Shown here in pieces: positions 1 to 64,000 of a stretch of 64,000 nucleotides of DNA (within the stretch, counting starts at the first letter, position 1; each line of letters starts with the position of its first letter). The stretch covers positions 13,581 through 77,580 of the forward strand of contig JAUVZD010000007.1 of the NCBI GenBank assembly GCA_030602715.1. The letters are read 5' to 3'. The notes below the pieces were generated by a model. That model ran no database searches. It was not told the origin of the DNA and saw nothing but the letters and a program-made list of their open reading frames with translations. The translations under genes and the position numbers were made by a program. The stretch is from Candidatus Coatesbacteria bacterium. Its GTDB lineage: Bacteria > RBG-13-66-14 > B26-G2 > JAUVZD01.

Positions 1-1140
1 TATAGTGAAGCCCCGCACCCGAAGAAGACCGCGCAGGGTGCCGGAGCGCTCATTGCGATATACCGTGCCCAGCTCAGCCAGGCGCAGGGGTAGGTTGCGG
101 TAAGAGCGCACCTCCGACTGGTAGATGATGATGTGGCCGGGGCAGTTCATCGGTCTGAGCACATACTCCTGCTCGTCCACATCCATGGTGTACATATTCT
201 CGCGGTAAAATTGGAAGTGACCCGAGGTGTGGAAAAGCTCTCCTCGCAAGATGTGAGGCGTTTTCAGAAGTTGATAGCCTTTTTCCAGGTGCTTCTCATA
301 CCAGTATTGCTCAATGAGATAGCGTAACATCGCTCCCTTGGGCTTCCAGAGAGCCAACCCGGCGCCAGCCTCCTCGGAGAACATGAAAAGTCCCAGACGC
401 TGACCCAAAACGCGATGGTCTCTGCGCTTAGCCTCCTCCAGTTTCTCCAGGTGACTCTCTAACTCCCGGGCACTGCGGAAGGCTATGCCGTAGATGCGGG
501 AGAGCATGGGGTTGCGCTCATCGCCCTTCCAGTAAGCCCCTGCCACCGACAGCAGTTTGAAATGTTTCAACTGCCCGCTTGAGGACAGATGCGGTCCCCG
601 GCACAGGTCCACGAACTCGTCGCCCAGGTAATAGACGCTCACACGCTCATCCGGACCCATCTCAGCCAGAAGTTCAACTTTCAACTGCTCGCCCCTCTCC
701 TTGAAGAGCTCTACGACATCCTTTTGGGACAGTTCTTCTCTGCGGAAGGGCACATCTTCGGAGACTATCTTTTTCATCTCCGCCTCAATGGCGACTAAAT
801 CCTCCTCGGTAAAGGGCTCATCCACCAGAAAATCGTAGTAGAAGCCGTCGGATATTGCCGGACCTATGCCCAACTGCGCCTGCGGAAAGAGCCTTTTTAC
901 CGCTGTAGCCAGAAGATGGGCGGCGGAATGCCAGAAGACCTCCATCCCCTCCGGGGTGCCATAGCTCACGAAACCGACCTCATCAATCCCCTCAGGAATC
1001 TCCAAATAGAGGTCAAAGAGCTCCTCTCCCGCCCGGCAGGCGACAGCATCTTTTTCGTCCACCTTTTCCGCCAGGGTGGTGAAGGTGCAGCTTCTCTCCA
1101 GGGAGACCTTGCCGTGTTCACGGACCGTAATTGAACGCAT
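1..1140 (-). CDS. thrS: Threonyl-tRNA synthetase, N-terminal part; gene continues beyond window start
   Basis: Manual translation of the reverse strand from ATG at 1140 gives MRSITVREHGKVSLE... with ThrRS motifs (HSAAHLLA, GPAISDGFYYDF, RPMNCPGHIIIYQSEVRSYRNLPLRLAELGTVYRNERSGTLRGLLRVRGFT). No stop before position 1, so it is absent from the ORF track. An SD-like AAGGAGG lies upstream. Confidence 0.85.
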   Translation of the reverse strand, partial: MRSITVREHGKVSLERSCTFTTLAEKVDEKDAVACRAGEELFDLYLEIPEGIDEVGFVSYGTPEGMEVFWHSAAHLLATAVKRLFPQAQLGIGPAISDGFYYDFLVDEPFTEEDLVAIEAEMKKIVSEDVPFRREELSQKDVVELFKERGEQLKVELLAEMGPDERVSVYYLGDEFVDLCRGPHLSSSGQLKHFKLLSVAGAYWKGDERNPMLSRIYGIAFRSARELESHLEKLEEAKRRDHRVLGQRLGLFMFSEEAGAGLALWKPKGAMLRYLIEQYWYEKHLEKGYQLLKTPHILRGELFHTSGHFQFYRENMYTMDVDEQEYVLRPMNCPGHIIIYQSEVRSYRNLPLRLAELGTVYRNERSGTLRGLLRVRGFTI

Positions 1141-1200
1141 CGCTACACCTCCTTATCGGTTGGATAGATTACATCCTTTCTTTCGAGCCCATCTTCCTTG

Positions 1201-1225
1201 AAAAAAACCTCCCTCGATGGGAGGT
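1201..1225 (-). terminator. Rho-independent terminator downstream of tRNA-Val, within the thrS leader
   Basis: On the minus strand the hairpin ACCTCCC-ATCGA-GGGAGGT is followed by TTTTTTT. Confidence 0.6.
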
Positions 1226-1324
1226 AGATATTCTTTCCCTGTCGAGTGCTTTCAGGTTAGGAGAAAAAAAGTTCGTGTATAAGTCATCGTCGTGCCCCAT
1301 AGTCAGTTGATAAGAAAGTCCTTT

Positions 1325-1398
1325 TGGGCGATGCTGGACTTGAACCAGCGACCTCTTGCATGTCAAGCAAGCACTCTAGCCACCTGAGCTAATCGCCC
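1325..1398 (-). tRNA. tRNA-Val (anticodon GAC)
   Basis: Reverse complement reads GGGCGATTAGCTCAGGTGGCTAGAGTGCTTGCTTGACATGCAAGAGGTCGCTGGTTCAAGTCCAGCATCGCCCA. It has a 7-bp acceptor stem, D-loop AGCTCAGGTGG, anticodon loop TTGACAT (GAC) and T-loop GGTTCAAGTCC. Confidence 0.85.
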
Positions 1399-1528
1399 TG
1401 TTTGCAACATATATTATCAACTCACCCCAGTGCTGTCAAGGATTTTCCCCACACTTTTATCCCCTTGACTTTGACCACCTACTGCCCTATCATCTAATAA
1501 ATTCTTATAACATTTAAAAGGAGAAACA

Positions 1529-2215
1529 TTGCCCGACGCAAGTCCACCCCATGAAGAAGAAACCCTCCAAAAACGCAGAGAACTGGTAGAGGAGACCTAC
1601 AACCGATTCCCCGAAGTCAAACTTCCTAAACTCTCTCAGAACCTGAAGTCCCTGGTTGAGTTTTACAACCAGCAGGTCAAAGACAGGAAACTCACCGTCT
1701 CTTTGGGCTACTCCCTGCTCTCCCAAGACCTGATGTATATGAGCAAGCGGGCATCGGTCGATGGTCGCCGCCGCCTTGCCCGACTCCTCTTTGAGGAGAA
1801 CCGCAAGATGCTCAAAAGAGCCCTCTCCGCCGAGCTTTCAGAGCGACCGTCACTCTCCCGGTGGCTTCGCCTGCTCCACCTGCGCTGGCACGGTATGGTC
1901 TCCGGCTACGGAACCCGCCCGGGAAGGCTCATTCTGACTATGTTTTTGGTGGTCTATTGGTGGGGCTTCTTCTTTATCGCAGCCAACTACCTGTCAATAG
2001 TGGGCAATTCCATGCTGGTGCTGGACACCAGCTATGCCTTCTCCATGTTCTCCTATCTATATTTCTCCCTGACCAACTTTCTCCCCCTCTCCGGCTCCAC
2101 TCAAGTGGTGCCCCTGACCTTTGGTGGGCAGATGCTGGTGGTAACTGAGGCGGTCCTAGGCTACATCCTCACCGCCTATCTGATGGAGCTGATAGTGAGG
2201 CGGAGTAAATTCTAA
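1529..2215 (+). CDS. Membrane protein with a C-terminal two-TM pore-like (ion-channel-like) region; function uncertain
   Basis: 228-aa ORF. The N-terminal ~120 aa are charged and soluble; the C-terminal part has hydrophobic helices (LILTMFLVVYWWGFFFIAANYLSIVG ... VLGYILTAYLMELIV). A TTGACT-17-TATCAT promoter-like site lies upstream. Confidence 0.45.
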   Translation: MPDASPPHEEETLQKRRELVEETYNRFPEVKLPKLSQNLKSLVEFYNQQVKDRKLTVSLGYSLLSQDLMYMSKRASVDGRRRLARLLFEENRKMLKRALSAELSERPSLSRWLRLLHLRWHGMVSGYGTRPGRLILTMFLVVYWWGFFFIAANYLSIVGNSMLVLDTSYAFSMFSYLYFSLTNFLPLSGSTQVVPLTFGGQMLVVTEAVLGYILTAYLMELIVRRSKF

Positions 2216-2242
2216 CCGCCCACGGATTAACTAAAGGCAATA

Positions 2243-2271
2243 TTGACAAAATACGGAATTAGTAGTAAAAT
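2243..2271 (+). promoter_or_regulatory. Sigma70-type promoter of the cDPG operon (TTGACA-17-TAAAAT); the -10 ends 7 nt before the ATG, which suggests a leaderless mRNA
   Basis: TTGACA at 2243-2248, a 17-nt spacer and TAAAAT at 2266-2271. The ATG at 2278 has no SD. Confidence 0.5.
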
Positions 2272-2277
2272 AAACCC

Positions 2278-3468
2278 ATGACCAAGGAGAAAAAAAACTC
2301 CCACCCGGTAACCGACACCACTCTAGTTAAGGGCAAGCTGGAGAGCTTTCCCTACTCCAAGGGCATACTCTCCCAATCGCTACTCTCCGCCGGATTGACC
2401 CTTGACCAAGCCTATCAGGTAGCGCAGGAGATTGAGGACCAGTTCTACAATCGCAAAAGGAAGGAGATAACCTCCTCTGAGTTGCGAAAGCTCACTGCGA
2501 AGGTGGTGGCTAAGCGCTTCGGTGAGGAGCTTTCCCAGTCCTACATCTCTATATCCAGCGGCCCACGCACCATGCAGGTGCTCTACGAGGATTCCTCCCT
2601 GCCCTTCTCCAAAGGCATCCTCTCACAATCCCTGATGGCTGCCGGTCTCTCCCCGGAAGCCGCCTTTGCCGTCTCCGCCCGCATCCAGCGGAACCTGGAC
2701 CGGGACAAAACCCGCACCATCACCCACGACGAACTGCGCGGTCGGGTGAGCAAGGTATTGGAAGATGAGTTCGGGCGCACCTACGCCCGCAACTATCTAC
2801 TCTGGCGGAAGATGCGGGAGCCGGACAAACCACTCATCATCCTCATCGGCGGTGGCTCCGGCGTGGGCAAGACCTCCATCTCCAGAGAGCTATCCCACCG
2901 CACCGGGGTGGGGCGCCTGGTCTCCACGGATATCATTCGGCAGATAATGCGCATGATGTTCTCCCTAGAGCTTATGCCCTCGGTTCACATCTCCAGCTAC
3001 GAGGCTTTCAAGACCCAGCCGCAAAGCGGAATGTTTGACAATCCGGTCATCAGCGGTTTTCTGGAGCAGTCCCGGCTGGTCCTGGTGGGCGTCAAAGCGC
3101 TGATTGAGAGAGCCATCAAAGAAAATATCTCCATGATAATTGACGGGGTGCATAACATTCCCGGACTAATAGACCCCCGCCAGATACAGGGCGCTTATCC
3201 GGTCTTCTTCGTCCTTTCTACCGAGTGTATGGAGGCGCATCGCTCTCGCTTCATCAGTCGTGCCGAGGAATCCAACCGCTCAGCCAGCCGCTATCTAAAA
3301 TATTTCAAAAACATCCGCACCATCCAGGACTATATCATTGAACAGGCGGAAAAATTTGACATCCCTATGATAGACAACCACAGCCTGGATAAATCCATCA
3401 TCCAAACTTTGCGCCTGGTCACAGACAAGGTAGCCCAATTTGTGGACATTCCCCAATTCTCAGAATAA
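2278..3468 (+). CDS. 2-phosphoglycerate kinase (archaeal type) with a duplicated N-terminal regulatory domain
   Basis: A duplicated N-terminal repeat (FSKGILSQSLLSAGL... occurs twice), then the P-loop ILIGGGSGVGKTSIS. It is immediately followed by a cDPG synthetase homolog. Confidence 0.7.
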   Translation: MTKEKKNSHPVTDTTLVKGKLESFPYSKGILSQSLLSAGLTLDQAYQVAQEIEDQFYNRKRKEITSSELRKLTAKVVAKRFGEELSQSYISISSGPRTMQVLYEDSSLPFSKGILSQSLMAAGLSPEAAFAVSARIQRNLDRDKTRTITHDELRGRVSKVLEDEFGRTYARNYLLWRKMREPDKPLIILIGGGSGVGKTSISRELSHRTGVGRLVSTDIIRQIMRMMFSLELMPSVHISSYEAFKTQPQSGMFDNPVISGFLEQSRLVLVGVKALIERAIKENISMIIDGVHNIPGLIDPRQIQGAYPVFFVLSTECMEAHRSRFISRAEESNRSASRYLKYFKNIRTIQDYIIEQAEKFDIPMIDNHSLDKSIIQTLRLVTDKVAQFVDIPQFSE

Positions 3469-3477
3469 TTCTGCAAA

Positions 3478-4857
3478 ATGATCAAACTCCAGCTCCCCCC
3501 CAACTTAAGAACGCTGATCCTCGTAGATGGAAGCTACCGGCCGGATACCATCAGGGGGGCTCTGGAGAGCCTGACCGTAGATGAGCAGTATCTCATAAGC
3601 GGGTTGGTCTATCTAGGGGAAGGCGACCTCATTCCCCAGCCGGGGGAGGAACCCTGGGGCAATCTCACCCTCTATCCCCAAGAAGGGGAGTCTCTGATAG
3701 AGGTCCTGGAGCGGGGGCTTACCACTTTCAACCCGCAGATAGTTGTGGATTTGACCAGCAGGCCAAAAATAGATTGGCGCAGTCGCATGATGCTTGCCTC
3801 ACGAGCTCTCTTTCTCGGTTTTCCCTTCGTCGGTTCAGACTTTGCCTTATATCCCCCGCAACTTGAGCAAATCTCCCAGAAGCCGTCCCTTTCCATTATC
3901 GCCCTGGGCAAACGAGCGGGGAAGACCGCCCTCACCGCTCATACCGCTCGCCTTCTCAAGGAGGAGGGCATAAATCCCGTAGTCATCACCATGAGCCGGG
4001 GAGGACCCTCCTTTCCGGAGATATTTTTCGGCGCCGAGGAGATGCTCACCCCACATATGTTACTGCAGATAGCCGAAAGCGGGCGCCATGCCTGCGCCGA
4101 CTACCTGGAGAACGCCTTATTTTCACAGGTAACTACTATCGGCTGTCGGCGAGCCGGCGAGGGAATCTGCGGCGTCCCCTTCAAATCCATCGTCGTTGAC
4201 GGGGCTCTACAGGCAAACGACCTTCCTGCAGACATCCTCATCTTTGAGGGAAGCGGTATCTCCATCCCACCGATAAAATGCGACCGCACCATCCTGATTT
4301 TGCCGGCAACTTTGCCCTTAAGGGAGTTGGAAGACATCTGCGGGCTGTATCATCTCTGGTCGGCGGATATGGTCTTCATAACCCACCTTCAAAGCGCCAG
4401 GCCAAAAAACCTGCGCACTCTGATCAACTTCATCCGTAAATTGCTGGGCGAAATCCATATAATGAAACTGGAGCTGGAACCGCATCCTTTTGGAGATATA
4501 AAAAGTAAACCCATCTTCTTAGCCTCCACCGCTCCCCAAGAGGTGCTTTCCAGCCATAAAAACCTGCTGAAGGAAAAATATAAGTGTAAAATTGTCGCCA
4601 CCTCATCCCACCTTTCCGACCAAGAGGCTCTAATCAAAGACATTGAAGAGGCGCTGGGTTTGCCCCATCCCCCCCAGGTCTTGCTCACCGAGCTGAAGGC
4701 TCATGCGGTGGATACCGCCACCCGCATATTCTTGGAAGCCGACCGGGAGGTGGTATATCTGGACAACAGACCCCGCCAGGCGGCAAAGGTTGACCGACTG
4801 CCCAAAACTCTTTTGGAGATTGCAAAGCAAGCCATAGACTCATTTTCGGGGAGGTAG
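3478..4857 (+). CDS. cpgS: Cyclic 2,3-diphosphoglycerate synthetase (COG2403 family)
   Basis: 459 aa. P-loop-like IIALGKRAGKTALTAHTARLLKEEGINPVVITMSRGGP. Length and arrangement match archaeal cpgS, and it is tightly coupled to the 2PGK gene (9-nt gap). Confidence 0.7.
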   Translation: MIKLQLPPNLRTLILVDGSYRPDTIRGALESLTVDEQYLISGLVYLGEGDLIPQPGEEPWGNLTLYPQEGESLIEVLERGLTTFNPQIVVDLTSRPKIDWRSRMMLASRALFLGFPFVGSDFALYPPQLEQISQKPSLSIIALGKRAGKTALTAHTARLLKEEGINPVVITMSRGGPSFPEIFFGAEEMLTPHMLLQIAESGRHACADYLENALFSQVTTIGCRRAGEGICGVPFKSIVVDGALQANDLPADILIFEGSGISIPPIKCDRTILILPATLPLRELEDICGLYHLWSADMVFITHLQSARPKNLRTLINFIRKLLGEIHIMKLELEPHPFGDIKSKPIFLASTAPQEVLSSHKNLLKEKYKCKIVATSSHLSDQEALIKDIEEALGLPHPPQVLLTELKAHAVDTATRIFLEADREVVYLDNRPRQAAKVDRLPKTLLEIAKQAIDSFSGR

Positions 4858-4858
4858 A

Positions 4859-6109
4859 TTGCCCAACGACTGTAAGGCGATATTCCTGATTCTGGACGGT
4901 CTGGGGGACCGTTCCTGCGACCAGTTGGGAGGACGCACCCCCCTGGAGAGCGCCTCCACCCCAACCTTAGACCGGCTTGCCGCCCAGGGCATTACCGGCC
5001 TGCTGGACCCTCTAGCACCAGGCATTCGGGTGAGCACTGATGTCGGCTGTTTAGCCCTCTTCGGTTACAACCCCCTGAAGACCTACTGGGGGCGGGGACC
5101 TATTGAAGCCGCCGGCGTGGACTTGAAACTCAAGAGGGGAGATGTCGCCTTGAGGGCGAACTTCTCCACCATAAACGAGGAGGGGATAATCGTTGACCGC
5201 CGGGCGGGGCGCATACGAGAGGGGACCGAGGAGCTGGCAAAGGCTCTGGATGGACTAAAGCTGGGTAAGGGGGTGAAGAGCAAGTTTCGGGCCGGGACCG
5301 AGCACCGAGGGGTGTTGGTGCTCTGTGGCGACAATCTCTCGGCGGAGATAAGCGACTCCGACCCGGGAGTAAACCGTGAGGGAGAACCCATCCACGAGGT
5401 CAAGCCCAAGGAGGGGACCGATAGCGCCAAGAATACCGCCAAAAGACTGAACAAGTTCCTGAAACAGGCTTCTGAAATACTCGCCGACCACCCGGTCAAC
5501 CTGCGAAGGATGGAGCAGGACTTACCCCCAGCCAATGCGGTCATCACCAGAGGAGCGGGGATGGGCTTGCAGATTCCCTCGGTCACCGACCGCTTTAATA
5601 TCAACGCCGCCTGCGTAGCCTGCGAGACGACAGTATTGGGTGTAGCCAAACTGGCTGGTTTCGCCACTTTCACCGGTGCTGGTATGACCGCCAACCTGGA
5701 TACCGACCTGAAGGTCAAGGCTAAACTTATCCTGAAGGCGCTTGAGGACTACCAACTGGTCATCTGCCACATCAAAGGAACCGATATCGCGGGTCACGAC
5801 GGCGACGCCCGCAAAAAGGCTGACTTTATCGGGCGGATAGACGATATGCTGGAGGAATTACTGGAAAACTACGACTGTGAGAAGACCTACATCGCCGTCT
5901 CCGCCGACCATTCAACCCCCTGTAGAATCCGAGAGCACACCGCCGACCCGGTGCCCACCCTCATCTGGGGCTACGACATTCTACCCGACAAAGTAACCGC
6001 CTTCCACGAAAGAGCCTGCTACCAGGGCGGACTGAGCCGTATCACCGCCAACGGCTTGCTTTTGACCATAATGGATTATCTGGGAGCGACCTACCGCTTC
6101 GGCTCTTAG
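4859..6109 (+). CDS. apgM: 2,3-bisphosphoglycerate-independent phosphoglycerate mutase, archaeal type (ApgM family)
   Basis: N-terminal AIFLILDGLGDRS is typical of ApgM. 416 aa. The start is 2 nt after the cpgS stop. Confidence 0.75.
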   Translation: MPNDCKAIFLILDGLGDRSCDQLGGRTPLESASTPTLDRLAAQGITGLLDPLAPGIRVSTDVGCLALFGYNPLKTYWGRGPIEAAGVDLKLKRGDVALRANFSTINEEGIIVDRRAGRIREGTEELAKALDGLKLGKGVKSKFRAGTEHRGVLVLCGDNLSAEISDSDPGVNREGEPIHEVKPKEGTDSAKNTAKRLNKFLKQASEILADHPVNLRRMEQDLPPANAVITRGAGMGLQIPSVTDRFNINAACVACETTVLGVAKLAGFATFTGAGMTANLDTDLKVKAKLILKALEDYQLVICHIKGTDIAGHDGDARKKADFIGRIDDMLEELLENYDCEKTYIAVSADHSTPCRIREHTADPVPTLIWGYDILPDKVTAFHERACYQGGLSRITANGLLLTIMDYLGATYRFGS

Positions 6110-6131
6110 ATAAGGATTGGGTTATTTCCCC

Positions 6132-6160
6132 TTGACAGTTTATGTTTTTAAATCTACAAT
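6132..6160 (+). promoter_or_regulatory. Sigma70-type promoter (TTGACA-17-TACAAT) upstream of the CBS-pspA genes
   Basis: TTGACA at 6132-6137, a 17-nt spacer and TACAAT at 6155-6160. Confidence 0.5.
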
Positions 6161-6196
6161 ATCATTTAATAGAATTTTAACTGTCCTCATCCCCCT

Positions 6197-6712
6197 ATGC
6201 GCTCATCCAAGACAGCTATTGCAAATAAAAAGGGCAAAGATATAACCGTCAGCCGGGTGATGAACACCTCGCCCATCACCATCCGACCCAAGACGCCCAT
6301 AAACAGGTTGTTGGAGATACTCCGTGCCAAAGCGGTTACCTCCATCCCCGTGGTGGATGATGAGGGCATGCTGGTGGGAGTGGTCACCGAGAAGGATGTG
6401 GTGGTAGCCATAAGCCAGGCTAAGGACGGCGAAATGAGCGTCCACCAGCAGGTCGCTGACTTAATAAGCCCCCCTATCTCCCTGGATGAAAAGGAGGCGC
6501 TCAGCCGCCGCTTCAACCTGGTGGAGGAGGTGATGACCACCGATGTGGTCGTCGTCACCCCGCATGACACCATCTCCAAAGCGGTCAATCTGATGGCTGG
6601 GAATCAATATCACCTGCTCCCGGTGGTGGCGGATAAAACCAACCCCCCTCTGGAGCAAAAACTCATCGGCACCATTGAGAGCCTGGACATTTTAAAAGCG
6701 CTGTTGGGCTGA
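6197..6712 (+). CDS. CBS domain pair protein
   Basis: Two CBS motifs (VMNTSPITIRPKTPI...PVVDDEGMLVGVVTEKDVV and MTTDVVVVTPHDTISKAVNLM...LLPVV). Confidence 0.7.
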   Translation: MRSSKTAIANKKGKDITVSRVMNTSPITIRPKTPINRLLEILRAKAVTSIPVVDDEGMLVGVVTEKDVVVAISQAKDGEMSVHQQVADLISPPISLDEKEALSRRFNLVEEVMTTDVVVVTPHDTISKAVNLMAGNQYHLLPVVADKTNPPLEQKLIGTIESLDILKALLG

Positions 6713-6778
6713 CAGATTGCTCATCCAAACATCAACCATACATCCAGAATCCAAAACAGTTTTCGGAGGTGAATTGTA

Positions 6779-7513
6779 GTGGGAATCATTGAACGGATAA
6801 AGACCATCATTCGGGCAAACATAAATGACCTGATAAGCAAGGCTGAGGACCCGGAGAAAATCCTCAATCAGCTCATCCTGGATATGCGAGAGAGCTATGA
6901 CGAGGCAAAACAGCAGGTTAAGGTAGCCATCGCCGACGAGAAGATACTTACCAACAAACACGAAGAAGTAACCGAGAAGGTGGAACATTACAAGTCTGGA
7001 GCTGAGAAAGCCCTGAAGAAGGGCGACGAGGAGCTGGCGCGCAAAGCCCTTGCCCGCAAGATAGAGGTAGGGAAGTTGGCGGAGGAATACCGCTTGCAGC
7101 TGGATAAACAGCGCCAGGCGGTAGAGATTCTGAAGTCGGGGCTTATCGCGCTTGACAACAAGATAGACGAGGCAAAGCGCAAGAAGGACCTGCTCATCGC
7201 CCGTGCTGCTCGGGCTGAGGCGGCAAAGACCATAAGCGAGACCCTGGAACAGATCACCGTGGACAGCGGTCCCTTTGAAGCCTTTGAGCGGATGTCAGAT
7301 AAGGTGGAGGCTATTGAAGCCAGCGCTGAAGCATCAACGGAGATAGCCGCCCTGGAGGCGAAGAGGGTCTCCCTGGACGAGGAGCTGGAGGCTCTGGGGG
7401 ATGTGGATGTGGAGGACGAATTATTGGTTCTGAAGGCGGAGATGGGTCTGGAGAAGCCCAAGGAGCTTCCGCCCGAGGAGAAGACCGAGGAGCTACCACC
7501 CTCATCCGAATAA
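6779..7513 (+). CDS. pspA: PspA/IM30 (phage shock protein A / Vipp1 family)
   Basis: GTG start. MGIIERIKTIIRANINDLISKAEDPEKILNQLILDMRE... is the canonical PspA N-terminus; the protein is coiled-coil with an acidic C-terminus. Confidence 0.85.
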   Translation: MGIIERIKTIIRANINDLISKAEDPEKILNQLILDMRESYDEAKQQVKVAIADEKILTNKHEEVTEKVEHYKSGAEKALKKGDEELARKALARKIEVGKLAEEYRLQLDKQRQAVEILKSGLIALDNKIDEAKRKKDLLIARAARAEAAKTISETLEQITVDSGPFEAFERMSDKVEAIEASAEASTEIAALEAKRVSLDEELEALGDVDVEDELLVLKAEMGLEKPKELPPEEKTEELPPSSE

Positions 7514-7602
7514 ACGAGTTTCATCAACAACACCCCCGGGGGAAGTGGACTATTACCCCGGGGGGATTTTCAAGTCGGTTTTCAGGTTTAGAATCGTCCC
7601 AT

Positions 7603-8262
7603 TTGACCACCAATCCGGGGGAATTGGATATGTTCTTTTTATATCTCTTCCACGCTCTCATCAAACCAGGCAACATCTTTCTCTATCTTTTCATCTCGCT
7701 GGTGGCTCTGATCTTCAGCTTCTTTTCACCCGCCGGCTTGTTCATCTTCCTGGGGGGAAGCGCGGTATATGCAGCACTGGTGGGGGTAACCATCGCCAAC
7801 CGGGATTTCCGTCTGAAGATCGCCCACCGGGAACGCCTGCGCAAGATAAGCTACGGCTGGCGCAAGAAGGCTCGGCTGATAATTGAAAAGATCAGCAAGA
7901 TAGATGAACTGACCAAACGGGCCGACCCCTCGGTGCGCGGCAGACTTACCGAGGCGCACATGTATCTGGAACGGATGCAGGAGCAGGCGATCAACCTCAT
8001 AGAGACCATCAGCAAGGTGGAGGAGGCACAGAAGCTGACCCCCTCCGAAAAACAGGTTCAAATGAAGGAGACCAAATCCCGCCTCACCCAGCAGATATAT
8101 AAACTGGAGAGTGGCTTGGATGATGTCACCAGCAACATCATAGGCGTCCTGAGCGCCGATGCTATGGACTCCTCCGCCCAACTGGCATCCATCAACAAAG
8201 ACATCAAAGCCCTATCCGAGGGCATCTCCGCCGCCAGGGAGGAGCTCGCGGCGCTGGAGTAG
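7603..8262 (+). CDS. PspA-adjacent membrane protein (two N-terminal TM helices plus a C-terminal coiled coil)
   Basis: 219-aa ORF. Hydrophobic helices (LYLFISLVALIFSFF, LFIFLGGSAVYAALVGVTIA) are followed by a long charged helical region. The start may be the internal M at 7630. Confidence 0.5.
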   Translation: MTTNPGELDMFFLYLFHALIKPGNIFLYLFISLVALIFSFFSPAGLFIFLGGSAVYAALVGVTIANRDFRLKIAHRERLRKISYGWRKKARLIIEKISKIDELTKRADPSVRGRLTEAHMYLERMQEQAINLIETISKVEEAQKLTPSEKQVQMKETKSRLTQQIYKLESGLDDVTSNIIGVLSADAMDSSAQLASINKDIKALSEGISAAREELAALE

Positions 8263-8350
8263 AAACTGATATAGATAGGCATAAAGCAAAAAAGTTAGTA
8301 AAAAACCCAAATAAGATATTTGCAAACCACAAAAATGGAGGTTGTGTAAT

Positions 8351-10198
8351 ATGTTTAACGCACAATTACGAGATAACCTTAAAGATTTCTTTGGATCAAA
8401 ATTACTTAGAGTGCCAGAGTATCAAAGACCATATGCATGGGAGAAGAAAAATTGGGAAGATGCTTATAATGACATTAAGGATGTTACAGAAGGAGGAAAC
8501 GGAGATATAGACCATTATTGGGGTACAATAACGCTTTACAAAACTAAAGAAAGAAAAGAAGAAGTAGGAAGAAAATTTACAGTCTATGAGATCATTGATG
8601 GGCAACAGCGAATTGTAACGATTATTCTATTTTTACTGGCGATTTCAAAAATTATTAAAAGTAAAAAGACACAAAAAACTATTATTAATAGTTACATCAA
8701 ACGAGGTGACAAATACCGGGTTGAGCTTGGATTAAAGGAAGATGACGATTTTTTTGATAAACTTATAAGTGGTCAAAGATGTAGAGCAACCAGGTTAAGT
8801 CAAAAAATGCTCAGAGGAGCATTAAACCATTTTTCAAATAAACTAAGAGATTGCAAACAAAAAGAAATTGAAAAAATCTATTATAGTTTAGTTGATTCTA
8901 ATATATTAGAGTTTGTTGTTCATGACAGGGTGATGTCTGTTAGGTCATTTCAGTTATTAAATGACCGTGGTAAGGATATCACTTTGATAGACAAAGTAAA
9001 AAGCACACTTTTGTATTATGTTGTCAAGTGCCTTGATAACAACGAGGATAACAACGAAGCAGAAAAATTACTTGACATCATAAATGGTGAATTTGGGGAT
9101 GTTTTTAATGGATATAGCAAAATAGTAACTGTTGGGCAGAGAAGACATATAAAATACCTTGAGCAACTATCTGAGGATGACTTCTTGAGGTTGTTTTATC
9201 ATTATTTTGGTTACTATGCATTCAAAAAATACGACGTTTGGACACAGGATGAAAATGAAGATTGGGTCGAATATGATTTTGACATTTCTGCAAAAGCTGT
9301 GATAGATTCTTTTACCAAACCAGCTTGCGAAGACCTAAAAAACCCAGAAGAAAAGCAACAACTACATGATTTTGTACTAGATTTTTCAAATATCTTTGCT
9401 GAGTGGTCTCGTTATTTTGCAAAAATGGTTAATAAAGCTAATATGAGAAAGAAAAATTATAAACTCACAAAACTTTTACGGTTTCAACAACTATCCGCAG
9501 AAACATACCCAGTAATAATAAATCTAAATTCCAAGGAAATATTAAACTATGAGATTTTGCATCTTATTGAGGTATTAGATTTCCGCGTATATAAGGTAAA
9601 TCGTGGGGACCCAATAGCAGATTTATACAGAAATTTCGTATCAAAAATAATTCTTGATAATGCTGAGAATGAATTGACGAAAAATGGACAGTTTTTGAAG
9701 GACTATATTAGTCATAAAGGGAATGATGATGATGTTGATTGGTATCTTAACCAAAAAGTATATGGCAAACCATGGGTAAGATATGTTTTATGGGAATTTA
9801 ACAAAAAGTTTAATAAAAAATTTAAAGACCTAGACGCAAAAAAATATTTTGACACAAAAAAAATACAGATAGAACATATATTCCCTAGAGGATTGTTTAA
9901 TGATGTTCCAGAAAATGAAATAAAAAAAATACTTAAGAAATATGGATTTAAAGGTTATAGCGATTACAAAGAAAGTATAAACTGTTTAGGAAACCTAGTT
10001 CTCTTTGAGTATAACCCAAAAACAAGCAATAAACACCCACAGGAAAAAGTAAAATATTACAAAAAATCAAAATTCCCTGCCGCAAAAGCGTTGGCAAAAG
10101 AGATAGAGAAAAGCGGGTTTAACAAAAAGAAGTTAGTGGAACGGACTGAAAAAATTGCAAAATTCTGCTTAAAGCGCTGGTCTATTGAACCAAAATAA
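8351..10198 (+). CDS. GmrSD-like DUF262 (ParB-like nuclease) / DUF1524 (HNH-like His-Me) protein; putative type IV modification-dependent restriction enzyme
   Basis: N-terminal PEYQRPYAWEKKNW and DGQQR motifs (DUF262). C-terminal IEHIFPRG...NCLGNLVLFEYNPKTSNKH (DUF1524 HNH-like). The gene is ~33% GC against ~58% for the flanks. The ATG at 8351 with a GGAGG SD is preferred over the track's TTG at 8342. Confidence 0.7.
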   Translation: MFNAQLRDNLKDFFGSKLLRVPEYQRPYAWEKKNWEDAYNDIKDVTEGGNGDIDHYWGTITLYKTKERKEEVGRKFTVYEIIDGQQRIVTIILFLLAISKIIKSKKTQKTIINSYIKRGDKYRVELGLKEDDDFFDKLISGQRCRATRLSQKMLRGALNHFSNKLRDCKQKEIEKIYYSLVDSNILEFVVHDRVMSVRSFQLLNDRGKDITLIDKVKSTLLYYVVKCLDNNEDNNEAEKLLDIINGEFGDVFNGYSKIVTVGQRRHIKYLEQLSEDDFLRLFYHYFGYYAFKKYDVWTQDENEDWVEYDFDISAKAVIDSFTKPACEDLKNPEEKQQLHDFVLDFSNIFAEWSRYFAKMVNKANMRKKNYKLTKLLRFQQLSAETYPVIINLNSKEILNYEILHLIEVLDFRVYKVNRGDPIADLYRNFVSKIILDNAENELTKNGQFLKDYISHKGNDDDVDWYLNQKVYGKPWVRYVLWEFNKKFNKKFKDLDAKKYFDTKKIQIEHIFPRGLFNDVPENEIKKILKKYGFKGYSDYKESINCLGNLVLFEYNPKTSNKHPQEKVKYYKKSKFPAAKALAKEIEKSGFNKKKLVERTEKIAKFCLKRWSIEPK

Positions 10199-10223
10199 TA
10201 ATACGCCCTAGGAGCATTCAAAC

Positions 10224-11363
10224 TTGCACCCCCTTCCAAGAAATATCCTGCAAATCGCCTTAATACTTATCCTTTGCGCCCTCCCAATCATCTCCCGGGG
10301 GGGCGATTCCGCCCTCCTACTATCCCAACTGAGCATATTGGACGGTCGGGTGGGCATCGGCTTAAACTACACCTTCACTGTGGACAATGCCGAGCTTTCG
10401 CCTGTGGAACACCCCTGCCCCTACGAGAAGAGCTACATCGCCCAGGAGTTACATCCCTACCTCCGCTTCACCCTCCATAAAAGTGACGAATCGCTGATAG
10501 AACTCCGCCCCGGCTTGCGCCTGGTTCACATCATCGGCGGAGGGGTCGCCGTCCACCCCCGCATTCAGGCTGAGCTGGCAAGCACAAGCCACCACCTCCT
10601 GCTGGGTCACTTCCGTCCTGACCTCCACCCCCTCTTCCTGCACCTCAAGGCGGAGAGCGACGATTGGCCCGGCGCAGACTACACCTTCAGCAGGGGCTTC
10701 TTCGGCTTTGACCTGCTTGCCGCCCGCACCCAGATACCCGCCGACCGAACCTACGAAACCATCCCTCTGGCGGTCCGTTTGACCGCTTCCTACGGTGGAC
10801 TTTTTCAAATCTCCGCCCTGGCATCAGCCCTCCATCTGGCAGGTCATGACACCGGCGGCACCGGCTATAAACCGCCTGAGCCCTCCAAGCGAGAGTTTCT
10901 CTGCTACGGTGCGGTCGCCGATTTCTCCCTACTTCGCCCCTTCATCTCCAGCGAAGGATGGCTGAACGACATACGAGTGAACGGCGCTCTGGCATTTGGT
11001 CTGGAGCGAGGGGTGGACGGAGGTCTCGCCTGGGATGTAGGCGTGGAGTTAAGGCTATTCAGTTTTATGGGCTTTGCAAGCAACTACTACTCCCTGCAAG
11101 GGGAGTTTGTCTCCCCTCTTGCCCACGACGAACTGCGGGGCGCATCATTCTACTGGTCCAAAGGCTGGAGCTACAGCCAGCCCGGCGCCTACCCCGACCA
11201 CCGCTATCTCAATTTCATCCTCTCCGGCGGCTGGGAATTCATCGGCGCCGTATCGGTGAGCGGAAGTGTGGAGCAGGGCTATCATTTTGAGAAAGACGAC
11301 GACGGAATGCGCCGTCTATACAGCTACAATCGGTTTATCTGCTCGTTGAATATCAGCCTTTAG
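10224..11363 (+). CDS. Hypothetical secreted protein
   Basis: TTG start with an AGGAG SD. N-terminal signal peptide LQIALILILCALPIISRG. No recognised domain. Confidence 0.5.
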   Translation: MHPLPRNILQIALILILCALPIISRGGDSALLLSQLSILDGRVGIGLNYTFTVDNAELSPVEHPCPYEKSYIAQELHPYLRFTLHKSDESLIELRPGLRLVHIIGGGVAVHPRIQAELASTSHHLLLGHFRPDLHPLFLHLKAESDDWPGADYTFSRGFFGFDLLAARTQIPADRTYETIPLAVRLTASYGGLFQISALASALHLAGHDTGGTGYKPPEPSKREFLCYGAVADFSLLRPFISSEGWLNDIRVNGALAFGLERGVDGGLAWDVGVELRLFSFMGFASNYYSLQGEFVSPLAHDELRGASFYWSKGWSYSQPGAYPDHRYLNFILSGGWEFIGAVSVSGSVEQGYHFEKDDDGMRRLYSYNRFICSLNISL

Positions 11364-11521
11364 GCAAAGTTTTTGCAGATAACTCAGGTTGGTTTTGTAG
11401 CGGAGAGTTGAACTCTCCGCTACATTAATAACCCCCACCTATAAAAATACCACCCACCCACAAAAACATTGACAAGCGGGTGGGATTGACTTATTTTGGG
11501 GGAAATCAAGGGGTGTTCATC

Positions 11522-12787
11522 ATGGACATCTTCGTCTATTTTACCGATATCATCGGCTCCCGGGTCTACTCCCAAAAGGGGCGCTACCTGGGCAAGGTTA
11601 AGGACCTCATCGCCCGAAGCGAAGTCCTCTACCCATTGGTGCTCCGCTTCGTCATCCGCTCCCCCCGCTTCGGACCCCTCTTGGACCTCCCCTGGGAGGC
11701 GGTCAAGAGCCTGGGAAAAAAGAAGATACGGCTTGTCCGTGGCGGTGAGAAGAAGCTAGTCCCCCACTATCAGGACCCGGAGGAGCTGGTCCTGCGTCTG
11801 GATATCCTGGATATGCAGATTCTGGACACCGACGGTGCCAAGGTGGTGCGGGTGAACGACATCCACCTGCTCAACACGGATAAAGGGATGCGCATCGTCC
11901 ATGTGGACGTGGGCTTCCGGGGCATCCTGCGCCGACTGGGCTACACCCGTCCAGCGGATGCGCTGACCGAATGGCTCTTTTCCGCAAAATTCAAAGAACA
12001 ACTGATCGGCTGGAAATATATCGTCCCCCTGGGGGGACACTTCTCCCCCCTCAAGTTAAAGCTCTCGTTGGCACAGAGGCGTCTTGCCGAACTCCACCCC
12101 GCCGACCTGGCCGACATAATGGAGGAGCTTGCGGTGCATGAGCGGCAGGCGCTATTCTCCAGCCTGGATGTGGAGACCGCAGGCGAAGCCCTGGAGGAGA
12201 TTGACGACCCCAAACTGCAGACTGAGTTGCTCGGTGCGGTGGACGAGGAGGTGGCAAGCGACATACTGGAAGAGATGGAACCCGACGAAGCGGTGGATTT
12301 ACTCATAGACCTGCCCGAGGAGGTGACCGAGGAGTTGGTTGATGCTATGGAGGATAAGAAGCGGGCTGGTGAGTTGCGCCGACTGATGACCCACGACGAG
12401 GGAAGTGTCGGCTCCATCATGACCACCGAGTATCTGACCATCACTCCCCAGGCGACCGTCCGCCAGGTGCTTAACCTCATCCGCAAAAGCGTCAAGGATG
12501 TAGAGGATATCTACTATATATATGCGGTCACCAAGGAGGGGGAACTGCGCGGGGTGGTGTCAATCAAGGAGCTTGTTACCGCGAAGGGAACTGATATTAT
12601 CCGCAAAATCATGCACAAAAAGGTCATCTCGGTAAAGGATGACGATCCGGTCAAATTTGCCTCTGAGATACTCAGTAAATACAACTTCATAATGGTTCCA
12701 GTGGTGGATGAGGACGAGCACCTTTTAGGGGTAATCTACTGGAAGGATGCGGTGGAGGCGGTCCTTCCCAAATTCGCTGAGGATTAG
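11522..12787 (+). CDS. MgtE-like cytosolic sensor protein (PRC-barrel plus MgtE-N plus CBS pair, no membrane domain)
   Basis: An acidic MgtE_N-like helical region (LAELHPADLADIMEEL...EEMEPDEAVDLLIDLPEE) is followed by a CBS pair (MTTEYLTITPQATVRQVLNLIRK...YIYAVTKEGELRGVVSIKELV). It stops at 12787 without TM helices. The track start at 11480 is possible; the ATG at 11522 with an SD is preferred. Confidence 0.65.
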   Translation: MDIFVYFTDIIGSRVYSQKGRYLGKVKDLIARSEVLYPLVLRFVIRSPRFGPLLDLPWEAVKSLGKKKIRLVRGGEKKLVPHYQDPEELVLRLDILDMQILDTDGAKVVRVNDIHLLNTDKGMRIVHVDVGFRGILRRLGYTRPADALTEWLFSAKFKEQLIGWKYIVPLGGHFSPLKLKLSLAQRRLAELHPADLADIMEELAVHERQALFSSLDVETAGEALEEIDDPKLQTELLGAVDEEVASDILEEMEPDEAVDLLIDLPEEVTEELVDAMEDKKRAGELRRLMTHDEGSVGSIMTTEYLTITPQATVRQVLNLIRKSVKDVEDIYYIYAVTKEGELRGVVSIKELVTAKGTDIIRKIMHKKVISVKDDDPVKFASEILSKYNFIMVPVVDEDEHLLGVIYWKDAVEAVLPKFAED

Positions 12788-12789
12788 GT

Positions 12790-14100
12790 TTGAGCGATAA
12801 AGATACAGAAAGCACTCTGCAAAAAGCTCCTCTATGGTATAAACCCATCGCCTGGACCAGAAACTGGCTTCCCAGACTGCGGGGAATCTGGCTCTTTCTG
12901 GCGGTGCTTGGTCCGGGAATCATCACCTCCAGCGTGGACAACGACGCCGGAGGCATAGCCACCTACTCCATCTGCGGGGCAAGGTACGGCTACAGCCTGC
13001 TCTGGTCGCTTTTACCCATCACCATTGCCCTGATGGTCATCCAGGAGATGTGCACCCGCATGGGGGTGGTGACCGGCAAGGGTCTCTCCGACCTCATCAG
13101 GGAACGCTTCGGGGTGCGCCTGACCTTCTACCTGTTAATCGGGATGCTCATCGGCAACCTGGGAAATGTGCTGGCGGAGTTCGCCGGGGTAGCCGCCAGT
13201 ATGGAGCTGGTCGGGGTCTCCAAGTATATCTCTGTGCCCATAGCGGGGGTGGCGGTATGGCTTCTGGTCATCAAGGTCAGCCACAAACGGGTGGAAAAGG
13301 TCTTCCTCCTGGCCTGCCTGCTTTACGCCTTCTACATCATCTCCGCCTTCCTCTCCCAGCCCGACTGGGGCGAGGTGTTGACCTCCGTGGCGCGCCCCCG
13401 GATAGAGTGGGGAAGCGGATACTTCGTCATGCTAGTGGGGGTCATAGGCACCACCATCTCCCCCTGGATGCAGTTCTATCTACAATCAGCGGTGGTGGAG
13501 AAGGGCATCAAGGTGGATTATTTAAAATTCTCCCGGCTGGATACCGTGCTCGGCAGTTTCATCGTCAACATCATCGCCTTCTTCATCATCGTGGTCTGCG
13601 CCGCGACCATCTTCGTCGCCGGTCTGCCCATAGAGACGGTCAAAGACGCCGCCGTCGCCCTCAAGCCCCTGGCTGGCGACTACGCCTCCCTGCTCTACTC
13701 CTTCGGCTTGCTCAACGCCTCTCTCTTCGCCGCCTCCATCCTTCCCCTCTCCACCGCCTTCATTATCTGTGAGGGCTTCGGTTGGGAGACCGGGGTGGAC
13801 AAGAAATTCAACCAGGCGCCGCAGTTCTACACCCTCTACTCCCTGCTCATCCTCTTCGGGGTGCTCTTCATACTCATCCCCAATCTGCCTCTGCTGGATA
13901 TCATGTTCACCACCCAGGTGATAAACGGCATACTTCTCCCGGTCATCCTGGTGGTGATGCTTGTGCTCATAAATGATCGGCGGATAATGGGCGATTATGT
14001 CAACAGCACCAAGGCAAACATCGCCTCATACATCACCGTAGGCGCGGTGATAGCCATTACCTTGACTATGGTGGTCCTCGCCCTGATGGGCACAGGGTAA
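12790..14100 (+). CDS. NRAMP-family divalent cation transporter homolog with non-canonical binding-site motifs (NRMT-like, possible Mg2+ transporter)
   Basis: A TTG start is coupled to the upstream stop. TM1 has GPGIITSSVDNDAGGIATYS (DAGG in place of DPGN); TM6 has GTTISPW in place of the MPH motif. About 11 TM helices. Confidence 0.65.
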   Translation: MSDKDTESTLQKAPLWYKPIAWTRNWLPRLRGIWLFLAVLGPGIITSSVDNDAGGIATYSICGARYGYSLLWSLLPITIALMVIQEMCTRMGVVTGKGLSDLIRERFGVRLTFYLLIGMLIGNLGNVLAEFAGVAASMELVGVSKYISVPIAGVAVWLLVIKVSHKRVEKVFLLACLLYAFYIISAFLSQPDWGEVLTSVARPRIEWGSGYFVMLVGVIGTTISPWMQFYLQSAVVEKGIKVDYLKFSRLDTVLGSFIVNIIAFFIIVVCAATIFVAGLPIETVKDAAVALKPLAGDYASLLYSFGLLNASLFAASILPLSTAFIICEGFGWETGVDKKFNQAPQFYTLYSLLILFGVLFILIPNLPLLDIMFTTQVINGILLPVILVVMLVLINDRRIMGDYVNSTKANIASYITVGAVIAITLTMVVLALMGTG

Positions 14101-14178
14101 GCCCCACGGATGGTGATTTATTTTTTGTAGACGAAGGGAAAACCACAAGCTTTACTTTAGATAACCAAAGGTTGCAAA

Positions 14179-14961
14179 ATGAAAAAAGACGAACATATCT
14201 GGAAGACGGCAATCACCGACGCCCGCCCCAACTCCATCCGTTTGCGGGGCTACCGCATTGACGAGTTGATGGGGCGCATCCCTTATTCCCAGGCGGTCTT
14301 TCTGGCTTTCACCGGCAGACTGCCCAACGAGGAAGAGGGACGGTTGGTGGACGCCATCCTGGTCAGCTCCATAGACCATGGGGCTACGCCCCCCTCCACC
14401 CTGGTAGCCCGCACCGTAGCCGGCTGCGATGTTCCCCTGACCAGCGCGCTTGCCGCCGGCATCCTCTCCATCGGCAAAGCCCACGGAGGAGCGGTGGAGG
14501 GCTGTATGGAGCTCATCGGCGAGACGGTTACGATGGCGGATAAGGAAGGCGTCAGCATAGAGGAAGCCGGCCAACGCATAGTCGCCGAGGCTGAAGCCTG
14601 CGGTCGGCGTCTGCCCGGACTGGGTCACCGCTATCACACCGCCGACCCCCGCACCGCACGGCTCTTTGAGCTGGCCGAGGAGTGCAAGTTCTCCGGACGC
14701 CACATCCAGGCATTGAAGGCGATAGAGTCCGCCTTCGCCAAATCCAAGGGCAAAAAAATCCCCATCAATATTGACGGAGCTATCGCCGCCTGCCTCTGCG
14801 AGATGGGCTTCCCCAGCTCCGCCGGAAACGGCTTCTTCATCATCGCTCGCACCACAGGCTTGATAAACCATATTCTGGAGGAGTGGGCACGAGAGCCCAA
14901 GATGCGCAAGATATTCCCGGATTCGGCGGTGTATGATGGGGAGGGGGACAGGAGCTTATAG
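14179..14961 (+). CDS. Citrate synthase-like small protein (citryl-CoA lyase-like)
   Basis: 260 aa with citrate-synthase C-terminal domain motifs (SIDHGATPPSTLVARTVAGCDVP, GHRYHTADPR). Confidence 0.55.
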   Translation: MKKDEHIWKTAITDARPNSIRLRGYRIDELMGRIPYSQAVFLAFTGRLPNEEEGRLVDAILVSSIDHGATPPSTLVARTVAGCDVPLTSALAAGILSIGKAHGGAVEGCMELIGETVTMADKEGVSIEEAGQRIVAEAEACGRRLPGLGHRYHTADPRTARLFELAEECKFSGRHIQALKAIESAFAKSKGKKIPINIDGAIAACLCEMGFPSSAGNGFFIIARTTGLINHILEEWAREPKMRKIFPDSAVYDGEGDRSL

Positions 14962-16252
14962 CCCCCAACCCACCATGCCCTCACCACCCACCAGCATCAC
15001 CCTCACCAAAGACCAACAACTGGCTTTCATCCTGGAATGTCAGGGATTGGGGAAGCGTCCCAGGCGCCCGGGAAAGGCGGACATCTCCGCCCTCATAGAC
15101 CGGCTGGGCTATCTGCAGATAGACACCATACAGGCGGTTCGGCGCAGTCAATATCTGGTCCTGTGGTCCCGATTGGGCAGTTACAATGTAGAGCTGTTAC
15201 ATCAACTGGCATATAAAGACCGTGCCCTCTTTGAGGGTTACTCCCACATGCTAAGCTACATCCCTATGGCTCACTTCCCCCTCTTCTGGATTCGGCATCT
15301 GGAATATCGTAAGAAGCCCCATCCCTGGATGGAGCGGATGGTCAAGGAACTCAAGGGACTGGAGGGGGATGTGCTCTGCCAGATTAAGGAGCGAGGCGCG
15401 CACACCAGCCGGGGGTTCTCAGGGTTACCCGACATACCTGACAAGTATAGGGGGGTAACCTGGGCTTGGCGTCCCTTGCGCGTCGCCCTGGAGCATCTTT
15501 GGAATCGTGGCGAGCTTCTGATAAGCGACCGGGACAACTTCACACGCGTCTATGACCTGACCGAGCGGGTCCTGCCCTCCCCCCCACCCGAAAGCGCTCC
15601 AAGCGAAGATGAACGCAAGCGCTACATCGCCCGGACCACCCTCAAAGCCTGGGGACTAATCACCGAGCGGGACCTGGCGCAGTATGTCCTCCCCCGGGCG
15701 CTCTATGTCAAGCTGTCCAACTCCCGCATTCGTGAGAAACTTCTGCGGGAGATGATTGACCGGGGTGAGGTGGGAACTGCGCAGATGGAGGGTATGGAGG
15801 AGACATTCTACTATCTCACCGACCTGAAGCCCCAACTGGATGCCGTCCTCCGCAGAAGGAAGCCCCTGCCCGATTTTCTCACCCTCCTATCCCCCTTTGA
15901 TAATCTCATCTGTGACCGTCGGCGCACAAAACGAGTCTTCGGCGTGGACTACGCCCTGGAGGCTTACAAGCCCCCCCAACAACGACTTCGGGGCTACTTC
16001 GCCATGCCCATACTGTGGCGTGGGAGACTGGTGGGTTACATAGACCCCCGCCTGGAGCGCAAGCGAGGGGTGATTCGGGTGGACAATGCGGAGTTGGAAG
16101 GGGGATTTAAGGGCGACGATGCCTTCTATTCACATCTGGCGAAAATTCTGAGGGATTTCTTGGGATTTCATGGAGCGGAGAGGATTGAGGTGGGGAGAGC
16201 CAAGCCACCATCGCTCAAAAGGTGGCTTTCGGAGTTTAAGGATAAGATGTAG
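14933..16252 (+). CDS. Winged-helix DNA-binding protein of the YcaQ/AlkZ (DUF1006) crosslink-repair glycosylase family
   Basis: Motifs ALIDRLGYLQIDTIQAVRRSQYLVLWSRLGSY and RGYFAMPILWRGRLVGYID. The true start is uncertain; the track ORF overlaps the upstream gene. Confidence 0.5.
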   Translation: MMGRGTGAYSPQPTMPSPPTSITLTKDQQLAFILECQGLGKRPRRPGKADISALIDRLGYLQIDTIQAVRRSQYLVLWSRLGSYNVELLHQLAYKDRALFEGYSHMLSYIPMAHFPLFWIRHLEYRKKPHPWMERMVKELKGLEGDVLCQIKERGAHTSRGFSGLPDIPDKYRGVTWAWRPLRVALEHLWNRGELLISDRDNFTRVYDLTERVLPSPPPESAPSEDERKRYIARTTLKAWGLITERDLAQYVLPRALYVKLSNSRIREKLLREMIDRGEVGTAQMEGMEETFYYLTDLKPQLDAVLRRRKPLPDFLTLLSPFDNLICDRRRTKRVFGVDYALEAYKPPQQRLRGYFAMPILWRGRLVGYIDPRLERKRGVIRVDNAELEGGFKGDDAFYSHLAKILRDFLGFHGAERIEVGRAKPPSLKRWLSEFKDKM

Positions 16253-16276
16253 GAGCGTATAAACTGAATGAAGTAG

Positions 16277-17080
16277 ATGCACGATTGGCTTAAAGAAAAG
16301 GTAAAACTTGGCAGAAGCGACCTCTTCGCCGGACGGTTGGGCTTGGGTTCCAGCTACGGAGCGCCCGCCCGGGCATTTGAAGCGGCTTATGCTGCCGGAT
16401 GCAATTATTTTTACTGGGGCGCACTACGCCTCCCCGGGATGGCAAAGGCTATCCGCAACATCGTCGCCCGGGGGGAACGGGATAAGCTAATTGTGGTCGT
16501 CCAGGTTTTTCGGCGCAGACCCACCCCGATGGAAAAAAGCCTGATGCGGGGGCTCAAAAGGCTTGGTCTGGATTACGCAGATGTTCTCCTCCTGGGTTGG
16601 TATAATAAGCCGCCCAAGCCCCAAATCCTGAACCATGCCCAGAAGCTACGGGAGCAGGGAGCATTCCACTATCTGGGTCTCTCCACCCACAACCGGTCTC
16701 TTATCCCTCAGTTGGCTAAAGACGAGCGCTTTGACCTTTTCCACATCCGCTACAACGCCGCCAACCGGGGCGCCGAAACGGACCTCTTCCCCCACATTCC
16801 TGACGATAGACCCGGTATAGTGGCATTCAACGCCACCAAGCGGAGGGCTCTCATGATATCCGGGCGGATACCCCCTCATGAAAAGCGACCCACCGCCGGC
16901 GACTGCTACCGCTTTGCCCTCACCAACCCGTCCGTAGATGTGGTTATCACCGCGCCGTCCAACACCAGGCAACTTCACGAAAACCTCGTAGAGACCGCCA
17001 GGGGTCCCATGAGCCGGAAAGAGCTGGAATGGATGCGCCGGATAGGCGATTACATTTACAAAAAGAAGCGGGATTATTAA
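16277..17080 (+). CDS. Aldo/keto reductase family oxidoreductase (short form)
   Basis: RLGLGSSYG and HYLGLSTHN motifs. 267 aa. Confidence 0.45.
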   Translation: MHDWLKEKVKLGRSDLFAGRLGLGSSYGAPARAFEAAYAAGCNYFYWGALRLPGMAKAIRNIVARGERDKLIVVVQVFRRRPTPMEKSLMRGLKRLGLDYADVLLLGWYNKPPKPQILNHAQKLREQGAFHYLGLSTHNRSLIPQLAKDERFDLFHIRYNAANRGAETDLFPHIPDDRPGIVAFNATKRRALMISGRIPPHEKRPTAGDCYRFALTNPSVDVVITAPSNTRQLHENLVETARGPMSRKELEWMRRIGDYIYKKKRDY

Positions 17081-17280
17081 ATTGGGAATTGAAAGCATTA
17101 AATAACAAAAAAGCCGGGCTTTGCGCCCGGCTAACCTTTATCCAGAGGATAAATATTAAACCCTCAATTAAAATTCACAAGACACTTTCCATATTGTCTT
17201 AAAACCATCAAACCCTCGGTTGACATCTTTTCCATTTCAATTTATACTTCAATTATGGACCTTCAAGGAAGAGCCAGATA

Positions 17281-18926
17281 TGTTTAAAGAATTGCTAAGC
17301 CCCACAACAACCCATTTGGTAATATTGAAGATCGGAGCCCTTGCCATACTGGGCTTCTTAACCGCCGTCTTCATCAGGCGGAGAAGGATTGTTCTCGCAG
17401 TAATCGGCATACTTGTTGTAGCGGTGCTTCATCTCTCTATCTTCGGTTTCTGGTTGATGGATGACGCTTATATAACCCACCGCTATGCAAAAAATTTCGC
17501 TTCCGGTCAGGGGCTGACCTTCAACCCGGAGGAAGCTGTTCCCATAGAGGGCTTCTCATCACCAATTTATCTTTTCACACTGGCTCTCCTCATAACACTC
17601 GGTGCATCATCTTTATATCTTACCCAGATGCTGAGTTTGCTGTTCTTCGCCGTATCTATGATGTTGCTCTTACTCTCCGTAAGAGCTTACTATGAAAAAT
17701 CAACGGAGATAGCCCTCTACTCAATCCTCTTCCTCTCGCTTGCCTCCCCTTACATCGTCTATGCCATATCCGGTATGGAGAACACCCTGGTTTCGTCCTT
17801 AATACTGCTGACAATTATCCTCTATTCAAAGGGCAAGAGAGCATTGACAGCCCTCACCTTCGGATTCCTGGCTATCGCACGCCCGGAGGGCTTCGTCATC
17901 GGTATAGCAGCCCTCACCTGCGACTTAATCGTCACCCAACGCGCCTCAAAGCGGAGGTTCAAGGAATGTGCATTCACAATACTAAAGTGGGTTCCGTTCA
18001 TAGCAATTTTTGGAGCGTATTTCCTGTTCCGCATATTATATTTTGAAGAAATCTTTCCAAACACATATTACGCCAAGATGGGAGGATATGTAGATAGAAT
18101 AGTGACCGGAATTGTATATTTCATCCGCTTCTTCATCTTCTTCGGATTACCCCTCTTCTCAGCTCTCTTTATCATCGGGCGAAAATTTATCAAGATGTAT
18201 CATCTCCCTCTAACGCTACTTGTAGCCTACACAGTATTCATCATCCTTGCCGGGGGTGACCTTCCAGCATATCGTTTCTTCACCTACACCATCCCGTTGA
18301 TCCTCCTGCTGGGGGTTGGTGGGTTGATCCACTTAAAGGGGATTTTAAGACGGGGCTTCACCGCGGTTCTGTTCATAATGATTTTTACCCTGGTATCCGG
18401 CACATATTTTCTGGCTTTGGTGGATATGGGTGGGGGGATTTCCTCATTAAAGGCGAGAGGAATTGTTATCGGAGTTGATAGGGTCCAGGGAGCGTTATAC
18501 AACCTGGCAAACGATATAAATAAGGACGCAGAGGGCGATGAGAAAATCGCATTGATAGATGCCGGCATCGTTCCCTATCTTACTGGATTGACTACCGTTG
18601 ACCTTTGGGGACTGATGGATGCCCAGATAGCGGAATGGAAGTATGCCTGTTCCAGCGGTGCTATTACCGGAGATGAGTTTGACCATAAGGTGTGCGAATA
18701 TTTCTTTGGGGGGCAGGTTGACTATTTGGCTATGGATGTCGTCGGTCAGAGTGAGGAGGAGATTGAAGAGATTCTCTCACAAGGTGAATACCATAAGTTG
18801 GAGAGCCACCACGACTTTCACCGCATAAATGAGGATGAGAAGTTCGTTGGACTCTACGAGGCGGTCGGGGTCTATACCATAAACGACGAATATCACCTGG
18901 TTCTCTTTAAGCGGCTGAGCAGTTGA
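17281..18926 (+). CDS. GT-C fold membrane glycosyltransferase (PMT_2/ArnT-like), paralog 1
   Basis: Multi-TM N-terminal half with a first-loop motif DDAYITHRYAKNFASGQGLTFNP (an ArnT/PMT-like DD/DE-x-Y...RYA motif), then a C-terminal soluble domain. The ATG at 17281 with an SD is preferred over 17220. Confidence 0.55.
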
Positions 18927-19093
18927 ATCTCACCTTGAAGGGGGTGGATTCTTTATTTTTTCCCGACTTTCACCAAATTCCCTACTTTACAGCTTGACTA
19001 TCACATTTCAATAATTTAATTACTAGTTTTCCTTTAAAACATAACCCGGAAGTTAATACCTACAAGAAATTTAAAAAATTTCCGGAGACCAAG

Positions 19094-20845
19094 ATGCGCT
19101 TCAACTCAGGCTGGGCTTGGACCGCCCTGGCGATTTTATCCGCGGTGTTCGTCATTCTTGCCACACTGCAATACTGGTCTATGGAGGAGGACGCCTTCAT
19201 CCTCTTCCGATATGCGGAGAGCGCCGCCCACGGCAACGGACTATATTTCAACGGCGACTACGGCTCACCGGAGCGAGTCGCCGGATATTCCAACATCGTC
19301 TGGATACTGATACTCGCCCTCGTCGCCAAGCTGGGTATCCCCACCCCGGCGGGAGCACGGGCGGTCCTTCTCCTGATAAGTTCGCTCAATCTAATTCTCC
19401 TGTATTATCTTACCAAGCGCATAACCGGCGAGCACCGCCCTCTCAACCTCCTCCCCCCCCTCCTTCTCGCCACCAATGTATGCTATCTATGGTATGCCCC
19501 CGGCGGAATGGAGCCGGCGCTCTTCATCTTCTTCGCCCAGAGCGCATTTCTAGCCTTCATGTATGAAGAGGAACACGGGGTGAGATTCCCCTACTCAGCC
19601 ATACTTTTCGCTCTCCTCACCATGACTCATCCCGAGGGACCGCTCTACTTTCTGGCTGCGGTCGCCTGGCGGGGCGCCAGGCGGTGGCGCAATAAGGAGA
19701 TATTCCTGCGTGACGGGGTCTGGTTCTTCATCTTCTGGACTATCTACTTCGGCTTTCTCATCTGGCATCTGGGCTACTATCGGGACCCCTTCCCCACCAC
19801 CTTTTACAACAAGGGCGTGGGGCATCCCCAGAAACTGCTTCCCGGGTTAAAACACCTGCTCTCCTTCTTCCTGGACAGCAGGGGATACATTCTATTTCTA
19901 CCAATTCTCGCCCTGCCTCTGCGCCGAAAATGGGACCGCCTGGCCTCACCCGGCCCCCCCCAAGGCGGGGTGGCGGGGTGGCTGGTCGCCCTTTTCGTGC
20001 TGGCTGGAGTCGGTTTCATCCTCGTCTGCGGGGGCGACAGCAAAACCCACTATCGTTTTATAATCCCCTTCATGCCCTTTCTCTTCGTCCTGGTTGCGGC
20101 GGGCTTGGCTCGTCTGGGAAAATGGATGCGAAACAAGCGAGCGCTGGCAGTCGCAGTAATTGCATCGCTTGCGGTCATCCTGGCGGTTACAAACACCGTT
20201 CTCTTTGACGATTTCGTCCCCCGGGGCAACATGCTTACCGCAAACATCGCCGAGCTGGTGAAGAACCCCCGCTACCTGATTGACAAGTGGCGATACAGCT
20301 TCGCCCCCTACTCCCACCACCCCAGCACCAATGTAGGTCGCTGGATGAAGGAAAACCTCCCCCCGGACAGTTACATAGCCACCGGACAGACCGGCAATAT
20401 CCCCTATTACGCAGAGATGACCTGCCTGGACATCATGGGATTTAACGACCAAATCATCCAGAAGATACGCATGGAGCGCAACTGGGGGTATAACACATAC
20501 ATCCTGGCACGCAAACCCGACTACCTGGGCGACTACGATGTCATGATGAGGCAGTATGGCGACCGATTAGCCCCCACCCGGCTGGTGGAGGACCCCGACT
20601 TTATCGCCAACTACGAGCTGTATGCGGTCATTGACACCGACCGGGCGGTTCGTGGGGAGAGCATCGGTATACAACGTTTCGTTCTTTTCAAAAGGCGGGA
20701 GCAACCGGTAGAATTAGAGGGCTGGGAATATGAAGAGGCGCTGGAGAGATTTATCTCCAAAGGGGAAAATGTGCTTAGCTACCCCTGTGATTATATCCTC
20801 CCTCCTGGATACAAAGAGAGCGAGAACGATGGTAAAGAGGAGTAA
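19094..20845 (+). CDS. GT-C fold membrane glycosyltransferase (PMT_2/ArnT-like), paralog 2
   Basis: Loop motif EEDAFILFRYAESAAHGNGLYFNGDYGSPE is homologous to paralog 1. About 11 TM helices plus a C-terminal soluble domain. Confidence 0.55.
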   Translation: MRFNSGWAWTALAILSAVFVILATLQYWSMEEDAFILFRYAESAAHGNGLYFNGDYGSPERVAGYSNIVWILILALVAKLGIPTPAGARAVLLLISSLNLILLYYLTKRITGEHRPLNLLPPLLLATNVCYLWYAPGGMEPALFIFFAQSAFLAFMYEEEHGVRFPYSAILFALLTMTHPEGPLYFLAAVAWRGARRWRNKEIFLRDGVWFFIFWTIYFGFLIWHLGYYRDPFPTTFYNKGVGHPQKLLPGLKHLLSFFLDSRGYILFLPILALPLRRKWDRLASPGPPQGGVAGWLVALFVLAGVGFILVCGGDSKTHYRFIIPFMPFLFVLVAAGLARLGKWMRNKRALAVAVIASLAVILAVTNTVLFDDFVPRGNMLTANIAELVKNPRYLIDKWRYSFAPYSHHPSTNVGRWMKENLPPDSYIATGQTGNIPYYAEMTCLDIMGFNDQIIQKIRMERNWGYNTYILARKPDYLGDYDVMMRQYGDRLAPTRLVEDPDFIANYELYAVIDTDRAVRGESIGIQRFVLFKRREQPVELEGWEYEEALERFISKGENVLSYPCDYILPPGYKESENDGKEE

Positions 20846-20978
20846 CGGGAGACGATGGACATGGTTGACCTGCGAAGGGAAACACGCACAATCGCAGTAA
20901 TGATTATCTTGACAAATCGTTTCCTTATGTTAGTATAAATGGTAAGATTTCAACCATTAACCGTAGGGAGGTTCAGAG

Positions 20979-21836
20979 ATGAAGTGGATTACCATTGTTT
21001 TTGTCCTGATGTTCTTGCCCTTCTGGGCATTTGGCTTGTTGGACGATACTGGAGCCGATTTAAGCGCTCCGTTTGGGAGCCAGATACCCACACCCAATCC
21101 CGATGTGGATATTGAGATAGATATCCTCAACACCTTCACATGTTCTTACGCATCGCATATCTTGGGATTGGATTATGTTGAGGACGAAAGCCTCTTGGGG
21201 TTTGACAGCAACTTGAACAAAACATTCTTCTATTGCGACCCTGACGACGGGACCTATGTGGACGAACTGTATCTGGCTTATTCCTCATCCCCCTTCTGTG
21301 CCGTTGCTGACGACAATGGATATGTGTATGTGGACGACTGGGGAGAATCCTACATAAACTGGTGGGACGGATCCTGGCATTCCTTCTCCAATCCCTCTGG
21401 GACCGATGGCAGAGGGATGGACTATGACTTTGACAGCGGTTACCTCTGGGAGACCAAATCCAGCACTGGCGTGTATCGCTTCCTCACCGATGGCACCGGC
21501 TCTGAGTTCTTCAGCCTTTCCGAGGTTCCCACCTCGATGAGCGGGCTCACCGTCTTCCCCCACGGCGACAATATGTGGTTGATGGTCACCACCTATGGCA
21601 CGTTTAACTTCTACTTCTACGAGTTTGACGGCTCTACGCTCACCTATCTGACCTACGAACCCTGTCCCACCGGCTGTTCCTCCTCCTTAGGACTGACCTA
21701 TTCCGCCGAGAGGGACACCTTCTTCTGGAGTTACAATAGCGGTGGCTACAAAATCAGCGAACTGGATATCACCTTTACTTTCACCGCCGTTCAGCCGGTA
21801 TCTCTCGGCTACATCAAGGCTCTAATGAGCGAGTAA
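20979..21836 (+). CDS. Secreted D/G/Y/W-rich beta-propeller-like protein with the conserved C-terminal tail ...VQPVSLGYIKALMSE (family member 1)
   Basis: Signal peptide MKWITIVFVLMFLPFWAFG. The last 16 codons are nearly nucleotide-identical to those of the next gene. Confidence 0.7.
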   Translation: MKWITIVFVLMFLPFWAFGLLDDTGADLSAPFGSQIPTPNPDVDIEIDILNTFTCSYASHILGLDYVEDESLLGFDSNLNKTFFYCDPDDGTYVDELYLAYSSSPFCAVADDNGYVYVDDWGESYINWWDGSWHSFSNPSGTDGRGMDYDFDSGYLWETKSSTGVYRFLTDGTGSEFFSLSEVPTSMSGLTVFPHGDNMWLMVTTYGTFNFYFYEFDGSTLTYLTYEPCPTGCSSSLGLTYSAERDTFFWSYNSGGYKISELDITFTFTAVQPVSLGYIKALMSE

Positions 21837-21857
21837 ATCTTAGAGGCAAGGAAAGCC

Positions 21858-21897
21858 AAAGTGGATGGGTCAATTCTTCCCATCCACTTTTATTTTT
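21858..21897 (+). terminator. Rho-independent terminator (copy 1 of the repeated cassette)
   Basis: AAAGTGGATGGG-tcaattctt-CCCATCCACTTT followed by TATTTTT. Confidence 0.75.
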
Positions 21898-21960
21898 AAA
21901 CGGCTTGGATCAGCATCGTTGCCTGAGAGGGGGAACCATCCCAATCGGGTAATTTTTTTC

Positions 21961-21989
21961 TTGACATCTTTACTATTTTTATCTATAAT
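21961..21989 (+). promoter_or_regulatory. Consensus sigma70 promoter TTGACA-17-TATAAT (cassette copy 1, drives family member 2)
   Basis: An exact -35/-10 consensus with a 17-nt spacer. A strong SD AGGAGG lies before the ATG at 22093. Confidence 0.7.
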
Positions 21990-22092
21990 TTCAATGTAGT
22001 TACCCAGATAGTTAGTGGTTTTATTTTATTATTTTGTTTGTGGCTTCATAGTGAGGGGCTGAAACAAAAACCTAAAAAAAGGAGGATTTGGG

Positions 22093-22890
22093 ATGAGAAT
22101 TTTACTTATTTCAGTTATCTTGGTAGCAGTGGCTGCTGTTGCCTATGGAGACCCGGGCGATATTCTTGACCAATGGCAAGTCTCTGGCCAGTCTTACAAT
22201 TATGTCCGCGGGTTGGCTTATGATTGGAACGATGAGGATGTCTGGTGTATTGATAACGATGCCGGCTATGCTATTGACTATTGCAAGTTCGACGGCGCAT
22301 CACCACACGATGTAGTCGTCCCCTGGGATGATGTTTCCTCAACTTGTTACTGGGGCTTTGACATCGCCTACGATGGAACCTACATCTACATGAATGACCA
22401 GAATATTCTTGTTTATGTAATTGACCCCACCGATGGAAGTGTGGTGGATTCCTTTAGTGCCCCTTGTGGTGGCGGAGATTATCCCGAGGGCATCGCCTAC
22501 AACCAGGATACTGACTACCTTTACCACACCGGTTTTTACAGTAAGACCATGTGGGTAACCAACACCAGTGGGACTGTTGTTGATACCTGGACCAATATTC
22601 TCCCATCCGCTTCTGGTAATATGGGCGTAGCCTATGGATATGGAAGGATCTGGGTTACCAATAACACCACTAATGAGATCTACCGAATAGACCCAGACAC
22701 CGGCACTCTTGAAGTAACATTCGGTCACAGTATACCTGACTATGAGTTAGGTCTCTGCTGGTCACCTAACGACACATTATTTGCTGCTAATTTCTTGACT
22801 GGATACATCTACGAAATTGAGCCGGACCTAACCTTCACCAGTGTACAGCCAGTATCTCTCGGTTACATCAAGGCTCTAATGAGCGAGTAA
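22093..22890 (+). CDS. Secreted beta-propeller-like (NHL/YVTN-like repeats) protein with the conserved tail ...VQPVSLGYIKALMSE (family member 2)
   Basis: Signal peptide MRILLISVILVAVAAVAYG. Repeats resemble GIAYNQDTDYLY and RIWVTNNTTNEIYRIDPDTG. The C-terminus is identical to member 1. Confidence 0.7.
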   Translation: MRILLISVILVAVAAVAYGDPGDILDQWQVSGQSYNYVRGLAYDWNDEDVWCIDNDAGYAIDYCKFDGASPHDVVVPWDDVSSTCYWGFDIAYDGTYIYMNDQNILVYVIDPTDGSVVDSFSAPCGGGDYPEGIAYNQDTDYLYHTGFYSKTMWVTNTSGTVVDTWTNILPSASGNMGVAYGYGRIWVTNNTTNEIYRIDPDTGTLEVTFGHSIPDYELGLCWSPNDTLFAANFLTGYIYEIEPDLTFTSVQPVSLGYIKALMSE

Positions 22891-22911
22891 ATCTTAGAGG
22901 CTAGGAAAACC

Positions 22912-22952
22912 AAAGTGGATGGGTAATTTCTTCCCATCCACTTTTTATTTTT
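22912..22952 (+). terminator. Rho-independent terminator (cassette copy 2)
   Basis: The same hairpin as copy 1, followed by a T-run. Confidence 0.75.
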
Positions 22953-23015
22953 AAACGGCTTGGATTTGTATCGTCTACTGAGAGGGGGAACCATCCCAAT
23001 CGGGTAATTTTTTTA

Positions 23016-23044
23016 TTTGACATCTTGACTATTTTAATTTATAA
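23016..23044 (+). promoter_or_regulatory. Consensus sigma70 promoter TTGACA-17-TATAAT (cassette copy 2, drives family member 3)
   Basis: TTGACA at 23016-23021, a 17-nt spacer and TATAAT at 23039-23044. Confidence 0.65.
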
Positions 23045-23147
23045 TCTTATATGGACTTTTGAGAAAGAATTCCTGCTTTGAAAAATGTGATACAATTGAT
23101 ATACAGAGACGGTCCAAAACAGGTTTGACAGAAGGATTTGGTCAGTT

Positions 23148-23863
23148 ATGAATAAGATTACAGTTTTGCTGTCGATTTTGTTGTTGGTGACGCCTCCTCT
23201 ATTAGCGACCGCCGACATCCTCTGGCAGGATGACTTTGACGGCTACTATCCTGGCATGCCCCTGGAGGATTCGCCGGATTGGGATGAATTCTGTCCTCCC
23301 GATTATTGGACCTTTGTTGTTGTCACCCAATCGGGAGATGACCTATGGGTCGGCGCAAATTGGTCACTTTGCATTGCCACCGGAGGCGCTGACAACCCCA
23401 ATATGAAAGTCTCCGCCGGGAGGTGGACATAGGTGTCGCTCATTATGGCCTTCTAGGAGTTCTTACTCGTTATTCAATCTCTGAAGAAAATGGTTATGCT
23501 GCTGTATGTAAGGTTACCGATACTTACTATGACCCTTACCCTCCTAGCTTTTATGGGGAGATACACTACATTGATAGTTGCTTTTCGTATGAGCGACTGG
23601 TTTCTATTGAACTGCCCGGGGCAATAAGTTCCATCAGTATCGTTGCCCACGGAGAAAACCCCGTCTATCTTGAGGCTTGGTTTGACGGTCACTGCCTTAC
23701 AACCAATGATTACATTTATAATCTTACGGAGGGCTACGGCGGAATATTCGCCGAGGGGTGTATGTGTCTAGAAGGCTACTTAGACGACTTCCTGGAGGAG
23801 GAGGTCTACGAAAATATAAAGCCCGCATCTCTCGGTTACATCAAGGCTATAATGAGCGAGTAA
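23148..23863 (+). pseudogene. Family member 3 (tail ...KPASLGYIKAIMSE), split by a frameshift near 23393-23432 into two ORFs (23148..23432 and 23423..23863)
   Basis: The first ORF has a signal peptide and a mature N-terminus ADILWQDDF like member 2. The second ORF, in frame +2, carries the conserved tail. The second frame is open from 23393. A fused product would be about 240 aa, like the paralogs. Confidence 0.5.
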
Positions 23864-23884
23864 AGCTTAGCGGCTGGGAAAACC

Positions 23885-23924
23885 AAAGTGGATGGGTCAA
23901 TTCTTCCCATCCACTTTTATTTTT
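23885..23924 (+). terminator. Rho-independent terminator (cassette copy 3); may act bidirectionally with the convergent gene ending at 24031
   Basis: The same AAAGTGGATGGG...CCCATCCACTTT hairpin plus a T-run. Confidence 0.7.
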
Positions 23925-24030
23925 AAACGGCTTGGATTTACATCGTCGCCTGCGAGGAAAAATACGCCCACTCCGCATAATCCTTTCTTCACATCTTTAC
24001 TACCACTAACTTTCCAGATTGCTCATCACC

Positions 24031-25563
24031 TCACTTCACCGACACATACAACCTGGCCAGTTCCGTCCCGCCGATGAGCTTTAGGTTGCCCCCCTCCACC
24101 AGTTCCTGCTCGCCAATCTGATATTCTTCCCGCCACTTCTCCGGGAACCAGACCAGCACCGCCCTACTTTCAGCCATATATTCGCCGAAATCAACCGCTC
24201 TATCGGTAACCTGCGGCGATATTTTTGCTATGCGTAAGCTGTATAAATAGATGGGATATGGGTAGTTGCTCACCAGGGGAGCATCTTCAGGCAATATCCG
24301 GGAAAGCTCGGCGATTCCCTCCCGCCACATCGGATTGGCATAGCCCAAAGAACCGTCCCCATACATTTTGAGGAGATAACCGCCAGTGGAAAAAGTTGCA
24401 GCCGAAAGCCAGACCAGAAAAAGGAGGAGCGCAAATCTCTTTATTCCCACCCCACTTCTCTGAGCGAATAAGAGCTTACGAAGGACGAAGACCACCAGTA
24501 AAAGCAAGGGCACAAAGATGGGGGCAAGCAGACGGCTGTCCAAAAAATCAAATTTGACGATGGTGGCAAGAAAGACCAGTCCCGAAAGATATAGCAGAAT
24601 ATACACAACCAGGACTATCACCATCAACCTACCCCGACCATCCAACTCTCCTCGCATCCTTCGCAGGATTATGATTACACCGACCGCAACCAAGGCCAGA
24701 AAGGCAAACCCCACCGACAGATGCAGCCACCGAGCCAACCCGGGGTTGGTAAGCCAGACGCCCACCACCTCTCCGATGCGTGAGAGGTTGGTGAGAAGCC
24801 CATAAGGCGAGCGACCTCTCTGCCCCACAGGACTGCCGGAGGCTATAAAACTATACATCAGCCACAAAAATAGTGGCATGCCGGCTATCAGCGAATACCA
24901 AATCGCCTTACTCCATCGCTTGCCGTCTCTTAAAGTGAAGCGGGGATAGAAAAAGATTGCCGTAACAACGGTGAAGATTGTCACCACACCTATATACCGG
25001 AGCATACACCCCAGAGCGGTCAGCAGTGCCGAGGCGACCAACGCCCTCCTCCGCTTCCTCTCCAATCCCTCTACCAACAACCATAATGCGACCATCACCA
25101 CTAAGATAAAGGAGACCTCGGTCCAAATACAGGATGCGCACATCACCAGCGGGGGAGCCAAAGCCACCCCTGCCCCTACGCATAGTCCCATCCCGGGCGA
25201 GTCGGTCATGCGGAAGGCATAGTAAGCGAAGAGAACGACCGAGCAAGCCAGTAGCAGAGCGTTGAAGAATGCGCTGGCGGTTATAGGTGATAAACAGATA
25301 GATTTAAACAGGGCTAAAAGCAGGGGGAAGGCGGGGGGCCAGAGGCTGATGTGGCTTGGCGGACCGACTTCATCCCATAGTTGGAAGGGGGAGGTGAAAC
25401 CTCGCCCGCCATCTAGGTTGTCGGCGATGGCGATGTAGAAGAGCGAATCCATGGAGACGCCGGGACCGTGGTTTGACTGAGCCACAAGCACCGCTCCCCC
25501 GCTTAGCAGTGCCAAGCCGAGCAAGGGAATTAAAAAATTGCTCATGGTGGAAATAGGTCTCAC
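24031..25563 (-). CDS. GT-C fold membrane glycosyltransferase (PMT_2/ArnT-like), paralog 3
   Basis: Loop motif SMDSLFYIAIADNLDGGRGFTSP is homologous to paralogs 1 and 2. Many TM helices. The start may be the internal M at 25545. Confidence 0.55.
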   Translation of the reverse strand: MRPISTMSNFLIPLLGLALLSGGAVLVAQSNHGPGVSMDSLFYIAIADNLDGGRGFTSPFQLWDEVGPPSHISLWPPAFPLLLALFKSICLSPITASAFFNALLLACSVVLFAYYAFRMTDSPGMGLCVGAGVALAPPLVMCASCIWTEVSFILVVMVALWLLVEGLERKRRRALVASALLTALGCMLRYIGVVTIFTVVTAIFFYPRFTLRDGKRWSKAIWYSLIAGMPLFLWLMYSFIASGSPVGQRGRSPYGLLTNLSRIGEVVGVWLTNPGLARWLHLSVGFAFLALVAVGVIIILRRMRGELDGRGRLMVIVLVVYILLYLSGLVFLATIVKFDFLDSRLLAPIFVPLLLLVVFVLRKLLFAQRSGVGIKRFALLLFLVWLSAATFSTGGYLLKMYGDGSLGYANPMWREGIAELSRILPEDAPLVSNYPYPIYLYSLRIAKISPQVTDRAVDFGEYMAESRAVLVWFPEKWREEYQIGEQELVEGGNLKLIGGTELARLYVSVK

Positions 25564-25621
25564 CAGGACTCCTCAGGATGATGAAACTCTCTGATAAATT
25601 GTATAAATCCAGCCTAACAGA

Positions 25622-25646
25622 AACCCCTCCCTGAGGGCGGAGGGGT
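25622..25646 (-). terminator. Rho-independent terminator downstream of glmS
   Basis: On the minus strand: CCCCTCC-gccctca-GGGAGGGG, then TTT. Confidence 0.5.
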
Positions 25647-25666
25647 AAGTATCCACTCCAACCTTC

Positions 25667-27502
25667 CTACTCCACGGTCACACTCTTTGCCAGGTTCCTC
25701 GGCTGGTCCACATCACAGCCCCTACCCAGGGCGGCGTAATAAGCCAGGAGTTGTAGCGGCACGGTAGCCATGATGGGCATTACCATGCGGTGAGAGCGGG
25801 GGAGGTAAATGGTGCTGGTGCAGTGCTCCTCAATCCCCTGGGTGCCCTCGCAGACCAGACCGAACACTCGGGCCTGGCGAGCCCGCACCTCCTGCACATT
25901 GGACAGGGTCTTCTCTATCACCGATTCCTGGGTCATAATAGCCACCACCGGCGTTCCATCCTCCACCAGGGCGATGGTGCCATGCTTCAGCTCTCCGGCG
26001 GCATATGCCTCCGCATGAATATAGCTTATCTCCTTGAGCTTGAGCGCTCCCTCCCTGGCGATGGGCTCGTCAAGGTTGCGCCCCAGAAAGTAGCAGTGCT
26101 CATCGTCCAATATCTGGTCCGCCAATCCCTTGAACTCCTCCTGACGTGCCAGAAGGGAGTCAATGTCCGAGGGCAGGCGATTCAACCCCTTGATCAACTG
26201 TTTGCGATCTATCTTGGAGGAGACGCCCCTGATATCGGAGAGATAAAGACCCAGGAGGAGCAAGACGGTCAGCTGGGCGATGAAGGCTTTGGTGGAAGCT
26301 ACCGCAATCTCCGGACCGGCATAGGTATAGAGCACCGAATCGGAGTGGCGGGCGATGGAAGAGCCCTGGACGTTGGTTATAGCCAGGCTGGTAGCTCCCA
26401 ACTCCCGGGCGGTATCCAAGCTGGCTAGAGTGTCCGCCGTCTCCCCCGATTGACTGACCAAAACCACCAGGTCGCGGGGATGGACCACCGGTTTCCGGTA
26501 TCTGAATTCACTGGCGATATCCGCTGCCACCGGCAGTCCCAGCATCTCCTCCAGAATATATTTGCCGTAAATGCAGGCGTGGTAAGCGGTTCCACAAGCC
26601 ACCAGATGGATGCGCTTCGCCCTCCGCAAATGTTCATCAGTCACCGCCAAATCCAGCTTGACATCCCCTTTGGGGCTCAACCGTCCCTTGGTGGTGTTAT
26701 GCACCACCCGGGGTTGTTCAGTTATCTCCTTGAGCATGTAGTATTGGTAGCCCTTTTTGGAGGTTTCTTCTACAGTCCAATCCACAATTGATATGTGCCG
26801 GTTGGAAGCGCTGATAGGGGGACCGTCAACAAAGGTGTCCACCTCAATAATGTCTTCAGCTACTTTGACGATATCGCCGTTGTTTAGAATATAAAATTTA
26901 TTTGTTTTGCTCAACAGAGCGGGGATGTCGCTGGCGATGTAGTTTTCCCCATAACCCAATCCAATGATAAGGGGTGCGTTCATGCGGGCAGCCACCAGAT
27001 AACGCTCATCTTTGTGCATAAAGACCAGGGCGAAGGAACCCTGCACCTCAACCAAGGCTTTCTTAACCGCTTCCTTCAGGTCTCCCTGGTAATGCTTTTC
27101 CACCAGATGAGCCAACACCTCGGTATCGGTCTGGGAGACGAACTGGTGCCCCTCAGCGATGAGCTTCTCCTTTAGGGGGAGATAGTTCTCAATGATACCG
27201 TTCTGGATTACGACGATATTACCACTACAGTCCATGTGGGGATGGGCATTGATGTAGGTGGGAACCCCATGGGTAGCCCAGCGGGTATGTCCGACGCCCA
27301 TGGTGCCGGTGGGCATATTATTAGCCAGGAGCTTCTCCAATTCCTCCAACTTTCCCGGGGCTTTCTCTATCACCAGCTCCCCGGAGGAATTGACCACCGC
27401 AATGCCGGCGGAATCATAGCCCCGATAGGCGAGGTTTTCCAGCGTCTCCACCAGAAATGGACCTGCTTCCATGGAGCCTACATAACTGACAATCCCACAC
27501 AT
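25667..27502 (-). CDS. glmS: Glutamine--fructose-6-phosphate aminotransferase (GlmS)
   Basis: MCGIVSYVG N-terminus (the catalytic Cys follows Met). SIS domains. 610 aa. The track ORF is extended by 6 codons. Confidence 0.9.
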   Translation of the reverse strand: MCGIVSYVGSMEAGPFLVETLENLAYRGYDSAGIAVVNSSGELVIEKAPGKLEELEKLLANNMPTGTMGVGHTRWATHGVPTYINAHPHMDCSGNIVVIQNGIIENYLPLKEKLIAEGHQFVSQTDTEVLAHLVEKHYQGDLKEAVKKALVEVQGSFALVFMHKDERYLVAARMNAPLIIGLGYGENYIASDIPALLSKTNKFYILNNGDIVKVAEDIIEVDTFVDGPPISASNRHISIVDWTVEETSKKGYQYYMLKEITEQPRVVHNTTKGRLSPKGDVKLDLAVTDEHLRRAKRIHLVACGTAYHACIYGKYILEEMLGLPVAADIASEFRYRKPVVHPRDLVVLVSQSGETADTLASLDTARELGATSLAITNVQGSSIARHSDSVLYTYAGPEIAVASTKAFIAQLTVLLLLGLYLSDIRGVSSKIDRKQLIKGLNRLPSDIDSLLARQEEFKGLADQILDDEHCYFLGRNLDEPIAREGALKLKEISYIHAEAYAAGELKHGTIALVEDGTPVVAIMTQESVIEKTLSNVQEVRARQARVFGLVCEGTQGIEEHCTSTIYLPRSHRMVMPIMATVPLQLLAYYAALGRGCDVDQPRNLAKSVTVE

Positions 27503-27575
27503 TACCACCCTCCAGAGCAATTGAAACCACGATGGATTTCGCTACACATTATGATAACAAAATATGCTGTGAAAA

Positions 27576-28937
27576 TCAATCCCCCATGTACCCAAGCATC
27601 CCCTTGAGCACCACCGCAAGACGCTTCATCTGCCTTCCCCGTTCATACCAGCGAAAAACGGACGGGTCAGCAAAAAACTTCTCTTTTCGCCGGTCGTAAA
27701 AGGAGATAATCGCTTGGGCAATGCCTTCGGTATCCTCGTGGGGAAGAACCCGTCCCGCTCTCAATCTCTCCACCAGCTCCCCTGTCGGCGAGGGGGGAGA
27801 GATGACCAGGATAGGTTTTCCCGCCCGCAGATACTCCGTCGTTTTCAGGGATAGGACTACCTCCCCGGCTCTGCCACGGGGGACGATTAGAAGTAAAAGG
27901 TCGGCGCCCAACATCTCCGAGATAGCCTGAGAATGTCCCACGTGTGGCAGACGCTCAGCCACCCCCTGCCCTTCAAACTCCCCAAAAAGTTCCTCCTCAG
28001 TGATGTCAACAATTCCAACCTGGCGAAAAATTACCCGCCCGCTCAAATCCCCCCTCAACTCCAAAGCACGACGAAGACCTGCCAGAAAATAACCGCCTCC
28101 CCTGCCGGGGTAGAGTGTGCCGGTGTGAACTATCCGAAAACGCCCTTCGGGGTCCTTAGGCGCCGAATCGGCGCAGGCAAAATCCTCTTCATCATATCCG
28201 TTGGGCAAATAGAGCAACTTGCCGGAAAGATGACGCCCATGGTCCTTTAGAAAATCCCGCACCAGAGGGGTGGTTACGGTAATTACCAATGCTGCTTTTC
28301 TTATCAGATACGCTTCAAGCATTGGAGTGAGCAGCAACTCCAGGGGGTGATATTTTACCCGGAAGGGATAGTGGCGCCACAAGTCTCTGAAATCAACGAT
28401 AAGTGGTTTTGCGGTGCGCATGGATAGCATCAGGGCTACAAGTAGATTGGAAGGTGGAGGATGGGTAGCATATATCGCCCGCACCCCATGTTTGCGTATC
28501 GCCTGTAGACCGGCTCTGTAGGCGGAAGGAATCCAGCCCACCACATCATCGGGATAGAGGGCAAATCGCTTGATAATCCTTAGTACACAGATAACCGCCC
28601 GCTTGATGGACGATAACCGCTTTGTTGAATCCCCCCTTCCCCCCTCCATCTTACCCCTTCCAAACCTCTGCCGGGTTGGTATCTTGGGTGAGGGTATGCG
28701 GACAAGGATGCGGGAGAAATCATCCGGCTCCTCACCGGTTAAATCCACAAACCGATAGTCCTTTGAGGTGAGCACCACCGGCAGAAAACCAAGCCTGGAG
28801 AGATACTTCGCCACCTTAACCGTGCGCAGGACGCGCACCCCACCCACTGGAGGATAGAAGTGGGTGACCATCAAGATGGGTATCCTGTGTTTCCCGCTAT
28901 CTTGCATTGAAAGACCCTTTCGCTCTGGAAAGGGCAA
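27576..28937 (-). CDS. Glycosyltransferase family 4 (GT-B fold)
   Basis: N-terminal ILMVTHFYPPVGGV; C-terminal GT1/GT4-like (GKPILVISPP). The start is possibly the M at 28907. Confidence 0.65.
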   Translation of the reverse strand: MPFPERKGLSMQDSGKHRIPILMVTHFYPPVGGVRVLRTVKVAKYLSRLGFLPVVLTSKDYRFVDLTGEEPDDFSRILVRIPSPKIPTRQRFGRGKMEGGRGDSTKRLSSIKRAVICVLRIIKRFALYPDDVVGWIPSAYRAGLQAIRKHGVRAIYATHPPPSNLLVALMLSMRTAKPLIVDFRDLWRHYPFRVKYHPLELLLTPMLEAYLIRKAALVITVTTPLVRDFLKDHGRHLSGKLLYLPNGYDEEDFACADSAPKDPEGRFRIVHTGTLYPGRGGGYFLAGLRRALELRGDLSGRVIFRQVGIVDITEEELFGEFEGQGVAERLPHVGHSQAISEMLGADLLLLIVPRGRAGEVVLSLKTTEYLRAGKPILVISPPSPTGELVERLRAGRVLPHEDTEGIAQAIISFYDRRKEKFFADPSVFRWYERGRQMKRLAVVLKGMLGYMGD

Positions 28938-28966
28938 GGTAAATTCTGCAGGCTCTGCTCCTGTTT

Positions 28967-29620
28967 TTACTGGATTATCTTTGCCAGATCAGCGGCGGTA
29001 GAGCCGGCGTCGGGGGACTTGAATATGGCGCTTCCCACCACCACTATGTCCGTCCCGGCATTCACCACCTCGCGGATGTTGGCGGGATCTATGCCCCCAT
29101 CAACCTGAATCTTGGTATCCAACCCGGCGGCTTCTATTGTCTCCCGCATCTTGACCACCTTGGGCAGGACCGAGGGGATGAACTTCTGACCACCGTAGCC
29201 GGGATTCACCGACATCAGCAGGACCAGGTCAATGTCTGAGAGGATGTGAGCCAGGTTGGTGAGTGGGGTAGCTGGATTCAGTGACACCCCTGCCTTACAA
29301 CCCAGCTCGTGGATATAATTTAACATCCTATGCAGGTGGTAGGTGCACTCCGCATGGATGGTTATCCAATCAGCTCCAGCCTTGGCAAAGAGCGGTATCT
29401 GCTCCTCGGGATTAGCCACCATCAGGTGGCAGTCCAGCTCCAGCTTGGTCTTCTGTCTGAGCCAATACACTGTGGACGAGCCGAAGGTTATCTCCGGCAC
29501 GAAATGACCGTCCATAATATCCAGATGAATCATCTCCACCCCTTCCACCGAAACCTCCTTCAATGCCCCCGCCAGATTGGAAAGGTCCGCGGATAACAGC
29601 GAGGGAGCAAGTATTGCCAT
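28967..29620 (-). CDS. rpe: Ribulose-phosphate 3-epimerase
   Basis: MAILAPSLLSADLSNLAGALKEVSVEGVEMIHLDIMDGHFVPEITFG. Confidence 0.9.
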   Translation of the reverse strand: MAILAPSLLSADLSNLAGALKEVSVEGVEMIHLDIMDGHFVPEITFGSSTVYWLRQKTKLELDCHLMVANPEEQIPLFAKAGADWITIHAECTYHLHRMLNYIHELGCKAGVSLNPATPLTNLAHILSDIDLVLLMSVNPGYGGQKFIPSVLPKVVKMRETIEAAGLDTKIQVDGGIDPANIREVVNAGTDIVVVGSAIFKSPDAGSTAADLAKIIQ

Positions 29621-29670
29621 CGCTCCTCCAATGGGAAGTTAGCACCTCTAATTTTTCCTACCAATTTACG

Positions 29671-29697
29671 AAAAAATCCCCCTTTTTGCAAGGGGGA
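29671..29697 (-). terminator. Rho-independent terminator downstream of the PASTA-domain gene
   Basis: On the minus strand: TCCCCCTT-gcaaa-AAGGGGGA followed by TTTTTT. Confidence 0.6.
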
Positions 29698-29751
29698 AGT
29701 TGACAACACAAGGGAAAAATTTTCCATTGGCGCCTCTACTGCAAGTGAAAC

Positions 29752-30537
29752 CTACTCCGATATCACCACATTGACCTTGTCGCCCTTCCTGGTCTGTGAA
29801 CCCATAGGTGGATTCTGGCGCACCACCTTGCCCGGGGGAACATCCGGATGGGGCTCCTTAATTACCTCACCCAAAAGCAGACCGAACTCCGCCAAGTGCT
29901 TCTGAGCGGAGCTAACATCCAAGCCGACCACTGAGGGCACCAAGATAGTCGCTTTCTCCGAGCCCAGACTGACCAACAGGTCTATCTTTCCACCTCTGGC
30001 GATGGTCTGGTGCGGTTCCGGCGTCTGGGATATGATGCCTCCTTCCGGCACCGCCTCGTCGTGCACCTCGCTTATGTCGCCGATGGAGAGACCCAGCTTG
30101 GAAAGAACAATCTCAGCCTGGCGCACCGAACGACCGCTCAGGTCGGGGATATGCACCAGACCGGTGCCGGAGCTTATCTTCAATTTGATTTTCCGTCCCT
30201 CACGCACCGTCATACCCGCAGCCGGCGACTGCTCAACCACATAGCCCACCGGCAGGTTGGAGTCCACCTCCCCGGCGCTCTCCGCCAGCAGATTGTGGCT
30301 CATCAGTATCTGCTCCGCCTCCTCATAGGTAAGACCGACCACCTCCGGCACCTCCACATCCTGACCACGGCGCATATAGCAGGAGCCGATGCCGAAAACC
30401 ACCAGCAGGTAACTGCCCACCATCACCAAGACGCAGATGACCAGCCATTTTACCGGCCCATACCATTTCTTCTCTGCAAGAGAGCCTCCCTTGCGCTCTA
30501 TCTTCCGCTTACTACCGGAAAGGTCTATCTCCGCCAT
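29752..30537 (-). CDS. Membrane-anchored PASTA-domain protein (three PASTA repeats)
   Basis: An N-terminal TM helix, then repeated PASTA units (VPEVVGLTYEEAEQIL..., IPDLSGRSVRQAEIVL..., VPSVVGLDVSSAQKHL...). Confidence 0.7.
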   Translation of the reverse strand: MAEIDLSGSKRKIERKGGSLAEKKWYGPVKWLVICVLVMVGSYLLVVFGIGSCYMRRGQDVEVPEVVGLTYEEAEQILMSHNLLAESAGEVDSNLPVGYVVEQSPAAGMTVREGRKIKLKISSGTGLVHIPDLSGRSVRQAEIVLSKLGLSIGDISEVHDEAVPEGGIISQTPEPHQTIARGGKIDLLVSLGSEKATILVPSVVGLDVSSAQKHLAEFGLLLGEVIKEPHPDVPPGKVVRQNPPMGSQTRKGDKVNVVISE

Positions 30538-30726
30538 CTACGTAGCCTTCCTCAGGGGAAATTTATTGAAAAATATCTCCCAGATGATACAAAATGTGGG
30601 GCAAATTTTCCAGTATTATTTTTAATTCTTGACTCAGAGGGGAAGACCACATACCAGCACAGGTCCGGTAAAATCTGCAAAAGGCACACTCACTACCGTC
30701 AGATAATTTCACCCGGACAACCAATA

Positions 30727-32094
30727 TCACTCATGCCGGAGTAGGCATAGATAAGTCCCGTCTCCCCCCAACATTCCCGGAAAGATAGTAATCCCCTCCT
30801 CCCACGGCAACTCCGGATAGAGCTCAAAAAGCTCCGCCACCCTCCTTTGAGGCTCAACCAGTGAAAATTTATCGTTTTCCGAAAGGAAACTCTCCACCAC
30901 CCCCCAATTCTCCCTCTTACAAATTGTGCATGTGGAATAGACACACTCACCGCCGGAAGGGAGCACACCAGCCGCTTGCTGTAATAGTTCCAATTGAAGT
31001 TTTGCCATTTGCTCTATATCCTCAGCCTTTAGCCGCCACCTTGCCTCCGGATGCCTGCGCAGAACACCCAGGTTGGAACAGGGAACATCCAGCAGGACCT
31101 TATCGGTATGGAGGACGGGGCTAGCCAAGCCGTCGGCGCAGACGGGGAATATATTGGCAATCCCCAAACGACGGCAGTTCTCCAAAAGCATACCCAGTTT
31201 GGTGAGGTTGCGGTCGCCGGCAACCACCACCGCATCAGGTGCCAACTCCGCCAGTTGGGTCGCTTTCCCCCCCAAGCCGGCACAGGGCTCAAACAGCACG
31301 CTAGCACCCTCCCCGGCTAAAAGCATTGCCGCCAACATCGCCGAGCTGTCCTGAATATAGAAGTAGCCCTGTTTATAGAGCTCGCTTGCGCATAGCCTTC
31401 CGGCGGAAGCGGATACAGTAAGTGCAAAAGACAAGCCCTTCACAGGACCGGCTTTTATTCCCTCATCCGCCAGAAGTTTCATCAGCTCCTCAGCGTCAAC
31501 CTTGGTGCGATTGGCTCTTATTGTAAGGGGCGCCTCCTGATTGTTGGCGGCGCAGAGCTTGCGGGTCGCTTCCTCACCCAGCTCCTCCATCCACATCTCC
31601 ACCAACCAGCGAGGATGGGAATGAAAGGCGCTGATATAGCCCGCTGGGTCGGTGGAAGCGTTGGGCCATTCAATCTTATTCCACTCCCCGACCAAGCGGC
31701 GCAGGACGGCGTTGACCACGCCTGCACCTCGGGGAGCGGTCTCCCTCACCGCCTGCACGGTCTCGTCCAAAGCCGCATAAGCGGGGGTGTTCAGGTGAGT
31801 CAATTGATACAAACCCAAGCGGAGGGCGTTGCGTGCCGTCGGATGAAGCCGACGGAGGGGCTTATCCAGGAAGGGGGTGATGATGTAGTCTAGATAGCCC
31901 CTGAAGCGCAGGACTCCATAGACCAGCTCGGTCAATAGTGCGGAGTCCGACGGGGACAATGCCTCCCCGGTCAAAGCCCCGTCCAGCAGACGGGCGGCGT
32001 ATGCTCCCGCTTCCACTCGGGTCAATAGCTGGAGCGCTAAAAAGCGGACTTTTCCCTTGGGAAGCGGTGAAACTTTATGAGGGGATGAAAGCAT
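30727..32094 (-). CDS. rsmB: 16S rRNA (cytosine-C5) methyltransferase RsmB/Sun family
   Basis: NusB-like N-terminal domain plus a SAM-MTase with an FYIQDSSAML motif and the catalytic region DVPCSNLGVLRRHPE. Confidence 0.8.
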   Translation of the reverse strand: MLSSPHKVSPLPKGKVRFLALQLLTRVEAGAYAARLLDGALTGEALSPSDSALLTELVYGVLRFRGYLDYIITPFLDKPLRRLHPTARNALRLGLYQLTHLNTPAYAALDETVQAVRETAPRGAGVVNAVLRRLVGEWNKIEWPNASTDPAGYISAFHSHPRWLVEMWMEELGEEATRKLCAANNQEAPLTIRANRTKVDAEELMKLLADEGIKAGPVKGLSFALTVSASAGRLCASELYKQGYFYIQDSSAMLAAMLLAGEGASVLFEPCAGLGGKATQLAELAPDAVVVAGDRNLTKLGMLLENCRRLGIANIFPVCADGLASPVLHTDKVLLDVPCSNLGVLRRHPEARWRLKAEDIEQMAKLQLELLQQAAGVLPSGGECVYSTCTICKRENWGVVESFLSENDKFSLVEPQRRVAELFELYPELPWEEGITIFPGMLGGDGTYLCLLRHE

Positions 32095-32254
32095 CTTAGC
32101 TTGATAATAAACTCACCCCACCACCAGGTCAAGGGGAAAGGGATAAGGGGGAAAAATCCGCTTGAAACGGTTTGAATAATCCCATAAATCTCTTTTTACC
32201 CATATTTATAAAAATGGAACCACATAGAATCTCCGCACCCAAGTGTTTTTGTCC

Positions 32255-32282
32255 TTGAAATATCTCCCTGCTTTTGTATAAT
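32255..32282 (+). promoter_or_regulatory. Sigma70-type promoter (TTGAAA-16-TATAAT) about 300 nt upstream of the T9SS peptidase gene
   Basis: TTGAAA at 32255-32260 and TATAAT at 32277-32282. Confidence 0.45.
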
Positions 32283-32578
32283 ATCAGCAATTATTCACCT
32301 ATTCGTTCTTCTCAAGTAGAACGACTTTGTGCACAACGAAAAGGCTGAGAGACTGGCAACTGTTTCATTAGCTAAGTTAGTAAGTTCTCTGGTCAATTCC
32401 AAAGCCCGGGCACATAGACTGCTAAATTATATAGAGCACAAATTAATGGTGAACTTTGATAAATAACTCTCCGGTTTGAGCGAACCGGTTTGGAGTAATA
32501 ACTATCTGCAATAATTTGGATGCCATGCGGCAAAAAAAATCGCTATCAATTTAACCATAAACCCCATCAAAGGAAGAA

Positions 32579-35296
32579 ATGATGAAAAGTTATCTGGCGA
32601 CAATTATTCTAGTTTTGTTCGCCGCCTCCTCTGCCTGGTCGGTAACCTTTGACCAAGCCACGGATATAGTCATCTCCGAGGTCTGTCTGGGCAACCTGGA
32701 GGATACCCGCCTTTCTACAATTGAAGGGATTCAGGAGCAAGGCACTATCATAAGTTCTTTCTCAGACGAAGTTATGGTGCCCTTCAACTCCTATCTCTTC
32801 ATCGTGGACCGGATGCCTGACGCCAACTGGGAGCACCCCTGCCAGTGGGTCTTTGTGGATGTAGCAAGCGGGGAGTTTGCGGTATTTGATATGTTGTCCC
32901 CACCCGGAATACTGTTGATGACAATCATCCACGAACCGCTGGATTTATCAAGTATCGGCGAATATTCCTACGAGAAGATCATTGAGCGCATCCGTGAGGA
33001 GCAGATCAAGATATTCGGGGCGGAAAGCTATGACTTTGACCACAGTCAGCTCAAAGGACAGCGCTACGCCCTGCTCATTGACGGCGGATACGCCCTTTCC
33101 AGCAACTACATCCGCTACTGGGACGATATCGCCTTCATCTACCGAGCCCTGGTCAACTACTACGGCTACGACGAGGACAACGAGATAACCGTCTGCATGT
33201 CCGACGGGGACAACCCCGCTAATGACCGCAACCGCTGGCCCTATTCCGGCTACGACAGCTCACCTACCGACCTGGACGACGACGGAGACCAGGACTATTC
33301 CCTGGACGCCACCCGCTCAACCATCCTCAGCCAACTACAATGGTTGGTTGACAACACCACCGCAGACGACCAGGTCTTCATCTTCACCACCGACCACGGG
33401 GCAAGCGACGGTAGTCTCTGCCTGTGGAATCAACAGTCCCTCTACCCCAATGAATTTGCCGACTATGTTGAAGATATGCCCGCCGAGGTGGTTATCTGCA
33501 CCTTTGAACAATGTTATTCCGGAGCCTTCCCCGACGCCCTGGCTGACGTTGAGGGCTGTATCAGTTGTTCGGCGGTGGATGCTTACCACTCCTCATACGC
33601 CATGGGTCCCGAATATCTCTTTGATACCTTCGTCTTCCATTGGACCTGTGCGGTGAACTGGGCGGAACCCGATTTTGAGGGCTACGACAGCGACCCCATT
33701 GACGCCGACGAAGACGACTCCGGCGAGGTGGAGATGGACGAAGCTTTTGACTATGCCGACTTACACGACACCGACGACTTTGGCTCTCAGTATCAGGACC
33801 CCTCCGAAATAGGCGATGTGACCACCCTCTGGGGTAACACCACCGGCATAAATATCTCCATCACCGACTGGCAGCTCACCGAGACCTCCGGCGACGGCGA
33901 CGGAATTATTGAACCCGGGGAGAGCTACGACCTCACTCCCTATCTGTATAACGGTGGGTCGGCGACCGCCACCGGGGTTGACCTGATTCTGAGCAGTGAC
34001 AGCTCCGATTTAGACATAGATACCGCCACCACTACCTGCCCGGATATCCCCCCGGATACCACCCAGCATCCATCCGTCCCCCTGGCTTTCACCATCCACG
34101 GGGATGTGGACCACAACATACACATTGACTTCAACCTCAATGTCAACACCGACGAGGGCTATGACAAAGACTTCGCCTATCAGATAGGCGTAGTAACCGA
34201 CTACGGTTTCCGTGACTTCGTGGAGAGCGGTGAGGGCTACTGGGAACATGAGGGCGACCACGACCAGTGGCATATCTCCGACACCGCATACTACAGCCCC
34301 ACTCATTGCTGGCGGTGCGGGGATACCGAAGGAACAGGCTACGACAACAATATGGACGCCCACCTCTACAGTCCGTTAATCTTCGTAACCGACGACCCAA
34401 AAGAGACCCCCTACCTCTCCTTCTGGCACCAGTGGGGTATGTATTCAAGTTCCGACGAGTGCTATCTGTTGATTGATGACGGCAGTGGCTTTGTGGAGCT
34501 GGACAACTTCACCGGCGACAGCGGCTCCAACTGGGAAGAGGAGACCTACGACTTGACCGCATACACCGACACTCTGGTTCAGCTGGATTTCAACATGGTA
34601 ACCAACGCTTCGGGGAACGACGAACTGGGCTGGAATGTGGACAACATCATCGTGACCCCCAATCCGTATGTCGGTATAAACGTCTATAACTTCATCACCC
34701 TCTGCGAGGACGGGAAAGTCATCGTCACCTGGCAGTCTCTTGAGGACGTGGGGATAATCGGCTTCAACCTCTATCGCCGAGAGGCAAGCGATACCCTCAA
34801 CCAGAAAACCAATCTCACCGCTTCTCCTGAGGGAATGAACAGCCCGGCAAGTATAATCAACGACTGGCAGAAGCTGAACCAGTCCTTGATTACCGGCACA
34901 AATCCCTATCACTTCGTAGATGAGGATGTAATCCTGGACGTTACCTACCAATACCGTCTGGAAGCGGTCTATGGCGACCACAGCCAGAATGAAGCCGGCT
35001 CCACCATCACCGTTCAGGACCAGACCCAGCCCTTCAGTTATCATCTGGCGCAGAGTTATCCCAACCCCACCACTGGACACCTGACCATAGAATACGCCAT
35101 TCCGGAGAGCGGTGCGGTCTCCCTCAAGGTCTATAACCTGAGCGGTCAGTTGATAGACATTCTGGTTGATGAGCACCAACTGCCCGGCATCTACTCGGTA
35201 AAATGGAACGCCCGGGACCTGGCAAGCGGAGTTTATATCTACACCCTCTCCGCCGGCAATTTCCTCAGCTCCAAGAGACTGGTCTTAAGCAAGTAG
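32579..35296 (+). CDS. Secreted legumain-like (peptidase C13 / clan CD) protease with a type IX secretion C-terminal sorting domain
   Basis: Signal peptide. A His motif VFIFTTDHGASDGSL and a Cys motif VVICTFEQCYSGAF resemble legumain DHG / EACESG. The last ~85 aa match the T9SS type-A CTD (SYPNPTTGHLTIEYAIPESGAVSLKVYNLSGQLIDIL...SGVYIYTL). Confidence 0.7.
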   Translation: MMKSYLATIILVLFAASSAWSVTFDQATDIVISEVCLGNLEDTRLSTIEGIQEQGTIISSFSDEVMVPFNSYLFIVDRMPDANWEHPCQWVFVDVASGEFAVFDMLSPPGILLMTIIHEPLDLSSIGEYSYEKIIERIREEQIKIFGAESYDFDHSQLKGQRYALLIDGGYALSSNYIRYWDDIAFIYRALVNYYGYDEDNEITVCMSDGDNPANDRNRWPYSGYDSSPTDLDDDGDQDYSLDATRSTILSQLQWLVDNTTADDQVFIFTTDHGASDGSLCLWNQQSLYPNEFADYVEDMPAEVVICTFEQCYSGAFPDALADVEGCISCSAVDAYHSSYAMGPEYLFDTFVFHWTCAVNWAEPDFEGYDSDPIDADEDDSGEVEMDEAFDYADLHDTDDFGSQYQDPSEIGDVTTLWGNTTGINISITDWQLTETSGDGDGIIEPGESYDLTPYLYNGGSATATGVDLILSSDSSDLDIDTATTTCPDIPPDTTQHPSVPLAFTIHGDVDHNIHIDFNLNVNTDEGYDKDFAYQIGVVTDYGFRDFVESGEGYWEHEGDHDQWHISDTAYYSPTHCWRCGDTEGTGYDNNMDAHLYSPLIFVTDDPKETPYLSFWHQWGMYSSSDECYLLIDDGSGFVELDNFTGDSGSNWEEETYDLTAYTDTLVQLDFNMVTNASGNDELGWNVDNIIVTPNPYVGINVYNFITLCEDGKVIVTWQSLEDVGIIGFNLYRREASDTLNQKTNLTASPEGMNSPASIINDWQKLNQSLITGTNPYHFVDEDVILDVTYQYRLEAVYGDHSQNEAGSTITVQDQTQPFSYHLAQSYPNPTTGHLTIEYAIPESGAVSLKVYNLSGQLIDILVDEHQLPGIYSVKWNARDLASGVYIYTLSAGNFLSSKRLVLSK

Positions 35297-35541
35297 CGGA
35301 TACAGCGTTTTAACAGCACATTCATCCCGCCCCCTTTTGGGGCGGGATTTTTCATAAGAATTTTGGAGATGAGATCTCTGATTTTTCAAAGACCCTTTAA
35401 AGCTATTCTGTTTTACTCCTCCAAACTCCTAAGCAAATTATGGATGCAAACAGAGTTCTTATTCTTGACATATTTTCCAGTGTGTGATAAAATTATAAAG
35501 TAATTAAGAGGAAATTAATCTAATATTAAGATGCACAAAAT

Positions 35542-36525
35542 ATGAGGTTAATCGTGTCTAATAAAAGGACAATAATTCTCTTATCCCTGTGTGCAATAAT
35601 TATTGCGACAATTCTTCTCACCTCCTGCGATGAACAAGGAACGCCGAACAATTATATCGTTCCAATAATTGACGATTCATATAATTGTGAATATTTGCGT
35701 TGGTCTCCTGATGGGAGTAAAATCGGATTCTGGGGTGATAACGGTTTTAGTCCTGAATTTTTTATCTGGGATAAAGAAGAAGGGAATGTAATTAAGCTGG
35801 AATTATATGGACCAGCCATTGATTCTACTCCTTTTGATATAGAATATATTTCAGGATTAGCTTGGACGTTAGATGGAGAATATCTGCTGTGTTCTGTAAA
35901 AATAGATGATTATAAAAGCTTTAAGGAGCTCTGGCAGGTTTCCATTGCTGATGGTTACTCCGAGAAGATAGAAATGCCTCAAGGTCAACAACCCAGTTAT
36001 CCTGAGGTATCCCCGGATGGAGAATGGTTGACCTATTCAATCAAAGAAAACGAAATGTGGAACATCTGGAAGGTAGCAATTCAATCAGGGATGCCCATAA
36101 CCACCATTGGTGTGCCGATTAAAATTACTTTCGATGGCGGCGGTTTGTCACGCTGGTCCCCGGATGGATCAAAATTTGCGTATTATGGTAACTACTATAC
36201 TCAGTATTCATGTCTCTACACTATACCAGTTTCTGGGGGTGAACCAACAATAATCACCCCTTTCGATTTTAAAGTCCGTGAGTGGTTAACATGGTCTCCG
36301 GACGGGGACTGGTTGGTTTATTGTTATAACCAACATTATGGCCCAATGGAGTTGTGGAAGATACCCTCAGTTGGCGGAACACCCCAGCAAATTACGGAGT
36401 TCGAAGAAGAATCCCAAATATTTTATGGAGATTCTTGCCCAGATTGGTCTCCTGATGGCGAGTGGATAGCTTTTATAAGTGACGGTAGAAATTATGGGTC
36501 TGTATTCTTGATAAAGATGCAATAG
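35542..36525 (+). CDS. Lipoprotein with WD40-like (PD40/TolB-type) beta-propeller repeats
   Basis: Lipobox LLTSC. Five WSPDG(S/E/D) repeats. The gene is AT-rich (~37% GC). Confidence 0.65.
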   Translation: MRLIVSNKRTIILLSLCAIIIATILLTSCDEQGTPNNYIVPIIDDSYNCEYLRWSPDGSKIGFWGDNGFSPEFFIWDKEEGNVIKLELYGPAIDSTPFDIEYISGLAWTLDGEYLLCSVKIDDYKSFKELWQVSIADGYSEKIEMPQGQQPSYPEVSPDGEWLTYSIKENEMWNIWKVAIQSGMPITTIGVPIKITFDGGGLSRWSPDGSKFAYYGNYYTQYSCLYTIPVSGGEPTIITPFDFKVREWLTWSPDGDWLVYCYNQHYGPMELWKIPSVGGTPQQITEFEEESQIFYGDSCPDWSPDGEWIAFISDGRNYGSVFLIKMQ

Positions 36526-36701
36526 ACCATCAAAATAAACAAAAAAATTCTCCCCCCGCAAAATCAGCTTGTGGGGTTTTTTTGCTTCAGATTATCCCCC
36601 TCTCCAAAAACATCCTCATAGCCACCAACTCCACCATCCACTTGACATCCCCCCCAAAAGAGTTATAATTCATACAATTACACCTTAAAAAGGAGCACAC
36701 T

Positions 36702-37424
36702 TTGACCAGGATAACCTCCCTTGCAGGGACCGTCCTACTTCTGCTCTCCGCCCTCTCCTATTCCGCGCCCCCGCTGGTCGTCGTCCTCTATTCAACCGCA
36801 GTCTGGGGACCACACTGCCCAAAGACCGAGAACGCCTGCTCCGCCATCCTTAACGAGCTGGGCGAGGAGCGCTTCTGCCCCTTAGCCCTGCACATCGGCG
36901 ATGAATTCTACACTTCGGCTGTGGACCGGTGGGTGGAACATTATCAAGTTGAGTACATTCCCGCCCCGGTGCTGGACGGCTCCTACGATGTCAACCGTGG
37001 TATAGACTACGACGCCCTCCTCCCCCTGGTGGAGAAACGCCTGCTGGAGGAAAGACCTATCGCCCTGGAAATTGACGGGGAGATAGCCGAAGAGGGTGAC
37101 AGTGTAAATGTAACCGTCTCCATCACCCCGGAGGTGGAATCATTTTTCAAAGAGGAGGACTCAGAAAAATTGACCCTGGTGGTTTTCCTGCGGGAGGATG
37201 GTCTCTATTTTACCGGGGTCACGCACCAGTTCATCTGCCGGGACCTGTATATGGAGGAGGTAACCATCGTCTCACACAACCAGACCACAACCGTGGAGCA
37301 CAGCTTCCCCCTGGCAAAGGACTGGAGCAAGTCAAATTTAAGCGTGGGGGCGTTTATCCAGGACTTTACCAAGCCCCTGCAAGAATATAGCGTGTATAAC
37401 GGTGCTTTTGACGACGATCTCTAG
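36702..37424 (+). CDS. Hypothetical secreted protein
   Basis: Signal peptide MTRITSLAGTVLLLLSALSYSAPP. No recognised domain. Confidence 0.45.
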   Translation: MTRITSLAGTVLLLLSALSYSAPPLVVVLYSTAVWGPHCPKTENACSAILNELGEERFCPLALHIGDEFYTSAVDRWVEHYQVEYIPAPVLDGSYDVNRGIDYDALLPLVEKRLLEERPIALEIDGEIAEEGDSVNVTVSITPEVESFFKEEDSEKLTLVVFLREDGLYFTGVTHQFICRDLYMEEVTIVSHNQTTTVEHSFPLAKDWSKSNLSVGAFIQDFTKPLQEYSVYNGAFDDDL

Positions 37425-37441
37425 CAGCATCTCTAATCTGT

Positions 37442-37675
37442 ATGGAGGTCTTACCAGGTATGAACATCAAGAAAAACCCCAATCACAGACTATATATTCA
37501 AGTGCTGAGGCAGATGTCGCCCGAGCAAAGGTTGCTCAAGGCATTTGAGTTGTCCGAATTTTCCAAGGAGCTCTTTATCCATGGATTGCATAAAAGATTC
37601 CCCCATCTTTCCGATGAAGAATTCAACAAATTGCTACTGGAGCGATTGGATAAATGTCACAACAGGAACTATTAA
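37442..37675 (+). CDS. Small protein (77 aa), putative partner or antitoxin of the downstream nucleotidyltransferase
   Basis: Its last 22 nt overlap the start of the next ORF. Basic/helical. The patch is lower in GC (~42%). Confidence 0.4.
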   Translation: MEVLPGMNIKKNPNHRLYIQVLRQMSPEQRLLKAFELSEFSKELFIHGLHKRFPHLSDEEFNKLLLERLDKCHNRNY

Positions 37676-38226
37676 AGAAAGTCATTAAGGCACTTGAAGC
37701 GGCTGGAATCCAGTTTATGCTGACCGGTTCCATCGCTTCCAGCCTGCAGGGTGAACCACGCTCCACCCATGACATAGACATTATCGTTGACATTCAGAAG
37801 TCAGGTGTAAAAAAAATGGTTGAGGTTTTTTCGCCCCCTGATTTTTATTTGGATGAAGAAAGCGTCCTTAAGGCGATTAAGACCAAAACCATGTTCAATC
37901 TCATAGATATGAAGGGGGGGGGCAAAGTTGATTTTTGGATGTTGACCGACGAACCCTTTGACCAATCTCGCTTTTCACGAAGGTATGCAGAGGAATTTTT
38001 GGGGATTAGAATGCAAGTCTCCAGTCCCGAGGACACAATTCTTGCAAAACTGAGATGGGCAAAACTGTCCGGCGGTAGTGAAAAACAATTCGTAGATGCC
38101 CTGCGAGTCTATGAAGTGCAGTTTGAAAAGCTGGACTCCGACTATCTGGAATACTGGGTAAAGGAGCTGAAAATTGAGTCTCTGTGGAATCTTTTAAAGG
38201 ATAATGCGGAAACGACAGCGCTTTAA
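37654..38226 (+). CDS. Pol-beta superfamily nucleotidyltransferase-fold protein (putative toxin or defense NTase)
   Basis: Minimal NTase motif MLTGSIASSLQGEPRSTHDIDIIVD (GS-x12-DxD). 190 aa. Confidence 0.5.
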   Translation: MSQQELLKKVIKALEAAGIQFMLTGSIASSLQGEPRSTHDIDIIVDIQKSGVKKMVEVFSPPDFYLDEESVLKAIKTKTMFNLIDMKGGGKVDFWMLTDEPFDQSRFSRRYAEEFLGIRMQVSSPEDTILAKLRWAKLSGGSEKQFVDALRVYEVQFEKLDSDYLEYWVKELKIESLWNLLKDNAETTAL

Positions 38227-38277
38227 ACCATCCCTAAAAGAAGACAGCCAAAAGCTAAACGTTCCTCTATCTGAGAG

Positions 38278-39165
38278 GTGGAGATGAACTACTTCATCAT
38301 TATGGCAGTTGCATTGACAGCGGTAACAACAGCCTACGCCCAATCCGAGGAGGGGGTTGTGCAACCCGCACCGGAAGAAAGGAGCGAGATGGAAAAGAAA
38401 GAGGAGTTTCCCCAGATGCACTGGGAGGAGATGCGCTCCCGGATGGAGAGCGACGGTCCCGATGCGGTGGTCGCGTTCATACAGGACTTTTCCGACCCGG
38501 AGGAGCGGTTGAAGCTCTACTCCTTCGCCCAGCAGTCCTTCGGGTACAAGGAATGGAAGGGTAAGAATTTTGACGATTACATCTCTGTGGTGAACGCCGG
38601 AATCGCCGAGGCGCTCAAACAATCTGATGAAGCCGAGGATGCGAAGACCTCCGCCAAGCACAAGGACTTCGCCAATGTCCTCTCCTACAACCTCTCGGCG
38701 GATCTGGCTGAGTGCTGGCCCGGCGACACCGCAATCCGAGAGAAGCGCCACTTTGAAGTGGGGCTAGCCGCCGCCGAGGACTGCATCCGCTGGCGCCAGG
38801 AACTCTCCAAAGGACCCTTCCCCTTCTCCATAGCCCATTGGGCTAAAGGAATGCACCAGATGTCTCTGGGCGACACCGCCGGAGCGGTAGAGAGTTTTCA
38901 GAAGGCGCTTGACTACAGCGTAGAATATGCCGGAGAGCAAAATGTCCCCGAAACGATAACTCCCGAGGGCGACTTCGTGGTCATCTTGAACAGCGGATAC
39001 CTGGGCATAGCCCAGTGGCTTGAAGGCAGTAAGGCGGGAAAAGCCCGCTACGAGGAAGCCTGCTCCGCCTTCCAGGGACAGATAGACAACTACCAGGACA
39101 AGAAGGACGACGCCCGGTTCGGTTTGGAGCAATTGCAGTATGTCAAGGATAAGTTCATCAAGTAA
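38278..39165 (+). CDS. Hypothetical secreted protein
   Basis: Signal peptide MNYFIIMAVALTAVTTAYA. Acidic and helical. Confidence 0.45.
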   Translation: MEMNYFIIMAVALTAVTTAYAQSEEGVVQPAPEERSEMEKKEEFPQMHWEEMRSRMESDGPDAVVAFIQDFSDPEERLKLYSFAQQSFGYKEWKGKNFDDYISVVNAGIAEALKQSDEAEDAKTSAKHKDFANVLSYNLSADLAECWPGDTAIREKRHFEVGLAAAEDCIRWRQELSKGPFPFSIAHWAKGMHQMSLGDTAGAVESFQKALDYSVEYAGEQNVPETITPEGDFVVILNSGYLGIAQWLEGSKAGKARYEEACSAFQGQIDNYQDKKDDARFGLEQLQYVKDKFIK

Positions 39166-39253
39166 GGACTGACAAAAGTAAAATACAAGAACAAGACCGC
39201 CCTAAAGGGGCGGTCTTGGCGTTGAGCAAAAAGTCTCAGCTTGAAAAAGATAG

Positions 39254-41380
39254 CTACAGCGACAACTGATAGGACATCTTCACCTGCGCCAGGCGCTCGG
39301 TCAACTCAAAATCACCGGTGGAGTTGTCCCGCATCTCGTTGTAGGCGAAGTAGATGGTGCTTCCCGGAAGATAGGTGTAGCCTACCAAGCCCGCAAAACG
39401 ATATTGTTTTCCGCTGTCCCGGTCCACAATGAAGCGCCACAGCAAATCCGGGGTGATGCCATGCTCCAGATTCAGCCGCACCACCCACAACCAATCCTCA
39501 TCCTGGGGCTTTACCCAATTCATCTGGGAGTAAACGGTAAAAGAAGAGAAGGGATAAACCGATGTCTCCGAATATATATTCCAATACCTTTCGTAACCGT
39601 AACCCTCTCCACCGCCGAAATGCAACACTACATTCCCCCAGGACATATTGCGGGTTCCACCCTGCAGAGCAAGATAGCGGACATCGTATTCAATTCCGTA
39701 AATGTCCAGATAATCGCCCAAGTAGCCATACTCATAATTAATTCCAGCGAATGTGCGATTGGTAAATCTAAAATTGGCATTTCCGCCGAAATAACGCGTT
39801 CTACGCTCCCCCTGCAGAGAGTTACCCACATCCCACCAATTCTCAAGTTGCAGATAGCGAATTACCGACTTATTAACCGCCCAGGTATAGTTCAAGTAGC
39901 CGTTAATTGAGTGCTTGTTCTTCCAACCTTCCTGGATGAAGCCCAGGTCGGAATCAAAGTAGGTCTGAGTGCGATAATAGCCAAAATCCAGATAAAGATT
40001 ATGACCATTATAGGTCGCTCCCACCGCTGTGGACCACTCTCCTTCACCCGGCATCAAAGTCTCTGGCAATGGATAGCTCTTTGAACGGGCTACCTGAGAG
40101 TACAAAGACAGATTTTCAACCACATTCCAGCGACCGTCTATCGCTCCCACCCGATTGTAACTATCATCATCCCCTCCCCCCTGGCGGTTGAGGAACTCAA
40201 AACCGATAAATCCTTTCCCCCACAGGTCCTGCTCGTAACGGGAGGCGAAGAAGTTGCTCTCTGGGAAGTTGGGGTCACTGTCCTGCAGTTGCATATCCAT
40301 CACCGCCACCCGGGAACGCTTACCGACGGTAGCCACCATCTTCCCCCCCACCAGAATGTCGGTCAATCGGCGGGTATATACGAGGTATAATGGTGTGTTG
40401 AAGTTCTCCAGCATCTCCTGGAAGAACGGTCTCTTCTCGCTAAATTCAAGCTCCTCCGGGGAGAGGTTTATCTGCTCCGGATCGGATTCTATCTGGGCAT
40501 AGTCTGGGTTCAGGGTGGCGTTTACCGTCATCCAGGTGCCGATACGCACTTCGGCATCCAGCCCGGCGGTGCCGTCAAATTCATGCCCGATCAGCTCGCC
40601 GGTATCGGGGTCTATAGTGTTTTCAGCCCGCACCAAGCCGAAGGGGATGATGTCCAGCGGGGAGGCTTTGGGCAGGTTGGTCATCCCCGAAAGGTCACCG
40701 CACTGGGAGACCCGGTTGACGTTGGAACCATCTCCAGCCCAATAGGTCAGCTCGCTGGTCTCCTGGGCTTCGCGCATAATTTGCAAACCCCAGACGTCGT
40801 TATCGCCGTAACGGAGGATGCGGAAGGGGATAGCCATCTCCACCACATAGCGGTCCTCGTAAATCTCCACCCCCGACTCCCACACCCCATCCCAGGAGTT
40901 ATCGCTATAGTCGCCGTCCTGAGATAGGATGCCGTCAAACTGGGTATTGAGGGCATTGACCATCAGGTCATAACTTGTGCGGTTATCGTTGAAGGTGTCC
41001 AGAAAGACATCTATACAGTCATCGTAATTTAGCATAGCATCACGCTGGGTTACCGTCTTGACCAGCTTATCCCGGTCGCCATAGCAGATTATGGCTATGT
41101 AGAGATTCTCCTCGTCCTTAGCAAACATAGCCTCCGTGGGCAGTATGGGAGGCTGGTCTTTATATGGTCTAGACTGACGAAACTCGCTTATCACCTCAAC
41201 CTGCGACCAGAAGGGTTCATCAAGCACCCCGTCAATGGTCACCTCTTCATTGATGTCGGTTATCACATAGGAGGGGAAAAGCTCCATCTCCCCGCCATCG
41301 TCTGCTGAGATAACCTGCCCGCAAATTCCCAGGGACAAGCCAGAGAAAACTAGAACCCAAATTGCGCATTTAAACCGCAA
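39254..41380 (-). CDS. CBM9-like / DUF5916 family outer-membrane-associated protein
   Basis: The signal peptide and N-terminal EVTIDGVLDEPFWSQVEVISEFRQSRPYKDQPP...ENLYIAIICYD are typical of the CBM9-like domain; a large C-terminal beta-rich domain follows. 708 aa. Confidence 0.55.
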   Translation of the reverse strand: MRFKCAIWVLVFSGLSLGICGQVISADDGGEMELFPSYVITDINEEVTIDGVLDEPFWSQVEVISEFRQSRPYKDQPPILPTEAMFAKDEENLYIAIICYGDRDKLVKTVTQRDAMLNYDDCIDVFLDTFNDNRTSYDLMVNALNTQFDGILSQDGDYSDNSWDGVWESGVEIYEDRYVVEMAIPFRILRYGDNDVWGLQIMREAQETSELTYWAGDGSNVNRVSQCGDLSGMTNLPKASPLDIIPFGLVRAENTIDPDTGELIGHEFDGTAGLDAEVRIGTWMTVNATLNPDYAQIESDPEQINLSPEELEFSEKRPFFQEMLENFNTPLYLVYTRRLTDILVGGKMVATVGKRSRVAVMDMQLQDSDPNFPESNFFASRYEQDLWGKGFIGFEFLNRQGGGDDDSYNRVGAIDGRWNVVENLSLYSQVARSKSYPLPETLMPGEGEWSTAVGATYNGHNLYLDFGYYRTQTYFDSDLGFIQEGWKNKHSINGYLNYTWAVNKSVIRYLQLENWWDVGNSLQGERRTRYFGGNANFRFTNRTFAGINYEYGYLGDYLDIYGIEYDVRYLALQGGTRNMSWGNVVLHFGGGEGYGYERYWNIYSETSVYPFSSFTVYSQMNWVKPQDEDWLWVVRLNLEHGITPDLLWRFIVDRDSGKQYRFAGLVGYTYLPGSTIYFAYNEMRDNSTGDFELTERLAQVKMSYQLSL

Positions 41381-41683
41381 AGCTGTTTACCCCCCTTCGC
41401 TTCGGTGAAAGAATTTGAACAACTCTACTTATACACACCATAAAATCCAGATTTATAAATGGATATGTTTACCCATCGTTCAGACATCATATAGGACGGC
41501 GGGAGGAAAACGAAAGTTTCAACATACTGATAGAAATATCTTCCTAAAAAGAAAAATAGGGAAGCATACGCTTCTACTATTTGTTCGTAAATAAAGGGAA
41601 AAGCGACAGTAGTTTCTCCTGTATTATCAGACGGAGAAAGCAATACGCTTCCTCCGTCAATCCATCAAAATCTCCCCAAATTA

Positions 41684-41893
41684 TCAGTTTTTAGACGTCT
41701 CGTGAAAATCGGTCAGTTCAAGCAAAGCATGAGTGGTGGACTTTCCCACCTCCGTTTCGGCAGCCTCCTCTGAGGAACGCTTTCCCTTCTCCTTGTAGAT
41801 ATTTCTAGCCCGCACCGCAACGGCTATAACCAGTTCATAAATGTTTCCGTAAGGTTCAGCGAGCTTTTCTATGGAAATATCGTACATCTCCAC
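41684..41893 (-). CDS. rpoZ: DNA-directed RNA polymerase subunit omega
   Basis: 69 aa. The YELVIAVAVRARNI motif matches the RpoZ core. Confidence 0.7.
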   Translation of the reverse strand: MEMYDISIEKLAEPYGNIYELVIAVAVRARNIYKEKGKRSSEEAAETEVGKSTTHALLELTDFHETSKN

Positions 41894-41927
41894 CCTCTTG
41901 AAATGAAATCCACCTTTTCCCTACCTT

Positions 41928-43523
41928 CTATTCAGTAAGCGCCTCATCTACCGCATCCTCCACCTCATCGGAAAGTGGAGCTTCCGAGCCCATATTCTCC
42001 AACATCCACCGGGTATCATCCACGAAATCGCTATCCGGATACTCTTTGAGCAACTTCTTAAAGGCTTCTTCCGCATCCTCAAAGCGGGAAAGCTCCTCGG
42101 CGTTCAGGAAACCTATGAGAAATTGGGCTTTATCCGCCTGCTCATCGTTGGGGTATAGGGCTACCACCGCCTTGTAGGCATTGATTGCCTGGACGGGATT
42201 GGAGGCGTTCTTTGCCACCTCCATAATCTCCTTGGCGGACATGGTGCGGTATTCACCCAGCTCCATATAGTTGACCACATCGTATTTATCCATCAAGTCG
42301 GCGAAAGCGCGGTCTCCAGCCTCAGTCCTGTATTGACTATACAGGATATCGGATATGGAATCATACACCTCATCCAAGCTCTTGAAGCCTGAGGGCTTAT
42401 AGTCTTTGATGTAGAAGATGTGCCAACCCTTCTCGCCCTTCACTGGACCAACATAATCACCAACATCTCCAGCCCAAATAAGAGCCTCCGCCTCCTCACT
42501 TCTACCCAGTGCGGAGACCATTCCCCCCTTCTTAAGCCAGTTGAAATAACCACCCCGCCCTTTAGCGCTGTCCTCTATCTCGCTCTCCTCTGCCACCTGG
42601 GAGAAGTTTTTCTTCTCGGCGCGTAACTCCTCCAAAGCGCTCTGCGCCGTCCCCTTATCACTGAAGTAACAGGAGGCTACCTCATACATCTCCGTCTGCT
42701 TGTATCTATCTATGTTCTGGTCGTAGTAGCTGGCTATATCCTCATCGGACACAGCCAGAGCGCGGGCAACTTCTGCACGCACCTCCTCAAAGGGTAACTG
42801 TCCTTCGGGAATCCTCTCATCCACCATAATTATGACAAAACCGTAGTCGGTGAGTATGGGGTTGCTTATCCCCCCCACCTCCATCTCAAAAGCCTTCTTC
42901 TGGATATCCTTATCCCTAGCCACACCCACAGCTCCGACGCCGTCTATGTCAAATTCAGGCAGTAAGCCTGCCAGGCTTCTGGAGGAGACATCCTCAGACT
43001 CGTTATTGGCGATAACCTCAAACTTCTCCCCCTTCATCAATCGCTCATATATCGCCCGGGCATCGGCTTCCTCCTTCTTCACGATACAACGTATCTTCAC
43101 CTTCTCGGGAGCCACATAATCATCCTTGTGCCCTTCGTAGTAGTCCTTCAGTTGGGCTTCAGGTATCCACAGGTTTTCGTTGATGTATCTATTGAAATAC
43201 TCCCCGACCAGAACCCGTAGGGCGGCATATTCCATGCGCATTTTCACCAGAGGGTCATCCTGTAGCCCCACTTCCTTTGCCGCCAACTCCAGTATCTTCT
43301 GATTGATCAAGCCTTCCAGTAGAATCTTCTTGCCCTCTTCGGTCTTAAATCTCTCCTGCTGGTCCGGGGGGAAGGTGAGGATAAATTCCTCCAGGTCGCT
43401 TTCTGTGATAACCTGTCCACCGATGCGAGCCAGCACCTCATCACCCTCTTCTCCCTCCTGACAGCCTAAAGGGAGAATGAACAGAAAAGAGAGCAGAAAA
43501 GAAATCGTTAAAACCCTGCGCAT
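41928..43523 (-). CDS. SurA/PrsA-like peptidyl-prolyl cis-trans isomerase (parvulin domain) lipoprotein
   Basis: Lipobox LPLGC. A SurA-N-like helical region, then a parvulin PPIase segment (GGYFNWLKKGGMVSALGRSEEAEALIWAGDVGDYVGPVKGEKGWHIFYIKD). Confidence 0.7.
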   Translation of the reverse strand: MRRVLTISFLLSFLFILPLGCQEGEEGDEVLARIGGQVITESDLEEFILTFPPDQQERFKTEEGKKILLEGLINQKILELAAKEVGLQDDPLVKMRMEYAALRVLVGEYFNRYINENLWIPEAQLKDYYEGHKDDYVAPEKVKIRCIVKKEEADARAIYERLMKGEKFEVIANNESEDVSSRSLAGLLPEFDIDGVGAVGVARDKDIQKKAFEMEVGGISNPILTDYGFVIIMVDERIPEGQLPFEEVRAEVARALAVSDEDIASYYDQNIDRYKQTEMYEVASCYFSDKGTAQSALEELRAEKKNFSQVAEESEIEDSAKGRGGYFNWLKKGGMVSALGRSEEAEALIWAGDVGDYVGPVKGEKGWHIFYIKDYKPSGFKSLDEVYDSISDILYSQYRTEAGDRAFADLMDKYDVVNYMELGEYRTMSAKEIMEVAKNASNPVQAINAYKAVVALYPNDEQADKAQFLIGFLNAEELSRFEDAEEAFKKLLKEYPDSDFVDDTRWMLENMGSEAPLSDEVEDAVDEALTE

Positions 43524-43535
43524 GAGACCTCCAGT

Positions 43536-43820
43536 TTATTTGTCCTCACTATTTTTCTTGGGATGCGATCTATCTGGGGACGAACCAGTATCGTCGGTAA
43601 CAGACCCTTTCTCCTCTTTTTCGCGCCTTTTGTAGTCCTCACTACGGTTTTCGGTGATATAGAAACCAGAGCCTTTGAATATCAACCCGGCGCCGGCGCT
43701 GATCACCTTCTGGGCACGCCCGCCACAGCGGGGGCACTTCTCATAGCTCCCCGAGTTGATGGATTTGAAGCGCTCAAAGATATGACCACATTCAGGACAT
43801 TTGAAGTCGTAGCTGGGCAT
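43536..43820 (-). CDS. FmdB-family zinc-ribbon protein
   Basis: MPSYDFKCPECGHIFE...CPRCGG (CxxC...CxxC). Confidence 0.7.
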   Translation of the reverse strand: MPSYDFKCPECGHIFERFKSINSGSYEKCPRCGGRAQKVISAGAGLIFKGSGFYITENRSEDYKRREKEEKGSVTDDTGSSPDRSHPKKNSEDK

Positions 43821-43984
43821 GACGTTTTAAGCTCCCATTCTAAGACAAAATTGTGATAAGTCAAGGCTCATAAAGCGATTTGGTGCCCCACCCACCTCAT
43901 CGGGGGCTTTTAGTAGAAAAAGAGCCAAGCGGCAGGGGGTGGTATTACCCCCCGCCGCAGATTATCTAAATTAAGGCGCCCCGC

Positions 43985-45613
43985 CTAATACATGTCCCCG
44001 TATCCGCCCCCGCCCGGGGGCATGGGAGGACCCTTCTCCTCCTCGGGAATGTCGGATATCAAGCACTCCGTCATCAGCAGGAGCGCAGAGATAGAGGCGG
44101 CATTCTGCAGAGCAAAGCGAGTTACCTTGACCGGATCAACGATGCCGGCTTCAAACATATCCACAAATTCATCTTTCTCGGCGTCGTAACCGACATTACC
44201 CTTCTTGTCCATCACCTGACGGGCTATGACTGAACCCTCGGCGCCGGAGTTTAAAGCTATCTGCTTGAGTGGCTCTACAAGCGAACGAATGACAATATCC
44301 ACGCCGATCGCTTCATCCCCCTTCAATTTCAGCTTCTTCAGCTCAGGGATGGAACGAATGAAGGTAACCCCTCCGCCAGCCACTATACCCTCCTCCACCG
44401 CCGCCCTTGTAGCGTGCAGGGCATCCTCCACCCGAGCCTTCTTCTCCTTCATCTCCGTCTCGGTTGCCGCACCGACATGGATGACCGCCACCCCGCCGGC
44501 CAGCTTAGCCAACCGCTCTTGCAGTTTCTCCTTATCGTAGTCGGAGGTGGAGGTTTCTATCTGGTTGCGAATCTGAGCAATACGCCCCTTAATGTCATCT
44601 GCAGAACCTGCTCCCTCTATGATTACCGTCTCATCCTTATCTATGGCAACCCGTTTGGCGGTGCCCAGGTCATCAATGGTGATGTTCTCCAGCTTTATGC
44701 CCAGGTCCTCGGTGATGGCTCTACCGCCGGTCAAGGTGGCAATATCCTCAAGCATCGCCTTACGCCGATCCCCGAAGCCGGGGGCTTTGACCGCGGCACA
44801 CTTCAAAACTCCGCGTATCTTGTTGACCACCAGGGTAGCTAGGGCTTCGCCATCCACATCCTCGGCGATGATGAGCAGTGGCTTACCGGACTGAGCGATG
44901 CGCTCCAGAACCGGCAGGAGTTCCTTCATCACCGAGATTTTCTTCTCGTGGATGAGGATGTAGGGGTCCTCCAGTTCCACCTTCATATTTTCCGCATCGG
45001 TCACGAAATAGGGGGAGAGGTACCCTCGGTCAAACTGCATCCCCTCCACCCAGTCCAGCTTGGTATCCATACCCTTGGCTTCCTCAACGGTGATGACCCC
45101 GTCCTTGCCCACTCGCTCCATAGCATCGGCGATCATCTCACCGATTGTAGGGTCATTGTTGGCGGAGATGGTCCCCACCTGAGCAATCTCACTGCGGTCA
45201 TCAACTGACTTGGACATGGAATGTATCTTCTTCACCACCACATCCACCGCCTTCTCAATGCCCCGCTTGAGAGCCATAGGATTGGCTCCGGCGGTAACAT
45301 TCTTCAAGCCTTCCTTGAATATTGCCTCCGCCAAAATGGTGGCGGTGGTGGTGCCGTCACCGGCTACATCGCTGGTCTTGGAAGCCACTTCCTTGACCAT
45401 CTGTGCCCCCATGTTCTCAAAGGGGTCCTCAAACTCTATATCCTTGGCTACGGTAACCCCGTCTTTGGTGATAGTGGGGGAGCCGAACTTACGGTCCAGG
45501 ACCACATTGCGTCCTCTGGGACCCAGGGTGATCCTCACCGCTTTGGAGAGTTTTTCCACACCAATACGCAACTTGGTGCGAGTTTCTTCATCAAAGGTCA
45601 ATTGCTTAGCCAT
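43985..45613 (-). CDS. groL: Chaperonin GroEL
   Basis: [40 protein letters not shown]. 542 aa. Gly-rich C-terminus. Confidence 0.95.
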
Positions 45614-45640
45614 AATCTATCTTTCCTCCTAGAAGGTTAG

Positions 45641-45928
45641 CTATTCAATAATTCCCAGGATATCGTCTTCACGCATAATCAGGTAATCCTCATCCCCAAT
45701 TTTGACATCACTGCCGGCATATTTTCCGAAAAGCACCTTATCGCCCTTCTTCACATTCATGGGGACAATCTCGCCTTTGTCATTGCGAGCACCGGGACCG
45801 ACGGCTATGACTTCACCGCGCTGGGGTTTCTCCTTGGCGGTATCGGGGACAATGATACCCCCCTTAACCACTTCTTCCTCCTCCAGTCGCCTGACCAGAA
45901 CCCTATCTCCCAACGGCTTGATGTTCAT
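45641..45928 (-). CDS. groS: Co-chaperonin GroES
   Basis: [44 protein letters not shown]. Confidence 0.95.
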
Positions 45929-45980
45929 ACTCCTACTCCTTTCCAGGAAAATTTATTTATGTGATTTTTTATCCAATCAA

Positions 45981-45998
45981 GGGCAAAATTTGTGCCAA
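45981..45998 (-). promoter_or_regulatory. Sigma54-type (-24/-12) promoter TTGGCAC-N5-TTGC upstream of groES-groEL
   Basis: The minus strand reads TTGGCACAAATTTTGCCC; the -12 GC lies about 55 nt upstream of the groES ATG. An inverted repeat CCAATT-gcat-AATTGG (45995-46010) overlaps the -24 element. Confidence 0.5.
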
Positions 45999-46066
45999 TT
46001 GCATAATTGGCTCAAGTAAAAGCCTTATGTCTCATTCTCTCCGCAAATGTATCAAGCATTGAGAAA

Positions 46067-48541
46067 TTATGACGCCACCCTCTCTTCCCGCTCCCGCCGG
46101 GCTTTCTTCTTCCTTCCATCATCCGACACTCTGGCGGGGAGCAATACCTCCTTGAAGACCTCATCCACATTCTCCACAAAGACGAACTCCAGGCGCCCCT
46201 TTATCTCATCAGAGATCTCCTCCACGGAACTGACATTCTCCTTGGGCAGGATGACCTTCTTGATGCCGGCAGCAACTGCCGCCAGACACTTTTCCCGCAC
46301 CCCACCGATGGGCAAAACCCGCCCGATTAAGGTTATCTCCCCGGTCATAGCAAGATCACAACGCACCGGGCGCTCGGTCAGCAAACTGATCAAAGCAGTA
46401 GCCATGGTGATACCCGCAGAGGGACCGTCCTTGGGCACCGCCCCGGCGGGGACATGGATGTGGATATCCATCTTGGAGAAAAACTCCTCATCTATATCGT
46501 AGCTCCCGGCGTTGGAACGGAGATAGGAGAGGGCGGCAACCGCCGACTCCTTCATCACATCGCCCAACTGTCCGGTCAGGGTCAGCTCCCCTTTCCCCCG
46601 CATCATAGTCGCCTCCACAAAAGTGATGGTGCCCCCGAACTCGGTATAAGCCAACCCGGTTGCCATTCCCACCATAGGGCACTTCCCCCGCACCTCGTCG
46701 TAGTATCTTCGGGGACCGAGAAACTCGTCCAGGTCGTCGCTGGTTACCTTTTTCTTATAACCCTTATCCTTGATAACATCTATCGCCACCTTACGGCATA
46801 TGCGGGCTATCAACCGCTCCAGGTTGCGTAGACCCGCCTCCCGGGTGTAGTTATTGATTATAACTTTAAGCACCGGCGTAGCGATAGACAGGTTGGCTTT
46901 GCTCAAACCGTGTTCTTCAAGCTGTTTGGGAATGAGAAATTTCTTGGCGATTCCTACCTTCTCATCCAGGGTATATCCCACCAGGCGCAGGGTCTCCATA
47001 CGGTCCCGCAGGGGGGGAGGAACGGTGTCCAAGATATTGCCAGTGGTGATAAACATCACCTTGGACAGGTCAAAAGGTAAATCCAGATAATTATCCCTGA
47101 AGGAGAAGTTCTGTTCCGGATCCAACACCTCCAGAAGCGCTGAGGAGGGGTCGCCACGAAAATCCTTTCCCACCTTGTCAATTTCGTCTAGCATGAAGAC
47201 CGGGTTGTTGGTCCCCGCCTCTCGCAAACCCTGGATAATGCGACCGGGCAGAGCCCCCACATAGGTGCGGCGGTGCCCTCTTATCTCCGCCTCATCGTGG
47301 ATGCCCCCCAGGGACATGCGCACAAATTTGCGACCCAAAGCCCGGGCGATGGAGCGCCCCAGAGAGGTCTTACCGGTTCCCGGAGGACCGACAAAGCAGA
47401 GGATGGGACCTCTCATGTCCTCCTTCAGCTTGCGCACCGCAAGATATTCCAGAATGCGCTCCTTCACCTCCTCCAGGCCATAATGGTCCTCGTCCAATAT
47501 TCTGCCAGCCTGGTCTATATCCAGCTCGTCCACGGAACCTTCCTGCCACGGCAGAATAAGAATCCAGTCTATATAGGTGCGAGCGACGGAGTATTCGGCA
47601 CTGGCTGGATTGATGTGGGATAACCGTTCCAGCTCCTCCTCGGCACGGGCTCGCACCTCATCGGGAAGGTTTTTTTGGACAATCTTCTCCCTCAGGTCCT
47701 CTATCTCCGCAGCGGCAGAATCCTCCTCACCCAGTTCCTTCTTGATGGCTTTCAGCTGCTGGCGGAGGAAATACTGCTTCTGGGCATCGTCCATCTGGGA
47801 GCGGGCTTCGGACTGTATCTTGGAGCCCAAACGGAGGAGTTCCACCTCCCGCCCCAGAAGGATATTGACCCGCTCCAGCCTCTTCTCCACATCGGCGATC
47901 TCCAGGATATTCTGGCGGTCATTCTGGTCAATATTTATGTTGGAAGCGACGAAGTCGGACAGCTTACCGGGGTCATCTATATTCATTGCGGTGATGTAAG
48001 CCTCCTCCGGCAGGTAAGGGGCAAACTCCACCATCTCCTGGAAAGAGGACAGGATGGACCGCTTCATAGCTTCCATGTGGACGCTTGGCGTAAATACATC
48101 AGATATCTTCTCCACCTTTGCCTTGAAATAGGGTTTTCGCTGGGTGAAGGATTTCGACCTACAACGGGCTAACCCCTGCACCAGGATGCGCAAGTTCCCG
48201 TCTCCCACCTTGAGCATCTTCAGCACCAGACCAGCCGAGCCGATGTTGTTAATATCCTTCTCTTTGGGTTTCTCTACGGAGGCATCCTTCTGGGCGAAAA
48301 GACCGATTATGCGGTTTCCCAGCACCACCTCATTGATCAGCTCTACACTTGAGGGTCGGGCGATTATCAGAGGAATTATCATAAAAGGAAACACCACGAT
48401 TTCCCTAAGGGGAAGTATGGGCAACTCCTCCGGTATCTCCAGGTCGGCTACCCGTCCCAGAACATCATCCTTCTCCGGCTTTTCTTCCTCTTTGCTCTTG
48501 TGGTCTTTCTCTTTCTCGTCCAAAGCAAAAACTCCTATCAA
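46067..48541 (-). CDS. lon: ATP-dependent Lon protease
   Basis: Lon N domain. AAA+ motif CFVGPPGTGKTSLGRSIA. Proteolytic motif DGPSAGITMATALISLLT. Its start ATG overlaps the hsp20 stop (ATGA). Confidence 0.95.
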   Translation of the reverse strand: MIGVFALDEKEKDHKSKEEEKPEKDDVLGRVADLEIPEELPILPLREIVVFPFMIIPLIIARPSSVELINEVVLGNRIIGLFAQKDASVEKPKEKDINNIGSAGLVLKMLKVGDGNLRILVQGLARCRSKSFTQRKPYFKAKVEKISDVFTPSVHMEAMKRSILSSFQEMVEFAPYLPEEAYITAMNIDDPGKLSDFVASNINIDQNDRQNILEIADVEKRLERVNILLGREVELLRLGSKIQSEARSQMDDAQKQYFLRQQLKAIKKELGEEDSAAAEIEDLREKIVQKNLPDEVRARAEEELERLSHINPASAEYSVARTYIDWILILPWQEGSVDELDIDQAGRILDEDHYGLEEVKERILEYLAVRKLKEDMRGPILCFVGPPGTGKTSLGRSIARALGRKFVRMSLGGIHDEAEIRGHRRTYVGALPGRIIQGLREAGTNNPVFMLDEIDKVGKDFRGDPSSALLEVLDPEQNFSFRDNYLDLPFDLSKVMFITTGNILDTVPPPLRDRMETLRLVGYTLDEKVGIAKKFLIPKQLEEHGLSKANLSIATPVLKVIINNYTREAGLRNLERLIARICRKVAIDVIKDKGYKKKVTSDDLDEFLGPRRYYDEVRGKCPMVGMATGLAYTEFGGTITFVEATMMRGKGELTLTGQLGDVMKESAVAALSYLRSNAGSYDIDEEFFSKMDIHIHVPAGAVPKDGPSAGITMATALISLLTERPVRCDLAMTGEITLIGRVLPIGGVREKCLAAVAAGIKKVILPKENVSSVEEISDEIKGRLEFVFVENVDEVFKEVLLPARVSDDGRKKKARREREERVAS

Positions 48542-48966
48542 AGGTTGATCTTATAGTTGTTGGGGAGAACAATGGGTATAGTAATATGTAAAAACCCTTC
48601 CCTGTAACTCGCCTGGGCTTCCTCTCCAAGGACATCAACCGGCATCTCTATCTGACGGAAGAAACGACCGTAGTCTATCTCCATCTGGACAAACTTTATC
48701 CGCCGCCCCTCATCAAAGTCCTCACGAAAACCTTCAATGGTCAACAGGCGTTCCTTGAGTTTTATCCTCACTTTATCCTTATCCACACCTGCCAAATCCA
48801 CCTTGACCACTATATCCTTGCCGGTGACGAATATGTCAATATTCGGCGCCCAGACACTATCCGAGAGCATCACATATCTGGGTTTGACCCGATGCAGACG
48901 CTCAAGGAGCCGTTCTATACTCTCATGTCCCTCTTCGGGGTTATATTCTCTTCTGGAAGAACCCAT
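48538..48966 (-). CDS. Hsp20/alpha-crystallin family small heat shock protein
   Basis: Alpha-crystallin domain DIFVTGKDIVVKVDLAGVDKDKVRIKLKERLLTIEG...EGFLHITIP. The M at 48966 is the likely start; the track ORF extends to 49062. Confidence 0.8.
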   Translation of the reverse strand: MGSSRREYNPEEGHESIERLLERLHRVKPRYVMLSDSVWAPNIDIFVTGKDIVVKVDLAGVDKDKVRIKLKERLLTIEGFREDFDEGRRIKFVQMEIDYGRFFRQIEMPVDVLGEEAQASYREGFLHITIPIVLPNNYKINL

Positions 48967-49152
48967 AAAGCCTACCTCTTGTCCTCTATTTTCCTTCACC
49001 AAGCAAAAAGTATATATAAAGAAGCAATTGGTCATATTAACACACAGAAACAGGGTTTTCAAGACATTTTCACACCATCAAGACCACATTCCCATCTTTT
49101 TATAATTGACTCTCCATCCATAAAGTTCCCCATCCGCATCAAATCTACTCCC

Positions 49153-49181
49153 TTGACTGTGGTTTAGTTCTTAGTTAAAAT
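49153..49181 (+). promoter_or_regulatory. Sigma70-type promoter (TTGACT-17-TAAAAT) upstream of ddl
   Basis: TTGACT at 49153-49158 and TAAAAT at 49176-49181. Confidence 0.45.
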
Positions 49182-49207
49182 GTCAAAAACAAAATTAAGG
49201 GGAGAAA

Positions 49208-50317
49208 ATGTCCGCAAAAAAGATTCGCTTGCTGGTTCTCTTCGGGGGGGTAAGCGGGGAACACCAGGTCTCCTTGGTCTCCGCCAAGAATGTCATCTCC
49301 GCTGCCGACCGAATGCGCTACGAAATCATCCCCCTGCTCATCACCAAAGAGGGGCGCTGGTTCTCGGCGAATGACCCAACACCCCTCCTTGAGGGGGACA
49401 CTTCCCGCTCTTTCGCCGTCTGCCTGCCCGCAGACCCCAACGAACGACGGCTCCATTCGCTGGAAGAGAAAGAACTCCCTGAATACCTTGCCCACCCCAT
49501 AGACTGCGCCTTCCCGATCCTGCACGGACCCAACGGCGAGGACGGCACCATACAGGGTTTACTTTCCCTGGCGCAGATACCCTATGTCGGTGCCGGAGTG
49601 CTCTCCTCGGCGCTGTTGATGGATAAAGGCTACATGAAGCTGGTCTTCCAAGATGCCGGACTCCCCATAGTCCCCCATCAGGTGCACAGCTACCATCGGT
49701 GGGAGAAAGACCGTCAAGCGGTGATTGTGCAAATAGAGAGTGATCTGCCCTATCCCCTCTTCACCAAACCCTGCAATCTGGGCTCCAGCGTGGGGATCAG
49801 CAGGGCAGGCGACCGGGATGGGCTGGTTCGGGGATTGGAGGATGCCTTCTCCTACGACAACAGGGTGATAGTGGAGAAGGGGGTAAACGCCCGGGAGCTG
49901 GAATGCTCGGTTCTGGGTAACATCAATCCCAGGGCTTCCATCCTGGGGGAGATAGTGCCGTCAAACGAGTTCTACGACTACGCGGCAAAATACATAGATA
50001 ACAACTCCGAGCTCATAATCCCGGCGCCGATAGACGATTCCCTGATGAAGCTGGGGCAGGAGCTGGCGGTCAAAGCCTTCGTCTGCGCCGAAGGACGGGG
50101 AATGGGGCGGGTAGACTTCCTGCTGGATAAGGACACCGGAGAACTCTTCCTGAACGAGATAAACACCATACCCGGCTTCACCCCCATCTCTATGTATCCC
50201 AAGCTGTGGCAGGAGAGTGGTCTATCCTATCCCCGGTTGATAGACGAGTTGGTGCAGCTGGCACAGGAGGAGTTTGAGTCCCACAGTCGGCTGAAAAAGA
50301 GCTACACACCGAATTGA
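49208..50317 (+). CDS. ddl: D-alanine--D-alanine ligase
   Basis: KIRLLVLFGGVSGEHQVSLVSAKNV and an ATP-grasp domain. 369 aa. Confidence 0.9.
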   Translation: MSAKKIRLLVLFGGVSGEHQVSLVSAKNVISAADRMRYEIIPLLITKEGRWFSANDPTPLLEGDTSRSFAVCLPADPNERRLHSLEEKELPEYLAHPIDCAFPILHGPNGEDGTIQGLLSLAQIPYVGAGVLSSALLMDKGYMKLVFQDAGLPIVPHQVHSYHRWEKDRQAVIVQIESDLPYPLFTKPCNLGSSVGISRAGDRDGLVRGLEDAFSYDNRVIVEKGVNARELECSVLGNINPRASILGEIVPSNEFYDYAAKYIDNNSELIIPAPIDDSLMKLGQELAVKAFVCAEGRGMGRVDFLLDKDTGELFLNEINTIPGFTPISMYPKLWQESGLSYPRLIDELVQLAQEEFESHSRLKKSYTPN

Positions 50318-50354
50318 TTGAAGTAAAATCAAAACGTCACAAAAAATTTGAAAT

Positions 50355-51704
50355 ATGCACCTCCTATCGCCAGCGTCCGCCATCATCTTTGACCTGGATG
50401 GAACCCTCTTCAAGACCTCCGCCCTATCCGAGCCCGCCTTCCGCCTGATAGTTGACGCCATCCGCTCCCAGAAGGGCATAGAGATGGACTACTTCTCCGC
50501 CGAAGAGGTAGCTTCCTTCATCGGGCACAGCTTCAACGAGGTCTGGGAGATGGCTTTCGCCCACCATCTGCCCGGTGAAAAGGAGTATGTCCATCACACA
50601 ATGCAGGAAGCGGAACGGAAGATGCTTATGGCTGGAGCGGGAGCGCTCTACGCCGGCGTCCCCGAGCTTCTGCAGAAAACCTCCGAGGAGGGCTATCGCC
50701 TTTATCTAGCCAGCAACTGCTCTGAATTCTATATGCAACCGGTAATTGAAAAGACGGATATCGCCCATCACTTCACCGCCACCTATCCCATAGGGCGCTA
50801 CCCCTATATTAGCGACAAATCCGAGCTTCTATCACTCATAATCGCAGAAAATCCCCACGAAACCGGCTTCATCACAGTGGGAGACCGGGAGATGGACATC
50901 ACCGCCGCACAGGAGAACCACCTGGGTAGCATCGGTGTGCTCTGGGGCTTCGGAGGTGAGCATGAACTCTCCTCTGCAGACCTGCTGGCGGGAAACCCCC
51001 AGCAACTTCACACAATGCTTCTAAAAAAGAACCTGCTGGTCTATGACCTGGCAGATTACATTCTTGAACTGCGGGAAAGGAAGAAAAAGGGGGCGCTGAT
51101 GGTGGGCATCTCGGGCATAGACAACTCCGGCAAGACCACTATTTGTATGAGGCTTTCGGAGAGCTTAAGGAGAGACGACCAGCAGGTGAGCACCATCCAC
51201 ATTGACGATTTCCACAACCCCCAAAAAATCCGCCACCAGGACCCCCAACATCCCTGCATCAGCTTCTACCAACATGGCTTTGACTATTCTGCGCTTGAGG
51301 AGCGGATACTGAAGCCGTTAAGAGAGGAAGGAACGCTTACCACCACCTGGACGGGGATAGACATCTCCACCGACGAACGCACCTTAAGGCGGGACTACAA
51401 CATCCCCCCGGACGGAATCGCCCTGGTTGAGGGTGTCTTCATCTTCCGACAGGCTCTGCGGGACTACTTTGACCTGCGCATATTTGTGGACATCAGCCCC
51501 GAAACCAGTCTGGAGAGGGTGCGCACACGCCACCGCCTGGAGGGGAAAAGGGAGGAGATGGAGCTAAAGGAGAGATACGATAATCGCTACCTTCCGGGAC
51601 AGGATATATACCTGAACGACGATAAGCCCAAAGAGCAAAGTCAGATAATAATTGACAACAACGACCACCAACATCCCTTCTTCACCAAACACCCCTTATT
51701 TTAA
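50355..51704 (+). CDS. Fusion protein: HAD-superfamily hydrolase (N-terminal) plus uridine-kinase/PRK-like P-loop kinase (C-terminal)
   Basis: HAD motif I IIFDLDGTLF and downstream HAD motifs. The C-terminus carries the Walker A MVGISGIDNSGKTTIC typical of the uridine kinase/phosphoribulokinase family. Confidence 0.6.
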   Translation: MHLLSPASAIIFDLDGTLFKTSALSEPAFRLIVDAIRSQKGIEMDYFSAEEVASFIGHSFNEVWEMAFAHHLPGEKEYVHHTMQEAERKMLMAGAGALYAGVPELLQKTSEEGYRLYLASNCSEFYMQPVIEKTDIAHHFTATYPIGRYPYISDKSELLSLIIAENPHETGFITVGDREMDITAAQENHLGSIGVLWGFGGEHELSSADLLAGNPQQLHTMLLKKNLLVYDLADYILELRERKKKGALMVGISGIDNSGKTTICMRLSESLRRDDQQVSTIHIDDFHNPQKIRHQDPQHPCISFYQHGFDYSALEERILKPLREEGTLTTTWTGIDISTDERTLRRDYNIPPDGIALVEGVFIFRQALRDYFDLRIFVDISPETSLERVRTRHRLEGKREEMELKERYDNRYLPGQDIYLNDDKPKEQSQIIIDNNDHQHPFFTKHPLF

Positions 51705-51734
51705 TATTAACGGATTTGGGTAAAAAAGATAAAC

Positions 51735-52178
51735 CTACCGACCATACCTCCACATACCCTTCTGACTCTCTTTTGCCCGCCTTAAAGCATCCTCAAAAAG
51801 TTCAACATAACGTAAATTGGGGGGTATGGTCAAAAGCGTTGCCAGCCCCTCCTCCAACAGTCGGGCGTTAACCATCTCCCCATCGGCATAGACATAGGCA
51901 AGCAGGCGACCATATTTATCCCGCTCCTGAATATCCAGCTCCAACTGCACCGACCTCCCCTGCACCAACTGAGCATTCAAACTGCGGGCTTGCTCATAAT
52001 AGGGCTCCCCCACCTCCGGGCAGTCTATGCCGATGTAACGCACCTTTCCCAGCCCCAAGACATATATCGTGTCCCCGTCTATCGCCTCATCACAATAATA
52101 AGTATCCCCGCAGGCGACAAAGGAAACCGCCAGCAGAGCACCGGCGATGACCATCATTACCTTTCCGCCAACGCTCAC
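51735..52178 (-). CDS. Thermonuclease (SNase-like) family nuclease, secreted or membrane-anchored
   Basis: An N-terminal hydrophobic segment plus the SNase motifs DGDTIYV...VRYIGIDCPE...YGRLLAYVY. Confidence 0.75.
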   Translation of the reverse strand: MSVGGKVMMVIAGALLAVSFVACGDTYYCDEAIDGDTIYVLGLGKVRYIGIDCPEVGEPYYEQARSLNAQLVQGRSVQLELDIQERDKYGRLLAYVYADGEMVNARLLEEGLATLLTIPPNLRYVELFEDALRRAKESQKGMWRYGR

Positions 52179-52181
52179 CTC

Positions 52182-53147
52182 TCAATCCCCCGGTAATTCA
52201 AGCAATACTTTAAGCACACCATTCTCAGACGCCTTGCGGAAGGCTTCTATGCCCTCGGACAGCGGGAACACGGCGGAAATCAACGGCTCGGGGTCAATCA
52301 CTCCCTCCGCCAGGGAGCGCAGAGCCGGCTCAAAGGGACCACAGCGGGAGCCGGTGATGTTGATTTCATTTACCACCAGAGGGGTCACCGGCAGGGCGTA
52401 ATCCTCCGCCAGGGTTGACTTCAGCACCAAGGTCCCCTGGGGACGCAGGTGAGCCAGAGACCCTTCAAGCCCCTCCTTGCGTCCGGTTGCCTCCACCACC
52501 ACATCAAAGCGCCGGTCTCTGTCAAGTCGGTCGGCGAAGACGGTCTCAATCCCCAACTGTCGGACGATGTCCAGCTTATGTTCATGACAGCCCACCACGG
52601 TCAACTCCACCCCCAGCGAGCGCATCACCATAGCCACCAGCAGACCCAGCTTGCCGTCCCCGAAGACCGCCACCCGGTCGGTGGGCAGGATGTGGAGTTG
52701 TTCGCAAATCTCCCAGGCGGCGGCGAGGGGTTCGGTGAAGACCGCCTGCCGATCGCTTACCCCGGAGGGCACCTCGTGCAGGTTTGCCAGGGGGAGGGTG
52801 AGGTATTCGGCAAAGACTCCATCCTTCTCCAACATGCCCAGCACCCGACGGTTAGGGCAGTGCCGCCCCAACCCCGCAAGGCAGGTCGCACAACTTCCGC
52901 AGGGGAGGTTGATCTCTCCCACCACCCGCTTGCCCACCCACCGGGGTTCGTCCGCCTCCTCCACTACCCCAACGAACTCGTGCCCCAAGATACCGCTAAA
53001 GTCCATATAACCGCCGTAAAGCTCCAGGTCGGTGCGGCAGATGCCCGCCAGATGTACCCTTATGCGGGCTTCATCCGGCTTCCTTTCGGGAAGGGGCACA
53101 TCCTTGAGGGACAACTCCCCTGCCCTTAAAAGAATCAGTGCTTTCAT
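52182..53147 (-). CDS. Zinc-dependent medium-chain alcohol dehydrogenase (threonine/sorbitol DH-like)
   Basis: GICRTDLELYGG, GHEFVGVV and a structural-zinc Cys cluster CGSCATC. Confidence 0.8.
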   Translation of the reverse strand: MKALILLRAGELSLKDVPLPERKPDEARIRVHLAGICRTDLELYGGYMDFSGILGHEFVGVVEEADEPRWVGKRVVGEINLPCGSCATCLAGLGRHCPNRRVLGMLEKDGVFAEYLTLPLANLHEVPSGVSDRQAVFTEPLAAAWEICEQLHILPTDRVAVFGDGKLGLLVAMVMRSLGVELTVVGCHEHKLDIVRQLGIETVFADRLDRDRRFDVVVEATGRKEGLEGSLAHLRPQGTLVLKSTLAEDYALPVTPLVVNEINITGSRCGPFEPALRSLAEGVIDPEPLISAVFPLSEGIEAFRKASENGVLKVLLELPGD

Positions 53148-53171
53148 GATGAGGAATGGACGCTTTTCCAG

Positions 53172-53831
53172 TTAATAAGAGAACGCCAAGCCAAAGAAGA
53201 GCATCTTGGCTCTCACATTGGCTATAGGATAGGAGAGCTCCACGGAGAGACCGAAGGGAGACATGAGACCGCCGGAGCGCCCGAAGGTCACATCTATCCC
53301 CAAGGCGACAGCGTCAAACCAGCGTTTCTGCGCATTCTCCCAGTCAATGGTTCCACTGAAGAGCTGGGAGTAGTCCACCTGGGGAGCGTAGAAGCCTTCG
53401 TAGGCAAGATATAATTGCGCCGATTTGGATAGGTCTATGCTGTTCACCAGAGATATCTTGGGAGAAAGAAACTGGGCGCCCCATATGTAATTCATCCACA
53501 GGATGGGAGCGAAGTTGTACAAGGTGTGCCCGGGGGTTGCCTGCCACTTGATATGGAAGCCGAAGGAGGTTCCGGTGGTCTGCAGACCGACATCAAAACG
53601 GCGGGTGGCGCCGTATTGAACATAGAACCCGGCCATATAGTCGGTAACCTGCATGCCGGCGTCCTCCATCTTCTTCTTCTCCTTGGCGTCAAAATAAGCC
53701 GGAACGATTATGTATGAGCGGGCGTTGACCCTCCCTTCACCGATGGTTCGAGCCCCTTGAAAGTTTCCATAAAAACATGAGGTGGAGAAAACGACCAAAA
53801 CCAGCAGAGCAAAGAGCATACGTTTTGCCAT
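53172..53831 (-). CDS. Putative outer-membrane beta-barrel protein
   Basis: Signal peptide. Alternating amphipathic strands. The C-terminal residues are aromatic (…LAFSY). Confidence 0.45.
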   Translation of the reverse strand: MAKRMLFALLVLVVFSTSCFYGNFQGARTIGEGRVNARSYIIVPAYFDAKEKKKMEDAGMQVTDYMAGFYVQYGATRRFDVGLQTTGTSFGFHIKWQATPGHTLYNFAPILWMNYIWGAQFLSPKISLVNSIDLSKSAQLYLAYEGFYAPQVDYSQLFSGTIDWENAQKRWFDAVALGIDVTFGRSGGLMSPFGLSVELSYPIANVRAKMLFFGLAFSY

Positions 53832-53984
53832 ATATCCCTCCTAAGAATATGATTTTTACCAAATTACACCAGGATTTCCGTCGGTTCAGCCCCCAAATCT
53901 CTCCAGAAAGAAGTCTATCACCCTCTCATCGTCCCTGTCCGCCAGATAAGGCTTTACAAACATTATCATATCAACCCCCCGGGG

Positions 53985-54929
53985 TCAATCCCCGCTTTCC
54001 CCCGCCCAATCATCAACCCGGGGATAGAATCTTTTCACCACCAATTTAAGCTCCACCTCAAAGGCGAAGTGAAACGGCTGAAGGATGAAAAGCCCCTCCA
54101 GGTTCCCGGAAATGTCCCCCTCAAACACAACTTTCTCAAGATAACCCCTCTGAGGGTGGAAGTAGAGCTCTCCCTTAAGCGGACCCTCCATCCGACCACC
54201 TGTGAGCAATAATGTGCCCTGGTAAAGTATTTTGCCGCTCAATGCGCCCTCAAAGGAGGCTGACCAGCCCTCATCGGTCAGTTCTTTCAGGGTGGCTTGC
54301 CCAACAATATCTCCCCAAAATCCATTACCCTCACCTACCGGATAGTGCAGGGGCTGGCTTATTTCCCAACTCTCCCCCTGCTGGACTTTATCCTGTGGAT
54401 AGAGTGAAGGGAAGAGGGAGAAGACGAAGCTTAAAGCATCCCCATCCAGGTCATCGTAGATTGTGGGAAGCTTGCTTTTTCTCCTAATGTCCCCTTCGGG
54501 GGAGACAAGGATGTGAACCTCTTCCTCCAACAACCCCTGCTCATAGCTCAACCAGAGCTCAGCCGGTTCACCCTCTATGTTGGGGATAATCTCCACATCC
54601 ATAAGCACGGCGCAAAGCTCCACCCCCTTCTCATCCACCTGTAGAATTTCCTGGCTGACCAGTTTGCGATATTGCAATCCCCCCTGAAAAAGCTCTCCGT
54701 CAACCAGGTTTATAATACTCACCTCACCATCCAAGCCCACCGCAAAGTAGCGTATCTCCCCACAGGAGTAGTTCTCGCCGAATCGGGGTGGTTCCTCGGC
54801 GTCTCCCCCCTCATCTACCAAGAAGCCCTGAACCGCAACCAGCGTTATCAGGGCAAAGGTTATCCTGAACTTGTCAAGCACAATACTCCGTTTAATAGAC
54901 GCTTGCTTTCTCCTCAACCTCTTCCTCAC
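53985..54929 (-). CDS. Hypothetical protein
   Basis: 314-aa ORF with no recognised motifs. It overlaps the upstream gene by 38 nt. Confidence 0.4.
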   Translation of the reverse strand: MRKRLRRKQASIKRSIVLDKFRITFALITLVAVQGFLVDEGGDAEEPPRFGENYSCGEIRYFAVGLDGEVSIINLVDGELFQGGLQYRKLVSQEILQVDEKGVELCAVLMDVEIIPNIEGEPAELWLSYEQGLLEEEVHILVSPEGDIRRKSKLPTIYDDLDGDALSFVFSLFPSLYPQDKVQQGESWEISQPLHYPVGEGNGFWGDIVGQATLKELTDEGWSASFEGALSGKILYQGTLLLTGGRMEGPLKGELYFHPQRGYLEKVVFEGDISGNLEGLFILQPFHFAFEVELKLVVKRFYPRVDDWAGESGD

Positions 54930-56013
54930 CTTCCCCAGTCCCCTCCAACTCGCTTACTGGCGTCTCCCGCACCAGGGAGTGCACCGAACCTGCCTTCTCC
55001 ACGATAATATACTGGTTCTGTTTCAAGTTGAGCTGTTTGACCCTATCCAGGTAAAACTCCACCTCCGCCCACAGGGTGCAATTGGTCTCAGGAGACCACA
55101 TAATCGTCCCACTACCCCCTCCTTCGCCCTGGGCGAATGTGGAACTGATGCTGGTCTCGCTGACCGTTAGCTCCTCAATGTAAAAATCCACCGAAAAGAC
55201 ATAACAGGGCAACTCCTGCCAGAAGCTATCGCCGACATAAGTATAGGTGGCTAACAGCTTCTCACTGAGGGAAAGCTTACGGTCCCAGGTGCGCGGAAAG
55301 GCTAGGTTGACCTCAACCCCGGTCTCCCAGGTGGATTCGTCCAACAACTGTTCCACCGGGGGCTGAAGCATGAGCAACAGGCAGTTGATGTCTATGGGGG
55401 AGAATTCCTTGATCACCTCGTCCAGGTTATATACATCCAAAGGCTTTCCCCGCTCATCATACGTATAATAAAGCTCCTTGTTTCTCAACATGGAGTCTAC
55501 GGACACCATTGGCGGAATGGGGGTGCCGTTTATCACCCAGGTCTGCATCGCCTCGGTGAAGACGATCTTCATTGCGGAGGCGTCCTCAAGCGGATACGGC
55601 GGTCGGTAGGGTTGCACTCCTTCCCCCTCCTCGCCCTCCGGTGGCGTCTCATAGACGACAATCGCACCAACCCAATCCGTTTGCGCTTGCGAAAAGTTCA
55701 GCTTGACCATGGACTCGGTGATGGATTCGGCGGGTAGACCCAAACCGTTGACGATGCCGGAGTCGTCCTGCACCACCAGCATACTCTCGCCTACGGAGTA
55801 GGTGTAATTTACTGTTTCATCCAGTAAAAACGATATTTGTGGTGATTCCTCCTCCCCTTCTCCCTCCTCGGCGTTCTGGGGAAAAGCGGCGGTGGTCAGC
55901 AAAAAGAACATGATTAATGCAACTGAAAGCTCCTTCATCTCTACCCAAATCCTCCCTCTTCGCTCTTCTTTATAGGAATTAAAACAGTGAGCAAATATAA
56001 CATAATTTTGCAT
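54892..56013 (-). CDS. Hypothetical secreted protein
   Basis: N-terminal signal-like segment LSVALIMFFLLTTAAFPQNA. Acidic. Confidence 0.45.
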   Translation of the reverse strand: MQNYVIFAHCFNSYKEERRGRIWVEMKELSVALIMFFLLTTAAFPQNAEEGEGEEESPQISFLLDETVNYTYSVGESMLVVQDDSGIVNGLGLPAESITESMVKLNFSQAQTDWVGAIVVYETPPEGEEGEGVQPYRPPYPLEDASAMKIVFTEAMQTWVINGTPIPPMVSVDSMLRNKELYYTYDERGKPLDVYNLDEVIKEFSPIDINCLLLMLQPPVEQLLDESTWETGVEVNLAFPRTWDRKLSLSEKLLATYTYVGDSFWQELPCYVFSVDFYIEELTVSETSISSTFAQGEGGGSGTIMWSPETNCTLWAEVEFYLDRVKQLNLKQNQYIIVEKAGSVHSLVRETPVSELEGTGEGEEEVEEKASVY

Positions 56014-56172
56014 CCGACTACAAAAGAAAACGCATCCGAAAGTATGGTTGACTGGACAGGTTCATTATGATATTATTGGTAGAAGTTTTTCACATTTATA
56101 TCTGAGATTCTGAATCTCCGCCATAAAAAGATAAAAGCCCGATACTTTTTCCAAATCCAAGAGAAATCCCCC

Positions 56173-56409
56173 ATGCCCATCTACGAGTTCGCCTGCACAG
56201 AATGTGGCCATCAATTTGAGCTACTGATGTCCTGCAAAGATGACTCACCACTATGTCCGCAGTGCGGCTGTGAGGTGAGAAAGCTCTTCTCCGCCTTCGC
56301 CTGCACCACAGGCGAGAAGCGCACCTCCCTGGGGGAGATTCAGTCCTCCCGCTCCACCTCATCCGTCTGCGCCTCCTGCAGGACCAGAAACTGCGCCTCC
56401 TGCACCTAA
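56173..56409 (+). CDS. FmdB-family zinc-ribbon protein (second copy)
   Basis: MPIYEFACTECGHQFE...CPQCG. Confidence 0.65.
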   Translation: MPIYEFACTECGHQFELLMSCKDDSPLCPQCGCEVRKLFSAFACTTGEKRTSLGEIQSSRSTSSVCASCRTRNCASCT

Positions 56410-56500
56410 ACTTCCTCCCATCACCCAGCTTAAGCCAAGAAAAATCCATTGGAATAGGAGTGGAATTTATGTTAACTTTCTCCCATCCTACCACTACCTA

Positions 56501-58066
56501 TTGTCTATGCCAGCCCCCCACAAAGCCCATAGACCGCTGATCCTTTCCGTATTCCTCCTAGCCCTTCTGGGGTTAGCATTACTACAGAGCCTGAGCCTGC
56601 CTCGCTGGAGCACCGGTTTTCTCGCCGCCCAGAGTGCCCGCACCCTCATCCTCACCGGCTCAACCGACCTCAACAGAATGACCTCCCCTCCCCCTGAGGA
56701 GGAGGGGAACAACCTCCCCTTAACCCGCATGGGCCCGGGGTATGCCTCGGTCAATCTGGGGCATGTACTGACTATGCTACCCTTCGCTGGTCTGGGGGAG
56801 CTTGCTCAGAGTATCTTCAACCATCCCCAGCCGGACTTCATCCCCCTCAAGTTCTGCTCCGTCTCCAACCTGCTCTTCTCCGCTCTCGTTCCCGCCCTAC
56901 TGCTAGCCCTCCTGCTCGCCCTGGGTTTCACCCCAAGAGTGAGTCTGGCAACCACCGCCCTATTCTCCCTTGCCACCATCTTCGGGGCTTTCGCTCTGGG
57001 CTCGGAGTGCTCCGAGGCACTGCTGGCTTTCGCCCTGCTCGCCTCCTTCTATTCGCTGGTCCGTTACTCGCAAAACCACCGACCAGGGTGGCTGGCGTTA
57101 AGCTCTGTTTCCGCCTTATATCTGGTATCGCTCAAGCCCTATGCCCCCATATTCATCATCCCTCTTGCGGTCTATCTCCTCCTGGTCAGTCCCCCACCCT
57201 GGCGCAGAAACTGGACCGACTTGGCGTTCCTACTGCTCCCCAGCCTGGTGATGTCGGGCGTGGTGTTCGCCTTCAACTACCAACGCTTCGGCTTAATATG
57301 GGGCATGTTCTCACCTTTTGAGCTTTGGGGAAGCGGTAATATCGCAAGCGGAATCTACGGCTTGTTGCTTTCCCCCGGCGCCGGTCTATTTCTCTACTCC
57401 CCTGTGCTTCTTCTCTCACTATTGGGTCTGCGCCGCTTCTTCCACCTGCACCGGCGGGAGGCTATCTTCGCCCTGCTCAATCTGGCTCTGCTCCTGGTCC
57501 TCTTCTCCCCCTGCTGGTTCTGGGGGGGAGATTTCCTGTGGGGAAGCCGTTACCTGCTGGTCGCTATTGCCCCGCTTATGGTCGCCTGCGCCCACCTGTT
57601 GAAAAAGGTCAGCAGGCGGGCAAAATACATCGCCCTGGTCGCCTTCTTGACCATCGGACTCGTGGTGCAGATTCCCTCCTGGTTCATCTCCCTGAGTGCC
57701 CCATCGGAGTTGATTCCCTCCTACCCCCTGCTGGCTAACTATCCGGAATGTTCCCCTCTGGCACTGAAATGGCAGGCTCTGGGGGTGCAGTTGGGAAAGG
57801 TCTTCGGCAAATCAGCAGGCGTTTTAGAGATCTACGATTGGAGCAGGATAAGCCGATTGGGAATGGAAGCCTTTGCGGGAGACCAAATCCTGCGCCCCTT
57901 CACCCTGCGAGTCCTGGTGAGTCCCACCGCAAAAATTGAAACCATGCTGGCGGTATCCCTGGTGGCGGTGCTACTTATAATTGGGGTTGTATTTTTTGCC
58001 CTAAGAATCCCTGGCACAATCAGGAAGTGGGGAGATAATGAGAAAAGGGGGCTGGAGGGACGATGA
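56501..58066 (+). CDS. GT-C-like polytopic membrane protein, paralog 4
   Basis: At least 10 TM helices. Paralogous to the next gene; the stop overlaps the next start. Confidence 0.5.
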   Translation: MSMPAPHKAHRPLILSVFLLALLGLALLQSLSLPRWSTGFLAAQSARTLILTGSTDLNRMTSPPPEEEGNNLPLTRMGPGYASVNLGHVLTMLPFAGLGELAQSIFNHPQPDFIPLKFCSVSNLLFSALVPALLLALLLALGFTPRVSLATTALFSLATIFGAFALGSECSEALLAFALLASFYSLVRYSQNHRPGWLALSSVSALYLVSLKPYAPIFIIPLAVYLLLVSPPPWRRNWTDLAFLLLPSLVMSGVVFAFNYQRFGLIWGMFSPFELWGSGNIASGIYGLLLSPGAGLFLYSPVLLLSLLGLRRFFHLHRREAIFALLNLALLLVLFSPCWFWGGDFLWGSRYLLVAIAPLMVACAHLLKKVSRRAKYIALVAFLTIGLVVQIPSWFISLSAPSELIPSYPLLANYPECSPLALKWQALGVQLGKVFGKSAGVLEIYDWSRISRLGMEAFAGDQILRPFTLRVLVSPTAKIETMLAVSLVAVLLIIGVVFFALRIPGTIRKWGDNEKRGLEGR

Positions 58067-59625
58067 ACCAAGGTTTCCATAAACCCCGCCTGGGGCTCTG
58101 GCTCTTCATCGCTCTGCTGGCGTTTAACCTGTGGGCGTATGATGGAGGTTCGGGAAGAGGTAGCGACGGCTACTATGTCTATCTTAGTGCCCTCTCGGTC
58201 ATTGAACAGGGGGAGATGAGCGTGGAGGAGAGCGGGTATTCTGAAAGCCTGGGCACAACCCGCACCCCACAGGGCGTTGATGGAAAGCTCTATCCCGCCT
58301 CCGGGGTGGGCTGGGTGGCTTCCCTCCTGCCTACCCTGGCTTTGGGGAAACTGATAACGCTATTGCCCCTGGCTACAACCAAAGCGGCGGTCACCAGCTT
58401 CTTCGCCGGTCTGATTATGCCCCTTGCCGGGGCAACGCTCGGCTTCCTGCTCTATGCATTCCTCCTGCGCTTGGGCGTGGGAAGGGGCGTCAGCCTATTA
58501 ATCGCCATCGCCGCCTCTCTCACCACCCCCCTGTGGGAATATAGCACAAGCGCCAGCTACAGCGAGATACTGCTCTCACTATCTCTATTTGCATCCTTCT
58601 ATTTCCTCCTCCGCTACCGCCAATCATCCGAGCTACACTGGCTCTTCCTCTCCTCCGCCGCCCTAGGCTATTCCATAACCATCAAATTTTATTCCCTCAT
58701 CCTGCTCATTCCACTGCTAATCTATCTCTGGCTGATCCTGCCCCATCCCCACAAAAAACGACCCCTGTGGCTGGCAATATATCTCATCCCCTTCCTGTGC
58801 GGAGTCTTCATGGTAATGACCGTCAACCTGCTCCACTTCGGAGCGGTATTCAATACCGGATATTCGCTGGAGGTGCAGACCCGCTCCATACCGCCCTTGG
58901 TGGGCATCTTCGGTCTTCTCCTCTCCCCGGGAGCAGGTCTGCTCTTCTACTTCCCCGCCTCCATCCTAGCTACAGTCGGCTTCGTCCATCTCCTGCGCCG
59001 CCACCGAGCGGAAGCTATCTTCATCCTGACCACCGCTATAGTATTGGTCGTCTTCTTCGGCAGATTGTGGTATTGGTCAGGCGACCCCTGCTACGGTCCC
59101 CGATATATTCTGCCCCTCATTCCCCTGGCCATGATACCCATCGGTCCGTTGTTGGAACGCCTGCGCAAACCAACCAGAATAACCTGGGTATTAATATTCT
59201 CCCTCCTGGGCTTATTCGCCGTCCTGCCGGGGATACTCCTATCCTGGAACTTTGAGGAAAGGATCATCCCCGCCGGGGGAATAAAATATTATCTTCCGGA
59301 ATGTTCCCCCATCTACACCGGCTGGCGCACCGTCGCCCTTACCGCCACCGCCGGAGTCGGCGCCGAACCACAGATTGTTACCTACGCCAACGGTCCCTGG
59401 CAACTGACGATACCCCCACAACCTGTGGGCAGTTTCTGGTATTCGCCGCTCTATCCGGAAAGCGAGGTCCACCCCTCCGTCGGCAAAGCGATGCTCGCCT
59501 TTGGTATCATCATCCCCATTATAGCGTGCTTGAGTATGCTCACTTTGGTTATCAGATACAGAAAGGCTATAGGCTCAAATCGCCACAACCGACAACACCC
59601 AGCGCCCAAAATAGATGCTCCTTGA
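58063..59625 (+). CDS. GT-C-like polytopic membrane protein, paralog 5
   Basis: Loop motif SDGYYVYLSALSVIEQGE is related to paralogs 1-3. Multi-TM. Confidence 0.5.
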   Translation: MNQGFHKPRLGLWLFIALLAFNLWAYDGGSGRGSDGYYVYLSALSVIEQGEMSVEESGYSESLGTTRTPQGVDGKLYPASGVGWVASLLPTLALGKLITLLPLATTKAAVTSFFAGLIMPLAGATLGFLLYAFLLRLGVGRGVSLLIAIAASLTTPLWEYSTSASYSEILLSLSLFASFYFLLRYRQSSELHWLFLSSAALGYSITIKFYSLILLIPLLIYLWLILPHPHKKRPLWLAIYLIPFLCGVFMVMTVNLLHFGAVFNTGYSLEVQTRSIPPLVGIFGLLLSPGAGLLFYFPASILATVGFVHLLRRHRAEAIFILTTAIVLVVFFGRLWYWSGDPCYGPRYILPLIPLAMIPIGPLLERLRKPTRITWVLIFSLLGLFAVLPGILLSWNFEERIIPAGGIKYYLPECSPIYTGWRTVALTATAGVGAEPQIVTYANGPWQLTIPPQPVGSFWYSPLYPESEVHPSVGKAMLAFGIIIPIIACLSMLTLVIRYRKAIGSNRHNRQHPAPKIDAP

Positions 59626-59720
59626 ACTTTAACTGCAAATTTGTATAATAATGGGGTAATTCTTTCCAGAAGCGAATTCCCAGGTATCCTTTAACCAACA
59701 TCTCATCCCGGGAGGTTGTT

Positions 59721-61040
59721 TTGGCAAGGAAGCGAGTACTCATCATGGGCGCCGCCGGGCGCGATTTCCACAATTTCAACACCTATTACCGCAATAATCC
59801 CGATAAAGAGGTGGTGGCTTTCACCGCCGCTCAAATCCCGGACATCTCCGACCGCATATATCCACAGGAGCTGTCCGGCTCCGCCTACCCCCAAGGCATT
59901 CCCATCTACCCGGAAGCCGAACTGGAGAAGTTGATAAAAAAACTGAATGTAGATGAGGTCACCTTCTCCTACAGCGATGTCAGTTACGACTATCTGATGC
60001 ACAAAGCCGCCCTGGTCAATTCCGCCGGAGCCGACTTCCTGCTACTAGGGCACGAATCCACCTCCCTGAAATCCAAAAAGCCGGTGGTATCCATCTGTGC
60101 GGTGCGCACCGGAAGTGGAAAGAGCCAGACCACCCGTCGGGTGGCGGACATCCTCCAAGAACACGGAAAAAAAGTGGCGGTGGTGCGCCACCCCATGCCC
60201 TACGGTGATTTGCGTAAGCAGATAGTTCAGCGCTTCACAACCCTTGCCGATTTGGATAAGCACAACTGCACCATTGAAGAGCGTGAAGAGTATGAGCCCC
60301 ACATCAACCGAGGGATGGTGGTCTATGCGGGAGTTGACTATGAGCTGATTCTTCGGGAGGTAGAGAAGGAAGTGGATGTAATACTCTGGGACGGCGGAAA
60401 CAACGACTTTCCCTTCTATGTGTCCAAATTGCACATCGTGGTGACCGACCCTTTGCGTGTGGGACATGAATTGAGATACTATCCCGGGGAGACCAACCTG
60501 CGTATGGCAGACTGTGCGGTAATCAACAAGGTTGATTCCGCCGACCTGGGTGAGGTGGAGAAACTGACCGAGAACATTCACTCGCTCAACCCCCAGGCTG
60601 ACATCGTAAAAGCGGAGAGCCCGGTAACCGTGCTCAACCCAGAAATCATCAAGGGAAAGCGGGTGCTGATCGTGGAGGACGGGCCGACCCTGACTCACGG
60701 AGAGATGAAATTTGGGGCCGGCTTCGTAGCCGCCCAAAAATACGAAGCTGCGGAGGTAGTTGACCCACGCCCCTATCTGGTGGGAAAACTGAAGCGCACC
60801 TTCCACAAATATCCGGAGATAGGCAAAGTCCTCCCGGCTATGGGCTACGACAAGGAGCAGGTTCAAGACCTGGCCAAGACCATTGAGAAGGCTAAAGCGG
60901 ACAGCGTCATCATCGGCACCCCCATAGACCTCGCTAACCTCTTCCCCATCAAGAAACCCCATACCCGTGTTTTATACGAGTTGAAAGAGATAGGCTCACC
61001 GAACCTAGCCGATATTCTAGAAAAGTATGATATAATTTAG
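59721..61040 (+). CDS. COG2403-family protein, a second paralog of cyclic 2,3-diphosphoglycerate synthetase
   Basis: VSICAVRTGSGKSQTTRRVADILQEHGKKVAVVRHPMPYGD aligns with the cpgS segment IIALGKRAGKTALTAHTARLLKEEGINPVVITMSRGGP. DVILWDGGNNDF aligns with DILIFEGSG. The length is similar (439 aa). Confidence 0.55.
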   Translation: MARKRVLIMGAAGRDFHNFNTYYRNNPDKEVVAFTAAQIPDISDRIYPQELSGSAYPQGIPIYPEAELEKLIKKLNVDEVTFSYSDVSYDYLMHKAALVNSAGADFLLLGHESTSLKSKKPVVSICAVRTGSGKSQTTRRVADILQEHGKKVAVVRHPMPYGDLRKQIVQRFTTLADLDKHNCTIEEREEYEPHINRGMVVYAGVDYELILREVEKEVDVILWDGGNNDFPFYVSKLHIVVTDPLRVGHELRYYPGETNLRMADCAVINKVDSADLGEVEKLTENIHSLNPQADIVKAESPVTVLNPEIIKGKRVLIVEDGPTLTHGEMKFGAGFVAAQKYEAAEVVDPRPYLVGKLKRTFHKYPEIGKVLPAMGYDKEQVQDLAKTIEKAKADSVIIGTPIDLANLFPIKKPHTRVLYELKEIGSPNLADILEKYDII

Positions 61041-61064
61041 GGTAACCCAGACAACCCGGAGTCA

Positions 61065-61613
61065 TTGTTGATGAAGTTTAAGTTCAAGGAAACTGTAATC
61101 CGTGTCCTTCAGGGGGATATCACCGCCCAGTCGGTCAATGCCCTGGTAAATGCCGCCAACTCCCAATTGTGGATGGGTTCCGGTGTGGCGGGAGCCATCA
61201 AACGAGCCGGGGGAGTTCAGATTGAGGAGGAAGCGAAAGCCCGAGGACCCATTGAGCCGGGGGAAGCGGTCGCCACAAGCGCCGGAAGACTGCCGGTCAA
61301 ATATATCATCCACGCTGCGGTAATGGGACCCGACCTGGTCACCGGCAGACAACTCATCTACAAATCCACTCACAGCGCTCTCCACAAAGCAGACCAACTG
61401 GGTGCCAGCAGTATCGCCTTTCCCGCTCTTGGTTGCGGAGTGGGGAAGATGAGCATCGCCGAAAGCGCCGAGGAGATGCTCCGTGCCCTCGGGGATTTCC
61501 TGGCGGGCAACAACAACATCGGCGAGGTGCGTTTCGTACTATGGGGTGATGAAGCATACCAGGAGTTCAAGCAAAGTGTGAAGAAATGGTCAAGAGAACA
61601 TCCACAGCCGTAA
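61065..61613 (+). CDS. Macro domain protein (ADP-ribose / O-acetyl-ADP-ribose binding or deacetylase)
   Basis: VLQGDITAQSVNALVNAANSQLWMGSGVAGAI ... SIAFPALGCGVG. Confidence 0.8.
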   Translation: MLMKFKFKETVIRVLQGDITAQSVNALVNAANSQLWMGSGVAGAIKRAGGVQIEEEAKARGPIEPGEAVATSAGRLPVKYIIHAAVMGPDLVTGRQLIYKSTHSALHKADQLGASSIAFPALGCGVGKMSIAESAEEMLRALGDFLAGNNNIGEVRFVLWGDEAYQEFKQSVKKWSREHPQP

Positions 61614-63343
61614 TTACCATTATAACTTTTCTCCTTACAACTGCCGTCTGTAGCGCCCAGATGAGCGCCGCCGAGCATTTCAACCTGGGGATGACCTTGG
61701 GTCAGGCGGGAAAATACGAACTGGCGGAGGAGCACTTTACCGCTGCGCTGGAGCTCTCCCCCCAACAATCGGCTTACATCACCGCCCTGGCAACCGCCCA
61801 GTTCTTCCAGGGGCAACTTTCAGATGCGGCGGAGAACTACCGCAGAGCGCTCTCCCTGAACGACTCCGATATGCTCGCCTCACTCAACCTGGGAATCATC
61901 TACTCCCGACTGGGTCAGTATGAGGAGGCTGTGGAGCAGTTTAAGGCACTGGCGGAACTGGACACGATAAGCTCCCTGCCCTATCACTATCTAGCTATCG
62001 CTTACGGACAGTTGGGTGAGCACGAGCAGGAGATGAGCGCCTTTGAGCAGGCACTGCACCGGGAGCCGGAGAACCCGGAGCTCATCATGGACTACGGTCT
62101 AACCCTGGCTACAACTGAGGATTATGAGGGCGCTCTGAACGCCTTTGAGCATGTCGTTGCTGTGGACCCGCTCAACATAGAAGCCCGTCGGCTACTTCAG
62201 GATGTCGCCGGCAAGCTGGGTGTGGAGTTAGAGCTGGAGCTACCCACAGGTGAAGAGCTTGCCGAGGCGGAGAAATATTTTCAGCAGGGTCTGGAGCTTG
62301 TCGCAGAGAAAAAGTTCTCCGAAGCGGCGAAAGCCTTTGAACTGGCGGTAAAAAACGACCCCCAGAACAGCTCCGCTCTGGTAGCATGGGGGGCGGCGCT
62401 GACCAACGCCGGAGACCTCTCCCGGGGCAGGGAGGTCCTGGAACAGACGGTGCTAAAATCGCCGGGCGACCAACTTGCCTGGTATAATCTGGGGATCAAC
62501 CTAGGCCTCGCCGGCTGGCTGGATGAGGCGGTAGGCGCCCTCACCAACTGCCTGGACATCAACGAGGACTTCGCCCCCGCCCACAGACAACTGGGGCGAA
62601 TATACTCAGCCCAGATGGTTCCCCTGCTGGCGGAGGAGGCTTACCAAACGGCGATCTCCCAGGACCCGGCATACTTGGAAGCACGAATGGACTTCGCCAT
62701 CTTCCTCATCGCCGGAGAGCGCTTTGACGACGCCCAGGAACAGATTGAGTATTCCGCCGAGCTCAACCCCGACGACCCCTATCTCCTCCTCATCCGTGGG
62801 TTACTTGCCTCCAAGCAGGATAAACCCAAAGAGGCGGAGAAGTGGCTGCGCAAATCCTTCCAGCTTGACGAGACCAATCCCCAGCCTCTGATATGTCTGG
62901 GGCTGATTCAACTGAAGCAGGGGAAAAGTAAGGATGCGGAGAAGAGTTTTACCACCGCTCTGGAGGTGGATGAAAACGACGCCGAGGTGTGGGCTGACCT
63001 GGGGGAGGCTTTGTTCGCCCAGGGGAAATACGACCAAGCCCGCCGAAGTTTCAACAAGGCAATCAGCAACAACCCTATACTCTTCCGCGCCTATCTGGGA
63101 TTGGGGCTGGTCAGTTGGGCTCTGGAGGACTTAGCAGGCGCAGTGGAGGATTTTCAGTGGGCGCTTGCGGTGGGTTTTTATACCGAGACCGGAAGCCGGT
63201 CGGTGATAAGCAACCTACCGGAGATGCTCCTGGAGGCGAAACGAGCCATCCTCAAGATGCAGGAAAGCGCCACTACCCCCCAGGAGGAGGGGATACTCAA
63301 TGGCATGATAGAGCAGTTGGAGGAGCTGGAAGCCGGACTGTAG
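61586..63343 (+). CDS. Secreted tetratricopeptide repeat (TPR) protein
   Basis: Signal peptide, then numerous 34-aa TPR units (A..Y/F..A pattern). Confidence 0.7.
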   Translation: MVKRTSTAVITIITFLLTTAVCSAQMSAAEHFNLGMTLGQAGKYELAEEHFTAALELSPQQSAYITALATAQFFQGQLSDAAENYRRALSLNDSDMLASLNLGIIYSRLGQYEEAVEQFKALAELDTISSLPYHYLAIAYGQLGEHEQEMSAFEQALHREPENPELIMDYGLTLATTEDYEGALNAFEHVVAVDPLNIEARRLLQDVAGKLGVELELELPTGEELAEAEKYFQQGLELVAEKKFSEAAKAFELAVKNDPQNSSALVAWGAALTNAGDLSRGREVLEQTVLKSPGDQLAWYNLGINLGLAGWLDEAVGALTNCLDINEDFAPAHRQLGRIYSAQMVPLLAEEAYQTAISQDPAYLEARMDFAIFLIAGERFDDAQEQIEYSAELNPDDPYLLLIRGLLASKQDKPKEAEKWLRKSFQLDETNPQPLICLGLIQLKQGKSKDAEKSFTTALEVDENDAEVWADLGEALFAQGKYDQARRSFNKAISNNPILFRAYLGLGLVSWALEDLAGAVEDFQWALAVGFYTETGSRSVISNLPEMLLEAKRAILKMQESATTPQEEGILNGMIEQLEELEAGL

Positions 63344-63365
63344 GCGCAATAAAAAAGCAGAAGCC

Positions 63366-63396
63366 AACCCCCTGCAATTACCCCAGGGGGGTTTAT
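63366..63396 (+). terminator. Rho-independent terminator after the TPR gene
   Basis: AACCCCCTG-caattacc-CCAGGGGGTT followed by TATTCTCTT. Confidence 0.55.
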
Positions 63397-63510
63397 TCTC
63401 TTCATCAGCCCGACAATAACATTCTGCATTACGCCACTTGAACTTTTTGATTATAAATGTTATATTATATATTTAATGCTCTTTTCCCCATTTAAAGGAG
63501 TGAATAGCAA

Positions 63511-64000
63511 TTGACCCCCCCAAAGAAGAAAAAGAGCTCAGCCAAAGTAAAAAGACCATCCCCGAAAGCTCCGAAGCAGAAGACTGCGGTCATCGCTCTG
63601 GGCGGGAATGCGATAATAAAGCCCGGTCAAGAGGGGACCATCGCCGAGCAGTTCGCCAACACCCGAGAGAGCCTCTCCGGTATCGTTGACCTGATTCGTG
63701 ACGGTTACAATGTAATCATCACCCACGGCAACGGTCCTCAGGTGGGCAACTACCTCATCCGGGATGAAGCCGCCTCCCATCTAGTTCCCCGCGTCCCTCT
63801 GGGTGTCTGTGTCGCCGGCACCGAAGGTGAGATGGGCTATATGATTGAGCAGAGCCTGCAGAACCGCCTGCATAAAGAGGGAATTGACCGCAAGGTGGTC
63901 ACCATCCTCACCCAGGTTTTGGTTGACGAGAACGACCCCGCAATGGAGGAACCAACCAAGTTCGTGGGACCATTCTTTGGGGAAAAAGACCTCCCCCGCA
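63511..64000 (+). CDS. arcC: Carbamate kinase, N-terminal part (continues beyond the window)
   Basis: KTAVIALGGNAIIKPGQEG...YNVIITHGNGPQVGNYL. An in-frame TTG at 63511 follows AAAGGAG; the track called the antisense ORF 63538..63780 instead. Confidence 0.75.
   Translation, partial: MTPPKKKKSSAKVKRPSPKAPKQKTAVIALGGNAIIKPGQEGTIAEQFANTRESLSGIVDLIRDGYNVIITHGNGPQVGNYLIRDEAASHLVPRVPLGVCVAGTEGEMGYMIEQSLQNRLHKEGIDRKVVTILTQVLVDENDPAMEEPTKFVGPFFGEKDLPR

Follow-up and report, generated by a model that had tools for sequence, protein, structure and literature searches.

An AT-rich islet holding one gene for a putative GmrSD-superfamily restriction nuclease at a site that is empty in some close relatives

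A short AT-rich interval with one gene interrupts the more GC-rich sequence of the 64-kb stretch of DNA analysed here (the window), and raises two questions: how the gene came to stand at this site and what its protein is likely to do. An earlier note on this DNA had described a sharp fall in GC content over about 1.9 kb, and base composition bears this out. Positions 8264–10223 (1,960 bp) have a GC content of 0.314, compared with 0.529 ± 0.032 in the remaining 1,960-bp windows (z = −6.7) and 0.55–0.63 in the sequence directly flanking the islet. No other stretch of this length in the 64 kb is as GC-poor, the runner-up having 0.432, and the minimum-GC window begins at 8263, the start coordinate given in the note. 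The transitions lie no more than about 40 nt from the neighbouring genes, namely from the stop codon (8260–8262) of the one upstream and the TTG start (10224) of the one downstream. GC at third codon positions (GC3) is 0.27 in the islet gene and 0.68–0.74 in the three adjacent genes. The list of open reading frames contains one long frame only within the islet, and no further gene, mobility gene or repeat was found in it, in agreement with the single-gene islet proposed before. An Rfam search gave no match inside the islet. The features of the locus are collected in Table 1.

Table 1. Features of the islet and its neighbourhood, in positions of the window
Feature	Positions	Strand	Evidence or remark
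PspA/IM30 gene, left flank	6779..7513	+	Pfam PF04012 (PspA_IM30), 5e-46
Gene for 210-aa PspA partner, left flank	7630..8262	+	Next to the 379-aa gene in empty-site relatives
AT-rich islet, 1,960 bp	8264..10223	+	Fills the place of the 78–81 bp spacer of empty-site relatives; BLAST/alignment against L082, L083, L091, L096; GC
Leader, 87 nt, AT-rich, with Shine-Dalgarno GGAGG 8337–8341	8264..8350	+	About 87–90% identity across all occupied haplotypes
Gene for 615-aa GmrSD-superfamily protein	8351..10198	+	Stop TAA 10196–10198
DUF262 / GmrSD_N (ParB-like NTPase), N-terminal	8381..9010	+	Pfam PF03235, 1.1e-26, above gathering score
Motifs of DUF262 domain	PEYQR 8414–8428; DGQQR 8597–8611 (residues 83–87); NDRG 8960–8971	+	
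Central all-helical linker domain, about residues 231–470	9041..9760	+	Secondary structure of the AF2 model
DUF1524 / GmrSD_C His-Me finger nuclease domain, C-terminal	9746..10162	+	Pfam PF07510, 9.1e-14, above gathering score
Motifs of DUF1524 domain	EHIFP 9872–9886 (residues 508–512); LGNL 9986–9997; N555 10013–10015	+	
Right junction, 25 nt, with AGGAG 10210–10214 as ribosome-binding site of the 379-aa gene	10199..10223	+	Common to L094
Gene for 379-aa protein, signal-peptide-like N-terminus, right flank	10224..11363	+	Pfam/NCBIfam: no match

The islet had been placed between a PspA module and an unrelated secreted protein. The placement is correct, and "unrelated" is unproven. The PspA, 210-aa and 379-aa genes remain adjacent to one another even in a relative with a 379-aa orthologue of 61% identity, and the islet therefore breaks up a conserved gene string. 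PADLOC gave no matches to 10 other open reading frames of the window, and dnd, ssp, BREX and Hma genes are absent from the ±10 kb around the islet gene. A scan of the leader for sigma-70-type promoters gave nothing convincing, and a terminator scan detected none separating the islet from the flanking genes. We infer that the islet gene may be transcribed by read-through from the co-oriented PspA genes. Searches were also made with the neighbours: among the genome contigs searched, only PspA genes of 39–52% identity (in Myxococcota, Cyanobacteria and others) were found, and a metagenome search with the 379-aa protein returned three loci only, one of which (L084) was usable as an outgroup. For GroEL, the nearest named matches ("bacterium" and Candidatus Omnitrophota) are about 75% identical, and a T9SS Por_Secre_tail protein may hint at an FCB-type lineage.

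The orthologous site was compared among relatives. In four contigs (L082, L083, L091 and L096) with flanks 97–99% identical to those of the window, the site is empty, holding only a spacer, and it is likewise empty in the more distant L084. Some relatives thus lack the gene at the syntenic position, and these empty sites show the horizontal origin of the islet. Half of the conspecific contigs are without the islet gene. The earlier note had suggested a recent horizontal acquisition. For the strain of the window this stands: its flanks are nearest to the empty haplotypes, so that gain of the islet in this strain appears recent. The islet as such is no isolated event, as the same junctions are occupied in three other contigs by strongly diverged mosaic alleles, and its presence or absence is decoupled from the phylogeny of the flanks. 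Insertion by a transposon, integron or integrase was considered and rejected: the site shows neither a target-site duplication nor a tRNA, a recombinase gene is missing, and the ends of the islet carry no inverted or direct repeats apart from A-rich chance matches. The islet would have taken the place of the intergenic spacer, and would have spread among lineages by homologous recombination within the conserved flanks.

The sole complete allele in the three other occupied contigs encodes a protein with 57% amino acid identity to the islet protein. Even alleles about 40% apart in nucleotides retain both reading frame and motifs, which implies purifying selection. The alleles diverge most in the central domain, where A and B are 46% identical over residues 331–470. 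Allele B carries a C-terminal truncation, and some copies at the locus are therefore possibly decaying; the low-GC extra open reading frame that follows allele B in L087 is without match in Pfam and PADLOC. The alleles are mosaic. Over codons 1–28, A and B differ at 2 of 84 sites and A and C at 24 of 84; over codons 29–73, the corresponding counts are 39 of 135 and 12 of 135 (Fisher's test for the contrasts between the two stretches, 2e-7 and 3e-4). Comparison of the window with L094 at the 3′ end shows 41 differences in 152 sites, followed by 4 in 123 (2e-8). These patterns are consistent with alleles reshuffled by intragenic recombination, and the locus would be a recombining defence polymorphism.

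The likeliest start of the islet gene is the ATG at 8351, which lies 9 nt past the Shine-Dalgarno sequence, coincides with the public gene call and fits the N-termini of the homologues. A mechanically chosen TTG start would give 618 aa, and the 616 aa reported earlier, for what is indeed one long open reading frame, was approximate. An identical protein (P0001) is encoded on a 149-kb NCBI contig and on Logan contig L001. The DUF262 (DGQQR) and DUF1524 motifs recognised beforehand are borne out by Pfam. In an alignment with 23 homologues, P22, Q25, R26, W30, DGQQR at 83–87, N204, R206 and G207 are shared by all 23, as are H509, G547-N548-L549 and N555, and the nuclease motifs are thus present over the full alignment. 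The AF2 model of the protein has a pLDDT of 90.1 and a pTM of 0.88, and all seven significant matches in a Foldseek search against the PDB were DndI, SspE or BrxU. On its domains, motifs and predicted fold, the islet protein is a member of the GmrSD superfamily, with DUF262 and DUF1524 in a single chain.

The protein had been likened to GmrSD, BrxU and SspE. The architecture and the fold agree with this, but the closest solved or characterised relatives are DndI and HEC-06 and not those three proper. In the Foldseek search, DndI (9JFL) was the best match (E 2.4e-15, at an identity of only 17–18%), with SspE at 2e-9 and BrxU at 1.6e-5. In the profile search, DndI aligned over its full length and both domains (2.6e-41), SspE gave 8e-21, and BrxU gave 5e-3 in the C-terminal domain only. 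The top PADLOC matches, HEC-06 models with 3.5e-38 (129.5 bits) and 4.1e-37, judged without a curated cut-off, were in a near tie with Orf5 (4.9e-35, 119 bits), whose models presumably represent DndI. The HEC-06 models align in two partial stretches and not end to end, and the subfamily assignment is therefore soft. P0018, a more distant homologue, has a far stronger HEC-06 match (284 bits, end to end), which puts the subfamily of the islet protein on the fringe of HEC-06 or beyond it. The PADLOC models of SspE match the N-terminus alone (residues ~21–115, 5e-14). Membership of SspE was rejected on this ground, on the length of the protein (615 and not ~770 aa) and on the lack of ssp genes nearby. 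Membership of BrxU was also rejected, given the E value of 0.005 confined to the C-terminal domain, the absence of HEC-05 (BrxU) among the PADLOC matches of the islet protein, and the genomic context.

Each of these relatives resembles the islet protein in part. HEC-06 likewise joins DUF262, a helical linker and DUF1524 in one polypeptide of ~560–600 aa, and has DGQQR together with the E-H form of the nuclease motif (EHICP, compared with EHIFP in the islet protein); it is embedded in Hma defence systems, whereas the islet gene stands alone between housekeeping genes. DndI (Salmonella enterica Cerro 87 ORF5, 596 aa) is the closest solved structure, with an ATPase and HNH-type nickase architecture, DGQQR at the same residues 83–87 and a P-x-Y-Q-R patch in which its phosphorothioate (PT)-sensing residues P23, Y25 and Q26 align with P22, Y24 and Q25 of the islet protein. 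It is encoded beside dndBCDE/dndFGH, senses PT and is toxic without it. GmrSD and BrxU (7P9K) have the same two Pfam domains, GmrSD_N and GmrSD_C, but are remote in sequence, and BrxU is embedded in BREX. SspE (6JIV/7DRS) shares the N-terminal DUF262 domain and differs in its C-terminal half, in being encoded with sspABCD and in its activation by PT. The stand-alone mode of GmrSD/BrxU, independent of a modification system, is the likeliest working model for the islet protein. The solitary context would fit an enzyme of type IV, which cleaves modified DNA (hmC, glc-hmC, 5mC) only and has no cognate modification enzyme.

The islet protein is thus probably a stand-alone, single-polypeptide restriction nuclease of the GmrSD superfamily, within a clade of ~560–620 aa that includes HEC-06 and DndI. 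HEC-06 alone protects E. coli from phage, and defence is lost on mutation of its DGQQR (Q79A, R80A) or EHICP (E471A, H472A) motif (Payne et al., bioRxiv 10.1101/2024.01.29.577857). DndI is an ATPase and nickase in which R87A, within D83GQQR87, kills both ATPase activity and defence; it needs PT marks written by DndBCDE and is toxic in their absence (PMC11662687). By analogy with these characterised relatives, we infer NTPase and nuclease activity, an anti-phage role and a trigger for the islet protein. The ParB-like DUF262 domain would bind and hydrolyse NTP via DGQQR (D83–R87), with contributions from PEYQR and NDRG. The nucleotide cycle would set the relative position of the two domains, probably also dimerisation and DNA affinity, and would in this way gate the His-Me finger (E508-H509, N548, N555), which would nick or cleave invading phage or plasmid DNA. 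No partner gene would be needed, and foreign DNA would be told apart by a feature of its own, most likely base modification, in a type IV-like manner.

An exhaustive search yielded about 65 representatives of 50%-identity clusters at E ≤ 1e-30, among 1.84 billion. Four close homologues, three bacterial and one archaeal, were examined in context. Each is a solitary AT-rich gene, and the ±10 kb around all four is free of dnd, ssp, BREX and Hma genes (the neighbourhoods of L088, L090 and L097 included). Two of them occupy spacers of 76–116 bp between co-oriented housekeeping genes, most clearly the homologue in L097, between the genes for homoserine dehydrogenase and a PALP enzyme. Comparison of the insertion sites of distant homologues detected no common leader or target motif.

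The kinship with DndI raises an alternative, in which the islet protein would be a PT-sensing restriction component of DndI or SspE type, dependent on a dnd or ssp modification cluster elsewhere in the genome, and would either cut PT-lacking DNA (DndI-like) or be switched by PT marks (SspE-like). This is rather unlikely. DndI is the top structural match, and among the profile matches it leads by a wide margin, over its full length; DGQQR and the P22/Y24/Q25 patch coincide in the two proteins, and the Orf5 models score nearly as high as HEC-06. In the dpt cluster of Salmonella Cerro 87, ORF5 occupies the position of dndI (PMC11662687). However, identity to DndI is low, as given above, and no dnd or ssp gene stands beside the islet gene, in the 64 kb of the genome covered by the window, or beside the four homologues examined. 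The toxicity of DndI in PT-free cells is also ill-suited to a solitary cassette in unrelated bacteria and an archaeon, and to a presence/absence polymorphism. P-x-Y-Q-R is probably a general motif of DUF262, and conservation of P22, Y24 and Q25 would then not be diagnostic of PT sensing.

The manner of insertion suggests another alternative. The intergenic spacer is swapped exactly for the islet, with no target-site duplication, terminal inverted repeat or mobility gene, and presence or absence is independent of flank phylogeny. A selfish element of homing type, whose His-Me nuclease cuts the empty allele so that recombinational repair copies the gene in, would account for so precise an intergenic placement where integrase, transposase and target duplication are all lacking. 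Many free-standing homing endonucleases belong to the His-Me/HNH class, and single-gene homologues occur in three other hosts, two of them in the housekeeping spacers described above. Homing is nevertheless highly improbable: the characterised members of the family are all defence enzymes, we know of no homing DUF262–DUF1524 protein, the insertion sites of different hosts are without common target or leader sequence, and spread within the population is explicable by ordinary homologous recombination of the flanks. The gene could also be a decaying or silent passenger without present function, retained merely through recent acquisition. Its unameliorated GC3, the negative sigma-70-type promoter scan, the truncated allele B and the absence of the gene from half of the conspecific contigs would fit this picture, but a reading frame of 615 codons is intact at 31% GC, where chance stops are common, and the catalytic motifs are all invariant. 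The diverged alleles appear to be under purifying selection, as noted above, the Shine-Dalgarno sequence is good and the gene is co-oriented in an operon-like string. A passenger gene is accordingly quite improbable.

The islet protein represents a further diverged, uncharacterised branch of the GmrSD/HEC-06/DndI clade. The locus also provides a natural experiment: within a single species-level population of an uncultured bacterium from marine sediment, an empty allele coexists with three or more mosaic alleles of the same solitary nuclease gene at identical junctions. A comparison of the activities of these alleles could map target choice in this enzyme class, divergence being at its peak in the central helical domain, and could help to tell stand-alone members from PT-coupled ones. 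A more general proposal, which we regard as unlikely, is that a single-gene cassette without mobility genes repeatedly enters housekeeping spacers in unrelated bacteria and archaea and persists as a balanced polymorphism of empty and mosaic alleles. Diversifying, frequency-dependent selection may then act on a putatively specificity-determining central domain or, in a more radical form of the proposal, the nuclease may drive its own spread in a homing-like manner.

The locus illustrates conspecific exchange of single defence genes without the machinery of mobile elements. In the defence hotspots of the E. coli pan-genome and in the Listeria immigration control region, a fixed core-gene site is reportedly empty or filled with different restriction genes, and the exchange is said to be driven by flanking homology. 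The islet site is similarly fixed between core genes and alternately empty or filled; unlike at those sites, the cargo is one gene and the variants are mosaic alleles of that gene. Distant relatives on plasmids adjoin RnlAB, or share a gene run with Sir2-family and MoxR/VWA genes.

The earlier note had described a sharp GC trough holding a single gene for a GmrSD-like DUF262/DUF1524 nuclease, between a PspA module and a secreted protein, and this interpretation is essentially correct. The trough is real and sharply bounded. GC content of the islet is 0.314, compared to 0.529 +/- 0.032 for the remaining 1,960-bp windows across the 64 kb (z = -6.7), the minimum among which is 0.432; the lowest-GC window of this size starts at 8263, exactly where the note had placed the start. 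GC3 of the gene is 0.27, against 0.68-0.74 in three neighbouring genes. The nuclease gene is the sole long ORF, and no second gene or other content was found inside the islet. Translation from the ATG located 9 nt after a GGAGG gives a 615-aa protein, the same product as in public gene calls. On the upstream side lie genes for a CBS protein, PspA/IM30 (5e-46) and its 210-aa partner. The first downstream gene codes for a 379-aa protein that has a signal-like N-terminus and matches no family; genes for an MgtE_N/CBS protein and an NRAMP transporter follow it. A promoter scan detected no promoter of the islet gene's own, and its transcription could possibly occur by read-through from the co-oriented PspA genes.

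Coordinates of the islet, its variants and other features (window positions unless a contig is named)
Feature	Coordinates	Strand	Description
tRNA-Val (GAC)	1325-1398	-	
Shared contig start	~1349		within the tRNA-Val gene
Operon-like gene run	2278-6109		2-phosphoglycerate-kinase-like protein (ATP-cone/AAA_18), CpgS_N protein, cofactor-independent phosphoglycerate mutase
Islet	8264-10223		1,960 bp
GGAGG	8337-8341		
Islet ORF	8342/8351-10198	+	ATG at 8351
Second variable spot	11364-11479		116-bp spacer
Same spot, near-identical contig	L082:8298-10467		three extra genes (226, 235, 204 aa), two with double zinc-ribbon domains
Same spot, outgroup	L084:3756-5675	opposite	639-aa PD40 beta-propeller gene
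AlkZ-like DNA glycosylase	14933-16252		6e-54
Low-GC patches	17220-23000; 35000-38300		GC 0.42-0.46
Peptidase_C13 protein	32579-35296		905 aa, C-terminal Por_Secre_tail (T9SS sorting) domain
GroEL	43985-45613	-	
Replaced 3' end of allele B	L087:5100-5376		low-GC DNA (36%); partial 80-aa ORF on opposite strand
Sequence switch in allele C	L095:3150-3290		abrupt change to GC-rich sequence

The islet protein matches GmrSD_N/DUF262 (1.1e-26) and GmrSD_C/DUF1524 (9.1e-14) in Pfam, both well over gathering scores. Alignment of 23 homologous sequences (24-57% identity) revealed invariant residues in the N-terminal part (P22, Q25, R26, W30, D83-G-Q-Q-R87, N204, R206, G207) and in the C-terminal part (H509 within EHIFP, G547-N548-L549, N555, K566, Y570), which are the family's signatures of NTPase and His-Me nuclease. 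From this alignment AlphaFold2 produced a confident model (pLDDT 90.1, pTM 0.88), in which an alpha/beta N-domain is followed by a long middle region of helices and a C-terminal domain containing beta-beta-alpha. All seven significant Foldseek matches in the PDB are DUF262-DUF1524 defence nucleases, namely DndI (9JFL, 2.4e-15), SspE (7DRR/7DRS/6JIV) and BrxU (7P9K, 1.6e-5). The subfamily profile matched DndI over the whole length (2.6e-41), SspE mainly in the N-domain (8e-21) and BrxU marginally (5e-3). In PADLOC, HEC-06 ranked first (3.5e-38, 129.5 bits), closely followed by Orf5 (4.9e-35, 119 bits), and the match to SspE models was limited to residues ~21-115; no NCBIfam model matched. An exhaustive HMMER search recovered 65 cluster representatives at E <= 1e-30, 1,019 at 1e-10 and 5,926 at 1e-3, and the group makes up a small part of a very large superfamily. 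The islet gene is a diverged new member of an already known class of defence nucleases. AT-rich islets with a solitary DUF262/DUF1524 gene are common, and the finding is therefore of limited surprise.

HEC-06, a GmrSD-like single protein, protects E. coli from phages on its own, and protection is lost with Q79A/R80A (DGQQR) or E471A/H472A (EHICP) (bioRxiv 10.1101/2024.01.29.577857). DndI is an ATPase and nickase whose ATPase is stimulated by phosphorothioate (PT) marks, upon which it releases self DNA; in PT-free cells it is toxic, and R87A in D83GQQR87 destroys its function (PMC11662687). ORF5 of Salmonella Cerro 87 sits between dptB-E and dptF-H (PMC2978375), the position of the gene later called dndI (PMC11662687), so the PADLOC Orf5 models presumably denote this ORF5 and hence DndI. 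Since HEC-06 acts alone and DndI is PT-coupled, the clade holds both stand-alone and modification-coupled enzymes, and HMM scores alone cannot assign the islet protein to either. By analogy with HEC-06, DndI, BrxU and SspE, NTP would be bound and hydrolysed at DGQQR, the nucleotide would control conformation, and the E508/H509/N548/N555 site may carry out metal-dependent nicking or cleavage, in a putative role against phage or plasmid.

The genomic context bears on this choice. No dnd, ssp, BREX or Hma genes occur among the Pfam-annotated neighbours within the window, and ten further window ORFs gave no PADLOC match. Four of the nearest homologues were looked up, and all of these are solitary and more AT-rich than their own hosts. 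Among them, P0003 (44% identity; bacterium, L088) lies near genes for a glycoside hydrolase and a PASTA protein (GC 0.25 vs 0.41 in the flank), P0004 (39%; a CdvA/EMG1-encoding archaeon, L090) has no defence gene next to it (0.36 vs 0.47), and P0009 (37%; bacterium, L097) neighbours homoserine dehydrogenase and a PALP enzyme (0.34 vs 0.56). Remote relatives (25-30% identity) adjoin RnlAB on a conjugative Desulfotalea psychrophila plasmid and share one gene run with Sir2-family and MoxR/VWA genes on a Sphaerotilus plasmid. A PT-coupled enzyme, as DndI is, appears unlikely, because a cassette toxic without its partner modification system would hardly spread promiscuously and alone. The islet protein is probably a stand-alone enzyme, HEC-06-like or type IV-like.

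Flanking proteins were looked up by exact sequence, yielding eight independent metagenome contigs of one species-level population with flanks 95-99% identical. Four (L082, L083, L091, L096) are empty: the 210-aa gene's stop and the 379-aa gene's TTG are separated there by a 78-81 bp spacer (GC 42-51%) with no relation to the islet. In L084, a more distant relative (flanks ~71% identical in nucleotides, 379-aa orthologue 61%), these genes are 15 bp apart. As L084 also lacks the islet, absence is the ancestral state, and the spacer was replaced by the islet. The other four contigs are occupied at the same junctions: the window (identical to L001) with allele A, L087 with allele B (protein P0002), L094 with the last 91 codons and the window's right junction, and L095 with codons 1-73 of a third allele (C). 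Over 1.5 kb of left flank, the window differs at 16-20 sites from empty L082/L091/L096 and at 36-48 from occupied L095/L087; its right flank is closest to empty L082. Whether a contig has the islet is decoupled from its flanking haplotype.

The alleles are strongly diverged and mosaic. Compared per 150 bp, the window and L087 are 94-100% identical in the flanks, ~91% in the leader and 57-73% in the gene interior. Proteins of A and B share 57% identity overall, from 93% at residues 1-30 to 46% in the most diverged central segment (331-470). In codons 1-28, A differs from B at 2/84 sites and from C at 24/84, whereas in codons 29-73 it differs from C at 12/135 and from B at 39/135 (Fisher tests, 2e-7 and 3e-4). 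The 3' end of L094 shows differences from the window at 41/152 sites, followed by only 4/123 in the stretch that reaches the junction (2e-8). Allele B (576 aa) is missing the last ~45 residues; past codon ~570 unrelated DNA substitutes its 3' end, showing that the islet is remodelled or extended in this haplotype. The partial ORF there had no Pfam or PADLOC match. The switch past codon 73 in L095 is probably a chimeric join in an assembly at 2.4x coverage, or less probably another insertion.

The islet site showed neither target-site duplications nor terminal repeats, and no gene for a tRNA or a recombinase. In the favoured reading, an old illegitimate insertion was followed by homologous recombination that exchanged the islet and reshuffled its alleles, the window's strain being a comparatively recent recipient. 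The proposed recent horizontal acquisition thus holds for this strain, whose flanks are nearest to empty haplotypes, yet it is incomplete for the locus, given the other occupied contigs and diverged mosaic alleles. The 615-codon frame is intact in 31% GC DNA, and alleles differing at ~40% of nucleotides retain frame and motifs, indicating purifying selection. A reading of the islet as a balanced or self-promoting cassette of one gene seems quite improbable. Beyond what the earlier note described, the locus has a demonstrable empty site and, at fixed junctions, a mosaic polymorphism of several alleles. In an uncultured sediment bacterium, these two features make it a modestly attractive system for specificity evolution in the DUF262/DUF1524 enzyme class.

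Other variation was seen nearby. The interval separating the 379-aa and MgtE_N/CBS genes, ~1.1 kb beyond the islet on its downstream side, is a second variable spot. The AlkZ-like gene, a few kb downstream, is outside the islet, since it is conserved in empty-site L082. Five independent metagenome contigs (L001, L082, L091, L092, L093) share a start within the tRNA-Val gene, which suggests a repeat or variable region, and a possible integration site, just past it. In the low-GC patches, ORFs of 568, 583, 285, 240, 190 and 295 aa had no PADLOC match, and a Pfam scan of the first three gave none. The patches also encode a 265-aa DUF6923 protein, and all these are possibly other acquired or lineage-specific genes. 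The CpgS_N protein belongs to the cyclic 2,3-diphosphoglycerate synthetase family. The cDPG pathway is known mainly from thermophilic methanogens; here the gene run lies in a genome that looks bacterial and has relatives in a marine-sediment metagenome. The Por_Secre_tail domain of the Peptidase_C13 protein gives the sole clue to the host's lineage; named relatives of the GroEL are at most ~75% identical.

Follow-up and report, generated by a model that had tools for sequence, protein, structure and literature searches.

The two adjacent forward-strand genes considered here probably form a self-contained nrmT-type Mg2+-uptake operon, in which gene 1 (11522..12787, +) would act as a Mg2+- and probably ATP-sensing brake on the product of gene 2 (12790..14100, +). 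Gene 1 encodes a soluble 421-aa PRC-PRC-MgtE_N-CBS-CBS protein, an NRMT-associated MgtE-like partner, and gene 2 a 436-aa NRMT (NRAMP-related Mg2+ transporter) with a TTG start. The two-gene arrangement was already described in 2014: the relevant passages of Shin et al. (2014; PLoS Genet, PMC4072509) place an MgtE-cytoplasmic-domain gene beside most nrmT genes and speculate about feedback regulation. The present locus is a further, typical example of this published kind of operon, and it reveals no new system. What is new is the conserved tandem PRC barrel in the partner, which is under strong constraint. Also new are the PRC-MgtE sister channels, the Eggerthellaceae EleNRMT-type genes with the same partner, the retention of MgtE's ligands for Mg4, Mg6, and Mg7 and of most ATP ligands, and the absence of an M-box at this locus.

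Two ORFs lie at 11480..12787 (+) and 12790..14100 (+), just where the initial annotation had placed them, except that the start of gene 1 is more likely ATG 11522 than GTG 11480. An AAGGGG ribosome-binding site is found 8 nt upstream of the ATG, and the homologues P0002, P0003, and P0004 start at the same Met-Asp. The GTG was rejected as a start; it falls inside a sigma-70-like promoter candidate (11469..11497, +; TTGACA-N17-TATTTT), which has 10/12 consensus matches and is a consensus match only. A leader from this candidate would be only ~20 nt long, leaving no room for a riboswitch before gene 1. No Rfam family, M-box included, was detected at gathering thresholds over the whole window (the 64,000-nucleotide stretch analyzed), nor any at E<=10 on positions 11200-11700. 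At the other end, gene 1 stops at TAG 12785-12787 and gene 2 begins 2 nt later at TTG 12790, the sole start codon in its frame downstream of the preceding in-frame stop. The gene 2 ribosome-binding site, GAGGA (12779..12783, +), lies within the last codons of gene 1 (A-E-D-stop), so that the tight junction first noted between the two genes is borne out. The same F-A-E-D-stop/GAGGA junction occurs in a relative (L081, 65% identical), with an ATG 3 nt past the stop, and partner and NRMT are separated by 2-4 nt in L083 and in the Eggerthellaceae loci L164 and L166. To judge from its sequence, the GAGGA at the end of gene 1 marks a translational-coupling junction; the short gap between the genes and the position of this site suggest that both proteins are made together.

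Gene 2 matches Pfam Nramp with an E-value of 4.4e-100. Its best PDB match is 7qia (EleNRMT; E 5e-123, 415 bits), ahead of DraNramp at 112 bits, and its alignment to EleNRMT is gapless, with 47.8% identity over 404 aa. By these matches it is an NRMT-clade SLC11/Nramp (PF01566) protein that lies nearer to characterized NRMT than to the proton-coupled MntH proteins. NRMT itself lacks a cytosolic domain. In TM1 the metal-site motif D52-A53-G54-G55 (12943..12954, +; canonical DPGN) corresponds to EleNRMT D55 to G58. In TM6 the motif G220-T221-T222-I223-S224-P225-W226 (13447..13467, +) has T221 at EleNRMT T224, S224 at the canonical Met position, and W226 at the first alpha6b His position. Against the canonical DPGN and A-x-x-M-P-H, the changes are thus N to G, A to T, M to S, and H to W. 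The initial annotation had read an NRMT-type protein from the N, M, and H replacements and had suggested alignment to EleNRMT; motifs and alignment agree with that reading, the metal site is NRMT-type, and intact Mn2+-site residues were not found elsewhere in the alignment. Among 71 paired homologues, 67 have DAGG, 64 have GTTIAPW, and one has GTTISPW.

Residues D52, G55, T221, Q376, and E130 of gene 2 equal EleNRMT D55, G58, T224, Q379, and E133, and all those tested by mutagenesis in EleNRMT (D52, G55, T221, Q376) are kept. In EleNRMT the matching residues set Mg2+ selectivity, T224A abolishes Mg2+ transport, and transport is uncoupled (Ramanadane 2022, PMC8806188). The proton pathway in gene 2 was scored on W226, L231, E130, and Q376; the two His of alpha6b have given way to W226 and to the non-protonatable L231, while E130 of TM3 and Q376 of TM10 are kept. 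DAGG, the Thr, Gln, and Glu, and the alpha6b His-to-Trp change are common to gene 2 and EleNRMT (Eggerthella lenta, 7QIA/7QIC; PMC8806188), but the canonical Met position is Ser in gene 2 and Ala in EleNRMT, and the second alpha6b His position is Leu and Asn, respectively. Canonical MntH/Nramp proteins (DraNramp, ScaDMT, EcoDMT) belong to the same Pfam family, have the LeuT fold, and share the TM1 Asp and TM10 Gln with gene 2, but gene 2 has other residues in place of their Asn, their Met, and the two alpha6b His, so soft-metal selectivity and proton coupling are not expected. From its 48% identity to EleNRMT, gene 2 should transport Mg2+ without proton coupling; by the same homology it would carry Mg2+ in hydrated form, and also Mn2+, with the membrane potential as driving force.

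In gene 1, Pfam finds PRC (E 6.5e-8), MgtE_N (5.8e-23), and two CBS domains (1.1e-20); the MgtE membrane domain PF01769 has no match. The peak 19-residue Kyte-Doolittle hydropathy is just 1.05, indicating a protein without a membrane segment. TIGR00400 scores 149 bits, under its cut-off of 232.75, and covers only profile positions 21-258 of 450. Gene 1 resembles the MgtE cytosolic domain (2yvy) both in sequence (E 2e-30) and in fold; the AF2 model (pLDDT 87) gives a Foldseek TM-score of 0.83 and an rmsd of 2.4 A. The protein ends ~4 residues past the CBS pair, where the MgtE plug helix would begin. With neither the five-helix membrane domain nor the plug helix, gene 1 does not qualify as an MgtE channel, and the earlier description of it as the MgtE N domain and CBS pair without a pore is supported by Pfam, by the 2yvy matches, and by hydropathy. 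The missing plug helix is MgtE's signal carrier to the pore, and its loss is an observation that runs against a brake function. Compared with MgtE (Thermus thermophilus; 2YVX/2ZY9/5X9H), with which it shares, by both sequence and fold, a homologous N domain and CBS pair, gene 1 thus lacks the plug helix and five-helix pore, has an extra 185-aa N-terminal tandem PRC barrel, and would have to work in trans on an unrelated transporter fold.

The sensor residues fall in the MgtE_N helical domain (aa 187-290; 12080..12391, +), which carries E222, D255, and D259, and in the CBS pair (aa 291-415; 12392..12766, +), which carries Y332, K349, E350, F389, D409, and E412. With the Mg2+ ligand identities of TtMgtE taken from Maruyama 2018 (PMC5882242), E222, D255, and D259 align to E59 (Mg7), D91 (Mg4), and D95 (Mg6), and D409 and E412 to D247 (Mg4) and D250 (Mg5). 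Y332, K349, E350, and F389 align to the TtMgtE ATP ligands Y170, R187, D188, and F227 (Tomita 2017, PMC5529423). One Mg5 ligand is lost, TtMgtE D226 being N388 in gene 1. Over 138 partners, the D259 position (Mg6) is D in 136 and E in two, and 117 have an acidic residue (E or D) at the E222 position (Mg7). At the Mg4 pair 255/409, 80 partners have D at both positions and 47 have S with either S or N. The ATP ligands are mostly retained, with Y332 in 122 of these partners, R or K at 349 in 132, and F389 in 76. On this alignment gene 1 retains MgtE's acidic ligands for Mg4, Mg6, and Mg7, together with the majority of its ATP ligands.

These ligands also bear on the substrate. The pair could instead be mainly a Mn2+ (or mixed Mn2+/Mg2+) importer, with the partner sensing Mn2+ or some other signal. 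EleNRMT carries Mn2+ as well as Mg2+ (Ramanadane 2022, PMC8806188), and in the relevant part of Shin 2014 (PMC4072509) an A. capsulatum member fully rescued a Mn2+-uptake mutant and weakly rescued Mg2+ uptake. The absence of an M-box, at this locus and in 15/16 sampled relatives, points the same way. Yet gene 2 has all the EleNRMT residues for Mg2+ activity, especially T221; a hard oxygen ligand, Ser, takes the place of the soft-ligand Met; and the partner keeps MgtE's Mg2+ ligands. In addition, a relative with an NRMT 60% identical to gene 2, Pelotalea chapellei (L071), has an M-box riboswitch (131 bits) ahead of the pair. A Mn2+ importer is thus rather unlikely, and Mg2+ uptake is the preferred reading. 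The parts of Shin 2014 (PMC4072509) that deal with these operons report Mg2+ rescue by C. acetobutylicum NrmT and M-boxes before other family members. Many operons there are under an M-box, unlike the present locus; the A. capsulatum member has the partner and, like this locus, no riboswitch, so the NrmT-partner family is not defined by an M-box.

The pairing of these genes, which was to be compared across genomes according to the initial annotation, holds from both sides. NRMT adjoins the partner in 71/75 informative partner-selected loci (of 80 genome loci, 69 have it directly downstream and two upstream, and four informative loci are without it). Conversely, the partner adjoins NRMT in 74/75 informative NRMT-selected loci (80 metagenome loci, 72 with the partner upstream and two with it adjacent on the other strand). 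The genes flanking the pair vary between relatives. Both ORFs are long and have very strong family matches, and the recurrence of the pair in ~150 other loci is far beyond chance. The gene 1 family includes 558 cluster representatives at E<=1e-30 and >2600 matches, with frames all intact. Its best match in species genomes is 45% identical, and its closest relatives are on metagenome contigs (98%, 70%, and 65%). Fusions were also looked for: no natural partner-NRMT fusion was found in ~160 loci, the top 120 matches, or the top 150 representatives, and the long partner forms that turned up are instead fused to the MgtE pore.

Without its pore, gene 1 could in principle be a functionless, decaying fragment of a split MgtE gene, lying by chance beside an NRAMP gene. 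The size of the family with its intact frames, the NRMT linkage of 95-99% from both sides, the confident gene 1 model, and 24 residues at least 97% invariant across phyla (138 partners) refute this reading, which is left with a negligible probability.

In the Shin nrmT operons (C. acetobutylicum CA_C0685/CA_C3329, A. capsulatum ACP_2976/ACP_2977), an MgtE-cytoplasmic-domain gene is found immediately upstream of the Nramp-related gene, as here, according to the sections describing them; the C. acetobutylicum partner consists of two split genes, rather than the single gene seen here (PMC4072509). [quoted passage not shown] A literature search on PRC, MgtE, and CBS found no papers, and none was found on the function of the NrmT partner in the later literature.

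At about -150 mV, a uniporter for Mg2+ could accumulate the ion some 10^5-fold, and CorA and MgtE each have a cytosolic Mg2+ brake. The question since 2014 has been what stops a passive, membrane-potential-driven Mg2+ uniporter without a cytosolic domain from overloading the cell. Gene 1, in the cytoplasm, would be such a brake, one that senses Mg2+ and probably ATP. With enough Mg2+ in the cytosol, its N domain would clamp the CBS pair in the manner of MgtE; the clamped assembly would dock on the cytoplasmic face of NRMT, possibly through either the PRC barrels or its C-terminal P-[ED]-F tail, and the docked partner would inhibit transport. Gating of NRMT by the partner, in both its physical contact and its direction, is what we infer.

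Alternatively, the partner might activate the transporter, help it to assemble or stabilize it, or serve as a chaperone or buffer that receives the metal at the transporter's cytoplasmic exit. Chaperone activity is offered as an alternative in the corresponding discussion of Shin 2014 (PMC4072509), the MgtE_N domain is acidic and can bind more than one Mg2+ ion (several in all), translational coupling points to the two proteins being made in stoichiometric amounts, and PRC barrels are general protein-protein modules (CdpB, RimM, RC-H subunit). The transporters of this clade nevertheless work alone, in vivo and in vitro: NrmT functions without the partner in B. subtilis, as the expression experiments of Shin 2014 (PMC4072509) indicate, and EleNRMT is active alone in proteoliposomes (Ramanadane 2022, PMC8806188). 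The partner is thus not required for activity or assembly, and the same domains in MgtE are a Mg2+-dependent closing device. A non-inhibitory partner is accordingly improbable, slightly more so than a Mn2+ importer, and the brake is preferred. Against the brake, co-expression of partner and transporter left Mg2+ rescue unchanged in the A. capsulatum experiment of Shin 2014 (PMC4072509). That experiment scored rescue alone, a readout that would not expose an inhibitor; for MgtE, loss of regulation came to light in an assay of metal sensitivity (Co2+, Ni2+, or high Mg2+). The activity of these transporters on their own, the lost Mg5 ligand, the lack of a partner-NRMT fusion, and the sharing of the PRC tandem with full-length channels likewise weigh against the brake.

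The N terminus of gene 1 is modeled as tandem PRC-type beta-barrels, the second recognizable by structure and weak by sequence. Barrel 1 (aa 1-85; 11522..11776, +) matches Pfam PRC (E 3.2e-7, 30.7 bits, cut-off 21.2) and is a beta-barrel in the models; barrel 2 (aa 86-172; 11777..12037, +) has a two-helix insert and a Pfam PRC match of only E 0.15, and is model-supported. A model of aa 1-183 (pLDDT 85, pTM 0.80) aligns in Foldseek to CdpB1/CdpB2 (8qzo) over ~140 columns spanning both barrels, with an E-value of 3e-6. These archaeal proteins (8QZO, 8ONW) are the best structural match for this region; at 21-23% identity, and as cell-division proteins without MgtE or CBS domains, they are alike in fold only. 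Among the 138 partners, barrel 2 is level with MgtE_N as the most conserved domain, with D97, Q99, D102, R110, N112, D113, G131, G134, R137, R138, and W164 invariant. It is possible, though somewhat less probable than the brake itself, that the regulatory half of MgtE, detached from its pore, has been reused as a separate Mg2+/ATP-sensing gate of the LeuT-fold NRMT, with barrel 2 as its docking or effector module. Trans-gating, if shown, would provide a clear example of unrelated transporter folds making use of one sensor module.

Relatives of the NRMT of solved structure have the same partner. Eggerthellaceae contigs encode NRMTs 91-93% identical to the crystallized EleNRMT construct, and 3-4 nt upstream of them a 450-aa PRC+MgtE_N+CBS gene, which shares 31% identity with gene 1 across 420 aa. 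EleNRMT was characterized without this partner (Ramanadane 2022, PMC8806188); the words "CBS," "operon," and "accessory" are absent from the text of that paper, and MgtE appears only as an unrelated Mg2+ channel. If the partner is a gate, the in vitro view of NRMT as an unregulated passive transporter would be incomplete, because these EleNRMT-type genes carry it too. The overloading question becomes easier to test with a partner that is near-universal in this NRMT clade, close relatives of the solved-structure NRMT included, and that has both the MgtE ligands for Mg2+ and ATP and the strongly constrained PRC tandem.

Full-length PRC-MgtE channels of ~600 aa (among them L080 from Ktedonobacterales, P0178, and P0188) have the same PRC-PRC-MgtE_N-CBS-CBS order and are ~35% identical to gene 1 over all 415 aa. 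Where gene 1 stops, they run on through a plug-helix-like EExxED segment into the PF01769 membrane domain, and the L080 channel has no NRMT neighbor. They are a sister group of the stand-alone partner, which suggests either that pore loss gave rise to the partner or that the channel is the product of a fusion. The idea of the PRC tandem as an NRMT-specific adaptor is weakened, since these channels have it as well. The fused PRC-MgtE channel is the natural comparison for the partner, and G20, G24, D28, P38, Q99, D102, G105, D113, R137, and W164 are invariant in both.

The two ORFs at 11480–14100 of the window, both on the + strand, are a new example of an operon type already described, in which a gene for a soluble MgtE-like protein (gene 1, the partner) precedes one for an NRAMP-related Mg2+ transporter (gene 2, NRMT); this identification is close to certain. 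NrmT was named by Shin et al. (2014; PMC4072509). In that paper, C. acetobutylicum genes gave Mg2+ rescue, most members of the NrmT group adjoin a gene homologous to the MgtE cytoplasmic domain, often under an M-box (Mg2+ riboswitch, Rfam RF00380), and this neighbor was speculated to act in cytoplasmic feedback regulation or as a chaperone. The initial annotation, a split MgtE sensor coupled to an NRAMP-related transporter and perhaps a two-component Mg2+ uptake system, was thus correct but a rediscovery, since both the arrangement and the feedback idea had been reported. In the 2022 structural paper on Eggerthella lenta NRMT (EleNRMT, PDB 7QIA; Ramanadane et al., 2022; PMC8806188), MgtE is mentioned solely as an unrelated Mg2+ channel, with zero occurrences of “CBS,” “operon,” or “accessory,” and a literature search found no later work on the NRMT partner. 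The question of the partner's role is older than the present finding.

The most probable start of gene 1 is ATG 11522, giving a 421-aa product, because the homologous partners P0002, P0003, and P0004 share its Met-Asp start, an AAGGGG ribosome-binding site precedes it by 8 nt, and the other candidate, GTG 11480, is disfavored by falling within a sigma-70-like promoter site (TTGACA-N17-TATTTT, 11469–11497, + strand). Gene 2 (+ strand) encodes a 436-aa Nramp-family membrane protein from TTG 12790, the sole start codon in its frame. This is just 2 nt past the gene 1 TAG, and its ribosome-binding site (GAGGA, 12779–12783, + strand) is embedded in the final codons of gene 1, so the tight junction noted earlier is borne out. 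The same F-A-E-D-stop junction and embedded GAGGA are found in the 65% relative (L081), with ATG there and TTG in the window. By Rfam search, an M-box is absent from the window locus and from most sampled relatives.

Gene 2 matches Pfam Nramp (E 4.4e-100), and among solved structures its best match is EleNRMT (7qia; E 5e-123, 415 bits, against 112 bits for DraNramp), with a gapless alignment over 404 residues at 47.8% identity. Of the EleNRMT residues tested or highlighted by Ramanadane et al. (2022), the mutagenesis-tested D55 and Q379 correspond to D52 and Q376, T224, needed for Mg2+ transport, to T221, and E133, highlighted but unmutated, to E130. Gly replaces the canonical Asn in both (G58, G55). 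The canonical Met position is A227 in EleNRMT and S224 here; Ala is found in 64 of 71 relatives, and Ser is rare. The former alpha6b His sites are W229 and N234 in EleNRMT and W226 and L231 in gene 2, both of the latter unable to carry a proton. Given this match and these equivalent residues, gene 2 has on sequence grounds all the marks of an NRMT, and the altered metal-binding motifs first noticed in it are of the characterized type. Homology predicts that it transports hydrated Mg2+ without proton coupling and passes Mn2+ too.

The partner was originally read as the MgtE N domain and CBS pair without the pore, and this holds: Pfam finds PRC, MgtE_N, and two CBS domains in gene 1, no MgtE membrane domain, and there is no hydrophobic segment. 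Residues ~185–420 match the MgtE cytosolic domain in sequence (2yvy, E 2e-30), and an AF2 model (pLDDT 87) superimposes on 2yvy with a TM-score of 0.83 and rmsd of 2.4 Å. The C-terminus is ~4 residues past the CBS pair, where full-length relatives run on into the plug helix. The partner is however more than an MgtE fragment, as a conserved tandem PRC barrel makes up ~40% of its length; a literature search found no papers tying PRC barrels to MgtE. Modeling and Pfam together place two beta-barrels in residues 1–172, the first plainly of the PRC type (Pfam E 3.2e-7) and the second a marginal match in sequence (E 0.15). A separate model of residues 1–183 (pLDDT 85, pTM 0.80) matches the tandem PRC-barrel proteins CdpB1/CdpB2 over both barrels (E 3e-6), followed by reaction-centre H subunits and RimM. 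Among 138 distinct partner sequences, barrel 2 and MgtE_N share first place in domain conservation; of the 24 residues at least 97% invariant, 11 fall in barrel 2 (D97, Q99, D102, R110, N112, D113, G131, G134, R137, R138, and W164).

The same PRC tandem, MgtE_N, and CBS pair also occur in full-length PRC-MgtE channels, which differ in having the MgtE membrane domain. Of the top 150 cluster representatives, 19 are channels of this kind (~600 aa); examples of ~600–680 aa include a Ktedonobacterales locus (L080, 3908–5938), P0178, P0188, P0192, and others. No description of this subfamily was found in the searchable literature. It is the sister group of the partner, which points to one of two origins, pore loss giving rise to the partner or fusion giving rise to the channel.

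Co-conservation of the two genes was evident from both sides. In a partner-side scan of 80 loci, one genome per species, spanning Zixibacteria, Aminicenantes, Thermodesulfobacteriota, Geobacteraceae, Myxococcota, Planctomycetota, and others, an NRMT (50–67% identity) was immediately downstream on the same strand in 69 and upstream in two. The others comprised five cut by contig ends, two orphans, one MgtE-pore fusion, and one with no NRMT despite 1.3 kb of room. Among 80 NRMT-side metagenome loci, the partner was upstream in 72 and adjacent on the opposite strand in two; five had no room for it, and in one it was missing within 1.3 kb. Among the 75 informative loci on each side, the neighbor was present in 71 and 74, respectively. 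At L130 and L146 the partner is downstream of the NRMT on the opposite strand, and at L137, L138, and L150 ~1.1–1.5 kb, likely an extra gene, separates them. The nearest genome relatives of the window partner are from Eisenbacteria, Zixibacteria, and Aminicenantes (~45%); together with a type IX secretion sorting domain encoded elsewhere in the window, this hints at an uncultured bacterium in or near the FCB group. The genes flanking the pair differ between the window, its 98% relative (L083), and its 65% relative, which argues for a self-contained module.

Two Eggerthellaceae loci (L164, 2644–5296; L166, 2645–5416) encode NRMTs 91–93% identical to the crystallized EleNRMT construct, with a 450-aa PRC, MgtE_N, and CBS gene 3–4 nt upstream (31% identity to gene 1 over 420 aa), so that EleNRMT was characterized without its natural neighbor. 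Neither has an M-box. The only M-box among 16 sampled loci (131 bits) is in Pelotalea chapellei DSM 13688 (L071, 3750–3915), directly upstream of a PRC-MgtE_N-CBS/NRMT pair, and ties the family independently to Mg2+.

Ligands of Thermus thermophilus MgtE (Tomita 2017, PMC5529423; Maruyama 2018, PMC5882242) were mapped onto gene 1 by HMMER alignment and their conservation counted over the 138 partners. E59 (Mg7) corresponds to E222 (E or D in 117) and D95 (Mg6) to D259 (D in 136, E in two). At Mg5, D250 corresponds to E412 (E in 60, D in 39), and D226 is lost as a ligand (N388). For ATP, Y170 aligns with Y332 (Y in 122), R187 with K349 (R or K in 132), D188 with E350 (D in 63, E in 15), and F227 with F389 (F in 76, L in 48). 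The Mg4 pair, D91 and D247, aligns with D255 and D409 (codons at 12284–12286 and 12746–12748). These positions are D/D in 80 partners, including that of the window; another 47 have S paired with S or N, and 11 are mixed. Their covariation fits a two-residue site kept or lost as a unit, though shared ancestry could also produce it; in raw counts over the 138 sequences, a whole subclade seems to have lost the Mg4 site. The conserved ligands are compatible with, but no proof of, a functional sensor of Mg2+ and ATP.

In the mechanism proposed, transcription from the sigma-70-like site would give a short leader without a riboswitch, and coupled translation would produce both proteins together. NRMT would take in Mg2+ driven by the membrane potential; with a rise in cytosolic Mg2+ (and ATP), the partner's N domain would clamp onto its own CBS pair, as in MgtE, and the clamped partner would then bind the cytoplasmic face of NRMT, slowing or blocking transport. 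At about −150 mV a divalent uniporter could accumulate Mg2+ roughly 10^5-fold, and cytosolic Mg2+ brakes are present in both CorA and MgtE while NRMT is without one; from this physics we infer a need for a brake. That the partner is an inhibitory gate of NRMT is nevertheless tentative, with a little less than an even chance. Against it, the partner lacks the plug helix, the PRC tandem is not confined to NRMT partners, and there were no partner–NRMT fusions among ~160 loci or the top 150 representatives. In addition, transporters of this type function alone in vivo (PMC4072509) and in vitro (PMC8806188), and co-expressing the A. capsulatum pair had a null outcome: Mg2+ rescue was not improved, and the transporter was better at Mn2+ rescue (Shin et al., 2014).

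Directly upstream of the operon is a 379-aa ORF (10224–11363, + strand) whose N terminus resembles a signal peptide; it matches no Pfam family and is not kept beside the pair in the 65% relative. Between it and the promoter-like site, a perfect 11-bp hairpin (GTAGCGGAGAG-TTGAA-CTCTCCGCTAC, 11397–11423), with no T-run after it, may be a terminator or repeat element. Farther upstream, a 618-aa GmrSD-type restriction endonuclease (GmrSD_N and GmrSD_C; 8342–10198, + strand) is in a stretch of 34% GC, compared with ~54% in its surroundings, and is probably a horizontally acquired defense gene. Downstream are a 260-aa protein with only the citrate synthase C-terminal domain (14179–14961, + strand), of citryl-CoA-lyase-like size, and an AlkZ-like DNA glycosylase gene (14933–16252, + strand) overlapping its 3' end by 29 nt; the 98% relative has an additional minus-strand gene between the NRMT and citrate-synthase-like genes. 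A tRNA gene (1325–1398, − strand) is the sole above-threshold Rfam match in the whole window, and a 905-aa Peptidase_C13 protein with a type IX secretion C-terminal sorting domain is encoded at 32579–35296 (+ strand).

Follow-up and report, generated by a model that had tools for sequence, protein, structure and literature searches.

A short C-terminal tail shared by unrelated signal-peptide proteins and its recombining terminator–promoter cassette in a Candidatus Coatesbacteria contig

Introduction

C-terminal sorting signals have repeatedly led to new envelope machinery, including the sortases, exosortases, rhombosortases and T9SS. A locus in a 64,000-nt stretch of DNA from a Candidatus Coatesbacteria bacterium (hereafter, the window) raises the question of whether another such signal exists: why do three consecutive genes, which share no nucleotide similarity in their cores, end in the same short peptide, followed by the same terminator? 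The original prediction, made from the letters alone, was that the tail may be a new C-terminal sorting or recognition tag, and that the repeated DNA around it may serve as a recombination substrate. Here, we describe the locus, the distribution of the tail in other genomes, and the explanations that could account for both.

Results

Organization of the locus

The ORF list contains three tandem genes on the + strand, at 20979–21836, 22093–22890 and 23148–23863. All three have signal-peptide-like N-termini and, as predicted, the same 15-residue C-terminal tail, which reads VQPVSLGYIKALMSE in genes 1 and 2 and KPASLGYIKAIMSE in gene 3. Gene 1 encodes a 285-aa protein with a core of a 5-bladed propeller family; its tail is encoded by 15 codons plus the stop (21789–21836). 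Gene 2 encodes a 265-aa glutaminyl-cyclase-type 5-bladed propeller. The two are paralogous β-propellers with ≈32% identity over their full length (BLASTP, E = 1e-13), and the tail is their best-conserved part.

In the gene 2 protein, residues 24–242 form the propeller, followed by a flexible linker (243–255) and the tail (255–265). The AF2 model had a mean pLDDT of 88 and matched 3nol in Foldseek (TM 0.66/0.73), and there was a weak match to DUF6923. The tail itself, at a pLDDT of ≈55, was not packed against the core. Residues 256–263 were drawn by AF2 as a short helix after the disordered linker, also at a pLDDT of ≈55, which conflicts with the strand-like reading of the tail described below.

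The original prediction had assigned propeller-like cores and related N-termini to all three genes. This is correct for genes 1 and 2, but not for gene 3, which has an unrelated core and is frameshifted. Direct reading of the sequence located a −1 frameshift at a GGG run (23418–23420), followed by a stop at 23430–23432, which splits the gene into ORFs 23148–23432 and 23423–23863; the NCBI annotation lists these as two separate products. The frameshift-corrected 238-aa product showed no detectable similarity to either propeller protein, nor to the other tail proteins collected. The N-terminal likeness, DIL(D/W)Q, is a match of 3–4 residues and corresponds to the first β-strand in the propeller family; for gene 3, it is not evidence of kinship with genes 1 and 2.

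The repeated cassette

Each tail lies in a repeated cassette on the + strand, which covers the last codons and the stop, then a hairpin with its T-run, then a spacer and a promoter. Copy 1 (21777–21989), assigned to repeat family D1, comprises the tail codons and their stop, the terminator, a spacer with an UP-like T-run, and the promoter; copy 2 lies at 22831–23045. Copy 3 (23820–24002) has kept the tail, terminator and spacer, but its promoter is degenerate. The copies had been described as nucleotide-identical, which proved too strong: copies 1 and 2 are 89.3% identical over 215 nt, while copies 1 (21793–21975) and 3 (23820–24002) are 83.6% identical over 183 nt (blastn). The tails of genes 1 and 2 differ at 3 of 45 nt, all synonymous, and all substitutions among the window tails are synonymous or conservative. 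Outside the cassette, blastn detected no nucleotide similarity among the three units.

The terminator-like hairpins with their T-runs lie at 21858–21901 (12-bp stem, 9-nt loop; centroid −19 kcal/mol, z = −3.7), 22912–22956 and 23885–23928 (−26.2 kcal/mol), all on the + strand. The hairpin, AAAGTGGATGGG-9 nt-CCCATCCACTTT plus T-run, occurs exactly three times in the 64 kb, compared to 0 expected, and folds at −19 to −26 kcal/mol (z ≈ −3.2 to −3.9). With a 12-bp stem, a 9-nt loop and then TTTTATTTTT, located 21–24 nt past each stop, these elements have by sequence the form of intrinsic terminators, one after each gene as predicted. The promoters predicted after genes 1 and 2 were also confirmed: 21961–21989 (for gene 2) and 23017–23045 (for gene 3) are perfect matches (TTGACA-17-TATAAT, 12/12) to the σ70 consensus, which is that of E. 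coli and may not be the host's. Both are preceded by a T-run. The degenerate promoter of copy 3 reads TTCACA, without a −10 box. Gene 1 is preceded by a promoter-like site at 20909–20936 (TTGACA-16-TAGTAT with a TG extension), a sequence match that scored 10/12 in the consensus scan.

Recombination at the cassette

Two metagenomic strains, ≈94% identical to the window, have only gene 1 of the three, with orthologues of ≥90% identity on the JGI contigs L121 and L122. The 2,027-bp segment carrying genes 2 and 3 (21976–24002, + strand) is absent from these strains and is bounded by the direct cassette repeats. L121 positions 1–3804 match window 18174–21975, and positions 3621–7592 match window 23820–27790, both at ≈94%. 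The two matches overlap by 184 nt, and this overlap is the cassette. In L121, copy 3 lies directly 3′ of gene 1. In the alignment, the crossover points of the two single-gene strains fall inside the cassette at two different positions. The cassette is therefore a recombination substrate, as had been proposed, and recombination within it changed the gene content between strains, by gain or loss.

Similar relationships were found elsewhere. In L038 and L123, the tail and downstream sequence show a comparable degree of identity between genes with unrelated cores. L123 also keeps the motif with different codons and different terminators, and has an out-of-frame, non-coding relic of tail and terminator downstream of a 202-aa gene.

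Distribution of the tail

A profile of genes 1 and 2 was run against 1.84 billion representatives (E ≤ 1e-3) and recovered 249 relatives, most of ≈280 aa. Among the best 150 of these, 91 end in the tail motif, which in this propeller family takes the form Φ-x-x-x-[ST]-[WLIVF]-G-x-[IV]-K-x-x-[FY]-([KR]). A degenerate DNA pattern, equivalent to P-x-[ST]-x-G-x-[IVM]-K-A-L-[FY]-[KR]-stop, was also searched for; at ≈39 bits, it was estimated to yield ≈2 chance matches in the collection. At least 119 stretches matched, and the matches listed all came from 11 MAGs, including Coatesbacteria bin961 and three Zixiibacteriota. In these MAGs, the motif forms the end of at least 230 signal-peptide ORFs whose cores are unrelated, with 2–41 tail ORFs per genome in the fetched DNA alone. 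(Part of the invariance of P, S, G, K, A, L, F and R seen in the 11-MAG set stems from the search pattern itself; the core-homology set provides the independent support for the motif.)

The carriers have NHL propeller, DNRLRE/CBM96, NTTRR-F1 and 5-blade propeller cores, and cores of several unknown families; the best NCBIfam match of the NHL carrier is the PEP-CTERM protein ScyF. Gene 3 of the window represents one more unrelated core under the tail. The tail is thus not restricted to three recent duplicates, but occurs in at least 11 MAGs, and the idea of a new C-terminal tag survives. As judged from sequence, the tail in the window is one local, divergent form of a previously undescribed C-terminal tag that unrelated, predicted secreted proteins of Zixibacteria-/Coatesbacteria-like bacteria carry, dozens of them per genome. 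The canonical tails have [FY][KR] as their last two residues, a terminal F being confined to the TWG type. Those of the window finish in ALMSE, with Met in place of Phe/Tyr and an acidic Ser-Glu end. Lacking the consensus aromatic and basic end, the window variant may be a decaying or retargeted form.

Properties of the tail

The tail is a modular, C-terminal element: the motif was located ≤3 aa from the C-terminus in 186 of 192 matches, and a signal-peptide-like hydrophobic region was present in 174 of the 203 tail ORFs of ≥150 aa. Two to eight residues follow the motif Lys, so the distance to the carboxylate varies. The tail contains no TM segment, since across 203 tail proteins the 19-residue Kyte–Doolittle mean within the final 40 aa peaked at 1.39 (median 0.37). 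In this respect, and in its lack of a match to known signals, the tail is as originally described: no Pfam or NCBIfam model covers it, and TIGR04183, PF18962 and PF13860 had no match in genes 1–3 (E ≤ 1) or in ten canonical tail proteins.

The conservation acts at the protein level. There are 201 distinct tail nucleotide sequences, in which Ser(−10) is encoded by TCN in 186 cases and by AGY in 13, all four codons occur for Pro and for Gly, and six occur for Leu(−3). The conserved positions follow a period of two (V−14, P−12, S−10, G−8, V−6, A−4, F−2), and the strand hydrophobic moment exceeds the helical moment in 101 of 120 tail cores. The helical moment was 0.23–0.40, compared to shuffle means of 0.30–0.45, and 36–75% of shuffles reached the observed value.

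In ≈900 kb around tail genes, there was no recurrent candidate sorting enzyme (no exosortase, sortase or rhombosortase). What did recur near them were GT-C glycosyltransferases, small TPR proteins and T9SS cargo, none at a frequency distinguishable from background.

Comparison with known C-terminal signals

Four homologues of the window's propeller (P0057, P0120, P0142 and P0146) have a TIGR04183 T9SS type A CTD at the position of the tail, with scores of 24.7–31 bits relative to a cut-off of 23. The tail thus alternates with the T9SS CTD on homologous cores. Tail-bearing MAGs also encode T9SS cargo, as does the window itself (32579–35296); no T9SS core genes (PorV, PorU, Sov, GldKLMN) were found among the annotated ORFs of the 64 kb. 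The type A CTD (TIGR04183/PF18962 Por_Secre_tail) resembles the proposed tag in marking, from the C-terminus, many Sec-exported cargo proteins per genome in lineages of the FCB group. However, it folds into an Ig-like domain of 70–100 aa, whereas the tail is a peptide of 13–15 aa after a disordered linker. With a length of 15 aa and no TIGR04183 or PF18962 match, the tail does not belong to the type A CTDs.

The PEP-CTERM/exosortase, LPXTG/sortase and GlyGly-CTERM/rhombosortase systems also use a short C-terminal motif on many unrelated secreted proteins of a single genome. The P-x-S-x-G of the tail is loosely reminiscent of LPxTG, and there is overlap in cargo with PEP-CTERM (the ScyF-like NHL protein; DNRLRE domains are also present among the tail carriers). 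In these systems, however, the motif is followed by a TM helix and a basic cluster, whereas the tail has 6–12 residues after the Gly and no TM-like stretch. By its hydropathy maximum and the lack of an NCBIfam or Pfam match, the tail does not have the form of a signal of this type.

The OMP β-signal, which is read by BamA/BamD, resembles the tail in its location near the C-terminus, end aromatic, alternating conservation and lack of a TM segment. Its cargo consists of β-barrels, whereas that of the tail consists of soluble propellers and β-sandwiches; the Gly-to-hydrophobic spacing differs, many tails have 1–5 residues past the aromatic, and the window tail ends in Met-Ser-Glu. With no terminal −1 aromatic on a β-barrel and a soluble 5-bladed propeller as core, the window tail does not have the form of an OMP β-signal. 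The amphipathic anchors (PBP5/PBP6 and the MinD and FtsA targeting sequences) are, like the tail, short, TM-less, hydrophobic and basic. The tail differs from them in its much stronger, period-2 conservation and in a helical moment that is not above that of composition-matched shuffles.

Discussion

We consider it fairly probable that the tail is a TM-less C-terminal localization tag, placed on a cassette that undergoes gene conversion and recombination. The tag would be a modular, protein-level element consisting of a flexible linker and a motif of ≈13–15 residues, for which we propose the consensus Φ-x-(P)-x-[ST]-[WLIVF]-G-x-[IV]-K-[AST]-x-[FY]-([KR]). Tagged proteins would be exported along the Sec route, directed by their N-terminal signal peptides. 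We infer that a shared partner, perhaps a translocon, a processing enzyme or a receptor in the envelope, then recognizes the tag as an extended, strand-like peptide; this partner would retain the protein in the cell envelope or route it to the surface. The tag would therefore play the role that the T9SS CTD or PEP-CTERM plays on homologous cores. A more specific proposal, which we put forward tentatively, is that the tag is the address label of a new sorting or attachment pathway in diderm FCB-group candidate phyla and the first proteome-wide C-terminal sorting signal to dispense with both a TM helix and a folded CTD, in which Ser/Thr-x-Gly and Lys might form a site for processing or covalent attachment, for example to a cell-envelope polymer. 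Such a linkage would be analogous in outcome to the PorU/A-LPS and Lpp-Lys-peptidoglycan attachments.

An unlikely alternative is that the tail needs no partner, but folds after export into a short amphipathic helix in the membrane interface and acts as a self-sufficient anchor. The E. coli PBP5 C-terminal anchor ends in GKIIDYIKLMFHHWFG, and the MinD membrane-targeting sequence is GFLKRLF. The window tail appears to resemble both (YIKALM, compared to YIKLMF), has a suitably hydrophobic, TM-free composition with Lys/Arg, and was drawn as a helix by AF2. Nevertheless, the confidence of that helix is low, the strand moment is the higher one in most tail cores, and in helical moment these cores are on a par with shuffles (0.31–0.40 compared to 0.30–0.45). 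The near-invariant Ser/Thr, Gly and Lys and the period of two over ≈15 residues exceed the usual specificity of an anchor. Moreover, the T9SS CTDs on homologues imply an extracellular destination, beyond that of a periplasmic anchor.

It is also improbable that the tail is a β-strand handle for existing outer-membrane machinery, either a minimal T9SS signal or a BAM/POTRA-type β-signal, with no separate system. The motif at or near the C-terminus, the aromatic at −1 or −2, the positional alternation of conservation, the T9SS cargo in the same genomes and the CTDs on homologous cores are all consistent with such a handle. However, the CTD models found no match, 15 residues are too few for an Ig-like CTD fold, the cargo proteins are not β-barrels, and the distance from motif to carboxylate is variable. 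The β-signal pattern is polar-x-G-x-x-hydrophobic-x-hydrophobic, while hydrophobic residues in the tail occur at +2, +4 and +6 from the Gly.

Selection on the DNA or RNA, with a MITE-like terminator/promoter cassette that supplies the last codons of a functionless peptide, could explain why the cassette copies are 84–89% identical while the cores are saturated, why an out-of-frame relic exists in L123, and why the cassette participates in recombination. This is very improbable, and was largely refuted by the codon test: the peptide is kept across genomes with other codons and unrelated terminators, stays conserved within a family recovered from among 1.84 billion proteins, shows synonymous or conservative substitutions in the window, and is tied to signal-peptide proteins. 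Finally, a single gene could have been duplicated in tandem recently, the tail being the closing (“velcro”) propeller strand. This would fit the paralogy of genes 1 and 2 and their well-conserved tail, but is refuted by cores of 32% identity next to a cassette of 89%, the unrelated core of gene 3, the position of the tail outside the propeller in the AF2 model, and its presence on non-propeller folds.

In uncultured Zixibacteria-/Coatesbacteria-like lineages, the 13–15-residue, TM-less tail is found on predicted secreted proteins, among them propellers and proteins of carbohydrate-binding type, by the dozen per genome. If it is a true sorting signal, it would define the surface or envelope proteome of these lineages, provide a handle for tracing the machinery through phylogenetic profiling, and account for many “hypothetical” MAG proteins.

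At the DNA level, the ≈215-bp cassette of this lineage would be a fusion of tag codons with a strong terminator and with the strong promoter of the next gene. Gene conversion would hold the copies 84–89% alike despite cores that are 32% identical or unrelated, and homologous recombination between copies would add or remove whole genes. The window offers a clean natural case in which a 3′ tag–terminator–promoter cassette serves as a portable joint for recombination, by which whole genes enter or leave an expression locus. The description of the window genes as a variable surface protein locus is plausible; no phase-variation mechanism was evident there. Tandem surface-protein arrays under concerted evolution have in common with the window that homogenized direct repeats flank the genes and act as crossover sites that alter gene number between strains. 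The window differs from such arrays in that its repeat is a 3′ module of non-homologous genes, comprising tail codons, terminator and the next promoter, and is neither a whole-gene duplication nor a 5′ expression-site cassette.

The tail genes and their cores

The original prediction had placed three consecutive signal-peptide genes with the same C-terminal tail in the window, and all three were found on the plus strand. Gene 1 (20979-21836) encodes 285 aa and gene 2 (22093-22890) 265 aa, both with the C-terminal tail VQPVSLGYIKALMSE, and gene 3 (23148-23863) ends in KPASLGYIKAIMSE. Each product has a signal-peptide-like N-terminus. A six-frame scan revealed no further copy of the tail elsewhere in the 64 kb.

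Genes 1 and 2 share 32% identity over their full length (BLASTP, E = 1e-13), and are old paralogues. In the AF2 model of gene 2 (mean pLDDT 88), residues 24-242 form a β-propeller, followed by a disordered linker (residues 243-255) and the tail, which is detached from the core and drawn with low confidence (pLDDT about 55) as a weak helix. The core groups with 5-bladed glutaminyl-cyclase-type propellers in Foldseek (3nol, TM 0.66/0.73). A word-index homologue search matched only gene 2 itself, the method being too insensitive for its family.

Gene 3 contains a −1 frameshift at the GGG run 23418-23420, with a stop codon at 23430-23432 (affected region 23393-23432), and the NCBI annotation splits it into products of 94 and 146 aa. 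The gene could be a true pseudogene, or the assembly may have erred at the homopolymer. The frameshift-corrected product (238 aa) had no match among genes 1 and 2 and the other tail proteins collected, and AF2, run without an alignment, gave no usable fold (pLDDT 38). The β-propeller-like cores predicted for the family are thus found in genes 1 and 2, but not in gene 3, and the locus consists of two diverged propellers and one unrelated, possibly broken gene, all bearing the same tail. The proposed relationship between the mature N-termini was not upheld, since the common "DIL" is too short to be evidence of kinship.

The repeated cassette

A terminator-like hairpin, AAAGTGGATGGG-9 nt-CCCATCCACTTT plus a T-run, is located 21-24 nt past each of the three stop codons, as predicted, and occurs three times in the window versus none expected by chance. 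Its folding energy is −19 to −26 kcal/mol (z about −3.2 to −3.9). Downstream of genes 1 and 2, a spacer and a T-run are followed by a perfect TTGACA-17-TATAAT promoter, as judged by sequence match; after gene 3, the −35 box is degenerate (TTCACA), again as predicted, and the similarity stops after that. The cassette formed by these elements and the tail codons is the sole blastn similarity among the three transcription units. It had been described as nucleotide-identical; the repeat is present, but copy 1 (21777-21989) and copy 2 (22831-23045) share 89.3% identity over 215 nt, and copy 1 (21793-21975) and copy 3 (23820-24002) 83.6% over 183 nt. The copies are therefore near-identical, not identical. 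An Rfam search of the cassette returned nothing real, the weak snoR86 match (E = 0.56) being due to chance. A reading of the hairpin as an integron attC site was rejected, given its perfect stem and T-run, without attC-like features.

Recombination at the cassette

Gene 1 orthologues with at least 90% identity were present on JGI contigs. Two of these contigs, L121 and L122, come from related strains that have gene 1 only, and that of L121 was the only match when metagenomes were searched with the hairpin pattern. L121 aligns with the window in two blocks of about 94% identity, in which positions 1-3804 correspond to window positions 18174-21975 and positions 3621-7592 to 23820-27790. The overlap of the two blocks, 184 nt, is the cassette, and the window thus has an extra 2,027 bp, containing genes 2 and 3, between direct cassette repeats. 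In the sequence alignment A7, L121 changes to the "after gene 3" sequence just past the terminator; in L122, the spacer is still of the copy 1/2 type and the −35 box is still TTGACA, and the change comes inside the promoter spacer. L121 and L122 show two independent crossover points inside the cassette, in agreement with the suggestion that the cassette is a recombination substrate. The window tail ends in E, that of L121 in D and that of L122 in G, and in both of these strains a PMT_2 gene on the minus strand directly follows gene 1.

A further contig, L123, carries remnants of the tail–terminator module at an unrelated locus (1189-1344 and 2146-2262). One is what is left of a gene-1-like 3' end (51 aa). 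The other, a copy of "QPASLGNIKAIFH-stop plus terminator" lying about 60 nt past the end of a 202-aa gene, is out of frame and non-coding, and the two relics are about 90% identical. At the MAG locus L038 (CBFCYS010000059.1), two adjacent tail genes (5246-6226 and 6238-7014, reverse-strand coordinates) have cores that are only 23% identical, with 100% nucleotide identity over the tail codons and the 76 nt that follow. Local homogenization of "tail plus terminator" modules is thus recurrent in these lineages, and the window cassette serves as a recombination joint.

Distribution and conservation of the tail

The tail matches no Pfam or NCBIfam model, and we found no description of the motif in these databases or in the searchable literature; searches on the motif and on sorting signals in Zixibacteria/Coatesbacteria gave nothing relevant. 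The exact pattern GYIKAxMSE-stop was absent from GTDB genomes and JGI metagenomes; close strains have MSD or MSG ends, and neither collection contains the window genome. We built a profile from genes 1 and 2 and searched 1.84 billion representative proteins (E ≤ 1e-3), which yielded 249 relatives, mostly of about 280 aa. Among the best 150 of these, 91 have a related tail at the C-terminus (e.g., TWGSIKTSF, SLGRVKALFR, SLGYVKAMYK). Conservation was tallied on 75 of these proteins, anchored on the Gly, with positions −2 to +3 fixed by the selecting pattern and the others free. The consensus is T at −8, L/I/V at −6, T/S at −2, W/L at −1, G at 0, I/V at +2, K at +3, A/T/S at +4 and F/Y at +6, followed by an optional K/R or a few extra residues. 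A 40-aa tail-region profile returned only fragments of 29-69 aa, and an 83-sequence family alignment gave few matches.

A degenerate nucleotide pattern encoding P-x-[ST]-x-G-x-[IVM]-K-A-L-[FY]-[KR]-stop (about 39 bits) was also run against GTDB genomes and matched at least 119 stretches, compared to about 2 estimated chance matches in the collection. The matches listed come from 11 MAGs, three labelled Zixiibacteriota, seven unclassified, and the complete Coatesbacteria bin961 chromosome (CP070633.1). Many stretches contain two to five matches on one strand, spaced by about 1 kb. From these loci we extracted at least 230 tail-ending ORFs, or 2-41 per genome when counted in the fetched DNA around matches only. 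The tail is thus not restricted to three recent duplicates, and recent duplication as the source of the tail genes was rejected.

The tail-bearing cores include NHL six-bladed propellers (best NCBIfam match, the PEP-CTERM protein ScyF), DNRLRE/CBM96 domains, NTTRR-F1, the 5-bladed propeller family and several unannotated families. The motif lies within three residues of a C-terminus in 186 of 192 matches. A signal-peptide-like hydrophobic region was present in 174 of the 203 tail ORFs of at least 150 aa, and none of the 203 showed anything TM-like within its final 40 residues, consistent with the predicted lack of a TM helix. The motif is modular, with proteome-wide use.

Across 201 different nucleotide sequences of the tail, both TCN and AGY codons occur at Ser(−10), all four codons are used for Pro and for Gly, and six for Leu(−3). 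The tail codons of genes 1 and 2 have three differences, all synonymous, and in L123 the motif recurs with other codons and another terminator. A purely DNA-level element is therefore ruled out.

Function of the tail

The most likely role of the tail is that of a new C-terminal localization tag without a TM segment, of which the window carries a divergent variant within a recombinogenic tag–terminator–promoter cassette. The chief argument for a localization signal is the "choice of anchor" on homologous cores: in four homologues of the window propellers (P0057, P0120, P0142 and P0146), the place of the tail is taken by a T9SS type A sorting domain with an above-cut-off score. The NHL and DNRLRE cores found with the tail here are of a kind that other C-terminal sorting systems typically handle. 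With the corrections made here, the original prediction thus describes a real feature, and both parts of its interpretation, recombination and a new tag, are supported, the latter by breadth, modularity and choice of anchor, with sorting as the putative function. Tail proteins would be exported by Sec, after which the C-terminal tag would be recognized.

Two conformations of the tail were considered. A self-inserting amphipathic helix would agree with the weak helix drawn by AF2 for gene 2, but the helical hydrophobic moment of the tail cores did not exceed the values for shuffled sequences, and this reading was downgraded. Conservation has a period of 2 across about 15 residues, and in 101 of 120 tail cores the moment was higher for a strand than for a helix, which favors a peptide recognized in extended form by a binding partner. 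The tail-gene neighborhoods (about 900 kb) yielded no candidate for this partner or for the co-occurring processing or export gene sought on the original prediction. A reading of the tail as the propeller "velcro" strand was rejected, as the AF2 model has it outside the propeller and other folds bear it too.

Genomic surroundings

The window represents ordinary chromosome, with genes for GroEL, Lon, Ddl, GlmS, RsmB, Rpe, a SurA-like protein and one tRNA-Val. The tail genes are flanked by three large polytopic membrane proteins (17220-18926 and 19094-20845 on the plus strand, and 24031-25563 on the minus strand). One resembles a PMT_2/GT-C glycosyltransferase, at 24.5 bits just below the Pfam cut-off of 26.1; the other two had no Pfam match. 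GlmS and a GT4 glycosyltransferase adjoin these proteins, an arrangement kept in L121 and L122, and GT-C genes are close to tail genes in three other MAGs (loci L018, L077, L096 and L115). The tail proteins may be linked to glycosylation, although the five GT-C copies in about 900 kb around tail genes are not clearly above background.

Small TPR proteins (about 180-220 aa, with a ...WF.ELVAFK end) occur within a few kb of tail genes at L005, L051, L056, L066 and L115 (13 copies in about 900 kb, from 5 MAGs, a frequency indistinguishable from background). At 32579-35296, the window encodes a 905-aa protein that carries a signal peptide, a legumain-like Peptidase_C13 domain and a genuine T9SS Por_Secre_tail CTD, so the genome probably has T9SS-type sorting beside the short tail. 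The gene at 8342-10198 encodes a GmrSD-type (type IV) restriction endonuclease and is followed by a 379-aa ORF (10224-11363) without a Pfam match. An unusual protein at 2278-3468 combines ATP-cone domains with an AAA_18/zeta-toxin-like kinase region; after it comes an ORF of 459 aa (3478-4857) that matched nothing in Pfam. Finally, the 261-aa product of 29752-30537 is little more than three PASTA domains, without a kinase or PBP domain joined to them, in a genome that looks diderm from the SurA-like, Omp28-like and DUF5916 genes nearby.
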